Assembly: GCA_035084275.1 (NCBI GenBank)
Contig: CM068752.1
Span: 13,082,001-13,146,000, forward strand
Origin: Hydrolagus colliei
Lineage: Eukaryota
Reading direction: 5' to 3'
Length of the DNA: 64,000 nt
Shown: piece after piece, positions 1 to 64,000 of the stretch
Layout of the letters: each line of letters starts with the position of its first letter
Numbering within the stretch: position 1 is the first letter of the stretch
Made by a program: the position numbers and the translations under genes
The notes under the pieces: generated by a model
The model's database searches: none
The model's input: only the letters and a program-made list of their open reading frames with translations
What the model was told of the DNA's origin: nothing

Positions 1-86
1 TGATTCCCCCATCCCCAACAAGCGAAAGCATTGTAAAGCAGCCAAACTAAATGAAGAAAGCTTTGTATCGTAACAGAAAGGTGAAT

Positions 87-575
87 CAACAACAACTTGC
101 TGTCCTTCAATATAGCACGCTTTATGTGGGGCAGTGTCTCAGAGCGCTTAACAGTGACAAAGCCTGGCAATGAGCTTGGGGAGGAAGGATGAGGTGACTA
201 TAAGCACGGTCAAAGAGGAAGGTCTTCTGTCATGATCTAAAAAGGGGGTGGGAGGGGGCAAGGCATTGGAGAGTTCCAAAGCTTTGGGTGTAAGTGGCTG
301 AAAGTGCAGCTGCTGATTCAGAAGGGACGAGCAGGTGGCTAGAGCCAGCCGATCGGAGGCAGCGGGTGGTGGAGTGCAGAGAAAGCAGGTCAGAAAGGTG
401 AGGAGGTGCCAGAGTGGTGAAGGGATTTATAGAGCAGTGCTAGGATTTTGAAAAGGATCTGTTCTCTGATAGTGAGCCAATGGAGCCTGGCGAGGACTGA
501 CGTGATGAAGGAATGAGCTTGTGGATAGTGGCGCTGCGGAGACTGATGAGTAGAGTATTGGAATAGTCGATCAGG
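87..575 (-). mobile_element. Old L2-like LINE 3' fragment
   Basis: (CAA)n tail plus degraded version of the L2 3' sequence seen elsewhere in the window. Confidence 0.55.
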
Positions 576-629
576 AGGTGACATCACATCTACATAAATT
601 CTAACAATCACTCTTTTATGATCAACCAG

Positions 630-771
630 CTGAGCCAGGGGAGCACTGCATGCAAAAGGAACAAACCCATCTCAGAATGCTGACAGGAAGTTTACTAAAC
701 AGCCAGAGTCAATGAAACCAGCAGGAGATGATTCAGAACAAATTACTTATTGCAATTTGCAGATAAAATAA
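630..771 (+). pseudogene. Siglec-like paralogue C: degenerate or frameshifted terminal cytoplasmic exon
   Basis: Inverted homologue of 18771-18968, with the same ctaac branch point and aaccag acceptor. The ancestral frame reads SQNADRKFTKQPESMKPAGDDSEQITYCNLQIK*. The phase-0 frame reads LSQGSTACKRNKPISEC* (stop at 681-683). Confidence 0.75.
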
Positions 772-2325
772 GCTTGAATAAAACAGGTTATTTTATGCTT
801 TCATGAAACTGATTATTTTCCATGATTAACTCCGATGGCAATGACTTGATTTGTTGCTGGCAGCAAAGTTACTGCTTACAGCGTTCCATTCTAATGATGA
901 TGATAGAAAAAAAGCTTTGCTTCTTTATAGCTTCTGTAATGTCAAAACACAATTAATAACAATATTAATCCTTGCATTTGATATAACGCTTTACATATCT
1001 TCTAGACATCTCAAAGCGCTTCACTGAATATTCTGTAAAGTGAAAGGACTATATTTTGTGCGCGAGAGAAAGGAGAAAGGAAAAATAAATGGTATTAAAA
1101 GATCTGGCATGATCTACTAGATAGCAACAACTTGCATTTATATAGAGCCCTCCATTACAGGGTAGTGACTCGGAATCCTGCTGAACCTATGGAACATTCA
1201 CTCTGAATGACGCACCTGTTTCTACTAACAGTGCACTTGATACAAAAGTCCCGAACATGTCAGAGCAGAGAATTTTGCATGGTGCCAAGATCAGTGACAT
1301 GCTTTTATTAATGTGGGTTGGGGTGGGGGCAGGGGGGTGGGGAGTGTGGTTGGGGAGGAGGGAATCCCTTTCCTGATCAGCAGAATGTCACCCTACCGAC
1401 TGAGTTAAGGAACAATAACATTGATGCTTGGCAAACAGCAGCCACCAGACTAACCACGGAGTAGCAACTTTGTTTATTGTACCTACATGGAGATATTGAG
1501 TCATTGGGAAAGGCATTGTTCACTTACACTGGAAAAAATGAAGGAAGCTCAAAAGAAGATATTACTCAAATCTATACAATTGCAAAGAAATGATAACTAA
1601 TGTTAACCATTAATGTGAGCAAGAAAGGAAATCATTTTTACATTACAACAGTTCTTAGCAGAAAATGTCATTTTAAAAAGCACTTTAATTAGCTAAATTA
1701 TTTCCGCTTTGATATAGTGACAATGCTTTTCGGTGTCTTTGTTGTATGATCGAATATATAACATTGACATTAAATATGTTTTACATGCAGATCATCATCC
1801 CATTTTTGATTGTGTTATTAATTTACTGCTTTAGTTCTTCTGCTTGGTGATTCAGCCATTTTTTGCTAATTCAAAGTAAAGTGGAGTTTTCCTCCTGGTT
1901 ATCCTGATTTATATTCATCCAAACTTTGCCATATTTAAATGAATAGCCTGTTGCTCTTCATAGTTCCGCCAATTTACAATTAATTGTCTGAAGTACTTTG
2001 GGCTTTGGAACGTCCTCCCAATGTGAAAGGTACCAAAAATCGTAGTTTGATGTTGGTGGGTAGATTTGGTATAGCGCAGTAATAAATACAAGGATTTCAC
2101 TTTGTTTGTGGGATGTGTTTGATGCAAGTTAGCTACCACTTTTGCTTATACAACAACTTCTTTCATTTACATTTCTAATAAAAATGTTGAGAAATTTGAT
2201 TTGCTTGTGAAATACACCGTATAGTATGAATAAAATGATTGTAGTTATAAATGAGTTTTGTATATTTATTAGACCTCAAAGTCTGTGTGGAACTATCCAA
2301 TATTCAGAGTCCAGCAGTGTACAGT
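772..2325 (+). other. 3' UTR and flank of paralogue C, an inverted segmental homologue of ~16905-18770 and ~43200-44824
   Basis: Colinear similarity blocks (e.g. gctttgcttctttatagcttctgtaatgtcaaaacac; tatatcaaagcgga; acactgctggactctgaa). AATAAA at 2229-2234 lies at the same position as minus-strand AATAAA at 17012-17017 and 43282-43287. Confidence 0.8.
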
Positions 2326-2519
2326 ACATTCAATGTAAACAACAACAAAATTTCATTTTTATAGCGCCTTTCATGTCGGGAGGACGTCCCAAGGTGCTGA
2401 AAAAGCCACACACAGTTAGCAAGGCATAGAGAGAGAGAGAGAGAGAGGGATGGATGCACACAGTTAGAGAGAGACCTCATAAAACATAAATTGGTCATAA
2501 ACCCTTCTCTATTCCAGCA

Positions 2520-2760
2520 AACACTTCAAGGGCACAAGTCAGCCATCCTTTGAATGAGATGTTAAACCAATGTCTCATTTGCCTGTTTAGGTGGATGTTA
2601 AAGATCCCATGGTACTATTCAAAAAGAGAAGAGAGTTTCTCCCGATGTCCTGGCCAACAATGTCCCAGCTAAAATTGGTCATTAACTCCATGGTTGTTTA
2701 CATTGCTGTGTGAAAATTGGCTGTCACATTTGTCCACAAAATACTCCACTTCACAATAGG
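2520..2760 (+). mobile_element. Deu-domain SINE fragment (SacSINE1/AmnSINE1-like)
   Basis: gatgttaaacc...aaagatcccatgg...tcctggccaa...aaaattggctg. Minus-strand relatives at ~4040-4200, ~6520-6630 and ~10090-10330. Confidence 0.6.
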
Positions 2761-2764
2761 TATC

Positions 2765-2838
2765 TTGCGAAGCAATTTAAGAACCCAGGTCCTCTTGCTT
2801 GCAAGGCGAGTGCTCTAACCACTGAGCTACAGGACTCC
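2765..2838 (-). mobile_element. tRNA-derived SINE head
   Basis: ggagtcctgtagctcagtggttagagcactcgcc (A box), same head as 36368. Confidence 0.65.
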
Positions 2839-3365
2839 AAAAGCTCTGAATCGGATTCTGAGGTAGTGCCTTTACACACGGGATGTGAATGACTTGCGGA
2901 ACATTAACATTAGCTAAATTCTCAACCACAAACCATATGTATTTGATCCAAAGCAATGAGATGGAGCTGAGGACCTGTATCTCCAGTGAGTGTCCTATAA
3001 TGGACATCCTGAGGAATGACACTGTCCTGAATCAGGAATATGATTAGGAGAAACTTGCATCGAGAAGAACAGATGGCTGCTCAGAATTGTAATTATCCAA
3101 GGAAATGATACCACCATGAATGTTCTACAGCAGGCGCTGTGCAGAGAGGAGCAATATTTAATGCAGGATCTTGGTAACGTAAGCCAGCGATAAAGCCATG
3201 TAAACCCATCAAACATTTGAATAAACAATATTCAATCTACACAGTTCAACAGCAGGCAGCTCTGGCCATCTTACACTGACTGATTGTCTCACAAGTCCAC
3301 TTAGTTACAGTTTGAATATCATTCCTCTTTGAATAAATAAACTTTCAAAGGAACAGAAATCACCT

Positions 3366-3371
3366 TTTATT
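3366..3371 (-). terminator. Candidate polyadenylation signal of the ARL3-like gene
   Basis: AATAAA on the minus strand about 330 nt after the stop codon. Confidence 0.45.
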
Positions 3372-3698
3372 TTTACAAATATTAGATGATAGAAAATGAT
3401 TCCAGCAATCGAGGTGTTAAAGTGTGTTCTCACCCAATGTGGTAGTGGGTGTTTTTCCGGCTCAGTGGGTGTTTCTGGGTCATTGGATGTCTTTGAGGGT
3501 TTGTGGGGGGAGGGGATGGGATGTCTGGGTAAGTTTGGTGGTGGGGAGGGTGGGAGATCTGAGAGTGTGTTCCTGAATATGGATGTGATTGATTAGGGAG
3601 CCTGAGGAAATAGGGTGTATCTGGGGGTGTTTGGGGGTATGCTGTGTATTTGTTTGAGGTCTGGATCTGATCGAAGTAATGGGATCATGATCTCCAGC

Positions 3699-3746
3699 TT
3701 ATCTCTTCTTGGCTGCCATGTTGCTGCAGATCCAATTCATGCCATC
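3699..3746 (-). CDS. arl3l: ARL3-like exon 6 coding part ([15 protein letters not shown])
   Basis: ttttcag acceptor, ARL3-type C-terminus, TAA at 3699-3701. Confidence 0.94.
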   Translation of the reverse strand, partial: DGMNWICSNMAAKKR

Positions 3747-6700
3747 CTGAAAACAGAGACACAGTCAAAGCCTCGCTACTCAGCCAGGCCAAGCACTCGA
3801 ACTAAGCAATAAACCCAGAAAGGGGCAGCATGGGATAGTCAGCATGGGATAGTCAGACTGTCTACATTCACACTCACCCTTTGAGACATTTAAGCACTTA
3901 CTAGTGTTCAGCAGAAATAATAATTAATATTTTTTGCATTTGATGTAGGGCCTTTCATGTTAGGAGGATGGAAGTAAAACAATACTTCACAGCAATTGTT
4001 GTCATTGTATATTTTGTTCCGGCCATGAAACAAATAACCAATTTTATTTGGGGATTGCTTGCCAGGACTCCGTGAGAAATTTCCTTCTCTTTTCGAATAG
4101 TGCCATGGGTTCTTTAATGAACAATCACCTGAACAGGCAGATGAGACCTCGGTTTTAATGTCTCATCTGAAGGGTGACACCTCTGCAGTGCACAAAGCCT
4201 AGCACTTAGACTAAGTGAGTTCAAGTCCCACAAACAGCTTTGAAAGGAGACCCTGGTTTAACATTCAATTGTGAAGCATGGCACCCTCAGTAAGGCAGCA
4301 CTCCCCATTACTGTACACTACTGGAATGTAATCCTTGATCATGTTCATTAAACCAGCATTCGCCTACTAAACATACAGTTTCTGCACTTTACATTATATC
4401 CTGTGAAGCGTTTGGGGACATCCTCCCAATGTGACAGGTGTAATACCTGGAAGACCATAACAAGATTAGGCAGAGTCAGCAAGGCTTTACAAAAGGGAAG
4501 TCATGCTTAACTAATCTTTGAGAGTTTTTTGAGGATGTATCTAGCAGGTTGGATAGGGGGGAACCAGTAGATGTGGTATAATTAGATTTTAAGAAGGCAT
4601 TTGATAATGTGCCACACAAAAGGCTATTGCACAAAGTCAAGGCCCACGGGATTAATGGGAACATATTAGCATGGATAGATGAGTGGCTAACAGGTAGAAA
4701 ACAGAGTAGGGATAAACAGGTCATTCTCAAATTAGCAGGATGTAACTAGTGGAGTGCCACAAGGATCAGTGCTTGGGCCTCAGCTATTTACAATTTACAT
4801 CAATGATCTAGACAGGGACATTGAATGTAACGTGTCTAAATTCACGGATGATACTAAACTAGGTAGGAGAGTGAGCTGTGAGGATGATGCAAAAAGATTG
4901 CAACGGGATATAGATAGGCTAGGGGAGTGGGCGAGTAGGTGGCAGATGGAGTTTAATGTGGGGAAGTGTGAAATTATTCACCTAAGTAGCAAAAATAAAA
5001 AAATGAATTGTTTTCTAGATGGGGAGAGGTTAGATAGTGTTAGTGTACAAAGGGATTTGGGTGTCCTTGTACACAAGTCTCAAAAAGTTAGTTTGCAGGT
5101 GCAGGAAGCAACTAAGAAGGCAAACAGCGTGTTAGCGTTCATTGCAAAAGGTTTAGAGTATAAGAGTAGGGAAGTCTTGCTGCAACTGTATAGGGTTCTG
5201 GTGAGACCCCACCTCGAGTATTGTGTGCAGTTTTGGTCTCCTTATTTAATAAAGGACATACTTGCCTTAGAGGGGATGCAGTGTAGATTCACTAGAATAG
5301 TTCCTGGGATGAAAGGACTGACCTATGAGGATAGGTTGAATAAACTAGGGCTGTATTCTCTAGAGTACAGAAGAATTAGGGGAGATCTTATTGAAACATA
5401 TAAGATTCTTAAAGGCCTGGATAAAGTAGACAGTGAGGGACTGTTTCCCCTGGTAGGAGAATCTTTAACCAGGGTTCATAATCTTAAAATTAAGGGTCAA
5501 CCTTTTAGAACAGAATTGAGAAAACATTTCTTCACTCAGAGGGTAGTGAATTTATGGAATTCACTACCTTAGATGCTCAGTCCTTGAACATTTTCAAGGC
5601 TGAGACTTTTTAAAAACAGAGGGATTAGGAGATATGGGGTTAGGGCAGGTAATTAGAGTTAGGTCAGAAGATCAGCCATGATCTTATCAAATGGCGGGGC
5701 AGGCTCAAGGGGCCGAATGGCCTACTCCTGCTCCTAATTCTAAAAAAAATACCGTACTACACTAAATGTAAGGATTATTATTAACTCAGTAATACAGCTT
5801 AAACTCCAGCAATACCTCTGCCACACTTTGGCTCTTGGCAACCAGTACTTACAGTTTCTGGGATCATGTAGGCAGGATGTATTCCCTCTGGGGAGAGAAT
5901 GTACACTCCAAACCAGATCAATGGCACAATAATGGCACGAGCGAAGGATAGAAATTAGATAGTTAGTGAGCTCTTTACCTGCACCCCTTCACCAGACAGC
6001 GCGGAGCAGGCCTGTATTTGCCAAGCTCGGTCGCGGTATGTGTGCAGGTTAAGCCCCTCTGCGATGTCGGCAGCTGGAGCTGCTGTGAGCAGGTCCTGCT
6101 TATTGGCAAAGATGAGGACCGGCACTCCGATCAGCTTCTCCTCCTCTATCAGCTCTGCCAGCTCCTGAGAACCAACAGGTAACAATCCAGCCCCATCGTT
6201 ACACACAGGCTTTCACTTAAAGTAACCCGTGAAAACACATGCTTTACAACAACAACAGCTTGCCTTTACATAGCCTTTATATAGCGCCCTTCTCGTAGCA
6301 TCCCAAAGCTCTTGTTTATACAGCTCTGATAGTGCGCATTCTCTTTCTCAGTTACCCCCACCTCCCCGCCACCGAAATAGATGGAATAATAATCTTTCCA
6401 TTTGATGTATCCCCTTATCACTTTATCTAATTGTCTCTAAGCGTTCCACATTAGTAATTAAAGTAAGTGAAAACCAGATTATATTACTCCACTATTCTTC
6501 CAAAGATGCTGACACTCCAGGTTCACCTGATCAGGCAGATGGGACCCGAGTTTAAAGTCTCATCTGAAGTACAGCATCTCTGTCAATGCAACATACCCCC
6601 AGCTCAGAGGTGAGAGTGCTACCACTGCACCAGGCTGAGAGAGTGGGAGATAAGTGGGAGATAAGTGGGAGATAAGGTTCTGTGTGCTGGTGGGAGTTCT

Positions 6701-9700
6701 TTTACCTGTCCTGTTTCTTCAAATCGCTTCTTGTCGGCACTGTCTATGACATAAATCTGTGACGGAGTAGAAAAAATGTAAAACTTTATGGGAGATTCAT
6801 TGAAAACAAAAGTGAATTTGTGTTTATTAGTGTGAATGTTGCTAATGGGAAACATCCCCGTTTCAGGCACCAGTGTCAGCACCCAGCACACGGTCACAAG
6901 GTGGGTCTGGATGAAGATCCCCATTTGATCTCATCCCTTCAGAGCACCCATCCTACCATTCCCCCATTACTGCATCAACAGCAACAACAACAGCTCAATT
7001 ACATTTCTAGAGCGCCTCTCATGTCAACAAGACGTTCCAAGGTGCTAAACAGTCATGGTCAGGACCTGAGCATGTGGGAGGGGAGGGGCAGGTCTGAGAT
7101 GAGGGAGGGGAGAGAGATGTGGGGTGCTGAAGGTAGGTCTTGAGTCGAGCCTTGAAGGAGGCAAGGGAGGGAGCAAAGCGGAGGGATTGTGGGATAAAGT
7201 TCCAAACAGTGGGAGCAGAGACGCTGAAAGCCCGGCCACCGATGCATCAAGCTGATTTTGAAATGTTTCCTGTGACCTGGCCTCTACCACATTTTGCAGC
7301 AACCTGTTCCAGTCATTGATTTTCTTCGCCGTAAAGAAAACTTTCTGTTTTCAGTCCTAACATTGCCCTCGACAACTCCAAACCTATGTACTTGTTCTAC
7401 ATTCTTGATATATTCTAAAGCATTGATCTGGGTTTACTGTCTCAATACCATTTTAAATTTTGTACATCTCTATGAGGTGAGGTTCCCCTCTGAGCTGTCT
7501 TCTCTCAAGATTGAAGAGCCTTAGCTCATCTGATTGTTGCCCGTAGCTCATTCCTCTAACATCCTGATCATCTTTGGTGCTATCTTCTGCACTGCCTCTG
7601 GGGCCTAGGCAGCTCTACAAGTGTAATTTTGTTGTTGTTCTTGTAACCATGGTAATCTGGGGTCTTCAAATCCTGGTCATTCAATATATGAGTGACAAGA
7701 AGGATCCCAGTATGGACGCCTGAGACACCCGGTTTAGCACATTTCCCTTCTAACCTGACTCCCCTAACAAAGGCTCTCTGCTTCCTTCCCTTCAGTAAAT
7801 TCTGAATCCATGTCTTAGCTTTGATAGCTAATGACCACAGTTATGGAGAAGTTTTTCATGAGATGCTTTGTTCAATTTTGCACTTTGCCGTTTGGAAGTA
7901 TATATTTGTATGGCTTCCCACAGTCAATTTGGGCTGTCACCTCCTCAAACAAGTCTATAAGAGTGGTCAAGTAATCTGAACCCTTTCTGAACCCGTGTTA
8001 GCTGTAAAAACTCCCAAGTCAGCCAACTGCCCAGATTAGTGCCACGTAAAAACACCCTCTACACTGTCCCATCCAGCACAGTACAGCATGGGTTTTGATA
8101 CAGAGTAAAGTGTGAAAGACCAACTATTCACTATCCTGGTTGGGGGACAGGGAAGAAGAGGGTCTCCTTGGAGCTGGACTAACTGCAAAGTGACAGCATT
8201 GGAAAAACAATTGGCAAACACTGGTCAGTCAATTGCAAGCTATGGGTTTAGCTCACCAAGTGCTCCAAATGTTACCTTATGTGAAGGGTATTATATAAAT
8301 TCAAATTGTTCATCTCCAGCAGTAGAGATTAACTTGCCTTGGCTGTTGTGAATCTGCGCCTAATATTCATCATAATTAGATAAGTTGGGTGTGTGTCCCA
8401 AGGATCATCCCCGGGGTCTTATTTTACATTAGGCTTGTGGAAATTTCCATATGTAAGTGACTGGTTCACTACCTGTAAGCATTGTGATAGGTTTCCACAT
8501 GTGTCAGACATCTGGCTGACTAAAAAGTGAACAAAGTAGGACTCCAGCTATACTGTCCCATCCAGAACTCCTTTGTCAGACACGGCACTTGTTAAATGCA
8601 GAGAGAAGTTCCATCTACACAGTCCTGCTCAATACCCAAGTCACGTTCTTATAATGGCTTATGAATAATCAATTTTTTTGTAACAGAGATGCTGTCAGAT
8701 CAATGAGACATCACCAGCAAATTTGTGCTCTCTAAGTAGTTCCTCCAATACTGGCGGATCTTCCTCTGCCCTCCAATGTCCCAGAGATTAAGTTTCAGGC
8801 CATGGGCTTGAACACTTTTGATATTGAAGCCCTGAAGGATAAAAAGGAAATAACGGCAACTTAGTGTAAACGGTAATCACAATTCAAGGTGCACACCCAC
8901 GCCTGAAAGGCAACACAGAGGAGATTTGTTGTTGCAATCTGCAGACATCAGAGGAGACATTTTGTAATGCCTCTTCATCCTTCTCACACTAGTCCTCAGT
9001 GCTGGAAGGATAAAATAGATAGAGAACAGGGAACCTAGTTATTTAATTTATAAAATACTAAATAGCATAGAGAAGGTAAACCCCAAACAACATGATCAGC
9101 TACACCACCCAGTAGGAAGAAGGCAGAAGTGTTTAGTGTTGTGAATATATATTTTAGGACATACTCCAGAATCAATGCTAATAGTTACTTGTCGCTTTCT
9201 AACCAGCTTTTGTGCTTACCAAAATGCCCATAATATTATTAAACTCATTCTCTTTTATTTTTTCCCCGTTTCTTTCATTCTCTGTCTTCCTCTTGCACTC
9301 TTTCTCCTCGCCGTTCTTCCTCTTACCTGGGTTGGTGTAATGGTATTGATGTCTTCTGAGGCTAATTGTTTTAGCAGCGTTGTTTTCCCCGCATTATCTA
9401 GACCAAGAAGCAGGATCCGCAACTCCTGCTCCTGAGAACCTTTCAGTTTTTGCAGCATAGAGAGCAAACCCTGGATAGAGAGGGAGAGAGAGAGAGAGAG
9501 AGACAATGAGGGAGAATGAACGAGAGCAAGAGTGAGGGTGAGAGCTTGAGAGAGAGAGAGAGAGAGAGAGAGACAAAGAGAGAATGAATCAGAGAGTATG
9601 AGAGAGACTAGAAACAATGAGAGACAGAGAGAGAAATAGTGAGAGGGAAAGTTTAGAAATTGAGGATCAAGGAGTGGAGCCTGTGTCTTCTTAAAATTGT

Positions 9701-12700
9701 GACTTGCATGGTTGTAAGACAGGCACAGGCATTGAACCCAGTTGCCTGCACTTCTCAGTGGTCACCTTAGTTGTTGTTATGGGTTCCTCGCTGGAGAAAT
9801 TAAACCCATGTGTTGTTATAGCTGAGAGTCTCTGTTTGTGTTTATTCCTACCTGGGTTGGGGTAGGGGTGGGGGTTCACATTGCAGCATAATGAGATCTT
9901 TAATGCCCATCTTTAATGAGCAAGCAGAGGACACTGGTTTAATGCTTCATCCAAAGGACAATAACTCCAACAGGGTAGCACTGTTCAGTTCTGTGTTGGC
10001 ATCTCAGTCCATAACAATTAACCTTTCATTTGATAGCATCTTTCATGGCAGGGGACGTCTTAAAATGCTTCACGGAGTCTATTGTACACTGTAAAGTGCA
10101 CTGGCAAAATTGTAGGCGAACATGAGACCTAATTTGTGCACAGCAATGTTCCACAAACAGCAATGAAGTGATTGATCAATTTCATTTGAGGGATTGTTGG
10201 CCAGAACACCGAGGGAACCTCCGTTCCCCTTTTCAACAGCGCCACAGAATCCACCTGAACAAGGCAAACATCCCAGGATCTTAGTTTAAAATCTCATTTG
10301 AAGGACACTGCATCAAACAATACTACACAACCAACACAACAATGTGGTTGTCATCACAAACTAGATTAGCTCAAAGTTCTAACATGGGGCTTGAATTTAC
10401 AATCTTCTGACTAAGAGACACATCATTTAGCTTTAATACCTCTTGACTAGAAATGGAAAATCAGCCAGGATTCCCCATCCTGATCACTTTCCAGCAAATG
10501 CTACTGAAACAGGTGTTTGTGTAGATGTCAGTTGAGGATAAATCAGGGTTTATTGCCCCATTATAGTAATGGTATCTCTTTAAGATCTCACTTGATCAGC
10601 TCAACAGACACCTGTTAATGCCTTGGTGCAGAGATACAGCAAAAGCCAAAAATCTTCAGCGGAGAAAGAGGAAAGAAACCTGGATATGTGTTAAATCAAA
10701 GTTCATTCTATACAATATATTGACTGTTATTCTCAGTTTTGACAGGTCAACTTGCTACTTCATCTCTGTTAGCTCCGGAACTCTGAGAATGGGTTTGTGT
10801 GGTCACATTTCTGGCTGTTGATAATAATAATAATAATACTTGCATTTGGTATAATGCCTTATTACATCTTCGAGATCTTCATAGAATACACTCTAATGTG
10901 AACTGAGTCATCAGAGAACAGCTCAGATTCACCGACGAAGGCACCCTTTACATGTAATTTCTTGTTGGCATCTCCTTTCGTTACTTACCTTGCTGAATTG
11001 AACTGTTCATTTGGTTAAAAGTCATCACCTGACCAGCCAATTGAATTTAGAAAGGGTTTGAATGCTCTCTTGCCATAGTTATGGAGTTATTGGGGGAAGG
11101 GAAAAGAGCAGTCATGTGATGAAGACTTCAGCATATAAGGTAGAGAGAAATAAACAAAGTCTCAGACAAACACATTAGAATACATTAAAAGATATTAAAA
11201 TATACAGCACAGGAACATACCATTCGGCCCAAATGGTCTATGCCGGCATTTATGCTCCACTTGAGCCTCCGCCTGGCCTTCCTCAACTAAGGCTACAAGC
11301 ATAATCTTCTATTCCTTTCTCCCTCATGTATCTATCTAGCTTCCCCTTAAATACATCTATGTTATTTTCCTCAACAACGCCTTGTGGTAGCAAGTTCCCC
11401 ATTCCCACTACTCTCTGCATAAATACATTTCTTCTAACTTCCCCATATGATCTACTTATATGACTATTTTATATTGTTATTATATTAGCTCCCAGTTTTG
11501 GTCTCCCCCTCAAGCGGAAACATCTTCCTTATGTCTACCCTATAAAAACCTTTCACAATTTTAAAGACCCCTATCGGGTCACCCCTTACTCTCCTCAAGA
11601 GAAAATAATCTAAGCTTGTTCAGGCTTTCCTGATATGTATAACCCCTCAGTTCTGGGATCATCAGCGTGAATCTCTTTTATACTTTCTCCAGTTCCTCCG
11701 TATCCTTTCTACAATGTGGTGACCAAAACTGCACACAGTATTCTAAGTGTGGCCTAACCAAGGTTCTTTAAATGTTTACCATAATTTTCCTGCTTTTCGT
11801 TTCTATCCCACTAGATAAGAACCCCAACGCCTGGTTTGCTTTTTTTAATGGCATTAATCTGTGTTGCTACTTTAGTGAACTGTGTATATGTACCCCTAGA
11901 TCCCTTTGCTCCTCTAACCCACTTAGGTTTTTATTTTCCGGGATGTATATACATGACTTCCTTATTCCTCCTACCAAAATGTACCACCTTACACTTTTCT
12001 ACATTGAAATGCAACTGCCATTTAAATGTCCATTCAACAAGTTTATTGATATTTTGCTGATATCACCTCTTGGCTGGACTATTCCAATTCCCTCCTCGCC
12101 GGTCTCCCCTCCTCCACAATCCAGAGTCCAGCTGATTCAGAACTCTGCCACCCACGTTCTCACCCACACCAAACTTCGCTCCCCCATTATCCCAGTCCTT
12201 GCCAGACTTCACTGGCTCCCTGTCCCTGAGAGGATCGATTTCAAGATCCTCACCCTCGTCTTCAAATCCCTCCACTCCTCTGAACCCCCCTACCTCTTTG
12301 ACCTCCTCTCTCCTCAAACCATCACCAGTTGCCTTCGCTCCACCGGGTCTGGCCTCCTCCATGTCCCCCGAATCCTCCGCTCCACCCTTGGCGGCCGTGC
12401 CTTCAGCCACTATGACCCGAGGCTCTGGAATTCCCTTCCTCACTCCCTTCGCCTCGCCCCCTGTCTTCCCAGCTTCAGGTCCCAGCTGAAGACCTTTCTC
12501 TTCGACCGCCTTTGGTCACCTTTCTCCCCCTGCCTCTGGCTCGGTCCCGGGATCCACTATTGTGAAGCGTTCTGAGATACCTTCCGGTGTGGAGGGCGCT
12601 ATATAAATTGAAGTTGATGTTGTTGCTATCATTTGTTGCAGTTTTCCTCTGTATTCACTACTCCCCCCCACCAGTTGGTGTCATCTGTTAAATTTAAAAT

Positions 12701-14859
12701 TGTACTGTTGGTTCCCAAGTTCAAATCGTTAATGTAATGACTTGATATTATGAACAATAGTGATCCCAATATAGATCCTTGTGCCCACCCTCGGCAGTCT
12801 GAGTAGTTACCTTTTACCCCTGCTCTCTGTTTCCTGTCTTGCAGCCAGCCCGCTATCCATTCTGTTACTTTTCACCTGATTCCACATGCTCTGACCTTGT
12901 TCATTATTCTATTATGTGGTACTTTATCAAACGCCTTTTGGAAATCCAAATATATTACATCTAACGCATTACCCTTGTCTACTCTTTCTGTTACCCCTTC
13001 AAATAATTCAATGAGGTTGGTTAACACATCACTGTGGGTTATGGCAGTCTGGACCAAGGTTTAATTTTCTGTCTCGCCAAAGCTGGAAGCTACCCAGCAA
13101 ATAGAGTTTTCCAGCCCTACATTGAGATTATCTATGATTAGGAGCACTGGGCTAAACCACTGTTATCTCCTCAAAATAAAGGATGTGAAAACCTAATACA
13201 GTAAAAGCTTGGTTATCCGGCAACTGACCAACTGGCACACTCAACCAACCGGTATCTCCCAATACAAGTAAAATTTGAGTATGCACAGTTTTCCCTGCGC
13301 TTATGCTCACTTTGTTGCTTGCGTGCGCATGCACATTTATTAAACTTACCGTACGCGATTTTACTGAGTGCGCTGTTTTCCAGGAACGTAACGCTTTTGG
13401 CAAGGGTTGACTGTACTATTTACATATGCTTTATTGATAAGTATCCATACAATATTCTGCTATTATTTAGTCTATTATTATGGTAAGTTTTAAAATAAGT
13501 AAATTTTTTGTGTAGGATTTTCGGTAACTTGCCGCTTGAATAACCAGCTTATTTGATTAACCGGCACCGGTCAGGTCCCAAGGGTGCCGGATAACAAAGC
13601 TTTTCCTGGAGGATGTCCCAAGTTAATCAACCAAAGCAACACTAGCCATGCCATCATCTGTGATCATTGTCCGAAATATTGCTCAAATTCTCCATTTGTT
13701 AACATGACAATAATAATAATCCTTGCATTTGCTACAGCGCCTTATCACATTGTTGAGACATCTCAAAGCACTTCACAAAATATACTGTGAAGTGAACTGA
13801 CTGTATATTTTGTGGGTGAAACATTTATACTACATTTAGTTCTGTATTTCATCTGTTAAACTGCTGCTAGCTCTTATGAAGTGTGGAGTGACTTGAGAGA
13901 AGGGGCAAAATGTTACAATAAAGAGTTACTCTTAACTGGTGAACTGAAAATCCTTTGATAATAAATGGGAGTAAAGTAGGGCCTGGAGAATTATGTTACT
14001 GAATGCTTAACTCGGCATTTCTAGAAGTATTATTCTAGAAGTATTATTCTAGAAGTATTATTCTAGAAGTATGACTTGAGGTTGCACAGAGAGCACAAGG
14101 ATTTAGATTCTGTGAGAAAACCTATCGCAACACAGATTACATCTTAGAAAGGAGGTTCCCTTGTAAAGTTTACACTTCCGTTTTGCAAATAGACGAAAGC
14201 ATGCTTAACAAGTGTTTTCTTTAGAGAACCAACTGACTGCTCGTAGAGCATCTACCTCACAGAAAGGAAATCAGCGCAAACCCCTTTCCCCATCGTGCCA
14301 AGAAAATTCACTTACATTTTTTAATAGAGAATAGTGGATCTCCACTTTCCATCACCAAGTGGGAAGTCTAGACTGGGCTTTTACATTTACGTGGAATCCC
14401 ATTTCTGACTCCAAAAAATTATAATCATCTGAAGCCCAGTAAAATTGTCTCTGCAGTGTGAGGTGGCTGTCACACTCAGTTCAAGTGAAAAGTGCATCTA
14501 GTCTATGTTTGCTCTTTCCCCACAATGCTGGCAAATTAGAAATTGGACCACTTTTCTGCACTGTTGAAATTGTCATTCAGAAGCAGATGTATGTGAAAGA
14601 TAAGAAAGATAACTTGCATTTATATAGAGTTCTTCAGACCGGGTGGAGAGCGGGAGCACTTGTAATAAGCAGAATATATTACAACTTCATTGACTGTGCT
14701 CAATATTCTGGGTGTTTAAATAGCTTCAGAATAAATTACAGTAAGCCGTCCAAGTCCAAACAACCTTCGCACGGTGAGCTAATCTATTATTTTACAATTA
14801 CTATCACCAATAAAGGAATAGTCCCATCAGACTAGACTTACCTTGTGATCATCTCCCAT
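3699..14859 (-). CDS. arl3l: ARL3-like small GTPase, complete 6-exon gene, 187 aa (join 14842-14859, 9327-9470, 8715-8831, 6706-6756, 5979-6164, 3699-3746)
   Basis: All introns are GT-AG and phase 0. The spliced product [37 protein letters not shown]...[10 protein letters not shown]...FANKQD...[25 protein letters not shown] has the P-loop, switch II, NKxD and SA motifs. The six-residue first exon and the HTYRDR motif resemble the fish arl3-like paralogue (MGEAQKGLL... as I recall it) more than ARL3 proper. Confidence 0.93.
4447..5740 (+). mobile_element. CR1-clade LINE, 5'-truncated (RT C-terminal half and 3' UTR)
   Basis: ORF 4754-5572 with [14 protein letters not shown] and [13 protein letters not shown]. 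3' tail gggccgaatggcctactcctgctcctaattct. Lies in ARL3-like intron 5. Confidence 0.92.
5979..6164 (-). CDS. arl3l: ARL3-like exon 5 ([10 protein letters not shown]...GEGVQ)
   Basis: 186 nt, contains NKQD and CSAL, GTAAAG donor. Confidence 0.97.
6706..6756 (-). CDS. arl3l: ARL3-like exon 4 ([17 protein letters not shown])
   Basis: 51 nt, acag acceptor and GTAAAA donor. Confidence 0.96.
6985..7260 (-). mobile_element. L2 3' fragment
   Basis: (CAA)n tail plus ttacatttctagagcgcct...ccaaggtgct motif. Confidence 0.65.
8715..8831 (-). CDS. arl3l: ARL3-like exon 3 ([39 protein letters not shown])
   Basis: 117 nt, ttcag acceptor, GTGATG donor, switch I/II. Not in the ORF track because it has no start codon. 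Confidence 0.96.
9327..9470 (-). CDS. arl3l: ARL3-like exon 2 (GLLSMLQK...TITPTQ, P-loop)
   Basis: 144 nt, ccag acceptor after a long (CT)n tract, GTAAGA donor, contains GLDNAGKT. Confidence 0.97.
9477..9645. repeat. (GA)n/(CT)n low-complexity tract abutting the ARL3-like exon 2 acceptor
   Basis: Directly visible. Confidence 0.85.
11190..13050 (-). mobile_element. CR1 LINE fragment interrupted by an L2 insertion
   Basis: ORF 12872-13057 with [15 protein letters not shown]1 3' region at 11190-12060. Confidence 0.8.
12110..12627 (+). mobile_element. L2 LINE 3' fragment nested in CR1
   Basis: IQNSA..VL...LHWLPV..RIDFKIL...GGRAFS...LWNSLP; tail gcgctatataaattgaagttgatgttgttg. Confidence 0.85.
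13199..13608. mobile_element. Tigger/pogo-like MITE
   Basis: 24-bp imperfect TIR cagtaaaagcttggttatccggca / tgccggataacaaagcttttcctg, with TA on the left side. Confidence 0.7.
14019..14072. repeat. 14-bp tandem repeat (ttctagaagtatta), about 3.9 copies
   Basis: Directly visible, exact copies. Confidence 0.9.
14842..14859 (-). CDS. arl3l: ARL3-like exon 1 coding part (MGDDHK)
   Basis: aaaATGG Kozak context, ATG GGA GAT GAT CAC AAG followed by a perfect GTAAGT donor. Phase 0 matches exon 2. Confidence 0.8.
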
Positions 14860-14998
14860 TTTAGCACCTTCAGGAATCCTGCTACATTCTACAGGATGAA
14901 GGAGGTTGCAACACCACTGATTTCTGTGCCTTAAATGTCCAGTTGCTGTACCCGCAAACCAGCCTATCTGCGGAGAGCGAGAGAATTAAGGGATCTTA

Positions 14999-15185
14999 AA
15001 TTAGCTACATGTTTCTACATTTACCCACGGGATTAAATTATGGGGATAATCTGTCAGACAGCTGTCACACACAGCAAATCACTTTAACTTTCTGAGCTGC
15101 CCTAATGGGTAAAGAAAGACGGAAGATGGGGATGATAGACTGGCTTTGAGGTCTATGTGACATTTACTTGGGGTATATATAATCC
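14999..15185 (-). promoter_or_regulatory. Putative ARL3-like proximal promoter with homeodomain (CRX/OTX-, RAX-type) sites
   Basis: GGGATTA at 15029-15035, TAATCT at 15047-15052, TAATCC at 15180-15185 and AATTAG at 14999-15004, all 140-330 nt upstream of the ATG. Confidence 0.35.
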
Positions 15186-15440
15186 ATAATGATCGATTAC
15201 AGAATTCCTTAATATGGAAACTAACAGTGCATCATCCAACCAGCGGGAACTCCGCTCTGACCCCATCTAGTTTCAAATCAATACAATTTACATTTATATA
15301 GCACCTTTCACATTGGGATGACACCTCAAAGCATTTGATAATACTCACTAGGCTCCCAAGTTGATGCGGAATCCAAAGGGGGAAAGATGACTGAAGCCCA
15401 GTAAAAATGGTACATCTAGTTTCTATAAATGAAATTAAGT

Positions 15441-15795
15441 CTTGTAGCTCATTGTTTAGAGCATTCGCTTCGCAAGTGAAAGACCTGGATTTGATTCCCA
15501 GCAGGGCGAAACGTTGGGCAAGTTTCCTTACTCCACATGCTACTGTTAACCTAGCAGTAATTAGGAACCTGGTTGTTAGTCGATTGCCGGATCATTATCT
15601 GGGGTAATACTTCCATAAAAAAGATAATATATTCACCAATCCACAACTATTTGTGGGATATTGCTTTGCGCAATTGGCTGCCATGATTCGATCCCAAATA
15701 TGCAATCAATTCATTTTACAATATATTCTGTGAAACGCTTTGAGATGCATTGATGTGATAAGGTGCTATTTCAAATGCAAAGAATATTATTATTA
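15441..15795 (+). mobile_element. tRNA-head / Deu-domain / L2-tail SINE
   Basis: tagctcattg A box, gtgggatattgctttgcgcaattggctgcc Deu core, caaatgcaaagaatattatt tail. Confidence 0.75.
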
Positions 15796-17011
15796 CGAAT
15801 GATTCCGTTGAAGGTACTGAGGGTTTCCATGTTGATATATATCAGTGCTAAATTCTGGTTCTACAGGTTCATTGTTGGAGGCACAATTGGACGCTGCACA
15901 TATTATGCTTTCAAATAGTAACTGAGATACACCTAGACAGCACGATAAGAAAGCATAGGGTTAGGGTGAGAGTTTAGGAACAGATACCAAGAATTATTTA
16001 TTTATATAAAGTTAATTAATATCTGGGTGATATTGGATTAATTTAAGAAACAACTTGTTCCTGCACAATTGTCATTCTGACATGATCCAATGATTATCAT
16101 CCGTCTCAAATCCTGCATCTTTCAGGTGGATGGTGGGGGAATCACCACCTTCCTTTGGAAACATTTAATATTCTAATAATCTGTGTGAGAAACATTTCTT
16201 CTAAAATCCTCTTAATTCTTCTCATGATAATCCTGATCTTTGTAGACATGGCAGTTATTCCTATGGGTGTAGTTCTCTCAGGCTATCAGTGATGGTTCTC
16301 TGTTTGATTTATCCTCATTGGGAATCATTTACTCTGGGATAAGTTTAACTTCAGACCTCAGGTTGGTGTTGATAGAGCTGTTGGATCATTTAACTTTCTG
16401 AACATCTCACTAAGTACAAGTGCCAGATGTCAGATGGACATGTCACCTGTCAATTTGCTTAATATGTGTTTAAACTGTATTTTAATTCTGTAAAATGTAA
16501 AGGGATTTTTAAAGGCTTAAAGCACACAAATGAATTACAAGAGTTATTTCTTTACAAAGAGGTAACTAACATTTGGGTAGTGGAGGTCAGTACACTGGAT
16601 TCACTTAAAAAACCTGATGCTGTAAATTTGGTATTCAGATGGGATCCAACCGAAACTAATTTGGAAGCTAATGGAATCTATCTTGTGACTGTTTTCAGCC
16701 TCAAATACTGTCTGTTGCGTCAGGAGTCAGGCCTATGAGTTCTTTGTGTTGTTAACGGTCCAGTCCTCCAGGACTCCTACTTCTTCCAATAATTACCCCA
16801 AGTTTCTTGAGAATGTAACCTGGTTTATGCACCTAACCCATTGTGAGTATGCGTCTAAGGGGTTAAGGGTTACCAAATATCTCAGTATTTTACATTAAAT
16901 AAACACTGCTGGACTCTGAACAATGGATAGTACCACACAGATCTGATAATATATTGGATATTATATTGCAGTCTAATAAATATACAAATCTCATATACTA
17001 GAACAATAATT

Positions 17012-17017
17012 TTTATT
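17012..17017 (-). terminator. Polyadenylation signal, paralogue A
   Basis: AATAAA at the orthologous position in all three paralogues. Confidence 0.55.
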
Positions 17018-17652
17018 TATGCTGCATAGTACATTTCACAAAAAATGTTTTCTCAAAAATAAAATTCTGTAAAAATGAAAGTTATCACATAAGCAAAAGT
17101 GGCAGCTAATTTGCATCAAAACCACCCCATAAACAGCGAGATAACAATCCTTGCATTTGCTATAGCACAACATCAAATCAATGGACCAATAATAAGCTGC
17201 ATTTATATAGCGTCTTTCACGTCCAAAAACATCTCAATTCCCAAAGAGCATCATAATACTTACTGTCAATTGGAGGAACTATTTATTTGTAGGTGAAGAG
17301 TGTTGGGCAATTAATTTACAGGTGAGGAAAGTTTGGATGAATATAAATCAGGAGAAAAAGTCTATCTTACTTTGAAATAGCAAAAATTGGCTGAATCGCA
17401 AAGCAGAGGAAACTGGGAAAATGATTTACCTGCTTAAAATGTTTTTCTAAATGACAACACTTCCGTTTCAAATCACTTTGATTTTTCACCTCCTTTCATA
17501 GCTGTTCACATTCAGTACCTTTGTGTGTGGTGTTCCATGTCTCTGTGACACGTTAGCCATAGAGTCGTGGAATGGTTACCTCACTTCAGGCCATCTTGTT
17601 CATCATCTCTGCTGTGGTCCTCCCTGCCCCAATGGAGCTATCTCTCTAACCC

Positions 17653-18198
17653 CAACAACAACAACAACAACAACAACAATTTACATTTATAGAGCGCCTT
17701 TCACGTCGGGAGGACGTCCCAAGGCGTTGAACAGGAGGCGTGTGACCCGAGCTGGGAGGGGAGTGTTTGGGAAGGGGTGAAACACGAAGGGGAGGTAAAA
17801 GAGTTCGGGGTGGAACAAAAGGCACGATCGAAGAGGAAAGTCTTCAAACCGGCCTTGAAAGAGGAAAGGGAAGAGACGAAACGGAGGGATTGAGGGATGG
17901 CATTCCATAAGGTGGGAGCGGAGAAACTGAAGGCCCGGCCTCCGATGGTGGGGCGGTTTGGGCGGGGGGCTTGGAGCAGGCCAAGTCCTGTTGAACGGAG
18001 GGTTCGGGTGGGCGTGTAGGGGGAGAGTAGATCGGTTAACTAGGATGGGGCAAGGCCGTGTAAGGCCTTGTAGGTGAGGACGAGGATCTTAAACTCGATC
18101 CTCTGGAGGATGGGGAGCCAGTGGAGACGGGCGAGGGTGGGGGTTATGTGGTCGCGGAGGCGGGTGCGGGATAGTACACGGGTTGCAGAGTTTTGGAT
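17653..18198 (-). mobile_element. Young L2 LINE 3' fragment in the paralogue A 3' UTR
   Basis: Near-identical to 37218-37730, (CAA)9 tail. The orthologous site in B (~44350-44365) is empty. Confidence 0.9.
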
Positions 18199-18770
18199 GA
18201 TTATCTGATGTTACCTTATCAAGTCTATGCTGTGGCCAACTCCCTTAATTCTCTAATTCCATTCCGTGCCCTTTCTCTACACCTTTTAATAATATTTTCG
18301 TTTTGTTTCCAATTAAATATCGTTATGCACTTTGGTTCAGAGGAAGTAAGGCATTCCTGGGGTAAAGTTCCACCTGGATCTAGATTTACTCTGCTAACAT
18401 AGCATTTAAGAGAGTTCAGAATAGTTCAGAAGTTTGGTAAATTGTCAAATACAGTTTAAAATTTTGAAGTCGATTTTCTGTTAAGAACTGACGGTAATAC
18501 GAAAATCTGACAATACTTCCACAATTCCATTTAATATCATACATAGTGTACCTTCATAAAAATCCTCTCTGAGATGTCTCTTTTCAAATCTGATTGTAAT
18601 ACCAATTTCTGAAGTGTGTTTTGACATTACAGAAGCTATAAAGAAGCAAAGCTGTTCTTTCTATCATCATCGTTAGAATTAGGAGTAATATTGGAACTTC
18701 ATTGCTACTGGCTGCAAATCAAGCCTAAGGAGCAAAACATGGAAAATGTCTGTTTTTTTTTTATTAAAGC

Positions 18771-18968
18771 TTATTTTACTCGCAAAGTGGAATAAATAAT
18801 TTGTTCTGAATCATATTCTGCTGGTTTCAGTGCCTCTGCCTGTTTAGTAAACTGGATGGCAGAGTACACCAAACAGGCTTCAGAATCCTCGTCAGCATTC
18901 TGAGATGCATTCACTGCTGGCTGCTTGCACTCCTCTTCTGGCTCAGCACCTCCACGCCTTGCTTTTGG
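18771..18968 (-). CDS. Paralogue A terminal exon with ITIMs LVYSAI and IIYSTL
   Basis: ctaac branch point, aaccag acceptor, 65 codons plus TAA. Confidence 0.88.
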   Translation of the reverse strand, partial: PKARRGGAEPEEECKQPAVNASQNADEDSEACLVYSAIQFTKQAEALKPAEYDSEQIIYSTLRVK

Positions 18969-20558
18969 CTGGTTAATCATAGCAGAGTGATTGTTAGACG
19001 TTATGTAGATGTGAAGACAAAATTAGTTATTAAAGGGGATGATAAAACATATTTCTTGGCACACAGGAAGGTGAGAATATTAAATGGTTTGCCACAAACC
19101 ACAAAGTTTCAAAAATTAATTAATTGCTTGAGAGGCAGGGCTATTTCAGGACACTATCCAACTGAACATCAACAAGATGGAAGCCATACTCTTTCACATC
19201 TGTCAACATCTTCTATCCTTTGGCTCTGACCTCCCCATCCTCCTTGGCGTTTTGCTAAGACTTACCAAATCTGTGCGTAACTAGTCATCAGGTTTGACCC
19301 CCAGGTTTCCTTCAACCCCCACATCTGGTCCCTAACTAACTTTCCTCCATCTCCTTCAGATTGCATGCTGCACACTATTCTCACCATCCTGTGTGCCAAG
19401 AAATATGTTTATCATCCCCTTTAATAACCAATTTTTGTCATTTCAGTCCACGACTGTTTGTGGGACACTGATATGCACAATTGGCTGTTGCATTTCACCC
19501 ACAAATATACAGTCAATTCACTTTACAGTATAGTCTGTGAAGCTCTTTGAGATGTCTAGAAGACATGAAAAGCACAATATCAAAATGCAAGGATTATTAT
19601 TATTATTGATGGCCCCTGGGTTTGGTCTCCCCCACAAGTAGAAACGTCTTTTCATTGTCTACCCTATCAACCCTTAATTTTAAAGACCTGTATTAGGACC
19701 CCCTTATCCTTCTTTTTCAAGAGAAAGGAGACCAAGCTTGTCAGTCTTTCCTGATAGGTATAACCTTGCAGTTCTAGGACCATCCTTGTAAATCTCCTTT
19801 GCACCTTCTCCAGCCCTTTTATATCCTCTCTATAATATGGTGACCAGAACTATATTCTCACGCACACTAAACTTACACCCTCATCTCACCACTCCTCATA
19901 AGGTTTGAGTAGCTCAGGGTCATAGAACAGATCGAGTTCAAGATCCTCTCACACATCTACAAATCCCTTCAGCCCCTGACCTCATCTTTCTGACCTAATT
20001 TCTCCTCACTCCACTACCCGCTGCCATCACTCAGCTGGCTATAGCTGCCAGCTTGTCTTTCGTCCCTTTGGCACCACCATTGATGGAAGCACTTTCAGTC
20101 AGTAGACCTGAAGCTTTGGAACTATCTGCACAATTCCTCTACTTCGCCATCTCCTTCCTCTCTTTTACGCTTTGAAACCCCATCCTACAACACCTTCGCC
20201 TTGCTCCCTCCCTTGCTTCCTTCAAGGCCGGTCTGAAGACCCTCCTTTTCGACCGTACCTTCAGCCGCTCGCCGACCCTCATCCCAACACTGCCCCCACC
20301 CTCCCAATGCTCGGTTCCTGACCCCCTGACTGTTCAGAGCACTGGGACATGCTCCACATGAAAGGCTCTCTACAAATGTAATATTTCTGTTGTTGTTTCA
20401 GATCACAACAGAAGACCTTCCTTCTCAACTGTACTTATGGTTACCTCCATCTTCCACTCTGCTTAGCCTCAGACTTTGCTAAGCGCACCAAGACATTGCC
20501 TGCCATTAATTGGGCTAATATAAAGCACAATGTTTTATGTTATTTAATATTGATTCAC

Positions 20559-20750
20559 CTTTATGTTACTATATATACTTTCTTCCTCATCTGGATTAGC
20601 TGCTTTGGAATGCTCTGGCTTGTTGTGGATGGAGAAACCATCCAAAAAATTGTCTCCTGGCTCCTCCTTAGTTGGTGCCGATGTTCCCATGACATTTTCA
20701 CAGTTACACTCTTCCTTGTGTTTGTTGTCCTCTTCAATCAACCGGTCATC
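20559..20750 (-). CDS. Paralogue A cytoplasmic exon 2 with ITIM-like SIYSNI
   Basis: 192 nt, phase 0-0, DDRLIEE...EESIYSNIK. Confidence 0.85.
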
Positions 20751-21384
20751 CTGCCAACAACATAATAATTACAATCTTTCTATACAGGGAAATATAAAAC
20801 AGGCATGTTGAGCGCTGAAAGGGCCATTCAGCCTTTGTCTGTGTCACACTACTGGTTCTCTAAATTGCCCTGTTTTGAAAATTATTCCAACTTTCCAGCT
20901 CTTTCTCCCTTAATATTTTCATTGCTCGGGTGCTTATCTAATTTCCTTCTGAACAATTCTACTAATCCAACCTAAAAGGACCACTTGTCATAAAGAGCGC
21001 CAGATCTTATCAACAACACCCTTGACTTATGCCCTTTATGCTGGGTAGCAACTCAGAGCGCTTAACAATAGTGGAGCTTGATAACGCGCCAGGGGGAGAG
21101 GTAGGTGGCTGATTGAAGGAGATGGTCTTCGGGTATAATGTGAACATGAACAAGGAGGTGCAGAGATTCACGCAGAGACTTGCAGAGTCTGTTTGAATCA
21201 ATCTAATGGTTGCTCATTTCACCTCACTGATCTGATGAGGAACCTTTGTGTATAGTATAATATTGTATTGTCAACTATCCTTCAAACTTTACATCTGGTT
21301 TTCACTTCTCTAGCATATCTCACCTTGCCAACGTTTCTTGCCACTGCCAGTATTTCTACCCCCAGGCTGCTTCGACCCTTATTC

Positions 21385-21865
21385 AACAACAACTTCAATT
21401 TATATAGTGCCCTCCACACTCGATGGTATCTCAGCGCTTCACAATAATGGATCCTGGGCCAGGGAGAGGGGGAAAAAGGTGATCGAAGGCGTGGTCGAAA
21501 AGAAGGTCTTCAGCTGAGACCTGAAACTGGGAAGAGATGGGGGCAAGACAAAGGGATTGAGGAAGGGAATTCCAGAGCTTCGGGGCATAATAGCTGAAAG
21601 CATGGCTGCCGATGATGGAGCGGAGGAATCGGGGGACAAGGAGGAGACCAGAACCAGAGGAACAAAGGCGACGGGTACTGTGTTGGGGAGAGAGGTCAGA
21701 GAGATAGCAGGGTACAGAGGGGTGGAGAGACTTGAAAACAAGAGTGAGGATCTTGAAATTGACAGGGAGCCAGTGAAGTCTGGCAAGCACTGGGGTAATC
21801 GGGGAGCGAAGTTTGGTGCAGGTGAGAACGCGAGCGGCAGAGTTCTGAAACATGCGTTCATCTAC
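21385..21865 (-). mobile_element. L2 3' fragment
   Basis: FQNSAARVL...LHWLPV...LWNSLP in ORF 21431-22189. Confidence 0.8.
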
Positions 21866-22381
21866 TTCAGGTTCGACTATTCCAATGCTCTGTTCACTGT
21901 ACTTTGTAGCGTAGGTCCTCTTCTGGGCTAGGAACTGTGAGCACATTACTCCCAGCCTCACATACCTCCACTGGGTCCGTATCTCCAAGTGAATCAAGAA
22001 TCTTATCCTCGCATTCAAATGCCTCCACTGCCTTGCTCCACTACTTCCGTGACTAACTGTCATCCTACTGCCCCCTCTAATGCACCTGAGGCATGTCCCC
22101 TGCCATCCCCTATCCGCTAGTGGTGGGTGAGCTTTAGCGCTGCCCCATTTCTCTGAAGTTCTATTCCAGAATCCTCTATTCCAGGTCAATCAGAGTACTG
22201 TACTTCACTCATGGCTCTTCTGACAACAGCTAATTCAGCATAGACCACAAAGAATCACAGGAAAGGAGTGACTATCACTGCTCAATGATAGACCGATCAG
22301 TGCATTTCACTCTGAGCCACTGAGAGAGAGAGAATCCACCTCAATTATTTAACAATTAAAATGAGTAACATCTTCACATAC

Positions 22382-22443
22382 CTGAATGGAATTTGGAAAT
22401 TTATGGACCTTCATGACTTGGGAATCATCATTTAGCTGTTTGA
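22382..22443 (-). CDS. Paralogue A cytoplasmic exon 1 (IKQLNDDSQVMKVHKFPNSIQ)
   Basis: 62 nt, phase 1-0, ccatcag acceptor, GTATGT donor. Homologous to 50119-50180. Confidence 0.8.
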
Positions 22444-22862
22444 CTGATGGAATAAAACAAAATTATTGGTACTTTTAGTTTAGGATTGACCATTGAGCAA
22501 GATTGAACAAAGCAATTTGCAAGAACAAACGTAAATGACGTACAAACGTACAGTAATTAATTTGGATGATTGTGTCATATTTATTGTTATTGGGAACTTG
22601 CCCATATTGTCAGTTGCTGTTATATAATGACATGAAAATCAGTAATAATAAATGTAAGGATTATTGTTAATAATAAGGATTATTACTGTGGTCTCAATGG
22701 GTGAGGGATTGAACGCAGGATTTTATCAGGTAATTAACTAAGCCAAGCTGCCACTTTGGTTGAGCAGAATCGAAGTGCCGTCAGTGTGTATATATAAGTT
22801 TCATCAGATATTGGTCTGAGTTCTGTAAACATGGGTATAGAAGAGTGATAGACAAGACTTAC

Positions 22863-22964
22863 TTTGGTTTCGTTGTTTTATACAAAATGCTAGTACCACA
22901 GTCAAGAGAAGGACCAAGACTAGATTAACTCCGACAGTTATTAACAGAAATTTTCCTGGTTGAC
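22863..22964 (-). CDS. Paralogue A transmembrane exon (CQPGKFLLITVGVNLVLVLLLTVVLAFCIKQRNQ)
   Basis: 102 nt, ggcag acceptor, GTAAGT donor, hydrophobic stretch followed by basic residues. Homologous to 50473-50574. Confidence 0.88.
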
Positions 22965-23204
22965 CTGCCAATATAAATAGTTCTGATCAACACACTTATA
23001 GCAAAGCTTTGTAGAAATAAGATTCTAAGGATTATTATTATTTTTATTATTATATTATGGATTAATAAGGGCCAACACGGTACTAACACAACAAGGACAA
23101 CAACAAAATTATATTTGTATAGTGAGTGCTTTGAGTACGATAATGTTGGCAAATATATTATAAACAAAAATGCATAAAAAGGCCAACTTCCAAGTCATCA
23201 GATC

Positions 23205-23545
23205 ACTACAAAACCAACAAATTACATTTATAGAGCGCGTTTCACATCGGGAGGATATCCCAAGATGCTGAACAATCATGTGTTGAGGCCCGAGCATGGG
23301 GGACAGGCAAGGTAGGGATGTATGGAGGGAGAGAGGTTGGAGGGTGGCTGCAGGCATGATTGAAAAGGAGGGTCTTGAGACTGGCCTTGAAGTAAGCAAG
23401 GAGACTGTGGGATTGAGTTCCAGAGTGTGTGGGCAGAGAGACTGAAAGCCCAACCGTTGATGGTAGGTGGGTCGGGCGGGAGGGAGGGAGACATTAGCGG
23501 ACCGGAGCCCGCTGAACGGAGGGGCAGACAGGTTGGCAGAGTTGC
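23205..23545 (-). mobile_element. L2 3' fragment
   Basis: ttacatttatagagcgcg...ggaggatatcccaag tail motif. Confidence 0.7.
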
Positions 23546-25626
23546 TACCTTCCATGTGAGGGACAAGAAGCGCCCCTTTGCGAACTGGTGTCAAAGGTTT
23601 TTGTTGCACATAACGCACAGTAATTATTTCTGATCAGCCGGGTATATGACATATGCAAAAACTCATCTCCATGTTTACTATCTAAACTAGACATGTATAC
23701 CCCACTCAGCTGGAAATTTCTTGGTATCTGGAATGAAATGTTCACTATTAGAAGGGAGAAGGAAGTGTCACTTCAACAATCTTCCAGATAAGTTGTTTGG
23801 GACATTGGGACAATGACTGCAGACAAATTGAGTCATTTAACAAATGACAGTGACAGTGATGTGCTTCATACCCAGTTAAATACAGTATAATGTATAGGTC
23901 TAATTTGCAGATTTCTTAACGGAATTTACTTTGTAAGGAATCTGAGGTTTACAAGTCAAGACTCCTTTCAGCTATTGGAAATAAGGCGCACAAGCTCCTG
24001 GGAACTCCAATTGGATCCACTTCCAGAGCGGTTTTCACTGGGTCATCGAGAATTCTAACAGGATTTCTTAATATGGAATCTAGTTAGAAATGAGGCTGCA
24101 GTGTTACTATAACTTAGTGAGATACGTTCCAACAATCCCTTCAGAGCTACCTTAAGTGGGCCTACCTTAAATGTGCCACTCAATGACCTACACCATTTTT
24201 GCTGCACTTCAATTAACTTGATTGATAAATAGCTCTGAACAGTTACTTACTCTGGTTTGGCTTTGGTTTGCAGTAAGCCTCTGAATGCGCACGACCATAT
24301 TTATTCTCAGCTTGACAAGAAACACACAAGCCTTCTAATTCATGCATAGCCAGGCTGCTCATAGACTTAGTATCATCGATTTGGGTTGTTCTGTTAGTCT
24401 TGGATTCAGTTAGTTTCCAAATGATGTTTGCCGGAGGGTTGGCATCTGCGACACACTTGTAATTCAGCCCATCGTGACTAACGTTAACTTCACTGGGTCC
24501 ATCTGTAAGTGGGAATTAACAAATATTTAAATCATATTTTTCCCTCTGACCCTTATTTTCAGCCTTTTTCCCTCCTCTCCTTGGACCATTACTGAGAATG
24601 CCTGTAAATACAGTGAAATCTGCTGAACCACCGCTTAACCCTGGACACAGGGAAAATCGAACAAAACGCTCAACTCAGATTCATTTATATACTTCCCTGT
24701 ATTAAATATGTTGGTTAATTTGGACAGATATCCGGTTCATTCCAGTCTGGTCATTGTGGGATGTACTCACTTGTGCCTTCTGTGTGGAGACTTGCTCCTG
24801 GATCATTTATTTTAGGGACTTTCTCAGGCCTAGAGTTAGTTAAATAGAGAAATGATTTGATCTAACATGATTGTTGTGGATGATGCAGGCTGTATGGCCC
24901 ATCCGATCTGATCCCTCCAGAACCCTTAACCTACCATTCTCTTTATCAAGTTGTTATTTAAATGAGTCCAAGGTTCTTGCCTCGACCACCTTTCCTGTCA
25001 TTGATATTTCCTGTCATGAAGTCCTCAAGCTCAATTGTTCAGCATGCGCCTCGCAACCTGGATTTGATTCCCAGCCGGGCAAAACTGTGTGCAAGTTTCC
25101 TTACTACACACACCTTACAATACACTTTGCTCTCGACACAAAGTATGGCCAGAATCAATCCATGTTCCATAAGTTTTGAGTAATAGCAAAGTAAAAGTAA
25201 TAGCAAAGCAAAGTAAAAATATCAATAAAGTGAGAAATAATTAAAGAATGCATTGGTCTGCACATTGTTTCTAAATAAGACCAAATAATTTAGAACATGT
25301 GATGCAAGCATGAAGCAAGAAAGTAGAGTAAGCATTTAGGATGAACTTGTTAGTTTTGACTTATGATTATTAATAATGATATACTGTGAATGTTGAATTA
25401 TGTGTCTGATGTACGTAAAACTGTTGGAAAATATTTCTTATGAACAAATAAGAATCATAAAATGTTCAAAATAAGTTGGAGTTCGAGTGCAGTGAACGAG
25501 ATGGAGGAGAAAGGTATCAATTTACATTATTTACAGTGTTAAAGTGGGTTTACGTTTGTAACCACTTGAGAGCTGTCTGTAAGATTCTGTAATTAATGTG
25601 TTAAATAATATCTCAAATTAGATTAG

Positions 25627-25657
<31 letters not shown>

Positions 25658-25660
<3 letters not shown>

Positions 25661-26020
25661 TAAATTCCCGTTTATCCGGCACGCTATATGGTGCGTCGAC
25701 TAATTGACTAATTGCTGGATAATCGGATGGCAAGTTGCTGAAAACTAACACACAAAAAAACTTATTTTAAAACATACCATATTAATAATACACTAAATTG
25801 TAACAGAATATTGTATGGTTACTTACCAATAAAGATTCCAACACACTCGGTAAAAAGATCGGTAAAAAAGCATTTTTTACCGATCGGTAAAAACCTCCAA
25901 GTTTGTAAGTTTAATAAGTACGCAAAGTGAGCACACTCGCGATTGCTGGAATGGAGAATTGCCCCGGGAAGGGGTAGAGCAATCCGGTTGATCGGGTCAC
26001 GGATAAATGGGCTTTTACTG
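25658..26020. mobile_element. Tigger/pogo-like MITE adjacent to a (TA)n run
   Basis: TIR cagtaaattcccgtttatccgg / cggataaatgggcttttactg, same terminal type as 13199. (TA)n at 25630-25657. Confidence 0.72.
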
Positions 26021-26654
26021 TGCATACATATTAATTGTACAACATTTGTGTCAGTCCTTACATCACACAGAACATACAGTTCAAGATCTTGGTCCTCACC
26101 TTGAAAGCCCTCCATGACCTTGCACCCTACTTCTGCATCCTCCTAAACCATACCATCCTGCTCACTCTCTCCACTTAGCACTCTCTCACACACCCAATCC
26201 TGATGACCCCAGCTCTAGTTCAAAATGTCCCCCCTACGTGAAAAACGCAATACAAAAATGTAATTTTGCTATTGTTGTTGTACATCCTCTTGTACACTAT
26301 CTTGGTGATTTCTAAACTATTGGGTTTCTTTTTCAATTCCATTTATAACTGCATACACCTCTTTAAAATTCTCTATGAAGCATTTTCCTCTCAGGACTGA
26401 AGAGCCCTAATTTAACTTGTTGGTGGCTCATACAACAACAAAATTAAATTTATAGAGTGCCTTTCACATCGGGAAAACGTACCAAGGTACTGAACAGCCA
26501 GGTCGGGACTCGAGCACTGGGGAAGGACAGGGTACGGTGAATTTAAACTATTTGTTGTTCATAACACATTCCTCTAACACTGGAGATTTCAGTGGACTCC
26601 AGCCTTTCACAAGTGGCTGGAGTTGGGCTGCCAATTAGGAGGAGGAATAATAAG

Positions 26655-26985
26655 GGAGGGAAATAGCTCAGTGGTTAAAGCAATCACCTTACAACGTGAG
26701 ACCTGTGTTCAAATCCAGACAGGCAAGGGCAAAATCTTGGGCAAGTTTACTTACTCCACATGCCTTATTCCTTACTCCACAATAATAATCCCTCCAAAAA
26801 AAAACAATAATAAAATTGGTCATTTCAATCCAAGATAAATTGTGGGACACTGCTGTGTGCAATTGGCTGCCACGATTCACCCACAAATATAGTCAATTCA
26901 CTTTCCAGTTTAATCTGTGAAGAGGTTTGAGACGGCTAGAAGACACGAAAAATGCTATATCAAATGCAAGGATTATTATTATCAT
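26655..26985 (+). mobile_element. tRNA/Deu SINE
   Basis: tagctcagtgg A box, gttcaaatcc B box, Deu core, tail caaatgcaaggattattatt. Confidence 0.8.
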
Positions 26986-27174
26986 GATTGATTGACAGCT
27001 GGCAGCAGCTTGTGAATAGGCTTTCGATCACTTAAACACTACCACTAATTGGTCCCCTTCTCTGCGGTGCAATACAGCTTCTATGTTATTTGGGAAGGAA
27101 TTTCGTTAAACTGGGGCACCTCGTATGTCGGGCTGTCCATATTCCACTCAGGAGCCATTATGCCAAATACTCAC

Positions 27175-27450
27175 ACTTGACATTGATGTCAACTGCAAAG
27201 GTATCATTTCCTTGTGAATTATTTACCACACAGGTAAAGGTTCCTGAAATCTTTCTGGAAATTGTTCTGAACAACAGGACTCTGTCTGTACTTTTGAGAG
27301 TTTCTGTTGTGTTTGCGTCTCTTTTTGTTTTGTACCAGGTGTAAGTAGCTTGAGGGTAACTGTCAGTGCTGCATGTCAACGTCATATTTTCAATCCCCTC
27401 AATGATTTCCAAAGATCCATTTATATGAACTGTTGTATTTTGGGGGGCAT
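27175..27450 (-). CDS. Paralogue A C2-set Ig exon
   Basis: 276 nt, phase 1-1, YAPQNTT...LTC...YTWY...SGTFTCVVNN. Confidence 0.9.
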
Positions 27451-28430
27451 CTGAAATGTGGAGAGAATTGTGTTGGAAGCAGCCATGATATTGACAACAT
27501 GGTGGTATAAGCCATGTGATGATATAAGACAGTGTTTTATTATCAGGAGTTCACTTTACATTGTTCCAGGCCATTAGAACCTCCCCCATTATGATTGATT
27601 CCCTCACATTATCTGTCAGTTGTGTCTTGTCCCTGTAAGTATGCTGGGGTATCATCCATCCCAGGGGTTTTGTTGGCTTTGTGCCCCTCGAGCCTCTCTA
27701 GAATCTCAGCCTCACTTATGTTGAATTCCAGGAGCTCAAACAAAGCTGAATGTGGGGGGATCAAGTATATTGTATTGTCCTCCCTAATTCATACTCCCAG
27801 GAAGTAAGTATTTAATATGTTTCCTATCCCCCATTCATTCACATTGAGTTGATCTTTTGGTGATGGGAAGTTTAGAGATTTGGTGGTAAAGTTTGGGATT
27901 TAATTTAACTTCGGGTTGTTCTAATCAGATGGCAGCACATCCCTCCCAGTAAGTTGGTTCCTTTTCCAGACAAAATCGTAACGTTTGACTGTATTTTGAA
28001 AAGAGGACAATTTTGGAATCCCTGAAGTGGCTTCTATCTTATTTTTTTTAAAAAACAAAACACATGCAGAGGGAGGGCAAAATCTGTGTTCTCCCTGACT
28101 AAAAAACAATGAACATTTTACTTATTGGTTGCACTGGTTGTGAGGCCCCCATGACCTAACCTGCCACACATGACAATCATCAAAAATCAAATACTTTGTT
28201 CCATGATAGAAATTCATTTAACGACTCTCTTGTACAAACACTGTTGGGGGTAAGTAACAGACAATGAAGGTTGACCAGAAGGCTCTCTATCAATGCAATT
28301 TGTGTGTTTGTACTTGGGAGCAAAATGCTGAAAGCAGGCAATTACTGCTAAAGGCAGGTCAGGTAGTAAAACTTGAGAACTTTCTGTAGTTTGGAATCAT
28401 TTGAACGCTGCTTCAGAATGGGTAACTCAC

Positions 28431-28733
28431 ATTTTATCTGAAGTGTTATGTTGCCTTGTTTGGAATATTGGTGGTTAGGAGAACTGACCACACATTTGAT
28501 CAGCTTGAGATGATCTCTGTATGAGGGGATAAAAGTGAATGAACTGGTCAGGACCCGGTTAGATACAGACTGTTTTTCCTCAGTCACGGTTCCCTGCTTT
28601 GTCAGCTCAGTGATTCCTTCCCAGGTCAGCTTGGCTCTGACCTGATCATCAATATTAGAGGAGGAACATGATAAAGTGGTGCTGATCCCCTCAGTCACTT
28701 CACTTGGGAAGACATTGGGGTTGCCAGGACGAC
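28431..28733 (-). CDS. Paralogue A Ig domain 2 exon (Siglec D2, C-type)
   Basis: 303 nt, phase 1-1, TLSCSS...LTW...SSFTFIPSYRDH...IKCVV. Confidence 0.9.
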
Positions 28734-28883
28734 CTAACAAAAGGAAACAGAAATAAACAATGTTCAAAATTGTCACCTGGTCAAAATTGGAACCTGTAAA
28801 TACTGGATAAAAACACCTGCAAACTTGTCTGTCTGTCTGCTGGTTTGTCAAATATGTAACAATAAGTGAGAATGAATATTTAC

Positions 28884-29237
28884 CATACACCACGACATTG
28901 ATGGGATGTTGTCCGTTCCATCTATTGAAATCCTGGATCTCAAACCTGAAGCAATAGTCACCAGAATCAGCTTTATTGAGGTTGTTTATCTCAGTTGAGC
29001 AGTTTTTGTTTTTCAGATTTCCTGTTAATTTTATTCTGTTGTATCTTTGGGGCTGGCTGCTTTTATACACCAACGTCGCTTGAGAATTGCATGGTCAACC
29101 TTTGAACCATTTGCCGATTATATTATATTGTTCATTCGGTGGGTCAGGGTGTTTGAATGAACATTTCAGAATCACAGACTCTCCCTCCAACCCAGCAGCA
29201 GAACTGGAAAACGAGACTCCCCAATCATCGGTAGAAG
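28884..29237 (-). CDS. Paralogue A V-set sialic-acid-binding domain exon (interrupted by TGA)
   Basis: DWGVSF...LKCSF...GKWFKG*PC...KNCSTEI...DSGDYCFRFEIQDFNRW resembles sialoadhesin WGVS...YNFRFEIS..NRW. The essential Arg codon is at 28945-28947. Confidence 0.9.
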
Positions 29238-30915
29238 CTGTGGAAGAGGAAACAGATGGACTGGGGTGACTCCATTACTGATTAATAATAATAATAATCA
29301 AATGTAATACACGGCAGGGTGGTAACTTTCTGCCAGGCCACTTCTTTACAAAGATTTGGAAATCTTAGCATGAGATACACTACGATGTAAAGTTACACAA
29401 AATGTATTTAAGTTGCCAGAAGCCTGACATTCCACCATAACACAGGAATTGTGGAACAGCAACACAACAACCGTGGAGGGGAGCAGACACATGGGCAGGA
29501 CATGACACCCCTCTTACAATCACCCCCCCACCCCCCCACACTGGCTCTGACCATCAGGAGAGTCCAGCCCCAGTCAGTGGGTTGACATCATCACCTCGAG
29601 CCTCCTCCCTGAGGTACCAGTGGCCACTACAATAATTCCTGCTGAGATGTGTGGCTCACAGTGAGTATCTACCATCCACCTAGTCAGAGCTCAAACCCAC
29701 TCTAGTCAGATGTTGAATGACCAACTAGTGATTATCCTCCTTGGATGGGGATGTTAAACAGGGTCTGTTTGCAATGAAAGGTTATAATTTATGTCGGTCC
29801 ACGATATTCTGAGCACTGCAGATGACAGCACAGCCAGCCCGGCTCATTAGCAGGATTTGGAAGTGCAGACCAATAACTGGGGGCAGGGAGTCATCCCACT
29901 CAGCTCTTGTTAAGAGTAATTTTGTTGTTGTTAACAGTGCAAGCCCAAGTCATAATGGAAGGTTGGCCCTGGTCAGATAGCGACATCAATGGCATGCTAT
30001 GCGTTGTTTGCTGGTTAGGCTGCAGCTATACCCGAATCCGCACTCTGGGGTCCCCAAGTCTTGGCTCTTGCCAACCTGCGCCTAAACTGTTTGGGAGTTA
30101 GGTAAGCAGGATGCATCCTCCTGGGAGATAGTACACATTCCATTGCAACAATCTATCTGTGGGATTTTCACATGTAGGTGGGATGCATGGAAATCTCAGC
30201 ATCATTTGGATACTCTTTAAGAATGGTGATGCGTTTCTGCAAGTGTCAGATATCCGGCTGACCAGAAGAGGCGAGATGAGTGTCCCTGAGGCAGAATTTA
30301 TTCTGATAGGAGGAAACCAAGTTGAACAGTCTATGTAGCTCATCGATGAGATATGGAGCTGTAGACATGCCATTAACACCATGAGCCAAAATACTAATAC
30401 AATTACAATATTATGTGGTTACCATGTATTAATATACCCTTTACTAAACTCCATACACCCATCACGCCAGTTCCAACACAGCTCCACTTGCTCCTTATCG
30501 CAGAACAACATCAAGATCCTCACACTCGTTTTCAAATCTCTTCATGCCCTGCCACTTCCTTGTCTCTCTGACCTGCTTACTCCCTCATCCGCTAACTGCT
30601 GACTCTAGCCTCATGCATGTCGCATGCGCTCATGCCTATTGCCGCCACCTCATCCCCCCATCTCAGTGTGGCGCTCCACTCCTCTCAAGCACTCTGGGAT
30701 ACTGCCCGGTGTGAGGGGAGCTATAGAACTACAAGTTGTCATAGTTATTACTGAGGCTCACCGGCCCAGAAGCTCACACTATGGGAAACAAGATCAGCCT
30801 CAAGGTTCATCACTTCTTGATGACAGAGGGTTCCTGTGAAAAGCTCACGCACATAGTTAGTGATTACCATTGATCTAAAGCTTAGAGATAATGGTGGTAA
30901 AGGGTGGAACCTTAC

Positions 30916-30967
30916 CCTGGATGAGACACACCAACTGCAGTGCCAGGATGCAGTGAGAGGCACTCAT
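30916..30967 (-). CDS. Paralogue A signal peptide exon (MSASHCILALQLVCLIQ-A)
   Basis: ATG follows a ctctccag acceptor (exon starts 30982). Hydrophobic core, phase-1 GTAAGG donor joining the V exon in frame. Confidence 0.85.
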
Positions 30968-31066
30968 TGTGTGGATCACAGCCTGGAGAGAACGTGGAGA
31001 GAAGAGCGGAGAACAATCAGACACATTGATACCTGCACAATAAGCCCCTGGAAAATGAGCCACTGT

Positions 31067-31091
31067 TCACACACACACACACACACACACA
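31067..31091. repeat. (CA)n microsatellite just upstream of the paralogue A leader exon
   Basis: Directly visible. Confidence 0.85.
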
Positions 31092-33394
31092 GTATTGCAA
31101 CTGGGCTGAATTTGTTTAGCAGGAACTGCTCTGTAAACTCTTACATCTGTAGACTGAGACACTGGCTATTGATTGACCTCTCACAACAACAACAAAATTA
31201 CATTTATAGAGCACCTTTCACATCGGGAGGATGTCCCAAAGCACTGAACAATCAGGTCGGGACCCGATCAGGGAGCGAAGGGTCGGGATAGGGGGATGGG
31301 GAAGGAGAGTAGGAGAGGTGGAAGGGTTAGGAGGGGAGCAGACTAACCCAGCTCAGGAATATTATAAATTGTGTGTGGAGAAGTGATTGAAATAATTTTC
31401 CCCATTTCCTTTGTCCCTCTCGCCCTAGATGGTAAAGCAGTTTCAGCTGCTTAAACTCTAGAAGTGTCCCTGTGCACACTTCTAGGGTCCCAAAGCCTTG
31501 TTGTTTCCACCCTGCGCCTAATGGGCTCCTGAATTAAGCAAGGACAGAGGTCCACCTGGGGAGAGAGTGAATATTTAATTTCACAAGGGTATTTCCATGT
31601 GTACATGATATGCATGGACTCTCAGTCCGGTTTGAATATTGAAAATAATCTGCTAATTTCAATTAGCTTCTGTTATAGATTGGACTCTAAGGCAATATCT
31701 CAAATAATAAGTAAATGTAGCTTTATTTGTCAACTATATTTAAGCCAGTAAATCACAGTAATTTTTTTTAAGATAACAACCAGTTAACTTCTACTAGACA
31801 AAGTAAAACCTACTACCTGTTCAGATGTTTCTCTCTTTTAATGGTCACTTTCTTACTGGAGGTAAATCCCCCCCACTCCTGTATGTGTACAGTTCTCCTA
31901 TCCGATTCAACAGAACTGATATTACCTGATTCCATTGGGGAAGTCGCTGGCCATGTTTCTAACTCCAATTTAGCCCATGTGACCCTTACAACCAAACAAG
32001 GAATTCAAAGATTGTTTGGTCCAATCACATTTCCTCACACAAGGTATCCCCAAAGGTTATCAAGGTTTAACCTTAGGAATATGAGAGTTCTTCTGATACA
32101 AAGTGTGAAAAGTTCGATTCAACAGTTAATTGTCCTTCCTTGACATTTTCACAACTTAAAGTCCTTTTAAGATCTCGTCCAAGCTGACTGGAAGGCACCA
32201 AGAGTTCCAATTAATCAGGACATTGTCAGGTGGTCAAGAAGGACAAGGAGGCACAGATGGACAGAATGTCATTTGTCACTTTGACCAGATCTGTTTCCAT
32301 GCTATGCATGGAAACCAGATTGGAGGATTTCATGTAGGGACGGGTGAGAGAGGAAGGATTGAAGTTGGGAAGCAATGACTCATTCCAAAACCTTGGAGGG
32401 GAAATGGAGGTTGCAGATATGGGGTGATAATTTGAGAAGAGGAACAGGTCCTGGGAAGTTAATCGAATGTCCAGTGTCTATTTGTAGTCCTCACATTGAA
32501 AACCTACTTCAAGACAGAAACCTGCTTTTACATCCTTTCCCTCTCCACCCTCTTCAGATCCCAGCTCAGGTACCCAACCCCAAATTGTATATTTATAGGA
32601 AATATTGGTTTCCAGGAAACTGTCTTCAAAATTCCAACTATTTAAGAATTGAGCATCTTAATGCCTCAAAAACAACCATGTTAAAGTGTGAGACATTAAA
32701 CACCAAGTCATTGCACCACTTACAGTGCCATGTGAGTGAGAAGCTGATGTTGAAATTGTGGGAGCACAAGTCTGAATTACACCAAATTGACTAATTGTGG
32801 TTCCCACTACAAATAATCTGTGCAATCTTGTTAAAGCAAAGGAAATGTGGGAAATCTTGTTGAAGAGAGGTGAAAACTAAAATTCCAGCAGCAAAGCAGC
32901 CATTTGGTATAGAGAAATTCATACTTCAGTTATGCAAAAATGTGGATGAGATATATGTATAGTATAGTTTTTTTTAAAAAGGTTATAATTTTCAATACAA
33001 ACTGAACATTACATTTTTAATTTCCTCTCTTCATCCTGACTTTCTTCTCACTGTGCACCATTTCCCTGTGAATCCACAACCAAGTGATCATTATTCATAT
33101 GTATTTTCGTAGATGTTTCAATAGATTAGACATGTTGGTCAGAAACCAGAGCACATAGATTTAAGGCAAACGAACCAGGCGTCATCTTTGTATAGAATGA
33201 AGAATATAGAAATTCATGTCATTCTGGCTTAGCTTGTAGCAGAAACCAGACGGTTGAGGTTTCAATACCATCATTGGGACTTGGAACTTTTATATCAAAG
33301 AGAAAGTTTATACCAATGCAGTGCTGGTGGAACACCCTGTTAACACAATGTAATTCTTTGGATGAGATATTAAATTGCGGTCCTGTCTGTCTGT

Positions 33395-34060
33395 TCATAA
33401 GAACATAGTAAGTTGGAGCAGGAGTAAGCCATTCAGCCCCTCGAGCCTGCATCATCATTTAATAAGATCATGGTTGATCTTCTAACCTGACTTCACTTTC
33501 CAGCCCTATTCCCATATCCCTTAATCCCTTTATCTTTTTTTTAAAAAAGAACAATTGATCTCAGTGTTGAATATGTTCAAGGACTGAACATCCACAGCCT
33601 TCTGGGGTAAAGAATTCCATAAATTCACTATGTTCTGAGTGACGAAATGTTTTCTCAATTCAGTTCTAAAAGGCTGACCTTTATTCCTGAGACTATGACC
33701 ACTAGTTACAGATTCTCCAACCAGGCAAAACAAAGTGTCACAGCATCTATCCTATCAAGGCCCTTAGGAATCTTATAGGTTTCCTTAAGATGAACTCTAA
33801 TTGTTCTATATTCTAAAGAATATTGGACTAGTTTACTCAACCTCTCCTCATCAGTCAGTACCCTCATCCTAGGAACCAACCTAGTCAATCTACATTGCAC
33901 CCCTCTAAGGTGAGTATATCCTTTCTTAGATAAGGAGACCAAAACTGCACACAATATTCTAGATGTGGTCTTGCCAAGGCCCTACACAATTCCAGAGAGA
34001 CTTTCCTACTCCTGTAATCTAACCCCTTTGCAATGAACGCTAACAATAGTGTTAGCCTTT
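33395..34060 (-). mobile_element. CR1 LINE 3' fragment
   Basis: ORFs 33530-33733 and 33706-33954 are homologous to the 4754-5572 RT C-terminus, with the same 3' tail. Confidence 0.85.
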
Positions 34061-34415
34061 CCAATTGCTTCAGAGAGATGTTAAAGATCCCATAGCATTT
34101 CTCCCAGTGTGCTTGCTAACAATCCTCTAAACCAAATTGAACATTTACTTGGTGGTATTGTGGGTCATTGCTGTACACAAATTGGTATCATTTGTACACC
34201 AGTTCATCTCTGAAACAGCTTAATCAATTGCTTCAAATAGTTATCTAATTTCCTTCTGAAATTGCTTATACAATCTGCCTCCCTGGCTCAGGCATTCCAC
34301 ATATTCACCATTCTCTGAGTAAAGCTTGATTTTGAAACACAAACACACAGGATTCTGCACATTGACTATGCTGCCTTCACTTCACTGAATTCCATCCATA
34401 AGTTTTGGAGAATTT

Positions 34416-35430
34416 GGTCACACAGCAAGGAGAAAATCGACAGTTTGCATTCAGATAGCTTGTTTTGCACAAAGGAACTTTGCAAACACAGTCATCGTGG
34501 TTTGTCATCAAAATAACGTGTCAAAAATGATCAGTTTCGCAACAGATGTGTTTTACGATCGATTCAACGTGTTTTATGCTGTCCATGAGGAAACATTACA
34601 TTATAAAGCATTTCTTACAGGAGAGGTCTATAATAATAACGAAAACAACAACAAATTGGAATTATACCGCGCCTTCCACGCCATGTTTTTGCCGTCCATG
34701 AGTAAACATCACATTGCAAAGCATCAAACATATTCAATCTGACTGCACTATTGCTTATGATTATGAACTCATTTCACTTTACAGTCTATTTATTCTGCGA
34801 AGTACTTTGAGACATCCTTATGGTAGGAAAAATGTAACATGCAACGCATCAAATGCAAGGATTAACAAAGAGTATTAGTTGGTCACACGGCAAGGAGAGA
34901 ATCAACAGCTTGTATTCAGATAGCCTGTTTCACACAAAGGAACTTTGCAAGTTTGTCATCAAAATAACACGTACCAAAAATAAGCAGTTTCGCAACAGAT
35001 TTGTTTTGCAATCGATTCAACGTGTTTATGCTGTCCATGAGGAAACATTACATTACAAAGCATTTCTTACAAGAGGGGTCTGTAATAACAAAAACAACAG
35101 CAACTTGGAATTAGACAGTGCCCTCCACACCGAACGTATTCATATATTCAATCTGTCTGCACTATTGCTTATGATTAGAAAAAGTCATTTCACTTTACAG
35201 CCTATTCTTGTTTCGTATACAGTCGGTTTCCTGCTCTCCTTCCCTCTACCCCGACCCCTCCCATTGCCATCTTTCCATCTCTTGTCCCTACCTAACTGTA
35301 CAGCGGCTTGGGACGACCTCTCGACGTGAAAGGCGCTATATAAATGTAAGTTTTGATTGATTGATTGATTCTGTGAAGTACTGAGACATCCTTATGATCT
35401 GAATAATGTCATATTTAATGTGAGGAGTAT
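34416..35430. repeat. Diverged ~465-bp tandem duplication; the second copy is interrupted by an L2 tail (~35222-35372)
   Basis: Units start with ggtcacac at 34416 and 34881 and share cagtttcgcaacagat, atgctgtccatgaggaaacattaca and similar blocks. Confidence 0.85.
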
Positions 35431-36367
35431 TATTTACCCCTGGGGCAGGATTGCTAATGCTCACTTTATACAAAACAAGCCTGACGACCTGGGCTCAATA
35501 CCTGGGAGCTAAACGGAGCAAATAAGGCACTATATCAAATGCTAGAAATACTATTATTATTAAACGCTGCGTTATATTGTAAAACATGCAACTCAGTAAA
35601 CGGTACCTTGTTGTGTCCAATTACTCTTCACTTGGTTGATCTTCACTTGGTTAAACTTGTGCAGGAGACTGGAAACACCAGCAGCACGGATGTTAAACAA
35701 AGCAATAAGCAGAGACCAAAGGAAATACAACTTCCCAGGGACACATATGTGTTTAATAATAATCCTTGCATGAGCACAGCATCCTGAAAAGGAAAGGGAA
35801 GTACACTACACCATCAATCAATCAAAACTTACATTTACATAGCGCCTTTCACGTCGAGAGGACGTGAGAGGAGTTAGAGCAAGAGCAGGGGGGAGGGGTC
35901 AGGGCAGGATGAAGAAGAGTAGGAAAATTGAATGCATATTTGTGGGCGAAACGTGGCAGCCAAATTGCGCACAGCAGTGTCCCACAAACAGCCACGAAAA
36001 TGGGGCCAGGGGAGAAAGGGGGAAAAGAGGGTAAGGGGGGAGAGGGAGGGAAAAGTGGGGTGGGGTAAGGTCAAGGAGGAAGAGGGGGAGAGGGGTGGGG
36101 GTAAGGGAGAGAGGGAGGGAAAGGTGGGTGAGGGCAAGATCAGGGAGAAAGGGGGGTAAAAGGGAAGGGGAAAACTAGGTGTTAGTCAGCTGGCTGCTTG
36201 TTACATGTGGAAACTCATCACCGTGCTAACCAGATAAGAGTTCCACACATGTATTCCACTTACACACAGAAATTTCTCTATTTTTGGAATGGAATTCACA
36301 CACTCTCCCCAGAGTGAAGCACCCAGTTTGTCTAATCTCCTGGATTAACAGGCAAGGTTAGCAAGGT

Positions 36368-36677
36368 GGAGTCCTGTAGCTCAGTGGTTAGAGCACTCGT
36401 CTTACAAGCGTGAGGCCTGTGTTCGAATCCAGATAGGGCGAAAACTTTGGCAAGTTTGCTTACTCCGCACGTCTGATAATAATCCCTAAAAAAAAAATTA
36501 AATGGTGATTTCTATCCATCTATTTGTGGGACACTGCTGTGCACAGTTGGCTGCTGCGTTTCGTCCACAAATATACTGTACATTCAATTCACTTTACAGT
36601 ATATTCTGTGAAGCACTTTGAAACGTCTAAAAGATATGAAACGCCCAAAGCAAATGCAAGGATTGTTATTATTATTA
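36368..36677 (+). mobile_element. tRNA/Deu SINE (best-preserved head in the window)
   Basis: A box TAGCTCAGTGG, B box GTTCGAATCC, Deu core gtgggacactgctgtgcacagttggctgc, L2-like tail. Confidence 0.85.
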
Positions 36678-37217
36678 AGGCAATAGAGAAGGCTTTGGGA
36701 CCCCAGAATGTGTGTTGGGTTACTGCTAGAGTGTAAGCAGCTAAAACCACACAGCTTGGGGTTGCAAGCACTGTCTGGCAAGGTTTCACACCTTATATGA
36801 AATAATTGCAATCTATCACCCACATGTGTTAGATGAATAGAATACTTATAAATACCTTTCCTTCAAATGACTGGCCTAATATATAATAAATGTGTTGGGA
36901 GAAAAGACCCGTGCACTGATGTTAACTCTTTAAATTCCGAAACAACTGATGATACCGTATTGGTTGAAGCTGGTTTAATTTTACTTATGCAAACATACAC
37001 TACAAAACATTACAAACATGAACAGAACAACACTACCAGGTGACTGTTGTCTTGCCTTGGCAGGTGTTCTGGAGAGCTCTAAAATTCACGACATAAGACC
37101 CATGTCTTATACCCTTATGCACCTCCTTATTTGGACATTACATTGCCCAAAAGGAAAATCAAAACCAAACAGTCTAAAGATCAGGGTCGCAAAGAGTTGT
37201 TATTTACCTTCTTTATC

Positions 37218-37730
37218 TTATCCCGCACCTGCCTCCGTGACCACATAACCCCCACCCTCGCCCGTCTCCACTGGCTCCCCATCCTCCAGAGGATCGAATT
37301 TAAGATCCTCATCCTCACCTACAAGGCCTTACACGGCCTTGCCCCATCCTACCTAGCCGATCTACTCTCCCTCTACACGCCCACCCGGACCCTCCGTTCA
37401 ACAGGACTTGGCCTGCTCCAAGCCCCCCGCCCGAACCGCCCCACCATCGGAGGCCGGGCCTTCAGTTTCTCTGCTCCCACCTTATGGAATGCCATCCCTC
37501 AATCCCTCCGTTTCGCCTCTTCCCTTTCCTCTTTCAAGGCCGATTTGAAGACTTTCCTCTTCGATCGTGCCTTTTGTTCCACCCCGAACTCTTTTACCTC
37601 CCCTTCGTGTTTCACCCCTTCCCAAACACTCCCCTCCCAGCTCGGGTCACACGCCTCTTGTTTAGCGCCTTGGGACGTCCTCCCGACGTGAAAGGCGCTC
37701 TATAAATGTAAATTGTTGTTGTTGTTATCC
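37218..37730 (+). mobile_element. Young L2 LINE 3' fragment, possible 6-bp TSD ttatcc
   Basis: Open RT C-terminal frame ([26 protein letters not shown]...), (GTT)n tail, ttatcc at 37218-37223 and 37725-37730. Confidence 0.9.
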
Positions 37731-38489
37731 ACCCTAGTCTCAATATGCTCTCCTGCTTCTGTTTTACGCTGTCAAACCACAGGGTCTTCAGGGTCAGTTT
37801 AAACTAAACTAAAAGTTACAAAGTGAAATTCTTCCATTAGCTGCTAATTAACTATATACCGGTACGCATAGGTACACATATGCGTAACTACCCACATAAT
37901 TGTTTTAATAATCATATTCCTTACTTCTTGTAAAGCTAATATGTTTTCTAATTATATCGCAAAGCATCTATCACAACAAGATGCTTTGGGTTTGTGACCT
38001 ATGAGCCCAAGAGGGGCAAATCCTGCGTGTGGCTTTGAGCTCGGGTCAGGCTGTTCAGGTTGATGTTTCAGTGAAGAATTGGGAGAGCGTTGCATTTTTT
38101 TGTCTTTGGATAAGATGTTGAACTGGGGTCAGAATTTTGCTCTCTGATTTTTTTTGATGACTTTTGATGAGTATAGGATTACGTCTTACCTTCTGATCCT
38201 TTGTTGAAGTGTTCCTTTCTGAGGTACAATTCCATGAGCGGAAGTAAAATTTGGACAAAAAGATCAAAGGAACCTAAACAACTGTGATACTCGGGGTTTA
38301 ATTTGTTGTGTTCATTAACGTCGAAACCATTGCTTAATAAGAAACCTGAATCATCCAAAGATGGTATGAATACTTTGTTTTGCCAGTAAAGGAAGAGGAT
38401 AGAATAACCGCTGTACAAGGGAACCTAAAAATAAGCCAAAGAGAAGTATTTAACGTATTTAATATGAGTAAAAATAGTAATGAAGGAAA

Positions 38490-39030
38490 TAAAGAATGAA
38501 TCTCGAGGACCTGATGGAGTCACTCCAGGGTATTAAAATAAGTAGGTTGGGAATTGCAGATGCATTAGTTGTAATTTTCCAAAGCTCTCTATATTCGTGA
38601 ATTGTGCCCTTGGATTATAAAATAGCAAATATCACTCCATTATTTAAGAAAGTGGGGAGGGAATGACTCCAGGTTTTAAAGAACTAAATTATAAGGATAG
38701 GTTGCATAAACTTGAGGTATATTTCCTTGAGTATAGAAGGTTGGGGATGATTTAATTGAGGATTTTAAACTGATAATGGGATTCGATAGGGTAGGTAAAG
38801 ACATACTATAACCTCTGTTAGGGGAATCCAGAACAAGGAGATACAGTATAATCTTATAATTAGAGATGGGCCATATAGGAGGGAAATCAGCAGGTAGTTT
38901 ACCACTGAAAAGGTTTGTGTTAGGTTGTTAGTGAATCAATCAGTACAGGACAAAGGCGGATAATTGGAGTTGAAGTACAGATCAGCCGTGATTCTATTGA
39001 ATGAGTGGCTGAATGGTCTACTCTGGCTTC
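38490..39030 (+). mobile_element. Degraded CR1 fragments
   Basis: ggacctgatgga..ccagggtatta, ccactccattatttaagaaa, and a CR1-type 3' region. Confidence 0.6.
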
Positions 39031-39700
39031 TAAAGCATTAAGTGCAAATGCAGCATTCTGACCCACAGTATTTCTCCTCTCACACTTAGTAACTCTTTCT
39101 CCCTCCATCTATTTGTGTCTGTCAGTAACCGTCTCTGCTCTCTAGGTCACCCCTGCACCCGCGACCCCCCTCTCTCTGTAATACTTGTTCCTGCCTCTCT
39201 CACAATTGTCTCAAACAATTACTTGCTGCATCTATCATTTGCACACTCAGCTATTTATTTTTTCTAACTTTTCCAGAAACAGAGCTGTAGTGATAAGGAA
39301 CTGTATTGATGAAGCAATCTTGTTGTATCTTTCGAAACTTCTTTCGAAACTCGTTATAACCAGCTGTGGGTATAAGAAACTATTTTGTTGTTTGTTTCCA
39401 GTCTAAAAACAGGTTCACACATTGCACTAACCTCGATGTAACCAAATCTCCTGGGTTCACTTTCTGGTCCCACTATTTCCACAATTATATGAGGAGAAAT
39501 GTATTGAGTAATGACATGAAGCAACAGCAGTGACAGAGGAGACAAACATTTCCTTCAGAAATGGAATAACAGCTTCTGTCACGATTGTGCCATTTTTTAT
39601 TTCACATATTCAACACACTTCCTAAATTTCCTTTAAGTTATTACAGGGATATCCTACAACAAACTTCTAGTGGAATACAATCAATGATCAAAAGGCTATA

Positions 39701-39990
39701 CTGGAGTCCTGTAGCTCAGTGGTTAGAATATTCATTTGATATCCAGCACGATGAAATGTGTGGCTAGTTTTCTTACTTCACATGCCTCTGTTTACCTAGC
39801 AGTGATTAGGAACCCAGTTTTTAGTCCATTGCCAGTTAGCTTTTAAGGGCTAATAATTCTTTAACAAGTAGATAACTCAATCCATGACTGCGCATAATTG
39901 CTGCCATGTTTTGCCCACATATACAGTCAATTCACTTTACAGTATATTCTGTGAAGCTCTTTGAAATGTCTCGAAGATGTGATAAGCACT
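39701..39990 (+). mobile_element. tRNA/Deu SINE
   Basis: ggagtcctgtagctcagtggttaga head, Deu-like core, ctgtgaagctctttgaaatgtc tail. Confidence 0.7.
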
Positions 39991-40054
39991 CAAGCGATCT
40001 GAGATGCCGACCGGGTGGAGGGCGTTTTATAAATCAAAGTTGTTGTTGTTGATA

Positions 40055-41090
40055 AGGTGCTAAAACAGCAATAACAAAATTACATTTGTAAAGCGCTTTG
40101 TAAAGTGGGAGGACATCCGAAGGTGCTAAACAGTTAGGGATCAGGAGCCAAATGTTTGGAGTTGCATTGAGAGGAGGGAGGGCAGAGAGATTAGTGGGGC
40201 AGCTGAATGCACGGTCAAAAAGGAGGGTCTTGATTCAAGCCTTGAAGGAGGCAAGACAGGAAGAATTTGAAGTGATTGTGGGATGGAGTTCAAAAGAGTG
40301 AGGGCAGAGAGGACGAAAGCCTGGTCACCGATGATAGTGCAAGTTGGGTGGAGGCTGCTGAGCTAATCCAGTGAATGGGTTAATAGGGGGTCAGTAGGTC
40401 AGCGATATAAGAATAGGCAAGGCTGTGAAGGGCCATAAAAGTGAGGACAAGGATTTTTAAATTCTATCCTCTGAGGCATGAGGAGCTCGGCAAGGGTGGG
40501 GGTCATGGGATCATGAAGCCTCGTGCTGGAGCCAATTAGGAGCACTTTAGTCTTGCTGACATTCAACTGTAAAAAGTTTGCTCTATTCCAATACTTGGTG
40601 TCTGTCAGTTGTCCTGGAATCAAGGGTGGAGGCAGAGATATAGATCTGGGTATCACCCATGTACATGTGGAATTTGACCCCATGTGTGATGTCACCAAGG
40701 TTTTCAACCTCCATATGCTCATTGAGGTTGAAAAGGAGGGGGACCAAGGACAGAGTCCTGAGGAACTCCACACAAAACTGTGCAGGGACAGAAAGAGAAA
40801 CTATTGGCAGAGACAAATTCGAGACAATGTGTAAGCTGAACCATTCATGAATGGTACCTTGAAAGTTGAGGTGAGATGAGGTGGTGGAGGAGGATGGAGT
40901 GCTACACATTATCGAAGGCAGCAGAGAGGTTGAATGGGACGATGAGAAAGAGGGAGCCCTGGTCACAGATGGACAAAATATCATCTTGACCAGAGGAATT
41001 CCCATGCTGTGAGCAGCAGGGAAACCCAATTGGAGAGAGTGGTGGGAGAGAAATGAGCAAAGCTGGAATGCGGTGACTTATTCAAGGATC
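40055..41090 (-). mobile_element. L2 RT fragment (~1 kb, degraded)
   Basis: ORFs 40399-40773 and 40583-41029 resemble L2 RT (GV.FHMY.GDTQIY, NFLQLNVSKT). Confidence 0.75.
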
Positions 41091-41639
41091 TTTGAAAGAA
41101 AAGAGAGTTTGCAATGAGACAGTGGTTACAACAACAAAATTACATTTGTATAGTGCCTTTCACGTGAGGAGGACGTCTCAAGGCTGGACAGGTTACTGCT
41201 TCAGACCCGAGCTGAGGCCAGGGTTGGGCAGTGAGAAGGCAGATATGGGTCCATGGAAGGTTTTTTCAAGATAAGGGTGATTGTGGCTATTTTTTGGAGG
41301 ATGGGAACAGTTCTAGATGAAAAGGAACAGTTGATGGTGTCAGAGAGTAGACGGCTTGGAGGTGGAGCTGGGAGGCAAGGACAGGAGTAGGGATGGTGTG
41401 TTTCATGCTGGATGTAGTGTTAATGAGAGAGGAGGGAGAGACTGGTTTGAAAATGTGTGGGGAGGGAAGGGGAGGGAGTGGCTGTTGGGACGGCAGAGGC
41501 AGCTGAACAGATTCTGTCGATTTAGTTTTCTTTTCTTAAATTTGATACCATTGCTTATTAATGGACCTGTGTCATCCAAAACCTTGAATGAATCATTGCA
41601 TAATCATAGAAAATATTTCTATTAAAATAATATAAAACA

Positions 41640-42480
41640 TTTCTGGGAATACGGCAGGATGGCTGAGACCTGTTGCATGCTCAATGTGTGCCATGTGGGA
41701 ACTCCAGAAAGCTTTGAGTGCCCTTTGTGTAGGAAGTGCCTCTGACTGCTCGAGCACGACTTCAGGGGTTCTGAACTTGAGGAGAAGCTGGAATCATTAA
41801 ACAGCATTTGGTAAGCTGAAGAGATGATGGATCGAACGTTTCAAGAGATAGTCCATAGCCAAAGAGGGTTCAGAAGGAGATTGGGTGTGTCTCTACCTGG
41901 CATGGTAGGAAGAGGGTATGGGCAGTGCAGAAACCCCCTGAGAGTGCGGCACTCACAATCCAGTTCACTGGATTGAATACCGGTGAAAGTGAAGACATCT
42001 CTGGGGAGAGTAGTCAAAAGCAAACGGATGATACGTGTGCATAGGGAAAATTGTTAATGCAGTTGTCATTAGGGACACAACATTGAAATGACTAGACAGG
42101 TGTTTCTGTGATCAAAGACATGACTGTCATATGGTATGTGGCCTCCCTGTTGCCATTGAAGACACATGGTCCATGTTGGGATCCATGACGTATGGAAAAA
42201 AAAAGATCCTAGATCCTACATGGACAGTATCAGAAACTAGAGGAAAAGCTAAATAGTAGCGGTGATCTCTTGTTGACCCCCAGTGCTTTGTGCAAGTGAG
42301 TATCAAATCAGCAAGATCAAACACATGTCTGGAGAAATGGTGAAAAGAAAGCTTCAGGTTCCTGGAATATGGGGAGCGGATTCTGTGGTAGGTGGGAACT
42401 GTATAAGGTGGATGGGTTACACCTGAACAACAGGCAGGTCAACTAGTGCTGTGGGAAAGGGTTTGAACTAATTTTGAGTG
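41640..42480 (+). mobile_element. Degraded CR1 ORF1 region (Cys-rich N-terminus and esterase-like part)
   Basis: Cys-rich gcatgctcaatgtgtgcc...tgtaggaagtg, and ttagggacaca...atggtatgtggcctccctgttgcc resembling the CR1 ORF1 esterase GDS...CLPGA motif. Confidence 0.55.
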
Positions 42481-42602
42481 GGGAATGAAATCAGCATGTA
42501 GCATCAGAGAGGAGAAAGTAGTTACATAGAGGAAAAGGTTACATAGAGGAAAGTAGTTACATAGAGAGAAAAGGCGGTTAGAGATAAGAAGTAGTCCAGA
42601 AT

Positions 42603-42918
42603 AAATAATAATAATAATCCTTGCATTTGATGTAGCGCTTTTCACATCTAATCGATGTCTCAAAGTGCTTCACAGAATACACTGTAAAGTCAATTGGCTT
42701 GTGGGCGAAACACGGCAGCCAATTGCACACAGCAGTGTCCCACAAACAGTTATGGACTGGAATGACCAATTTTTATTATTGGTTTTTTTTGGATGGATTA
42801 TTATTAGGTGTGTGGAGTAAGGAAACTTGCCCAAGGTTTCGCCCTGACCTGCCTGGATTTGAACACAGGTCTCACACATGTAAGGCAAACTCTTTAACCA
42901 CTGAGCTACTGGAGCTCC
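42603..42918 (-). mobile_element. tRNA/Deu SINE
   Basis: Reverse complement of the 36368 family, with head, Deu core and tail all present. Confidence 0.82.
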
Positions 42919-43281
42919 AGAATACGATTAAAGGTAGGGTGGTCCAAAGAGGAAATCTTCTTGTGGAGACAGTGGCTTATGTACTGAATGAGTACTTTGA
43001 ATTTGTCTTCAAAAAGAAGAGGATGCAGCCAATGCCACAGTATTGGAGAAGATGTCTCCTGCATCTTCCAACGATTCCCCCAAATTTCCTGAGACTGTGT
43101 TATCTGGTTTAAGCATAAATTAGCCCATTGTGAGTATATGTCCAAGGGGTTAAGATAATATCCCAGTAATGGATTTTATGTTAAATAAACACAGCTGGAT
43201 GCTGAACAATATATTGTAATACACAGATCTGAAGTTTACAGTGCAATAAATGTTGAAATCTCATTTATAAGAACAATATTT

Positions 43282-43287
43282 TTTATT
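43282..43287 (-). terminator. Polyadenylation signal, paralogue B
   Basis: AATAAA at the orthologous position in all three paralogues. Confidence 0.55.
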
Positions 43288-43759
43288 GATTTAAAAATGT
43301 ATTACACTTTGCAAAACAATTCTCAAAAATATAATGAATTCAAAATTAAAATGAAAGTTGGCACATAGGCAAAAGTGGCAGATAATTTGCATCAAAAACA
43401 ACCCATAAACAACAAGATAACAATTGTTATAGCATAATATCAAATCAACAAAGCAACAACAACAAACTACATTAGTTCAGCGCCTTTCACATCGGGTGGA
43501 CTGTAAATTGGTGGAACTGTGTATTTGTAAATGAAGAGCGACATGCAACTAATTTAAATGTGGTAAACATTTTGATGAATATCAATCAGGATAACCAGAA
43601 GAAGAACATTACTTTGAAATTGTTCAAATTAGCTAAATTGCGAAGCAAAAGGAACCTAAATTAATACAACCATCAAAAATGGAATGATAAATCTTACTAT
43701 TGGTGAATGTTGTTATGTGTTTAATCACACAATACAGACACTGAGAATTATTGTCAATA

Positions 43760-44121
43760 CAGGTACCCAACCGCGTTTTTTTCTACCGCGAATTTCACGT
43801 ATCCACGGTTGCCTCTCTGCGACAACCTTTGTCAACCACGGCAGTGAATTTTGCATATCCACGGGTTTTAACACTAACACTGGCGTTTGGCGCTAGGACC
43901 CAGTTGCGATATCGCAATCAACCAGCCACGATGTCGCTTCTCTCTTAGGCTTATGAATTTATTGTTTTTTATATTGTTTTTTTATTGTGTTATTTGAACA
44001 TTTATTATTTTTGTTAGGTTATTATGTATTTTTTTGTGTTTAGTATTTCCCAACCGCCGTTTTACTAACCACCGGGGTTTTCAGGAACATATCCCTCCTT
44101 GGGGATATCCCTGTATCCCTG
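43760..44121. mobile_element. Tigger/pogo-like MITE in the paralogue B 3' UTR
   Basis: TA-CAGG...CCTG-TA ends, CpG-rich. The orthologous site in paralogue C (~1710, cattgtcactatatcaaagcgg) is empty. Confidence 0.7.
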
Positions 44122-44824
44122 TATATCAAAGCGGAACAAATTCACCTGAGTAAAATGCTTTTTTAATGACATCGCTTCAGTTTGAAACCACCTTGATTTT
44201 TCAGCTCCTTTCATGGCTGTTCACATTCAGTACCTTTGTGTGTGGTGTTTCATATTTCTGTGGCACGTTAGCCATAGAGTCATGGAATGGTTACCTCATC
44301 GCAGGCCGGCCTGTTCATCATCTCTGTTGTCATCCCACTGGAGCTATCTCTCTAATCCGATTCCCTGATGTTACCCTATCAAGTCTATTCTGTGGCCAAA
44401 TCCCCTAACTCTCCAGCTCAGATGCCCAGCCAGATGTGACAAACATTTTTGCATTGATTCCTCATTGCATATATCTATACTTTCTGAAATTGACCTTTAC
44501 AACCCCTGAACCTGTGCCCTCTTGTCCTTTGCTGCCTTTGTGCATCTGAAAATACTTCCACAATCCCATTTAATATCATACATAGTTGATACCTTCAGAG
44601 AATTCCCTCTGAGATGTCCCTTTTCAAATCTAATTGTGACAGTCATTTCTGTGAAGTGCGTTTTGACATTATGGAAGTTATAAAGAAGAAAAACTTGTAT
44701 TTGTATCGTCATCGTTAGAATGAAACACTATCATTGGTAACATTGGCGCTTCATTGCTACCAGCAACAAATCAAGCCATTGCCATCGGAGTTACACCATG
44801 GAAAATAGCTGTTTTTATTAAAGC

Positions 44825-45022
44825 TTATTTTACCCGCAAAGTGGAATAAATAATTTGTTCTGAATCATCTTCTGCTGGTTTCCGTGCCCCTGGCTGCTTA
44901 GTAAACTGGATGGCAGCGTACACTAAACAGGCTTCAGAATCCTCGTCAGCATTTTGAGATGCATTCACTTCTGGCTGCATGCACTCCTCTTCTGGCTCAG
45001 CATTTCCCCGCATTGCTTTCGG
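44825..45022 (-). CDS. Paralogue B terminal exon with ITIMs LVYAAI and IIYSTL
   Basis: 198 nt including TAA. Confidence 0.88.
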   Translation of the reverse strand, partial: PKAMRGNAEPEEECMQPEVNASQNADEDSEACLVYAAIQFTKQPGARKPAEDDSEQIIYSTLRVK

Positions 45023-48000
45023 CTGGTTAACCATAACAGAGTGATTGTTAGAATTGATGTAGATGTGAAGTCAAAATTGGTTATTAAAGGGGATGTTAAA
45101 ACATAATTCTTTGCACACAGGATGTTAGAATACTAAATAGTTTGCCACAAAGTTTCTAAAATTAATCAATAACTTGAGAAGCAGGGCTATTTCAGGACAC
45201 TATCCAACTAAACATCAAGAAGATTTAAGCCATACTGCTTGGCATCTGTCAATGTCTTCTCTCCCGTGGCTCCAACTTCTCTTTTCAAGAGAAAATGTGT
45301 CTAGGCTTTCCTGATAGGTATAACCATGCAGTTCTAGTACCATCCTTGTAAATCTTCTTTGCACCTTCTCCAGTCCTTCCATATCATTTCTATCCTATGG
45401 TAACCAGAACTGTATTCTCATACCCTAACACTGAGCTCATACCCTCATCTCACCACTCCTCACCAGGCTCCACCAGCTCAATGTCATGGAATGGATCGAT
45501 ATCAAGGACTTCTCATACATCTACAAATCCTTTCAGCCACTGTTACCTCCCCTCCTTTCTGATCTACTTTCTCCCCACTACACTACCCACTGCCTCCACT
45601 TGGCTGGCTAGGGCCGCCTGCTTGTCCCTCGATACTTTGCATCATCATCGGCGGGGACACTTTCATTCACTGCATCTAAGGCTTTGGAACTATCTTCCCA
45701 ATCCCTCTGCCTTGTCATCTCCTTCCCTTCTTCTAGATCTTTGCCACTGTTAAGTGCAAGGAGACACTGACCCATATGAACTGTGCTATATAAAACAAGT
45801 TATTTTTGTTGATTCACCTCAATGGTACTATATATGCTTTCTTGCTTGTCTACTTTGGCTGGTTCGGAATTCTCTGGGTGGCTGGAGATGCAGGAATCAT
45901 GCAGCAAATTTTCTCCAGGCTCATCCTTAACTGTTGCTGACATACCCATCATATTTTCATACTCATGCTCTTCCTTGTTGTCAACTTCAATCATCCGGTT
46001 ATCCTGTCAACAGCATAATAATTACAATTCTTCTCCAGAGAATTATGAAACAACAATAACAAAAACAAAATTACACTTGTTGTTCAAGGACAATCTTGTC
46101 CTGCTCGTCAGGAGGACTTTCCAAGGTGCTGGACAGTCATTGTTTCAGATACAAGTTGGGGTCGGGGATGGCGAGGGAACAGGGAGGGTTTGGGGTGACT
46201 GATGGAAACCATTGAAGAGGAGAGTCTTGTGGATAAAGGGGTTAAAGGATGTTGGGATAAGGCGGGTAAGGTGGAGTTAGAATAGATCAGTCATGATCTT
46301 ATTGAATGGCAGGGCAGGCTCGAGGGGCCGAATGGCCTACTCCTGCTCCTAATTCTTATGTTCTTATGTCTTGAGGTAGGTATTGAAGGAGGCTAGGCAT
46401 AGGGCAAGGCAGAAGGATTGTGGGATGGAGTTCCAGAGATTTGTGGCAGAGTGGCTGAACGCTCGCCTGCCAGTGGCGTGGCAGGTGGGTCGGGGGACAT
46501 GGAGCAGGCCGGAGCCTGCTGAACAGAAGTGGCAGGCAGGTTAGTAGGGGGTTACGAGATTGCAGAGGTAGGGTGGGCTGAGGCCATGGAATTGAATGCT
46601 CTGGATGGGGAACCAATGGAGTCGGGCAAGGATGGGGGAGACGGGGTCATGGAGCGGTAGAGGACATGGGCTTGAGTTCTGTACTGTCTGCAGCCTATGG
46701 AGGGAGGAATTGGGAAGGCCAAAAAGCAGCAGGTTGGCATAGTCGAGCCAGGATGTAATGAAAGTGTGAATGAGGGTTTTAGCAGCCTGAGGGATGAGGT
46801 AATGTCAGAGTCAGGCAATATTGTGGAAGTGAAGGAAGGCAGAGAGGGTCTTGTTGGCATTAAAATGTAGAAAGTTAACTCTCATCCAGGACTTGATGTC
46901 TGACAGGGAGTCAGTGAGGACAAGGAGGCAGAGAGAGCCCTGATCACAGATGTGAAACCAGGCATATTATGCACTGAAGGGGCCATTTAACCTTTGTCTC
47001 TGTCAGACCTGTTTCTCTAAATTGCTCAGTTTTGAAAATATTCTCACTTTCCAATACTTCTCCCTTAATGTTTTCATTACTCAGGTGCTAATGAGTGCCC
47101 AAGTTTATCAACAACACCCTGCACTTATGCTGGGTAGCATATCTGAGCACTTCACAGTGGTGGACAAACCAGGAGAGAGGCAGATGGCTGGTTGAAGAAG
47201 AAAATCTTCAGATGGAACATAAACATGAACAAGGAGATGTAGAGATTTAGGCAAAGAGTTGAAGAGTAAATAGTGGCTTAAGAATTCTAAGAGAATAATA
47301 ATAACCCTTGCATTTGATATAGCAGTTTTCACCAATATGAAACAATATACATATATAGCGCTTTTCACATCTTATCGACGTCTCAAAGCACTTCACAGAA
47401 TACAATATACTGTAAAGTGAATTGACTGTATATTTATGGGCAAAGATATTCATTCTAAGATCTCCCTGAGCCTCTCAATCTCTTGTTCTGGTGAAAACAG
47501 CTCCCAGTTTATCCAGCTGCTCTTCATATGTTTATTGTTTCATACTGGTATATCTTTTTGGTGAATCCCACAATGGGAAGCCCAAAATTGAACACTTTGC
47601 TCCAACTGCAATCTAACCAATGTCCTATAGTGTTCCAACGTAACTTACATATGTCCCATTTGACTTCTTGATAGCTTTCTGCACCTTGCCCACCACTTTT
47701 AATATACAATGGAAGCCATTTAACCAGACTTCGCTTAACCCCAGATGCCAAGTAAATTGAATAAAACCACCCATCCCAGATTCAATTGTATCCCTATCCG
47801 ATTTAAATGTGCTGGATAATTCATACACTGTGTCTGGGTAATCCAGACAAAATACCTTTCTAATCACTACTGAATGTACTCACTCACATCTTCTATGTCT
47901 CCAACAGCTCTATTCAGCCTCAAGAAGCTCCAGGACACAGATGGGAGGAGTCAAATTGCTATTGATTGACAGCAGACTCCAACGATTCACAAGCAGTTCG

Positions 48001-51000
48001 CTTGTCAATCAGTGAGTGGGAGGAGGAATGGGGGAAGAAACAAGGGAAGGAATGGAGTCAAATCACAATTGATTGACAGCTGAATCTGCTTATAAAATGA
48101 CTGGAGTGACCATCGATTCACAAGCACCGCCAAGGCTGTTAAATGACCTTTGGGCTGCTACTTGATCTAGTATGCCATTGCTTAGAACGTCAGGGACACT
48201 ATACGCAGTGCTTGTTGGGGGTCGCTCGACCTGTAACCAGAGAGTGACCCCAAGTGTGTGAATTTTTTCCTTTGTAGAAGCCTCTCCCCATAAAGGGGGG
48301 AGCATCGGAGTAGTTTCCCAATGTCTGTTTTGGGGTTTTTGTTTTTTGGCCTACCATCCGGTAAGGAAAGGATGGTGGAGCTGGGATTAGCCCCTTTGTA
48401 ACTGCTCCCTGTAAATAAAGGCAGCAGTGCAGAGAAGCGAGGAGGCCCTGGCATAAGGGGATGTGGGAAATAGGCGTCGAGAATGCTAGGTTTTGGGGGG
48501 TTTTCTCCACAAAGGCGGTGGAAGGATGTTTTTTTTTGTGTGTGGTGATTGTTTTTTTTGTTTGTTTCGCGTGGGTACGGAGTCAGGGCCGATGCGGAAT
48601 GTCACGGGAGAAAAGGACTTAGGCGAATGGATGTGACGGGGAAAAGTTTAGAAAACAAATTATATGATTTTAATCAAATTAAAAATATATATTTGTTTAA
48701 AGAAAACCTTTGGGCTGCTACTAATTGACTACTTTTCCATTTGATGGGAATGTCAATGAGAGGGAGAAGGTGTCGCTATCACTCCTCTGCTGGGTGGGAA
48801 GAGGTAATGGTATTTCAGTTAATCCTGGATACCGCTTTAAATGTGACAAAATGCACAATCCTGATGTGTCTCACTTAACTGGTTTCCACTGTATTTGTAC
48901 CTTTTTCTTTAAGTTTGCCAAAGATGTTAGAAAAAAATAAGCTAGGTTTTCATTTGCAAAGGGCAATTTGAGTTCAGATATCTGAAGTTTTTCTTTACCC
49001 AGAAGTTAATTGATGACTGGATCAACTTTCCATGGAGGTTGGCTGAGGCTAGGTCATGGGAATCATTTAAAAACCACCACAAATACTTCAAATGCTGTTT
49101 GCACCAATCTAATGATTACGCATTTTACCTTATTGATCTGGTGAGCAACCTTAGTCTTTTATATTGTATTGTTGCATCTTGAACTATCCTTTAAAGTTTA
49201 TATCTGGTTTTCCCTTGTCTAACCTTGCCCACGTATCTCGCCACTGCCACTATTTCTATCCCCTGCCTGCTTTGACCCTCATTCATGCCTTCATTTTCTC
49301 CAGGCTTGCCTATACCAATGCTCTGTTCACTGACCTCTGTAGTACAGATCCTCTCCTAGACCAGTAATGGAGCACCTAACCCCAGCCTCACATAGCTCCA
49401 CTGGCTCCACATCTAGTGAATAAAGAATCTTATCCTCACATTCAAATGCTTCCATAGCCTTGCTCCACTGTAATTCTGTGACTAACTGTGATCCTACTAC
49501 TTCCTCTACTAAGTCTGCATCATGTCTCCAGAAATAAAAGGTGCTGTACAAATGTCATTTTGTTGTTGTTGTTGTCTCCTTCCCACTTTTTCTCTGCTAT
49601 TGGCTCGTGAGCTTTCATTCTTCCCCATTCCTCGAGCCCCATCTCTGAAATTCTATCCAAAGTCCCCCTGCCTTTCTGTCTTCCCCTAGTCTTCAAATAG
49701 CCCTGAACTCCTAATGCATTGGCCATGTTTTCAGCCAAATGTCCTCTCATTTTGTCAGGACCAACTCCAAGCTTTGACTCTGTCAGTTGTGTTACGGACT
49801 TGGAGACATCTTCCTGACGTGAAAGTTACAAATTGTTGTTGCTTATCCATTTCTATAGTCTATCAATTTCCTATCACTGTCTTTTATAGTAGTTGCCACA
49901 GTTTATTTTATTGTCTTGCTTTTCCTGAGGCCCATTCATAGCTCTTCTGACACCAGCTAATTCAGCATAGACTGAAACACCAGTCATGGAAACACAGAAA
50001 AAGGGATGACTATCACTTGGCTCAGTGATAGACCAAACAGTGCATTTCACTCTGAGCCACTGAGAGAAAGAACCATCTCAATTCTTTAACAATTAAGATT
50101 AGTAACATCTTCACAAACCTGATTGGAATTCGAAAATTCATCAATCATCATGGCTTGGGAATCATTTTTTGGCTGTTTCCCTGATGGAATAGAAAAGTGA
50201 ATAATTGGTACTTTTATTTTAAGATTGATCATTGAACAAAATTGAACGAAGCATTGTGCAGGAATGTAGAAGACCATCGTATTTAATTTGGAGTGTACCA
50301 AATATAAGTAATATCGATTATTGATCAGGATTTTTGATCAGGTAACCAACTAAGACAAGCTTTCACCTTGGTTGAGTAGAATGGAAGTGAGTCATTTTAT
50401 GGATATATGTTTAATCAGATATTAGACTGGGATCTGTAACATTGGCACAGAGGAGGGATAGACTTGACTTACTTTGGTTTAGTCGTTTTATACAGTACAC
50501 TAGCATCACGGTCAAGAGAAGGACCAAGACCACAATACCTCCGATAGATATTGATAGAAGGTTATCTGACCAACCTGCCAATGTAAATATTCAAATAGTT
50601 CTGATCAACACAGTGATAGCAAAGATTTGTAGCAATAAAATTGTTAGGATTATTACTCTTGTTATTATATTATGGATTAATATGAAGCAACACTATTAAC
50701 AAAACAAGAATAGCAAGTTTACGCTTGTATAGTCCTCTAAGGCTGAAAATCTTGGCAACTACATTAGAAGCAAAAGTGCATAAAATGGCCAACTTTGAGG
50801 TCATCAGGTCACTATTGATGCATCTTGCATGTGAGGGACAAGAAGCGCCCACTGATGTGATTTCCTTTACCAATTGGCATCAATGGTTTTTGTTGAATAA
50901 AGCGCACAGGAATTATTTCTGATCAGTCAGTTGTCTGACATACCGGTATGTGAAAACCCATCTCCATGTTTAGTATCTAACCCAGATGAAAGGCCTACAT

Positions 51001-54000
51001 GTGTATATTTCCTTTACATGAAAATGTCTTGGTATCTGGAATGGAATGTGAGCACTGTTAGAGGGAGAAGGAAGTGTCACTCTAATAATCTGCCAGATAA
51101 GCTTTTTTGACATTGGGAACATGACTGTAGATTAATTTTGAGCAGTTCAGCCAGTGACATTGATGTACCTCATTAAATTAAATACAGCGTAATCTATAGG
51201 TCTAACTTGCAGATTACTTAACACAGTTACTTACTCTGTTTAGACTTTGTTTTGCACCTTTTCTCTGAATAAACTTGACCGTATTTATTCTCAGCTCGAC
51301 ACGAAAAACAGAAACCTTCTAATGCTTGCTCAGCCAGGCTGTTAGACATAGTACCATTGACTTGGGTATTTTCCTTAGTCTTGGATTCAGTAAGATTCCA
51401 AATGATAGTTGCTGGAGGGTTGGCATCTGCAAAGCACTTGTAATTCAGTCCATCGTAATTAATGTTAACTTCACTAGGTCCATCTGTAATTGGAAATTAA
51501 CAAACATTTAAATCACATTTTTCACTCTTACCTTTATTTTCAGCCTTTTCGCTCCTCTCCTTAGACCAATATGGAGAATGTCTGTAAGTACAGTGAAATA
51601 TGCTGAACCATCGCTTAACCCTAGGAAAATTGAACAAAACCCTCGACTCTGATTCAGTTGTATATTTCCATGTATTTAATATGTTGGTTAATTTGGACAG
51701 AAATCCAGTTCATTCCGGGCTGGTCATTGTAGGATGTACTAACTCGTGCCTTCTTTGTGTCTATTGGCTCTTGGGTGGAGATGGGAGGAGTCTAAGATTG
51801 ACTGACTGTGGACTCCAGCCATTCACAAGCAGTAAAGGGATGAGGAACAGGGAAGAATAGGGAGGGAAATTGTGATTGATTGTCAGCCATCAGCCGCTTG
51901 ATGCAGCCTTGATATTGACACCATGGTAATAATATAAGCCATGTGCTGATATAAAACAGTGTTTTATTATCAGGAGTTCACTGTCGTCAGCCGCTTGTGA
52001 ATGGGCCGTCAATCACATCTGCACCACCGCTAATTGTTCTCCTTCCCCTACAATGGGATAGGCAATGGAAGGGAGGAACCATTGCTCCTCTGCTGGATGG
52101 GAAGCTATTTTGCAGCCAAACAACGTTAATCTGTTTCACCGAATTCTATGAGTGTACAGGATTTTAACTTTAACTCCTTATCTTGCAGAATCCTCCGCCT
52201 CATCCATCACCTGATTCAAGAGCTACCTCAAGGCACTCCACTATGACCAGGCTTTCGATTAACCTTCTTATAACCTGCTCTTCACTGTCCCCAATCCATA
52301 CCCCCCGAATATTGCCAGTCCAGCGTCTTGGGAAGTCCTCTCGACATGAATAGCACTATAGAACTGTAATTTTATTGTTAATAATAATACTCCTTGCATT
52401 TAATATAGCACTTTTCAGGTCTTCTAGACGTCTCAAAGCGCTTCACTGAATATAATATTCTGTGACTGTATATTTGTGGGCTCACGTAAGGCGAGTGCTC
52501 CAACTACCTGAGCTACAGGACTCCACAGGACTCAAAGTTTAAAGCAAGGCTGACAGTTTGGGGATTCAGAAGGAAGACATTTGGATTTAGACTTAAACTT
52601 TTCTCCTTGAATGTTTGACATTAACAATTCAGGACAATTAAATTCAGAGATCATTTTGAATTCAAAATTGCTGTAGTTAGTTAAAATACTTGTTGTCTGT
52701 TCTGTTTAGTTAGTTAACATTTTATTTCAGTTAATATCGAATGCCTCTTAGACCAGATGAAATGGTCACCCCGCTATATCTGGCTTAACCCGCTCCCACT
52801 CTATACACCAAGAGTGAGATGAACTCTAACTCTAATGTGGAATAATCCACTTAAAAACTGTTAACTAAAACAACAACACAATTACATTTGTAAAGTGTTT
52901 CATGTAAGGAGGATGTCCTGAGGTACTGAACAGTCATGGATCAGGACCAGAACCCATGTGTGCAGGGAAAGGTTGGGATAAGGAAGGGAAGATGGACTGG
53001 GATGGAGGTTCAAGGCACAGTCAAAAAGGAGGGTCTTGAGTCATGTCTTGAAGGAGGCAACAGAGGGATCAAGAGGTTAAAGACAAATACTCACATATGA
53101 TGTTGATGTCAGCTGCAGTGGTGTCATTTCCCTGTGAATTATTTACCATGCAGGTAAAGGTTCCCGAGTCCTTTCTGGATAATGTTCTGAACAACAGGAT
53201 GCTGTCTGTACTTTTGAGAGTTTCTGTTGTGTTTGTGTCTCTTTTCGTCTTGTACCAGGTATAAGTAGCTTGAGGGTAACTGTCAGTGCTGCATGTCAGT
53301 GTCATATTTTCAGCCCCCTCAATGATTTCCAAAGATCCATTTATTTCAATTGTTGTATTTTGGGGGGCATCTGAAATGTGGAGAGAACTGTAGATCAGTA
53401 CCATGTACTGTAGATTGGAGCTCTTCACTGTCACTGTGTCACACTCACAATCCCAATCTCAATCTCACTCCCTTCTCTCCCTCCATCCTCCACTAGTATA
53501 TCCCAGTAACATTGGGCATGTTCAAGTTATAAAAAAGAAGATTGAGAGGTAACTTGTTTGCTGTCATCAAGATTCTAAAGGGGCAAGACAATAAAGATCA
53601 TAACAGGCTCTTTCAACTTGTCCAGAATAGTAAAACCAGAGATTGTCTGTGATTGAAGGGGGTAAATTCAAAATGAATTTATGCAAACCCTATTACTTTG
53701 AGCAAATAGTGAATCTGTGGAACAGACTCTCTTGGGAGACAGTTAAAGCAGAAACTGATTTTTTACAAAAAAATCAGATTAGAAAATTTTAGGAAATATT
53801 ATTGCGGGATATACTACATAGCTAGTTTGGGACATATATGCACGCGACTGCCTGCCTTGAAGGCAAACTAGACAGACCTTGGTCTTTTGTCACCTAGCAT
53901 TAATTCAGTTATTTCTGAAGGTAAGAACCCCACAAAAAAATATATATATTTGTCCACTCAATCCACAAGTGTTTGTGGGATGCTGCTGTGCGCAATTGGC

Positions 54001-57000
54001 TGCCATGTTGTGTCCACAAACTACACATTCAATCCACATGACAATATATTCCACAAAGCACTTTCAGATGTCTCGACGGTTTGATAAATTGCAACATCAA
54101 AGGATTATCATAATACAGTACTATAATCTACTATCTTGGTGAATCCTAAAATATTGATCTGGGTTTATTGTTCAATCCCATTTATAATTGTATGCGTCTC
54201 TCTAAAGTCCTCCATGAGGCATTTTATCTTTGGAGTGAAGAGCCCCAATTTAACCAATTTGTTGCTCATTGTGCATTCCACGAACACTGGGAATTATCAG
54301 TGGACTCCAGCCATTCACAAGTGGCTCGAGTTGGGATGCCAATCAGTGAGCAGGTAGAGGAACGAGCAAGAATAAATTAGGGAAATTGTGATTGATTGGC
54401 AGCTGCTTGTGACTGGGCTGTCAATCACATCTGCACCACCACTGATAAAATAAAAATATATAATAACACCACCACTGATAAATCTCCCTCGCGTCCAATG
54501 AGACCATCAATTGGAATGGAGGAAATATTGATTCTCTGCTGGGTAGGAAGGTATTTTGATTAACTTCAGACACCCCTTAGGCTGGAAAATACAGCCACCC
54601 AAGCACACTTTGTTTTGCATTATTAACAACTCTTATCTCCAGTTTTGTTGCAAGTGCATCATCTGTTGTCTACCCCATTTTCTCCTTTGACTTCCTTGCA
54701 ATGCCATCCCACTCTGTTAACCCTTAAAAGACCCTCCCGACATGCCGTAGTTCTGACGAAGGGTCATGGACCTGAAATGCTGACTCACTTTCCTTTCTCC
54801 ATAGATGCTGCCTGACCTGCTGAGTGTTCTCAGAGACTTCTGTTTCGATCCCAGATAATGTCTGGCTTAACTGGCTCCCACTGTACCGATCAGGAGCAAG
54901 AAAAGCTCTCACTCTTAATCCACTCAGGAATAGTTAAAACAAAATACTCACACATGACATTGATGTCAGCTGCAAAGGTATCATTTCCCTGTGAATTATT
55001 TACCACGCAGGTAAAGGTTCCTGAATCCCTTCTGGATATTGTTCTGAACAACAGGATGCTGTCTGTATTTTTGAGAGTTTCTGTTGTGTTTGTGTCTCTT
55101 TTTGTCTTGTACCAGGTGTAAGTAGCTTGAGGGTAACTGTCAGTGCTGCATGTCAGTGTTATATTTTCAGTCCCCTCAATGATTTCCAAAGGCCCATTTA
55201 TATGAACTGTTGTATTTTGGGGGGCATCTGAAATGTGGAGAGAATTGTGTTGGAAGCAGCCATGATATTGACAACATGGTGATATAAGCCACATGATGAT
55301 ATACGACAGTGTTTTACTATTAGGAGTTCACTGTACAGTACATTGTTCCAGGATGTTGGAACCTCCCCCATTGTGATTGACTCCCTCACAGGATCCATCA
55401 GTGTTGTCTTGTCCCTGTAACTATGCTGGGGTATCATCCATCCCAGGGGATTTGTTGGCTTTGAGCCCCTTAAGCCTCTAGAATCTCAGCCTCACTTATG
55501 TTGAATTCTTGGAGTTCAAACAAAGTTTGCTGGGTGTGGGGATTGGGGCATGTCCTCCCTTGTAAACATCACTAGGAAATAGGTATTTGATGTTTTCTAT
55601 GCCCCAATTGTTCTCTTCGAGTTGATCCATTTCTGTTTGGATGGTTTGAGACTTTGGGGTAAAGTTCAGGAGTGTATTTCAGTTTGGGTTGTGCTAACTT
55701 GTATTAGTGAAAATAACCATCAGATGGCAGCACATTCCTTCCGGCAAGAGGGCATCATTTTCAGACAACATTGTCACCATATTTGATTGTTTTCTGAAAT
55801 TTGCACATTAACAATTTGGAGTCCCTAAAGTGGTTTCTTTTAAAATAAAGGGCCAAATCTACATTTCTCCCTGACAAAAAATGAACATTTTACTGATTGG
55901 GTACACTAGATATGAGACCGCCATGTCCTACAACCTGCTCTTGGGCTAACATTAAATCAAATACTTTGTTCTATGATAGAAATTCCTTTAACACACCTGT
56001 CTTGGTACAGACACTGTTTGGTGGGTTGAAATATATTAGATAGTGTTGTGGGGCAGCATGATATTAGGGGTTTACTCAGACCTATATGTTCGAGAGAGAA
56101 ATTAAATGATTTTGCAAGATTGGTGTGGACAACGCAGGCTGTTTGGCCCATATCTGATGTGGTCCCTCCAGAACCGATACCCTACCATTCTGCTCATCAC
56201 TGCATCAAGTTGCTTTTATAAATGAGTCCAGTGTCCTGGCCTCTACCACCTTTCTAGTCATAGATTATCCTCTGTGTAAAGAAAATCTTCTTGGTATCTG
56301 TCCTGACTTTTCTCTTGATATCTCTAAATCTATGCCCTCATGTTCTACTATTTTAGTGAATGCTAAAATATTGTTCTGGTTTTACTTTTTCAATTCCATT
56401 TAGAATTGTATACACCTCTCCAAAATCCTATCTGAGGCATTCATCCTTAGGACTGAAGAGCCCCAATTTAACCTATTTGTTGTTTGTCATAGCAAATCCC
56501 TCTAACACTGGGGATTGTCAGAAGGATTTGGGCTGCCAATCAGGAAGAAAGAGGAGGAATGAGGAAGAATAAGGGAGGGAAATCACGATTGATTGGCTGA
56601 CGCTTGTGAATAGGCTGTTGAATCACTTCAACAGCATCACTAATCGATCCCTTTCCCTACCAATGGGAATGTCAATGAGCGGGATGCAGTGCAGCTTCTC
56701 TGTTAGTTGGGAAGGTATTTTGGTTAACATATTATGTAGGACAAAACAGTTGTCCCTGGTATGCCTAGCTTAACCAGATCCCACTGGAAACACAAAGAGC
56801 CAGAAGAGCTCTCACTCTAACGTGGTATAATCTGCTTCAAGCCAAATACTCACACATGACATTGATGTTAGATGCACTGGTGTCATTTCCCTGTGAATTA
56901 TTTACCACACAAGTGAAGGTTCCTGAATCCTCTCTGGATATTGTTCTGAACAGCAGAACTCTGTCTGTACTTTTGAGAGTTTCTGTTGCGTTTGTGTCTC

Positions 57001-60000
57001 TTTTTGTCTTGTACCAGGTGTAAGTAGCTTGAGGGTAACTGTCAGTGCCGCATGTCAGTGTCATATTTTCAGTCCCCTCAATGATTTTCAAAGGCCCATT
57101 TATTTGAACTGTTGTATTTTGGGGGGCATCTGAAATGTGGAGAGAATTTTGTTGGAAACAGCCATAATATTGACAACATGGTGATATAAGCCACATGATG
57201 ATATAAGACAGTGTTTTACTATGAGGAGTTCACTGTACAGTGTTTCAGGATGTTGGAACCTCCCCCATTGAGATTGACTCCCTCACAGTATCTGTCAGTG
57301 TTGTATTGTCTCTCTAAATATGCCAGGGTATCATCCAACCAGGGGATTTGTTGGCTTTGAGCAACTTGAGCCTCTCTAGAACCTCAGCCTCACTTATGTT
57401 AAATTCCTGGAGTTCAAATGAAGATTGCTGGATGTTGGTGTTTGAGCATATTTTAGTGTCTTTCCTAGTAAATATCTTATTTGAGTTGATATGTTGCTGT
57501 TTGGATGTTTTGAGACATTGGAGTAAAGTTTAGGATTGTATTTAAATTTGGGTTGTGTTACCTTGTATTAGTGAAAATGGCAGCACATCTCCCCCACTTA
57601 GTGGGCTCCTTTTTTCAGACAAAATCATCACCATCTTTGATTATGTTTTTAAACTGTCACATTAACATTTTGCAGTTGCTAAAGTGGTTTATTTTAAAAT
57701 AAAGGGCCAAATCTACATTCTCCCTGACACAAAATGAACATTTAACTTATTGGGGAGCCTAGATATGAGACCCCCCATGTCTTACAACCTTTGCCCATTG
57801 GCTTGCCAAACATCAAATACAAAAACAGAACTCGCTGGGAACACTCAACAGGTCAGGCAGCATCTATGGAGAAAGGAAAAGTGAATCAATGTTTCGGGTC
57901 CACGTCCCTTTGTCTGAACTGGGGCATGTTGGGAGGGAGAGACTGTTAAGTACTAATAGAGAGGGAGAGGGAGCAGAAGGAAGACAAAGGAGTAAATGGG
58001 GTAGAGGGAATGAGAGGATAAATGTTTTTTTTAAGAAAAACACACACAAAAGGAGGGCAAAATGTGGGTTCTCCCTGACTGAAAATGAAGATTTTATTGA
58101 TTGGTTACTTACTTTAGTTATCAGTTCACTATGATGAATAACCAGCCCTTTGGCATGACAGACATCAAATCAAATATTTTGTTCCACAGTAGAAATTCCT
58201 TTGTTCCATTGGCAGAAATTCCTTTAATACAGGTATTAAAGGAACAGGTATTTCCTTACAGGTATTTTTGGGAAGGGAGGAGAGCATGAGGGGCTTGCTC
58301 AGGCCTAGACTTGGTTCAAGAGTAAAATGATTTCATCTAACAATATTGTTGTGAATGATGCAGCTGTTTGGGCCTTCTGATCTGGTTCCTCCAGAACCCT
58401 CACCCCACCATCACTGCACCAAGTTACTTTTTTAAATGAGTCCAATGTCCTGGCCTCTTCCACCTTTGCTGTTATTGATATTTCCTGTTGTTGAGCCCTA
58501 TAGCTCAGGTGTAAGCCACACATCTCGCAGCCACGGTTAGTTTCCCGGCAGTGCAAAACCATATGCAAGATTCCTTACTCGACATGACTAATAATAATTC
58601 CTTAAGAAATAAGATATTAATAAATTGTTCATTTCAATCCCCAACTGTTTGTGGGACCCTACTGTGTGCTATTGGCTACTGTATTTTGTCCACAAATATT
58701 CAGTCAATTTACTTCACAGTATATTCTATGAGGTGCTTTGAAATATCTAGAAAACTTGAAATGCGCTGTATCAAATGCAATGATTATTACCTTGATTATC
58801 CTTTGCATCAAGCATATCTTCCTGGTTTCTGTCATGACGTTTTCCTTGATAACTAGACATATGCACTCAGGATTCTGTCCTTGGTCCCCTCCTCTACAAT
58901 ATCTATATGCTCTGTCTCAGTAACATGGGGTCAATTTTCAAATGTATTTGGATGACACTCAACTGTATCTCTGCCTCCACCTTGACTCCAGGATCACTGG
59001 TATCCTAACAGAATATCTGTCAAACATCAATTCCTGGATAAGCGCTACATTTCTTCAGTTGAATGTCAACATGATCGAGGCCCTCCTGATTGACTCACAT
59101 CAGCACCTCCACACTTCAGATGCCGACACCATCACCATGAATGGATGTGAACTCCATCTCTCTAAGCCAGTCCAGAACCGTGTGCCTTGTTTGACCCTCA
59201 ACTATCCTTTCTAACCAACACCCATGCCATAACTTGCTCTGGCTTCCCCAACTTCTGCAATATCTTCCGTCTTTGCCACTGTCTCACAACACTGGCTGCT
59301 AGTACCCTCATACCCACATTCATAAAATCGAGGCTTGACTACGCAAACTCCTTCCTTGTCAGCCTCCCCAACTCATCCCTCCAGAGGATGCAGTTTGCAA
59401 ACTGCAGAATGCTGCAGCCAATGTATTCTACCACACCAGGACGCATGACACTATCACTACCATTGTCATTGGACTTCACTGGCTTCCCATCACGCAGAGG
59501 ATACAATTAAAAAATCCTGGTCCTCACTTTCAAAGCCCTCCATACCCTTGCACAATCCTACCTCTGTGACCTCCTTAACCCAACCATTGGCGGACAGGAT
59601 GCCATTCTGGTTTTCTGTCCCCACCTTCCTGTACTCCATCCTGCAGTCTTTCCCCCTTGCTCCTGCCATTGTGACATGCTTTTGATCACCCTCCTCCCAC
59701 TGCTTTTCTACACCCACAATGCCAAACACCAGCTTGGGTCAAAAATACTAACAGTATGGTGCATTGGGACGCCCTCCCAATGTGAAAGTCGATATGCAAA
59801 TGTAATTTTGCTATTGTATGTTGCATATCTTTAAAATTCTCTGAGGCATTTTCTCTCTGGACTGAAGAGCCCTATTTTAATGTATTGGTGGCTCATACAA
59901 TAACAACAACAACAACACAAAATTACATTTATGGAGCATCTTTCACGTCGGGAGGATGTTCCAAGGTGCTGAACAGTCAGGGGTCAGGACCAGAGCACTG

Positions 60001-62435
60001 GGGAAAGACAAGGTAGGGTGGAGGGGAAGGACAGAGGTGGGAGGGCAGCAGAAGGCACGATCAAACAGGAGGGTCTTGAGACCGGCGTTGAAAAAGGCAA
60101 AGGAGGAAGTGAGGTGAAGAAACTGTGGGATGGAGTTCCGGAGTTGGGGGCAGAGAGCCTGCAAGCCCATCCACCAATGCTAGGGCCGGTTGGGCAGGGG
60201 ACATGGAGCAGACTGTAGCCTGCTGAACCGAAGGGGTGGGCATGTTCATAGGGAGACAGCGGGTCAGAGAGATAGGAGTGAGGACGAGGATCTTGAATTT
60301 GATCCTCTGGAAGATGGGGAGTCAATGGAGCGCATTTTTCTAACACTGGTGATTATCAGTGGACTCCACCTATTCACAAGTGGCTGAAATTGGCCAGTGA
60401 GGAGGAGGTATAAGGAAGAATAAGGGAGGGTAATCACAGCCGCTTATGAATGGGCTGTCAACCAGCTCAGCACCAATTGGTTCACTTCCCTTCCAATGGG
60501 AATGCTAACTAGTACCTCCGCTCCACTGTTGGTTGGGAAAGTATTTTGGTTAACCACAGACACCTCTTAGGTCGGACAAAACAGCGGTCCCTGATATGTC
60601 TGGCTTAACCAGCTCCCACTGTTTACATCAAGATCCAGAAGAACTCTCACTCTAATGTGTTATAATCTACCCAGGAATGGTTAAAGCCAAATACTCACAC
60701 ATGACGTTGATGTCAGCTGCACTGGTGTCATTTCCCTGTGAATTATTTACCACACAGGTAAAGGTTCCTGAATCCTTTTTGGATATTGTTCTGAACAACA
60801 AGACGCTGCCTGTACTTTTGAGAGTTTCTCTTGCGTTTGTGTTTCTTTTTGTCTTGTACCAGGTGTACGTAACTTGAGGGTAACTGTCAGTGCCGCATGT
60901 CAGCGTCATATTTTCAATCCCCTCAATGATTTCCAAAGGTCCATTTATATGAACTGTTGTATTTTGGGGGGCATCTGAAATGTGGAGAGAATTGTGTTGG
61001 AAGCAGCCATGATATTGACAACATGGTGATATAAGCCACATGATGATATAACAGTGTTTTATTATCAGGAGTTCACTGTACATTGTTCCAGGACATTAGA
61101 ACCTTCCCCATTGTGATTGATTCTCTCACATTATCTGTCAGTGGTGTTTTGTCCCTGTAAATATGCTGGGGTATCATCCATTCTAGGGGAATAGTTGGCT
61201 TTGAGCCCTTTGAGCCTCTGTAGAATCCCATGCAGAAGGAGGGCAAAATCTGTGTTCTCCCTGACTAAAAAAAAGGACATTTTACTTATTGAGTATCCTC
61301 GTTATGATGCCCCCCATGAAGTAACCTGCCAGGCATGATGATCATCAAATCAAGTACAGTACTTTGTTCCATGATAGAAATTCATTTAACACGACTGTCT
61401 TGTACAGACACTGGTGGGGTAAGTAATAGAAAATGAAAGTTGAATTAACAGAAGGTACTCTATCAATGTAATTTTGTTTGTTGTTTGTACTTGGGAGCAA
61501 AATACTGAAAGCAGGCAATTACTGGGAAAGGCGGGTCAAGTGGTAGAACAGAACCAACACAAAACCTCTTGAGACCTTTCTGTACAGTTTGGAATCATTA
61601 GAACGCTGCTTCAGTATGGATAACTTACATTTTACCTGAAGTGTTATGTTGCCTTGTTTGGAATATTGGTGGTTAGGAGAACTGACCACACATTTGATCA
61701 GCTTGAGATGATCTCTGTATGAGGGGATAAAAGTGAATGAACTGGTGAGGACCCGGTTAGATACAGACTGTTTTTCCTCAGTCACGGTTTCCTGCTTTGT
61801 CAGCTCAGTGATTCCTTCCCAGGTCAACTTGGCTCTGACCTGATCATCAATGTTAGAGGAGGAACATGATAAAGTGGTGCTGATCCCCTCAGTCACTTCA
61901 CTTGGGAGGACATTGGGGTTGCCAGGACGACCTAACAAAAGGAAACAGAAATAAACAATGTTCAAAATTGTCACCTGGTCAAAATTGGCACCTCTAAATA
62001 CTGGATAAAAACACCTGCAAACTTGTCTGTCTGTCTGCTGGTTTGTCAAATATGTAACAAGAAGTGAGAAGGAATATTTACCATACACCATGACATTGAT
62101 GGGATGTTGTCCGGTCCAAGCATTGAAATCCTGGATCTCAAACCTGAAGCAATAGTCACCAGAATCAGCTTTATTGAGGTTGTTTATCTCAGTTGAGCAG
62201 TTTTTATTTTTCAGATTTCCTGTTAATTTTATTCTATTGTATCTTTGGGGCTGGCTGCTTTCATATACCAACGTCGCTTGAGAATTGCATGGAGAACCTT
62301 TGAACCATTTGCCGATTATATTATATTGTTCATTCGGTGGGTCAGGGTGTTTGAATGAACATTTCAGAATCACAGACTCTCCCTCCAACCCAGCAGCAGA
62401 ACTGGAAAACGAGACTCCCCAATCATTGGCAGAAG
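44825..62435 (-). CDS. Siglec-like paralogue B (CD22/sialoadhesin-like inhibitory receptor), V-C-4xC2-TM-3 tail exons; leader exon lies beyond the window
   Basis: join 62082-62435, 61629-61931, 60699-60974, 56854-57129, 54952-55227, 53095-53370, 50473-50574, 50119-50180, 45818-46003, 44825-45022. All GT-AG, phases compatible, no internal stops seen. Confidence 0.88.
45818..46003 (-). CDS. Paralogue B cytoplasmic exon 2 with YENM and SIYSTI
   Basis: 186 nt, phase 0-0. Confidence 0.85.
46045..46900 (-). mobile_element. L2 fragment with a nested plus-strand CR1 3' tail (~46228-46350)
   Basis: L2 motifs in ORFs 46356-46616 and 46552-46860. Tail gggccgaatggcctactcctgctcctaattcttatgttcttatg. Confidence 0.7.
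48163..48705 (+). mobile_element. 5'-truncated non-LTR (L1/Tx1-like) 3' end with a perfect 17-bp TSD
   Basis: acctttgggctgctact at 48146-48162 and 48706-48722, T-rich 3' UTR, A-rich end. Confidence 0.6.
50119..50180 (-). CDS. Paralogue B cytoplasmic exon 1 (RKQPKNDSQAMMIDEFSNSNQ)
   Basis: 62 nt, phase 1-0. Confidence 0.8.
50473..50574 (-). CDS. Paralogue B transmembrane exon (CWSDNLLSISIGGIVVLVLLLTVMLVYCIKRLNQ)
   Basis: 102 nt, phase 1-1, GTAAGT donor. Confidence 0.88.
53095..53370 (-). CDS. Paralogue B C2-set exon d
   Basis: 276 nt tandem duplicate, open. The intron upstream of the acceptor is replaced after about 20 nt. Confidence 0.87.
54740..54858 (+). mobile_element. Penelope-type short repeat with a hammerhead-like core
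   Basis: CTGACGA-agggtcatggacct-GAAA followed by ctccatagatgctgcctgacctgctgagt. Confidence 0.6.
54952..55227 (-). CDS. Paralogue B C2-set exon c
   Basis: 276 nt tandem duplicate, open, same splice sites. Confidence 0.9.
56854..57129 (-). CDS. Paralogue B C2-set exon b
   Basis: 276 nt tandem duplicate, open, same splice sites. Confidence 0.9.
57820..57935 (-). mobile_element. Second copy of the Penelope-type short repeat
   Basis: Reverse complement of the 54740 element with a more decayed core (CAGACAA...GAAAC). Confidence 0.6.
58500..58795 (+). mobile_element. tRNA/Deu SINE (degraded)
   Basis: tagctcagg head, gtgggaccctactgtgtgctattggct core, caaatgcaatgattatt tail. Confidence 0.65.
58810..59810 (+). 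mobile_element. L2 RT and 3' fragment
   Basis: YLDDTQLY, FLQLNV, SRLDYANS. The 3' part is shared with paralogue A at ~26040-26270. Confidence 0.8.
59900..60325 (-). mobile_element. L2 3' fragment
   Basis: (CAA)n tail. A remnant is present at the orthologous site in A (~26415-26535). Confidence 0.78.
60699..60974 (-). CDS. Paralogue B C2-set exon a
   Basis: 276 nt, ttctctccacatttcag acceptor, GTGAGT donor. Confidence 0.9.
61629..61931 (-). CDS. Paralogue B Ig domain 2 exon
   Basis: 303 nt, 3 aa differences from paralogue A. Confidence 0.92.
62082..62435 (-). CDS. Paralogue B V-set domain exon (intact)
   Basis: 354 nt. SANDWGVSF...KGSPC...DYCFRFEIQDFNAWTGQH. Essential Arg codon at 62143-62145. 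Confidence 0.92.
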
Positions 62436-62599
62436 CTGTGGAAGAGGAAACAGACAGACTCCATTACTGGTTGCCCGAGGACTAATAATAATTCTATGGA
62501 ATACCAGGCAGGTGGTATCTTTCCGCACTGTCCCCTTCTTTAGGAAGATTTTTAAACAAAGGCATCATCGTCTAACAGATATGCTAATATGTAAAGTTA

Positions 62600-63312
62600 T
62601 CTCCGCATCTCAGGACTGACAACATCAGCATTCGAGGCTGCTCTCTCCACCTCTCGAAGCCAGTCAGGAATCTGGGCACCTTGTTTGACCCTGAACTGTC
62701 CTTCCTCTCTCATACAGGTCGATTATGGGAACTCTCTCCTTGATGGCCTTCCCAGCTCCTCCCTTCACAAGTTGCAGATGATTCAGAATTCTGCAGCTCG
62801 TGTACTCTCCCGCAAGAGGCTCCGTAACCACATCACTCCCACCCTCGCCCATCTCCATTGGCTCCCCATCTCCCAGAGGATCAAATTCAAGATCCTCACC
62901 TTCAAGGCCATTCACGGTCTCGCCCCCATCTATCTCTGTGACCTGCTGTCTCCCTATCAGCCTGCCTGTCCCCTCCAGTCAGCAGGCTCTGGCCTCCTTG
63001 CCCTAACTGCCCTACCATCAGCGGCCAGGCTTTCAGTCTCTCTGCTCCCACACTATGGAACTCCATCTCGCAATCCCTTTGCCTCACTTCCTCCGTTTCC
63101 TCCTTCAAGGCTGGTCTTAAGACCTTCCTCTTCGAGGGGAGCCTTTTGCTCCCCTCCAAACTCTTCACCCTCTCCTACTCTCCTTCCCCTTCCCCGTACT
63201 CCAACCTCCCCACCCCCCGCTCGGGTCCCAACCTGATTGTTTAGGGCCTTGGGATGTCCTCCCGACATGAAAGGCGCTCTATAAATGTAATTTTGTTGTT
63301 GTTCTTGTTGTT
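62600..63312 (+). mobile_element. L2 3' fragment in the leader-V intron of B
   Basis: DYGNSLL.GLP...QMIQNSAARVL...LHWLPI, (GTT)n tail. Absent at the orthologous site in A. Confidence 0.85.
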
Positions 63313-64000
63313 ACAAGAAATGTATTTAAGTTGGCAGAAGCCTGACATTCCACCATAACACAGGAATTGTGGAACAGCAACACAACAACCGTGGAGGGGA
63401 GCAGACACATGGGCAGGACATGGCACCCCTCTTACAATCACCTCCCATTAAGCCAGTCCAGCCCCAGTCAATGGGATAGGATCATTATCATCTCCTTAAA
63501 AAGATGCAGGTTCACTCCTCGAGCCTCCTCCCCGAGGTCCCAGTGGCCACTACAATAATTCATGCTGAGATGTATGGCCCACAGTGAAGCTCACAGAGTA
63601 TCTACCATCCGCCTTGTCAGAACTGAAACCCGCTCTAGTCAGATGCCGAATCACCGAAAGTAATTATAGTGATTACTCTCCTTGGGGCCGGGGGAGTGGG
63701 GGAAACGGATGGTAAACAGGTTCTATTTGGCAATGAAATGTTCGAATAGAGCCAGCCCTTTGTTGTTGTCTTATGAGTCCAGTTCTTGAGCTAGGCAGGT
63801 CCACAGTATTCCAGGCACTGCTGATGACAGCACAGCCAATCTGGCTCATTGCAGGATTTGGAAGGGTAACCAGTCACTGGGGCAAGGAGTCATCCCACTC
63901 AGTTCCTGTTAACAGTGCAAGCCAATGTCCTAACAGGTAGGTTGCCATTGATGTACCAGACAGGAACATCAATGGCAAGCTATGTGGTTTTAGCTGGTTA

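Follow-up and report, generated by a model that had tools for sequence, protein, structure and literature searches.

Gene B, on the reverse strand of the window (the whole 64,000-nt stretch of Hydrolagus colliei DNA that was analyzed), is probably best explained, taken as a whole, as a Siglec-like ITIM receptor whose stalk grew longer as a phase 1-1 Ig exon was duplicated in tandem. Counted from the V exon, its reading frame runs unbroken for 851 residues to the stop codon, its splice sites are canonical, and its predicted product comprises a V domain, a C2 domain, four repeats, a membrane-proximal Ig-like domain, a transmembrane segment, and three ITIMs. The parts of gene B, together with three exons of its paralogue, gene A, are as follows.

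44825 to beyond 62435, minus strand: gene B, with its signal-peptide exon placed past the window end
62082..62435, minus strand: gene B V-set exon, 354 nt, phase 1-1, with WGVS and YCFRFE motifs
61629..61931, minus strand: gene B first C2-set exon, 303 nt, phase 1-1
60699..60974, minus strand: repeat exon R4, the 5'-most, 276 nt, phase 1-1, Ig (C2/I-type), X-type acceptor flank
56854..57129, minus strand: repeat exon R3, 276 nt, phase 1-1, X-type acceptor flank
54952..55227, minus strand: repeat exon R2, 276 nt, phase 1-1, X-type acceptor flank
53095..53370, minus strand: repeat exon R1, the 3'-most, 276 nt, phase 1-1, Y-type acceptor flank
51235..51483, minus strand: gene B membrane-proximal Ig-like exon, 249 nt, phase 1-1
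50473..50574, minus strand: gene B transmembrane exon, 102 nt, hydrophobic span without a charged residue
50119..50180, minus strand: gene B juxtamembrane exon, 62 nt, phase 1 to 0
45818..46003, minus strand: gene B cytoplasmic exon, with ITIM SIYSTI
44825..45022, minus strand: gene B last coding exon and stop codon, with ITIMs LVYAAI and IIYSTL
28884..29237, minus strand: gene A V-set exon, 96.3% identical to that of gene B
27175..27450, minus strand: gene A single repeat exon, 276 nt, X-type flank
24251..24502, minus strand: gene A membrane-proximal Ig-like exon, 252 nt

BLASTN and TBLASTN found exactly five copies of the repeat exon in the window, four in gene B and one in gene A (E values of 1e-104 to 1e-144). 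Together with the exon phases and splice sites, these searches bear out the preliminary description of four open 276-nt phase 1-1 Ig exons with intact splice sites, and the spacings of 1857, 1902, and 3845 nt that it gave between repeat starts hold as well. None of the four repeats (0/4) carries a stop codon or an indel, and all four have identical AG/GT splice sites, with the acceptor CTCTCCACATTTCAG and the donor GTGAGTATTT. R1 matched the Pfam families ig (2.6e-13) and Ig_3 (4.7e-13), and each gene B repeat contains four to six N-glycosylation sequons (20 in all). In their symmetric phase, their intact frame and splice sites, and, for R2 to R4, their head-to-tail order with flanking intron, the copies have the properties of exons duplicated in tandem.

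It had been proposed that every repeat sits in a duplicated intron unit. This is so for R2, R3, and R4, which have the exon plus 250 to 700 nt of flank in common and are 88 to 91% identical to one another over the upstream 250 nt, but not for R1, which has an unrelated upstream flank and shares with the other repeats the exon and only ~20 nt on each side. Downstream of R1, a SINE-like insert begins ~28 nt past the donor, and the common downstream element resumes after it. The upstream flanks belong to two unrelated types, X and Y; both are shared across species, and identity is 78 to 96% within type X and 84 to 97% within type Y and ~50% between X and Y. Besides the copies listed here, an X-type flank is present upstream of Callorhinchus repeat 1.

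60975..61230, minus strand: X-type upstream intron flank of R4
57130-57381: X-type flank copy, R3
55228-55488: X-type flank copy, R2
27451-27708: X-type flank copy, gene A repeat
53371..53506, minus strand: Y-type upstream intron flank of R1, 84 to 85% identical over 130 nt to the flank of Callorhinchus repeats 2 to 6
51900..51984, minus strand: exonless 85-nt copy of the X-type flank, in the intron between R1 and the proximal exon

The exonless copy could be what is left of a lost unit, or else a small insertion. That the upstream flank of R1 is itself a TE insertion was ruled out, as it is single copy in the window and orthologous to a Callorhinchus unit flank.

The intron between R4 and R3 is 3569 nt long and contains the following insertions.

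57823..60330, no strand assigned: region with ~1.8 kb of inserts alternating with unit-homologous segments
57823-58005: insert block, an inverted copy of 54669-54845
58549-58789: SINE-like insert block, with at least 10 copies in the window
~58870-59830: L2-like ORF remnants
59897-60330: L2-tail/SINE-like insert block, with at least 10 copies in the window

Taking out these ~1.8 kb of L2/SINE-like blocks leaves a unit of ~2 kb, in agreement with the suggestion that the 3845-nt gap had been inflated by insertions. The L2-like ORF of this intron gave zero Pfam matches; we call it a TE because of its multicopy matches in the window and its resemblance to other L2-like tails there.

Since tandem repeats misassemble easily, one exon unit could have been falsely expanded during assembly. 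Copies made in this way would be expected to be nearly identical, whereas the repeats differ from one another at 7 to 10% of exon sites and at ~10 to 50% of flank sites. The copies also carry distinct TE insertions, and both of their unrelated flank types have orthologous sequence in Callorhinchus. We consider an assembly artifact highly improbable and rejected it on the divergence between copies.

Exon identity (90 to 93%) is barely above that of the 250-nt upstream flank (87 to 92%), so that the evidence for purifying selection consists of a dN/dS below 1 (0.36 to 0.66, over few sites) and the absence of indels and stop codons. Near-equal identity of exon and flank, constraint that is not strong, and TE insertions near exons, such as the one ~28 nt downstream of R1, would all be in keeping with some copies being neutral by-products of unequal crossing over, either recent or maintained by conversion and spliced poorly or not at all, in an array without a selected function. 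This account is decidedly unlikely. Despite the 7 to 10% divergence, there are no stop codons, indels, or splice-site changes in any of 11 copies (four in gene B, one in gene A, and six in Callorhinchus), whereas the flanks do carry indels. Every repeat copy retains the structural Cys, Trp, and Cys residues, and the exons that expanded in parallel in a second lineage carry a coding annotation.

That second lineage is Callorhinchus milii, in which the NCBI gene model P0001 ("hemicentin-1-like") contains six copies of the 276-nt repeat exon, with a period of ~1350 nt and 96 to 99% mutual identity. Gene A and the ARL3-like neighbor lie in a region collinear with the P0001 locus, and the collinear DNA is ~68 to 90% identical between the window and C. 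milii. A protein search for a Callorhinchus orthologue of gene B, made with the divergent 3' half of B, gave P0001 alone. Repeat copy number is one in gene A, one or two in the Mustelus, Heterodontus, and Pristis protein models, four in gene B, and six in Callorhinchus, and this range of one to six across the compared chondrichthyan genes strengthens the earlier idea that the repeat is an expandable spacer cassette.

Flank types X and Y are common to both species, which implies that their ancestor had at least two repeats. The two holocephalan arrays were amplified independently and, judged from their flanks, arose from different duplication units. The repeat exons themselves have evolved in concert: their tree splits by species with 100/100 support, an AU test rejects grouping of the exons by flank type (p = 1.6e-5), and 10 sites show fixed differences between species, against none between flank types. 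That the exons cluster by species despite shared flank types indicates exon-restricted gene conversion.

We propose that a genomic unit of ~1.9 kb, bearing one symmetric phase 1-1 Ig exon, was copied in tandem. The ancestral gene would have had two repeat exons, one with an X flank followed by one with a Y flank. In the lineage of the window, the X unit would have been amplified to three (R4, R3, and R2) ahead of a single older Y-type repeat, R1, whereas in Callorhinchus the Y unit would have been amplified instead, giving six repeats. Within each species, homogenization over the exon and ~20 nt on either side would most likely have come about by gene conversion.

In the proposed long receptor, splicing would include all four repeat exons. 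The repeats might instead be cassette exons that generate a ladder of isoforms with three to seven Ig-like domains and not one long receptor. Because each repeat is phase 1-1, any subset could be skipped, and the identical splice-site sequences fit such a scheme. Between the predicted Heterodontus francisci isoforms X2 (679 aa) and X4 (586 aa), the difference is exactly one 93-aa repeat, which lends exon skipping indirect support; however, these isoforms are computational predictions from a different species, and the Callorhinchus model keeps all six repeats. We regard an isoform ladder as possible but doubtful. Cassette splicing and a stalk lengthened by tandem duplication are compatible with each other and not mutually exclusive.

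The preliminary description overlooked the membrane-proximal exon, and its count of six Ig domains in B and three in A has to be corrected to seven and four Ig-like domains, respectively, as one proximal Ig-like exon is added in each gene. When this exon was modeled alone with AF2, it gave a 7-strand beta sandwich (mean pLDDT of 83.4, pTM of 0.70). Foldseek matches to the model were Ig/FnIII sandwiches, among them CD22 d6-d7 (TMq of 0.58), with weak E values (at least 0.02), and Pfam Ig matches were subthreshold (E of 0.04 to 0.09). Cys16, Trp28, and Cys58/61 are invariant across six chondrichthyan sequences. The model, with its Cys...Trp...Cys pattern and predicted beta sandwich, suggests that the exon encodes an Ig-like fold.

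The V exon of gene A is interrupted in frame by a TGA (29095-29097), and gene A is a probable pseudogene or null allele; because of this stop codon, it is unfit as a clean functional comparator. The two genes are 96.3% identical in the V exon and 98.0% in C2-1, and their 3' parts are far more diverged (73 to 80%). Both encode an ITIM tail and an uncharged transmembrane segment, so they are not an activating/inhibitory pair; they do differ in stalk length.

As for what kind of receptor this is, the gene B protein matched Pfam V-set (9.1e-24) and Ig_CD22 (2.3e-7), both past the cutoffs, along with four Ig stretches. Its best PDB relatives in phmmer searches were MAG (3.6e-15), CD22 (1.3e-12), and sialoadhesin (7.5e-12), and all top matches were Siglecs. 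In the phmmer alignments, the Arg of YCFRFEI aligns with those of MAG YYFRGDL and CD22 LGLRMES; this F-strand Arg, at the position that contacts the sialic acid carboxylate, is kept in the shark and Callorhinchus homologues. The cysteines of LKCSF and KNCST align with the MAG and CD22 cysteines of the V-set B/E-strand disulfide, as judged by alignment, and conservation extends to the N-terminal WGVS motif and the C-terminal W motif. The V-C2 interdomain disulfide is absent: there is a Ser at the first Cys of the MAG/CD22 GxC-x4-C motif, and domain 2 lacks a third Cys. Each of the three ITIMs (SIYSTI, LVYAAI, and IIYSTL) fits [SIVL]xYxx[IVL], and the transmembrane span, LLSISIGGIVVLVLLLTVMLVYCI, has zero charged residues. 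From its sequence, gene B is a Siglec-like, ITIM-bearing putative inhibitory receptor, and sialic acid binding is predicted.

The missing cysteines of the mammalian Siglec disulfide and the inconsistency of automated database names (hemicentin-1-like, Schwann cell myelin protein-like, and CD22-like) would also suit a general IgSF receptor, inhibitory or adhesive, without sialic acid binding, to which the logic of Siglec stalk length would not apply. Given that the top PDB matches are all Siglecs, that the F-strand Arg, the B/E cysteines, WGVS, and the C-terminal W are kept, and that the Ig_CD22 match is above its cutoff, we think this unlikely. Within the Siglecs, a test of orthology to CD22 found similar scores for MAG, CD22, and sialoadhesin, with stalk domains that are recent duplicates, and the known CD22 neighborhood was not seen around the locus, where the neighbor is an ARL3-like gene. 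A search of the literature turned up no study devoted to Siglecs of Callorhinchus, sharks, or cartilaginous fish, and chondrichthyan Siglecs appear to be uncharacterized.

For a Siglec-like receptor with a duplicated stalk, the added, heavily N-glycosylated domains would raise the putative sialic acid-binding head further above the membrane, and the longer stalk may shift the balance between cis masking and trans binding. This link between stalk length and cis/trans binding is carried over by analogy from mammalian sialoadhesin, in which truncation to four or fewer Ig domains abolished cell binding (PMC10027830). Tentatively, the independent amplification of X and Y units, the exon-restricted conversion, and a homogenized head on unequal stalks could mean that the stalk length of an ancient chondrichthyan Siglec has been actively tuned. 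If this were true and copy number were polymorphic within a species, the locus would offer a natural "height series" of one lectin head, and the hypothesis of cis masking versus trans reach would be directly testable in an early-branching lineage of jawed vertebrates.

Among known systems, CD22 (Siglec-2) resembles gene B in having a V-set head with the Arg, a phase 1-1 chain of C2-type domains, seven Ig-like domains, and several ITIMs, and the model of the gene B proximal domain matches CD22 d6-d7. The six C2 domains of CD22 are old and diverged, whereas the gene B stalk is made of four near-identical recent repeats without the interdomain disulfide cysteines, and MAG scores slightly better. 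Mammalian CD22 lies in a MAG/CD22 neighborhood, unlike the window locus with its ARL3-like neighbor. MAG/Schwann cell myelin protein (Siglec-4) is the top-scoring solved relative over V and C2-1 (3.6e-15). The likely ancestral layout of V, C2, two repeats, and proximal domain would have had five Ig domains, as does MAG, a myelin protein not known to have an ITIM tail; the interdomain disulfide of MAG is missing in gene B. Sialoadhesin (Siglec-1) shares an FRFE-type Arg motif and the N-terminal WGVS, in a comparison that covers the V domain only (7.5e-12). It is not known to carry ITIMs, and the growth of its stalk is usually attributed to Ig-exon duplication. Sialoadhesin has 17 Ig domains, 16 of them C2, and its stalk length has been found experimentally to matter for escaping cis interactions (PMC10027830).

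Callorhinchus P0001, whose "hemicentin" label is an automated misnomer, has the same architecture and 276-nt repeat exon and is syntenic with gene A; it differs in having six repeats, with the Y-type unit amplified, and in that its ITIM exon is also duplicated. Primate paired Siglecs, such as Siglec-5/14, undergo gene conversion between members of a pair and offer a parallel to the neighboring A and B genes, with their near-identical ligand-binding exons and diverged 3' parts; A and B depart from that parallel in their unequal stalks and in the stop codon of A. Such a gene conversion pattern is described for Siglec-11/16 (PMC5701461). The mechanism is not new, as Ig-exon duplication is the textbook route by which IgSF receptors grow. 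The value of the locus is comparative: the process is caught twice, with different duplication units, in two chimaera lineages, giving a clear-cut case in which lineages changed receptor stalk length independently of one another, along with exon-limited concerted evolution and a paralogue pair with a nearly identical head. This gene family would carry the question of stalk length past mammals, where only sialoadhesin truncations have put it to an experimental test.

The window, vertebrate DNA with no runs of N, was searched with BLASTN and TBLASTN using the first repeat exon as the query; exactly five copies of this exon were recovered (E values of 1e-104 to 1e-144), all on the minus strand. 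Four copies belong to gene B, the model of which we assembled from open frames and splice sites, and the fifth belongs to its neighboring Siglec-like paralogue, gene A. The two genes share one layout, except that gene A has a single repeat.

Exons of gene B and then gene A, each in 5'-to-3' order (window positions)
62082-62435, minus, gene B V-set exon
61629-61931, minus, gene B first C2 exon (C2-1)
60699-60974, minus, gene B repeat exon R4
56854-57129, minus, gene B repeat exon R3
54952-55227, minus, gene B repeat exon R2
53095-53370, minus, gene B repeat exon R1
51235-51483, minus, gene B membrane-proximal Ig-like (proximal) exon, 249 nt, phase 1-1
50473-50574, minus, gene B TM exon
50119-50180, minus, gene B juxtamembrane exon, 62 nt
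45818-46003, minus, gene B cytoplasmic exon
44825-45022, minus, gene B last exon
~30917-30967, minus, gene A signal exon
28884-29237, minus, gene A V exon
28431-28733, minus, gene A C2 exon
27175-27450, minus, gene A repeat exon A_R
24251-24502, minus, gene A proximal exon
down to ~18780, minus, gene A TM, juxtamembrane, and two cytoplasmic exons

All five repeats are 276 nt long and in phase 1-1, have no stops or indels, and share an identical 15-nt acceptor (CTCTCCACATTTCAG) and 10-nt donor (GTGAGTATTT). Each encodes an Ig domain of 91-92 residues (Pfam ig, 2.6e-13; Ig_3, 4.7e-13; I-set, 1.6e-9; C2-set_2, 2.8e-5) with the canonical Cys...Trp...Cys pattern and four to six N-glycosylation sequons. 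The preliminary description had claimed four intact, open exons in gene B versus one in gene A, with starts 1857, 1902, and 3845 nt apart; the measured starts match these spacings, and the tandem Ig-exon expansion in this Siglec-like inhibitory receptor gene is real and well defined.

That each exon sits in a duplicated intron unit, as also proposed, held for R2, R3, and R4, which lie within homologous units in a self-comparison (R2 versus R3, 81% over 1117 nt; R3 versus R4, 82% over 851 nt; R2 versus R4, 88% over 654 nt), but not for R1, the homology of which ends ~20 nt beyond the exon on either side. The 3569-nt R4-to-R3 intron holds four blocks, totaling ~1.8 kb, that are multicopy in the window or have a second copy within the gene B region.

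57823-58005, block in the R4-to-R3 intron
58549-58789, block in the R4-to-R3 intron
~58870-59830, block with ORF remnants resembling L2-type tails found elsewhere in the window
59897-60330, block in the R4-to-R3 intron

These blocks account for the inflated 3845-nt spacing, which had been attributed to transposable elements (TEs). An array created by misassembly is argued against by the 7-10% divergence of the copies, their two flank types, and the TE insertions that differ between them. L2-tail/SINE-like copies are numerous in the window (e.g., 17655-18126, 20176-20397, 23205-23524, 52862-53066, 59897-60330, and 62853-63313), one lying only ~28 nt beyond the donor of R1, and a LINE reverse-transcriptase ORF is present at 4736-5569 on the plus strand (Pfam RVT_1, 8.6e-12).

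The gene B splice sites are AG/GT throughout, and the gene reads as a single open frame of 851 residues, V exon to stop, with three ITIMs in the tail (SIYSTI, LVYAAI, and IIYSTL). Because gene B is collinear with gene A, its signal-peptide exon must sit past position 64000. The gene A V exon carries an in-frame TGA at 29095-29097, overlooked previously, where gene B has TCT (two bases differ); the other gene A exons examined are all open. Gene A is thus probably a pseudogene or null allele.

The matches to the combined V and C2-1 region of gene B ranked MAG (3.6e-15), CD22 (1.3e-12), and sialoadhesin (7.5e-12), followed by CD33, Siglec-7, Siglec-5, and Siglec-8; Pfam also gave an Ig_CD22 match above the cutoff. 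In the alignment to MAG and CD22, the Arg of YCFRFEI falls on their ligand-binding Arg and the B- and E-strand cysteines coincide; both interdomain-disulfide cysteines are missing from gene B. Most but not all sequence features support an inhibitory-Siglec-like product of the conserved CD22/MAG/sialoadhesin group, an assignment made at the level of the group and not of an individual mammalian orthologue. Sialic acid binding is putative, and the product could conceivably be a non-lectin IgSF receptor.

The proximal exon scored below threshold against Pfam Ig models (E, 0.04-0.09). However, its Cys16, Trp28, Cys58, and Cys61 are invariant in genes A and B, Callorhinchus, Heterodontus, and Mustelus; its AlphaFold2 model has seven strands (mean pLDDT, 83.4); and Foldseek matched that model to Ig/FnIII sandwiches, including CD22 d6-d7 (TMq, 0.58; E, 0.036). 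We therefore count it as Ig-like, giving a predicted seven domains in B and four in A, not the six and three counted when this exon was left out, with the seventh less well supported than the others.

The best database homologue is a Callorhinchus milii "hemicentin-1-like" protein model (P0001; 1140 amino acids, 68% identity), which has the architecture of the window genes but six repeats, encoded by intact 276-nt exons ~1350 nt apart. Its locus (L001) is collinear with gene A and the downstream ARL3-like gene at ~68-90% nucleotide identity, so that, by position, it is the counterpart of gene A and the window comes from a holocephalan other than Callorhinchus. The ARL3-like small GTPase gene lies at 5958-9761 on the minus strand, and an Arf-family gene at the matching Callorhinchus position establishes synteny. 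P0001 (L001 10001 onward) opens with a peptide unlike a signal (MVKGSVVITNHVQELF...), and the window exon at 30917-30967 (MSASHCILALQLVCLIQ) encodes a good signal peptide similar to those of shark homologues; the 5' end of P0001 is therefore probably mispredicted. The Callorhinchus ITIM-bearing cytoplasmic exon is tandemly duplicated as well (L001 28266-28812 and 30393-30929), and P0001 includes both copies and hence one more ITIM.

An alignment of the 130-nt upstream flanks from all eleven repeat exons of the two holocephalans gave two unrelated classes of acceptor-side flank, ~50% identical to each other: X (B_R4, B_R3, B_R2, A_R, and Cm_R1; 78-96% mutual identity) and Y (B_R1 and Cm_R2-R6; 84-97%). 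Since both occur in both species, an X-type repeat and, after it, a Y-type repeat were already present in their common ancestor, which fits the two repeats of Heterodontus and Pristis; shark and ray models have one or two. The X unit was then amplified to three copies in the window's lineage and the Y unit to five in Callorhinchus, with gene A retaining X alone. An 85-nt exonless copy of the X-type flank (51900-51984) lies in the R1-to-proximal intron, with cagccgctt on either side of the copy. The palindromic element that contains it is found again in each repeat unit, one per unit (e.g., 54306-54446). The copy may be a small insertion or what is left of a lost fifth unit.

Despite these shared flanks, the exon DNA tree splits by species (100/100 support), and grouping by flank type was rejected (AU test, p=1.6e-5). 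Ten exon sites show fixed differences between the species; between the flank types there are no such sites. Identity is 89-93% among window copies, 96-99% among Callorhinchus copies, and 85-89% between species. The simplest reading is that gene conversion homogenized the exons, restricted to the exon plus ~20 nt on each side. Between gene A (18780-29357) and gene B (44544-62551), identity is a mosaic, high in the V (96.3%), C2-1 (98.0%), and last (91.9%) exons and low in the proximal Ig (79.8%), TM (80.5%), juxtamembrane (80.3%), and first cytoplasmic (73.4%) exons. The four low values are roughly as low as those against Callorhinchus, suggesting an older gene duplication with later homogenization of the 5' ligand-binding head by gene conversion.

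Pairwise dN/dS among the five window repeats is 0.36-0.66. The exons, at 90-93% identity, are only marginally more similar than the 250 nt upstream of them (87-92%), whereas the downstream sequence is much more divergent and indel rich. The best sign of constraint is the lack of indels, stops, or splice-site changes in all eleven exons, which makes the case for selection moderate rather than strong. That the frames are intact and that the array expanded in parallel in Callorhinchus argues against neutral, unspliced duplicates. In Heterodontus, two predicted isoforms are distinguished by precisely one repeat, in partial support of cassette exons, which would be compatible with our main explanation.

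On that explanation, all four repeat exons would be included in the mRNA, and three extra glycosylated Ig domains would lift the lectin head higher above the cell's own sialylated glycocalyx, favoring trans over cis ligands, by analogy with sialoadhesin. The mechanism is classical; independent X and Y amplifications with exon-limited homogenization make this a neat comparative case. A homogenized-head pattern is known in primate paired Siglecs (PMC5701461). Red-cell binding failed in sialoadhesin constructs that had no more than four Ig domains, and the length of sialoadhesin permitted escape from cis inhibition (PMC10027830).

Follow-up and report, generated by a model that had tools for sequence, protein, structure and literature searches.

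Why should two neighbouring genes share an almost identical ligand-binding module when the rest of their sequence has drifted far apart? The question is raised by paralogues A and B, tandem CD22-like Siglec genes that lie about 33 kb apart, both on the minus strand, in the window (the whole 64,000-nucleotide stretch of Hydrolagus colliei DNA that was analysed). The two copies are about 97% identical over about 0.88 kb, whereas their flanking introns and the 3' halves of the genes are only 72-84% identical. Recent non-allelic gene conversion, which homogenised the V exon, the following intron and the D2 exon of A and B, is very probably the cause.

The gene pair and its V domain

Both genes have the domain plan of a Siglec, with an N-terminal V-set domain, C2-type Ig domains, a single transmembrane (TM) segment and a cytoplasmic tail (Table 1). 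There are four Ig exons in A and seven in B, the latter made up of V, D2, four D3 and Dm; Dm and the D3 exons, of which A has a single one, are additions to the exons listed in the earlier note. The GT-AG sites at V, the V-D2 intron and D2 are canonical in both copies, and the exons of A apart from V are all open, with canonical splice sites. The open reading frame of B runs straight through the 150-nt V-D2 intron. The number of D3 exons is variable, being 1 in A, 4 in B and 6 in Callorhinchus milii, and these exons group by species in a tree (support 100/100). The leader of A, MSASHCILALQLVCLIQ, matches those of elasmobranch homologues (MSTSHCTLALIAVCLIQG), and its reading frame and donor site are conserved in C. 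milii. A first model of the leader exon (A 29492-29429, B 63410-63347, beginning MCLLPSTVVV) was dropped because the elasmobranch homologues revealed the real signal peptide, which is conserved in C. milii; the sequence in that model is part of a patch in intron 1. The repeat inserted in intron 1 of B has many diverged copies elsewhere in the window.

Table 1. Positions of the features of paralogues A and B in the window
Feature	Position	Strand	Remarks
Paralogue A	18771-30967	minus	
A signal-peptide exon	30916-30967	minus	MSASHCILALQLVCLIQ; B counterpart past window end
A V-set exon	28884-29237	minus	
A in-frame TGA, V exon	29095-29097	minus	TCT (Ser) in B, Asn in C. milii
A V-D2 intron	28883-28734	minus	
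A D2 exon	28431-28733	minus	
A D3 exon	27175-27450	minus	single C2-type Ig exon
A Dm exon	24251-24502	minus	equivalent of B Dm
A TM exon	22964-22863	minus	
A tail exon 1 (t1)	22443-22382	minus	
A tail exon 2 (t2)	20750-20559	minus	
A terminal exon	18968-18771	minus	
Paralogue B	44825 to beyond 64000	minus	
B intron-1 interspersed-repeat insertion	62600-63310		absent from A
B V-set (Siglec-type) exon	62082-62435	minus	phase 1-1, open; Pfam V-set and Ig_CD22
B V-D2 intron	61932-62081	minus	150 nt, open in frame
B D2 (C2-type Ig) exon	61629-61931	minus	
B D3 array	53095-60974	minus	four tandem exons: 60974-60699, 57129-56854, 55227-54952, 53370-53095
B Dm (membrane-proximal Ig) exon	51235-51483	minus	found with the C. 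milii protein
B TM exon	50574-50473	minus	
B tail exon 1 (t1)	50180-50119	minus	
B tail exon 2 (t2)	46003-45818	minus	
B terminal exon	45022-44825	minus	
Main conversion tract, A	28380-29256	minus	27 mismatches in 877 columns against B
Main conversion tract, B	61575-62454	minus	about 97% identical to A 28380-29256
Second conversion fragment	A 27349-27659, with B ~60873-61183	minus (A)	end of D2-D3 intron and 5' part of D3 exon
Third patch, intron 1	A 29400-29524, with B 63318-63442	minus (A)	stops at the B repeat insertion

Pfam places a V-set domain at residues 37-136, followed by at least four Ig_3, I-set or C2 matches, and the Ig_CD22 model reaches 31.4 bits, above its cut-off of 27. The best solved relatives of the V domain are sialoadhesin (the closest, E=2.8e-12), MAG, Siglec-7, CD33 and CD22; when V, D2 and D3 are taken together the closest solved structure is MAG, and both MAG and sialoadhesin outscore CD22. 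The arginine of strand F, whose essential role in Siglecs is well established (R97 in sialoadhesin), is present in YCFRFEI, which aligns with YNFRFEI of sialoadhesin, YYFRGDL of MAG and YFFRME of Siglec-7. It is found in A, B and C. milii and is invariant in the homologue alignment. W5 and W106 of the query align with W2 and W106 of sialoadhesin (chain numbering), the residues that contact sialic acid in the sialoadhesin-sialyllactose structure (1qfo). Retention of this Trp/Arg/Trp triad, and with it a Siglec-type V domain, is supported by the alignments, and PMC12953582 also describes the arginine as essential.

The extra-cysteine pattern of Siglecs, in which an additional Cys ahead of strand B bonds to domain 2, is altered, the first Cys of SCLLIPC in sialoadhesin and of TCVSIPC in MAG being a Ser here (ESVILKC). 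The intra-sheet B-E cysteines are present, KCSF and NCST aligning with PCIF and VCNL, and D2 holds two Cys only. Conservation of two further Cys of the V domain, in SPC and YCF, extends to the CD22-like proteins of elasmobranchs and teleosts. The change is treated as a variant of the Siglec pattern that would still allow membership. The AlphaFold2 model of V, built from 7 sequences only, is of moderate confidence (pLDDT 73); in a Foldseek search of this model against the PDB the top 14 matches are sialoadhesin (TM 0.73), Siglec-7, CD33 and MAG. Alignments and predicted fold both point to a Siglec-type V domain with its sialic-acid-binding residues kept, as the earlier note had proposed.

The mosaic of divergence between A and B

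The main tract begins in the last 20 nt or so of intron 1 and ends some 50 nt into the intron after D2, taking in the V and D2 exons and the 150-nt intron that separates them. Sliding identity of the two copies, taken per 100 nt, stays at 96-100% along A 28407-29256 and drops to 65-88% on both sides. Identical nucleotides number 341/354 in V, 146/150 in the V-D2 intron and 297/303 in D2, and identity is 81% (147/181) in the intron upstream of V, 89% in D2-D3, 81% in Dm-TM, 78.5% in TM-t1 and 78.6% in t2-terminal. Expressed per segment, K is 0.02-0.04 for V, the V-D2 intron (intron 2) and D2, and 0.22-0.30 for intron 1, Dm, TM, t1, t2 and their introns. Values of dS follow the same division, with 0.055 in V and 0.044 in D2 and, outside the tract, 0.33 in Dm, 0.34 in TM, 0.22 in t1, 0.35 in t2 and 0.15 in the terminal exon. 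The proteins differ at 7/117 positions in V (six replacements and one stop codon) and 3/100 in D2, and share 18/34 residues in TM, 10/21 in t1, 33/62 in t2 and 56/65 (86%) in the terminal exon.

A Sawyer-type permutation over 4892 aligned A-B columns (2000 shuffles) returned the main tract as the top fragment, with a score of 580 against a null maximum of 117 (P<0.0005). The second fragment (309 columns, 14 mismatches) reaches P<0.0005 as well; in its core, A 27560-27380, dAB is 0.028 compared with 0.135-0.14 to C. milii. In the third patch (P about 0.004) 2 of 125 columns are mismatched, and this patch lacks conservation with C. milii (dAC 0.185, dBC 0.228). The terminal ITIM exon was also considered as a tract of its own and rejected (score 58, P=0.35; outgroup ratio unremarkable). 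A and B differ at 4/150 positions of the V-D2 intron, compared with 444/2471 across the remaining introns (Fisher P=2e-8).

C. milii, the nearest relative, provides an outgroup. For more than 30 kb its orthologous locus is colinear in non-coding DNA, with the same Arf-family neighbour, a synteny that bears out the cartilaginous-fish lineage suggested for this DNA. In the main tract dAB is 0.034 versus a dAC of 0.197 and a dBC of 0.188, a ratio of 0.18 to the between-species divergence; the ratio is 0.8-1.0 in intron 1 and in the 3' part of D3. In pooled 3' non-coding DNA the three distances form a trichotomy (dAB 0.278, dAC 0.281, dBC 0.288); only this pooled value is used, indels spoiling some three-way chunks, such as the 250 nt upstream of t2. 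The V+D2 tree places A and B together (support 100/98), whereas the tree of Dm, TM and tail joins A to C. milii with only moderate support (88/89), leaving B outside.

The near identity of V, intron and D2 on a diverged 3' half, with a far more diverged intron just upstream of V, had been described in the earlier note, whose coordinates are exact and whose amino-acid counts were reproduced. The conversion tract that it proposed lies essentially where it had been placed, sliding identity, dS, outgroup, permutation and trees all being in agreement: dS is not uniform among exons (0.04-0.06 in V and D2 versus 0.22-0.35 in Dm, TM, t1 and t2), and the C-terminal half, unlike V+D2, does not group A with B.

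Genes of uniform age could in principle look alike in V and D2, with no exchange, if purifying selection were strong or an element within the intron were conserved; exons should change less than introns do, and dN/dS between A and B is below 1 in V and D2, at 0.3-0.5. The probability of this is practically negligible: similarity is as high at synonymous sites and in the 150-nt intron as at replacement sites, and V, the intron and D2 of A and B differ by 16-23% from C. milii, the intron of B being only about 82-84% identical to its C. milii counterpart. Across species, moreover, V is the fastest-changing and least conserved domain, at 59-61% amino-acid identity, but A and B share 95% of its residues. 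The divergence is a mosaic that exceeds chance, and selective constraint is insufficient as its cause.

A single unequal crossover, giving a hybrid gene with its 5' part from one copy and its 3' part from the other, would account for a head-to-tail gradient of identity without conversion; a tandem layout favours such events, and the D3 exons do vary in number (1, 4 or 6). It is nevertheless extremely improbable, as the high identity also stops upstream, where dAB in intron 1 is 0.28 adjoining the V exon and 0.16 further upstream, both baseline values. Since the block is bounded on both sides, a double exchange is needed, that is, conversion.

The comparison of A with B rests on one assembly, and the tract is short and bounded near exon ends, so that the V-D2 region of one copy might have been collapsed, chimeric or cross-polished from the other. 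Such an artefact is very unlikely. The 27 differences are scattered along the 877 columns, two of them multi-nucleotide, and derived changes are found on both copies (15 on A and 8 on B in 829 columns); the window is free of gaps and N. A and B should be easy to separate in assembly, because they are at least 20% different around the block and differ in exon number. The independent C. milii assembly shows the same kind of gradient between two paralogues, which are 96-99% identical from intron 1 through D2, 81% in the t1 region and 87% in the terminal region.

Under gene conversion, A and B would have arisen as tandem same-strand duplicates of a CD22-like Siglec in a chimaera-type (holocephalan) genome, at about the time of the split from the Callorhinchus lineage. 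Either duplication or speciation may have come first, the moderate support for (A, C. milii) standing against the non-coding trichotomy. Most of both genes would since have drifted apart, to about 20-28% non-coding difference, and much later about 0.88 kb of one paralogue, from V through the intron to D2, would have been copied over the other, probably by break repair templated by the neighbouring copy without crossover. Exchange appears to have been patchy or repeated, because the patches in intron 1 and the 5' part of D3 have equally low divergence. A third paralogue may have been the donor to both A and B. The two copies are equally far from C. milii, and polarising donor and direction with C. 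milii has no power.

Signalling halves and the stop codon in A

Each tail has the same three ITIM-like motifs (SIYSxI, LVYxAI and IIYSTL), which read SIYSTI, LVYAAI and IIYSTL in B and SIYSNI, LVYSAI and IIYSTL in A. B also has a YENM motif, whose position is YENF in C. milii and CENV in A. The TM cores, FLLITVGVNLVLVLLLTVVLAFCI and LLSISIGGIVVLVLLLTVMLVYCI, contain no K, R, D or E. By motif, A and B would both be inhibitory. Paired Siglecs consist of an ITIM partner and a partner with a charged TM residue that signals through DAP12 (PMC13358205), and the analogy that had been drawn with them is not supported here, three ITIM-like motifs being found in both tails and a charged residue in neither TM. 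In TM, t1 and t2, dN/dS between A and B is about 0.8-1.05 and divergence is at the level of the surrounding introns. Branch counts of non-synonymous to synonymous changes, 45.5:13.5 for A and 47:21 for B, are suggestive of near-neutral change in A, but the two are not clearly different. These exons look like unhomogenised, weakly constrained sequence and not like directed divergence of signalling.

The seventh difference in V, counted but not recognised as a stop in the earlier note, is an in-frame TGA in A. With a premature stop in its converted V exon, no receptor would therefore be made from A in this assembly, in which A reads as a pseudogene or null allele. The stop could be a segregating null allele; a base-calling error is less likely, because TCT and TGA are separated by a two-base substitution. 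The proposal that signalling output had diverged, making a tunable Siglec system, finds no footing in tails at the neutral baseline and an A copy with this stop.

A functional pair maintained by selection, in which conversion keeps recognition alike while signalling diverges, as an independently evolved tunable or paired Siglec system, is accordingly weighed as unlikely, even though the converted block is exactly the ligand-binding module and the exons of A besides V are open with canonical splice sites. The ectodomains do differ in length (4 versus 7 Ig exons), as does the YENM position (B YENM, C. milii YENF, A CENV), but the same three ITIM-like motifs and uncharged TMs provide no opposing signal, and TM, t1 and t2 are at the intronic baseline, with branch counts near neutral for A. 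The C. milii paralogues are also alike in their heads and different in their tails; two of the three converted patches, however, include or consist of intron. The in-frame stop counts against such a pair, although in primate Siglec pairs one partner commonly has a null allele (PMC5701461; PMC13358205). No more probable is an undescribed kind of pair, present also in C. milii, in which a shared sialic-acid-binding head under recurrent conversion is maintained by selection on different stalks and tails. The stalks would have four versus seven Ig domains, the tails would differ in adaptor motifs and not in ITIM-versus-ITAM polarity, and the stop in A would mark a null allele that is segregating, like those of human SIGLEC14 and SIGLEC16.

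We infer that homogenisation was mainly a mechanistic by-product of tandem homology, and not the result of selection for a matched receptor pair, because both copies are inhibitory by motif, the unconverted parts are near-neutral and the V exon of A has a stop. This is not proven, and would be weakened if the stop were a segregating null allele or a base-calling error. Both ends of the tract are only about 20-50 nt away from exon ends, which is neater than expected if it had been placed at random, a possible hint that selection shaped which sequence was kept.

Comparison with known systems

The likeness to CD22 (Siglec-2) is judged against the familiar tail and domain layout of the human protein. 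Like CD22, B has a V domain and six C2-type Ig exons, with domain junctions YAP/YGP, a tail with several ITIM-like motifs and YENx, and a final exon with two ITIMs about 20 residues apart. The seven Ig domains and multiple ITIMs of CD22 are thus matched by B, with its three ITIM-like motifs, whereas A has only 4 Ig exons; the elasmobranch homologues carry the NCBI name CD22-like. Several features depart from CD22. The solved structure nearest to V by itself is sialoadhesin, and that nearest to V-D2-D3 is MAG; the locus adjoins an Arf-family GTPase gene and, in C. milii, one with an MA3 domain; a Ser takes the place of the first Cys in the Siglec CxxxxC pair; and both copy number and D3 exon number vary. 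The genes are best called CD22-like by type, a term that does not imply one-to-one orthology with tetrapod CD22.

The C. milii gene has the same exon plan (V, D2, D3 array, Dm, TM, t1, t2, terminal), and its paralogues, like A and B, are most alike from intron 1 to D2. It differs in having six D3 exons and a duplicated t2 exon, and the paralogues of that species lie in inverted orientation, with a higher overall identity (81-99%). Its Siglec nature is hidden under automated names, the gene being 'hemicentin-1-like' at NCBI (contig MU249844.1) and its neighbour, XP_042196016.1, 'myelin-associated glycoprotein-like'. The 5' exon of the 'hemicentin-1-like' model is in a frame that differs from that of the conserved signal peptide. 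Chimaeras have a small, dynamic CD22-like cluster in which copy number varies, repeated Ig exons number 1, 4 or 6, and at least one copy is decaying. For annotation, caution is needed, as domain-wise trees of these genes mislead on orthology.

No literature was found jointly on Siglec, elephant shark and CD22, the titles and abstracts listed on Siglec and cartilaginous fish contain no Siglec conversion of this kind, and a paper on teleost Siglecs makes no mention of cartilaginous fish. Outside the Siglecs, the CEACAM paired receptors of Xenopus (PMC5112662) also show concerted evolution of ligand-binding Ig domains in linked paralogues of a non-mammal; they differ in belonging to another Ig family and in including inhibitory/activating pairs.

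Siglec-5 and Siglec-14 (Ali et al. 2014, PMC4042635) are, like A and B, neighbours with near-identical N-terminal Ig domains, a likeness attributed to gene conversion, and a null allele, common there, affects one partner. Siglec-14 opposes Siglec-5 through DAP12, an opposition that A and B do not encode. Primate SIGLEC11 and SIGLEC16 (SIGLEC16P; Hayakawa et al. 2017, PMC5701461) likewise share a short tract with the V-set exon between linked paralogues, 97-99% identical in the converted tract and clearly less in the remainder. In those genes too, grouping by species is confined to the converted part, constraint on the converted exons is relaxed, and a non-functional partner is involved (PMC5701461). 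Unlike that inhibitory and activating pair, A and B are both ITIM-like without a charged TM; their tract is about 0.9 kb with two small patches, compared with about 2 kb, and their baseline divergence is far deeper, at 72-84% identity against the 87-93% of SIGLEC11 and SIGLEC16 (PMC5701461). Conversion between A and B reveals no new mechanism or receptor logic: it is an ordinary process, seen in a new lineage, and does not amount to a novel system of paired receptors. The concerted evolution of ligand-binding modules in Siglecs, previously known mainly from primates and, in SIGLEC11 and SIGLEC16, from CD33-related Siglecs, is extended here to a holocephalan and to the conserved CD22/MAG/Siglec-1 type.

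Gene structures and Siglec identity

The interval 61629-62435 on the minus strand comprises exactly two exons of gene B and the intron between them; the splice sites are all canonical and the boundaries phase 1. B is the second of two tandem CD22-like Siglec paralogues, and the other, gene A, has a counterpart of identical structure at 29237-28431 on the minus strand, 33.2 kb away. Self-comparison of the window, which contains no N throughout, places both genes within a tandem duplication (A at about 16.8-30.0 kb, B at about 43.1-64.0 kb) that spans at least 13-21 kb and is mostly only 67-83% identical. Gene models were built with the closest database protein as guide, and both genes lie on the minus strand. 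The models include D3 and membrane-proximal Ig (Dm) exons, unmentioned in the earlier note, and the counts of these exons give seven Ig domains in B and four in A. The first exon of B lies outside the window, past its end.

Features of genes A and B and additional A-B fragments of high identity (TM, transmembrane)
Gene	Feature	Position	Strand	P (permutation)
A	Signal-peptide exon	30967-30916	-	
A	Third fragment, 125-nt intron 1 patch	29524-29400	-	about 0.004
A	Second fragment, end of D2-D3 intron and 5′ part of D3	27659-27349	-	<0.0005
A	D3 exon (one)	27450-27175	-	
A	Dm exon	24502-24251	-	
A	TM exon	22964-22863	-	
A	Tail exon 1	22443-22382	-	
A	Tail exon 2	20750-20559	-	
A	Terminal exon	18968-18771	-	
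B	V-set exon, 354 nt	62435-62082	-	
B	V-D2 intron, 150 nt	62081-61932	-	
B	D2 exon, C2-type, 303 nt	61931-61629	-	
B	D3 exons (four, tandem)	60974-60699, 57129-56854, 55227-54952, 53370-53095	-	
B	Dm exon	51483-51235	-	
B	TM exon	50574-50473	-	
B	Tail exon 1	50180-50119	-	
B	Tail exon 2	46003-45818	-	
B	Terminal exon	45022-44825	-	

The signal-peptide exon of A (MSASHCILALQLVCLIQ) is conserved at 10601-10652 of L001, the Callorhinchus milii locus of the best protein match (P0001), and agrees with homologues from sharks and rays. The NCBI model of this C. milii orthologue ('hemicentin-1-like') uses another frame at the leader and consequently has no signal peptide. The D3 copies of B, each a C2-type Ig exon, are all phase 1-1, and the repeat units that contain them measure about 1.9-3.8 kb. 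In both genes (61932-62081 and 28734-28883) the V-D2 intron has a length divisible by three and no in-frame stop, so that its retention would add 50 residues without truncation; this may be a coincidence.

Pfam recognizes a V-set domain, repeated Ig domains and, at 31.4 bits (cut-off 27), a first Ig domain of CD22 type. Among solved structures, the V domain matches sialoadhesin first (E=2.8e-12), followed by MAG, Siglec-7, CD33, Siglec-8, Siglec-5 and CD22, all seven of which outrank any antibody chain, and the structures nearest to V-D2-D3 are MAG and CD22. Alignments to the structures show that the essential Arg of the sialoadhesin site (YCFRFEI versus YNFRFEI) and its two tryptophans are kept. 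The Cys by which other Siglecs join V to domain 2 is absent from these alignments, being Ser here; two alternative V-domain Cys, common to shark, ray and teleost CD22-like proteins, are conserved instead. The best 14 structural matches of a V-domain model of moderate confidence (pLDDT 73) are Siglec V domains. B resembles CD22 in having seven Ig domains, in the YAP/YGP junctions between domains and in the tail, where a YENM motif accompanies three ITIM-like motifs and the last exon holds two ITIMs. CD22 is the closest named Siglec to B in architecture, a likeness that does not by itself establish orthology. The YENx site in tail exon 2 is CENV in A (20670-20690), YENM in B (45940-45960) and YENF in C. 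milii, and the first ITIM is SIYSNI in A and C. milii and SIYSTI in B.

Probable homogenization of the V-D2 block

A and B differ at 13 of 354 nucleotides in V, 4 of 150 in the V-D2 intron and 6 of 303 in D2, and the intron 5′ of V is only 81% identical. In protein terms, V differs at 7/117 positions (six residue changes and one stop codon) and D2 at 3/100, while the identical residues are 18/34 in TM, 10/21 in tail exon 1, 33/62 in tail exon 2 and 56/65 in the terminal exon; all the counts of the earlier note were reproduced. Sliding-window identity is 96-100% over A 28407-29256 and 65-88% on either side. Uniform dS across exons, named in that note as evidence against conversion, is not what is found: dS is 0.055 in V and 0.044 in D2, against 0.33 in Dm, 0.34 in TM, 0.22 and 0.35 in tail exons 1 and 2, and 0.15 in the terminal exon.

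In a Sawyer-type permutation, in which the match and mismatch columns of 4892 aligned positions were shuffled 2000 times, the best fragment (A 29256-28380; 877 columns, 27 mismatches) scores 580; the shuffles reach 117 at most. The V-D2 intron is more alike than the other introns together (444/2471 differences, P=2e-8) and also than its two neighbouring introns alone (P=1e-4). Selective constraint rather than exchange could in principle keep such a block alike, and here the outgroup is the decisive control. Colinearity between L001 and gene A extends beyond 30 kb, taking in the upstream intergenic DNA and the downstream Arf-family neighbour, and identity along it is about 70-83%. In three-way alignments of A, B and L001, the A-B distance within the tract is 0.034, against 0.19-0.20 from each to C. 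milii (ratio 0.18), whereas intron 1 and the 3′ part of D3 give ratios of 0.8-1.0. For the 3′ half, pooling the non-coding DNA gives three equal pairwise distances (0.278, 0.281 and 0.288). V shows the lowest interspecies conservation of all the domains (59-61% amino acid identity), yet it is 95% identical between the paralogues, and across species the V-D2 intron is conserved no more strongly than the exons are. The block is therefore not accounted for by constraint.

Trees were rooted with elasmobranch homologues from an exhaustive HMMER search, named CD22-like, sialoadhesin-like and Siglec-14-like by NCBI. In the V+D2 tree, A and B are sisters (support 100/98) with terminal branches of 0.02 and 0.01, while in the Dm+TM+tail tree A groups with C. 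milii (88/89) and B lies outside. The latter grouping is only moderately supported, since the non-coding distances give a trichotomy. Under either topology the A-B split and the species split are of roughly equal age, homogenized parts excepted. Permutation, dS, outgroup ratio and trees all bear out the recent conversion tract that had been proposed, and gene conversion is very probably the best explanation of the V-intron-D2 identity.

The exchange is patchy. In the second and third fragments (see table), A-B divergence is about 0.03-0.04, versus 0.13-0.23 to C. milii. The segments separating the patches, among them 135-170 nt of intron 1 adjoining the V exon and a repeat insertion of about 700 nt in B only (62600-63310), show baseline or intermediate divergence. 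Since several patches separated in this way are incompatible with a single crossover, such an event cannot have made the A-B pattern; discontinuous or repeated conversion would leave patchy homogenization.

Probable decay of A, and the surrounding locus

The V exon of A has an in-frame TGA at 29097-29095 on the minus strand; the corresponding codon is TCT (Ser) in B, and the residue is Asn in C. milii. This derived two-base change within the converted tract accounts for the seventh V difference and is the sole defect found in the A gene model. As assembled, A cannot code for a receptor. The polarizable post-conversion amino acid changes in V, three on A and none on B, fit a recent loss of constraint on A.

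A second C. milii paralogue, P0010 (locus L002; 'myelin-associated glycoprotein-like' in NCBI), lies inverted about 27 kb beyond P0001. L002 and L001 are 96-99% identical from intron 1 to D2, 81% around tail exon 1 and 87% around the terminal exon, a weaker form of the A/B gradient. An internal deletion affects the single D3 exon of L002 (12889-13164), which also lacks a GT donor where one would be expected, and this paralogue looks decayed too. The five D3 exons of the window cluster apart from all C. milii D3 exons (100/100); A has one, B four and the C. milii orthologue six (L001 16353-23374), which are nearly identical to one another. The paralogue gradient and the grouping and numbers of D3 exons indicate that the locus evolves by exon and gene duplication, homogenization and decay. 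The window is not C. milii DNA itself, since the two differ by about 20-28% in orthologous non-coding sequence. Elasmobranch proteins are 37-45% identical, and no species other than C. milii is close.

A third paralogue, more diverged and oppositely oriented, has its 3′ end at 1-960 and about 1357-2323 on the plus strand. The terminal exon of this gene (about 629-768) keeps ITYCNL and is missing LVYxAI. Its C. milii counterpart, judged from position and orientation, is the P0010 gene. Between this third paralogue and A, at 5955-6206 and 9255-9617 on the minus strand, lie exons of a small GTPase of the Arf family, which we take to be ARL3-like. An Arf-family gene also adjoins the C. milii orthologue, with an MA3-domain gene beyond; neither is known to flank human CD22. 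An interspersed repeat has many diverged copies in the window, one of them in B intron 1 (62600-63310). The 96.9% identity of an inverted pair (17666-18173 and 37219-37726) suggests that this repeat was recently active. A LINE-type reverse-transcriptase ORF fragment is located at 4754-5572.

Signalling halves and comparison with known Siglecs

The earlier note saw in the diverged signalling halves a possible, independently evolved paired or tunable Siglec system. The divergence itself is confirmed: TM and tail exons 1 and 2 have diverged to the level of neighbouring introns, with dN/dS of 0.8-1.05, and branch counts polarized with C. milii are 45.5:13.5 (non-synonymous:synonymous) on A and 47:21 on B. 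Intron-level divergence with many replacements on both branches marks these halves as the unhomogenized, weakly constrained remainder. Directed signalling divergence is not supported, since the divergence is intron-level and the ITIMs are kept, SIYSxI, LVYxAI and IIYSTL being retained in both tails.

Paired Siglecs consist of an ITIM partner and a partner with a charged TM that signals via an ITAM adaptor (PMC13358205). A and B differ from these in that both carry ITIM-like motifs and neither has a charged residue in the TM core. With the stop codon in A as well, a paired or tunable system is unsupported. It is quite improbable that A and B form such a functional system, with the stop in A segregating as a null allele and the difference that matters lying in stalk length or adaptor motifs.

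No study of cartilaginous-fish Siglec genes turned up in the literature collection searched. The closer likeness is to primate SIGLEC11/SIGLEC16, whose conversion was demonstrated by tree incongruence (PMC5701461); A and B show the same incongruence between converted and unconverted parts. What is new here is a chimaera-type fish and a CD22-like Siglec, while the process itself is familiar from primate Siglecs and other immune-receptor clusters.
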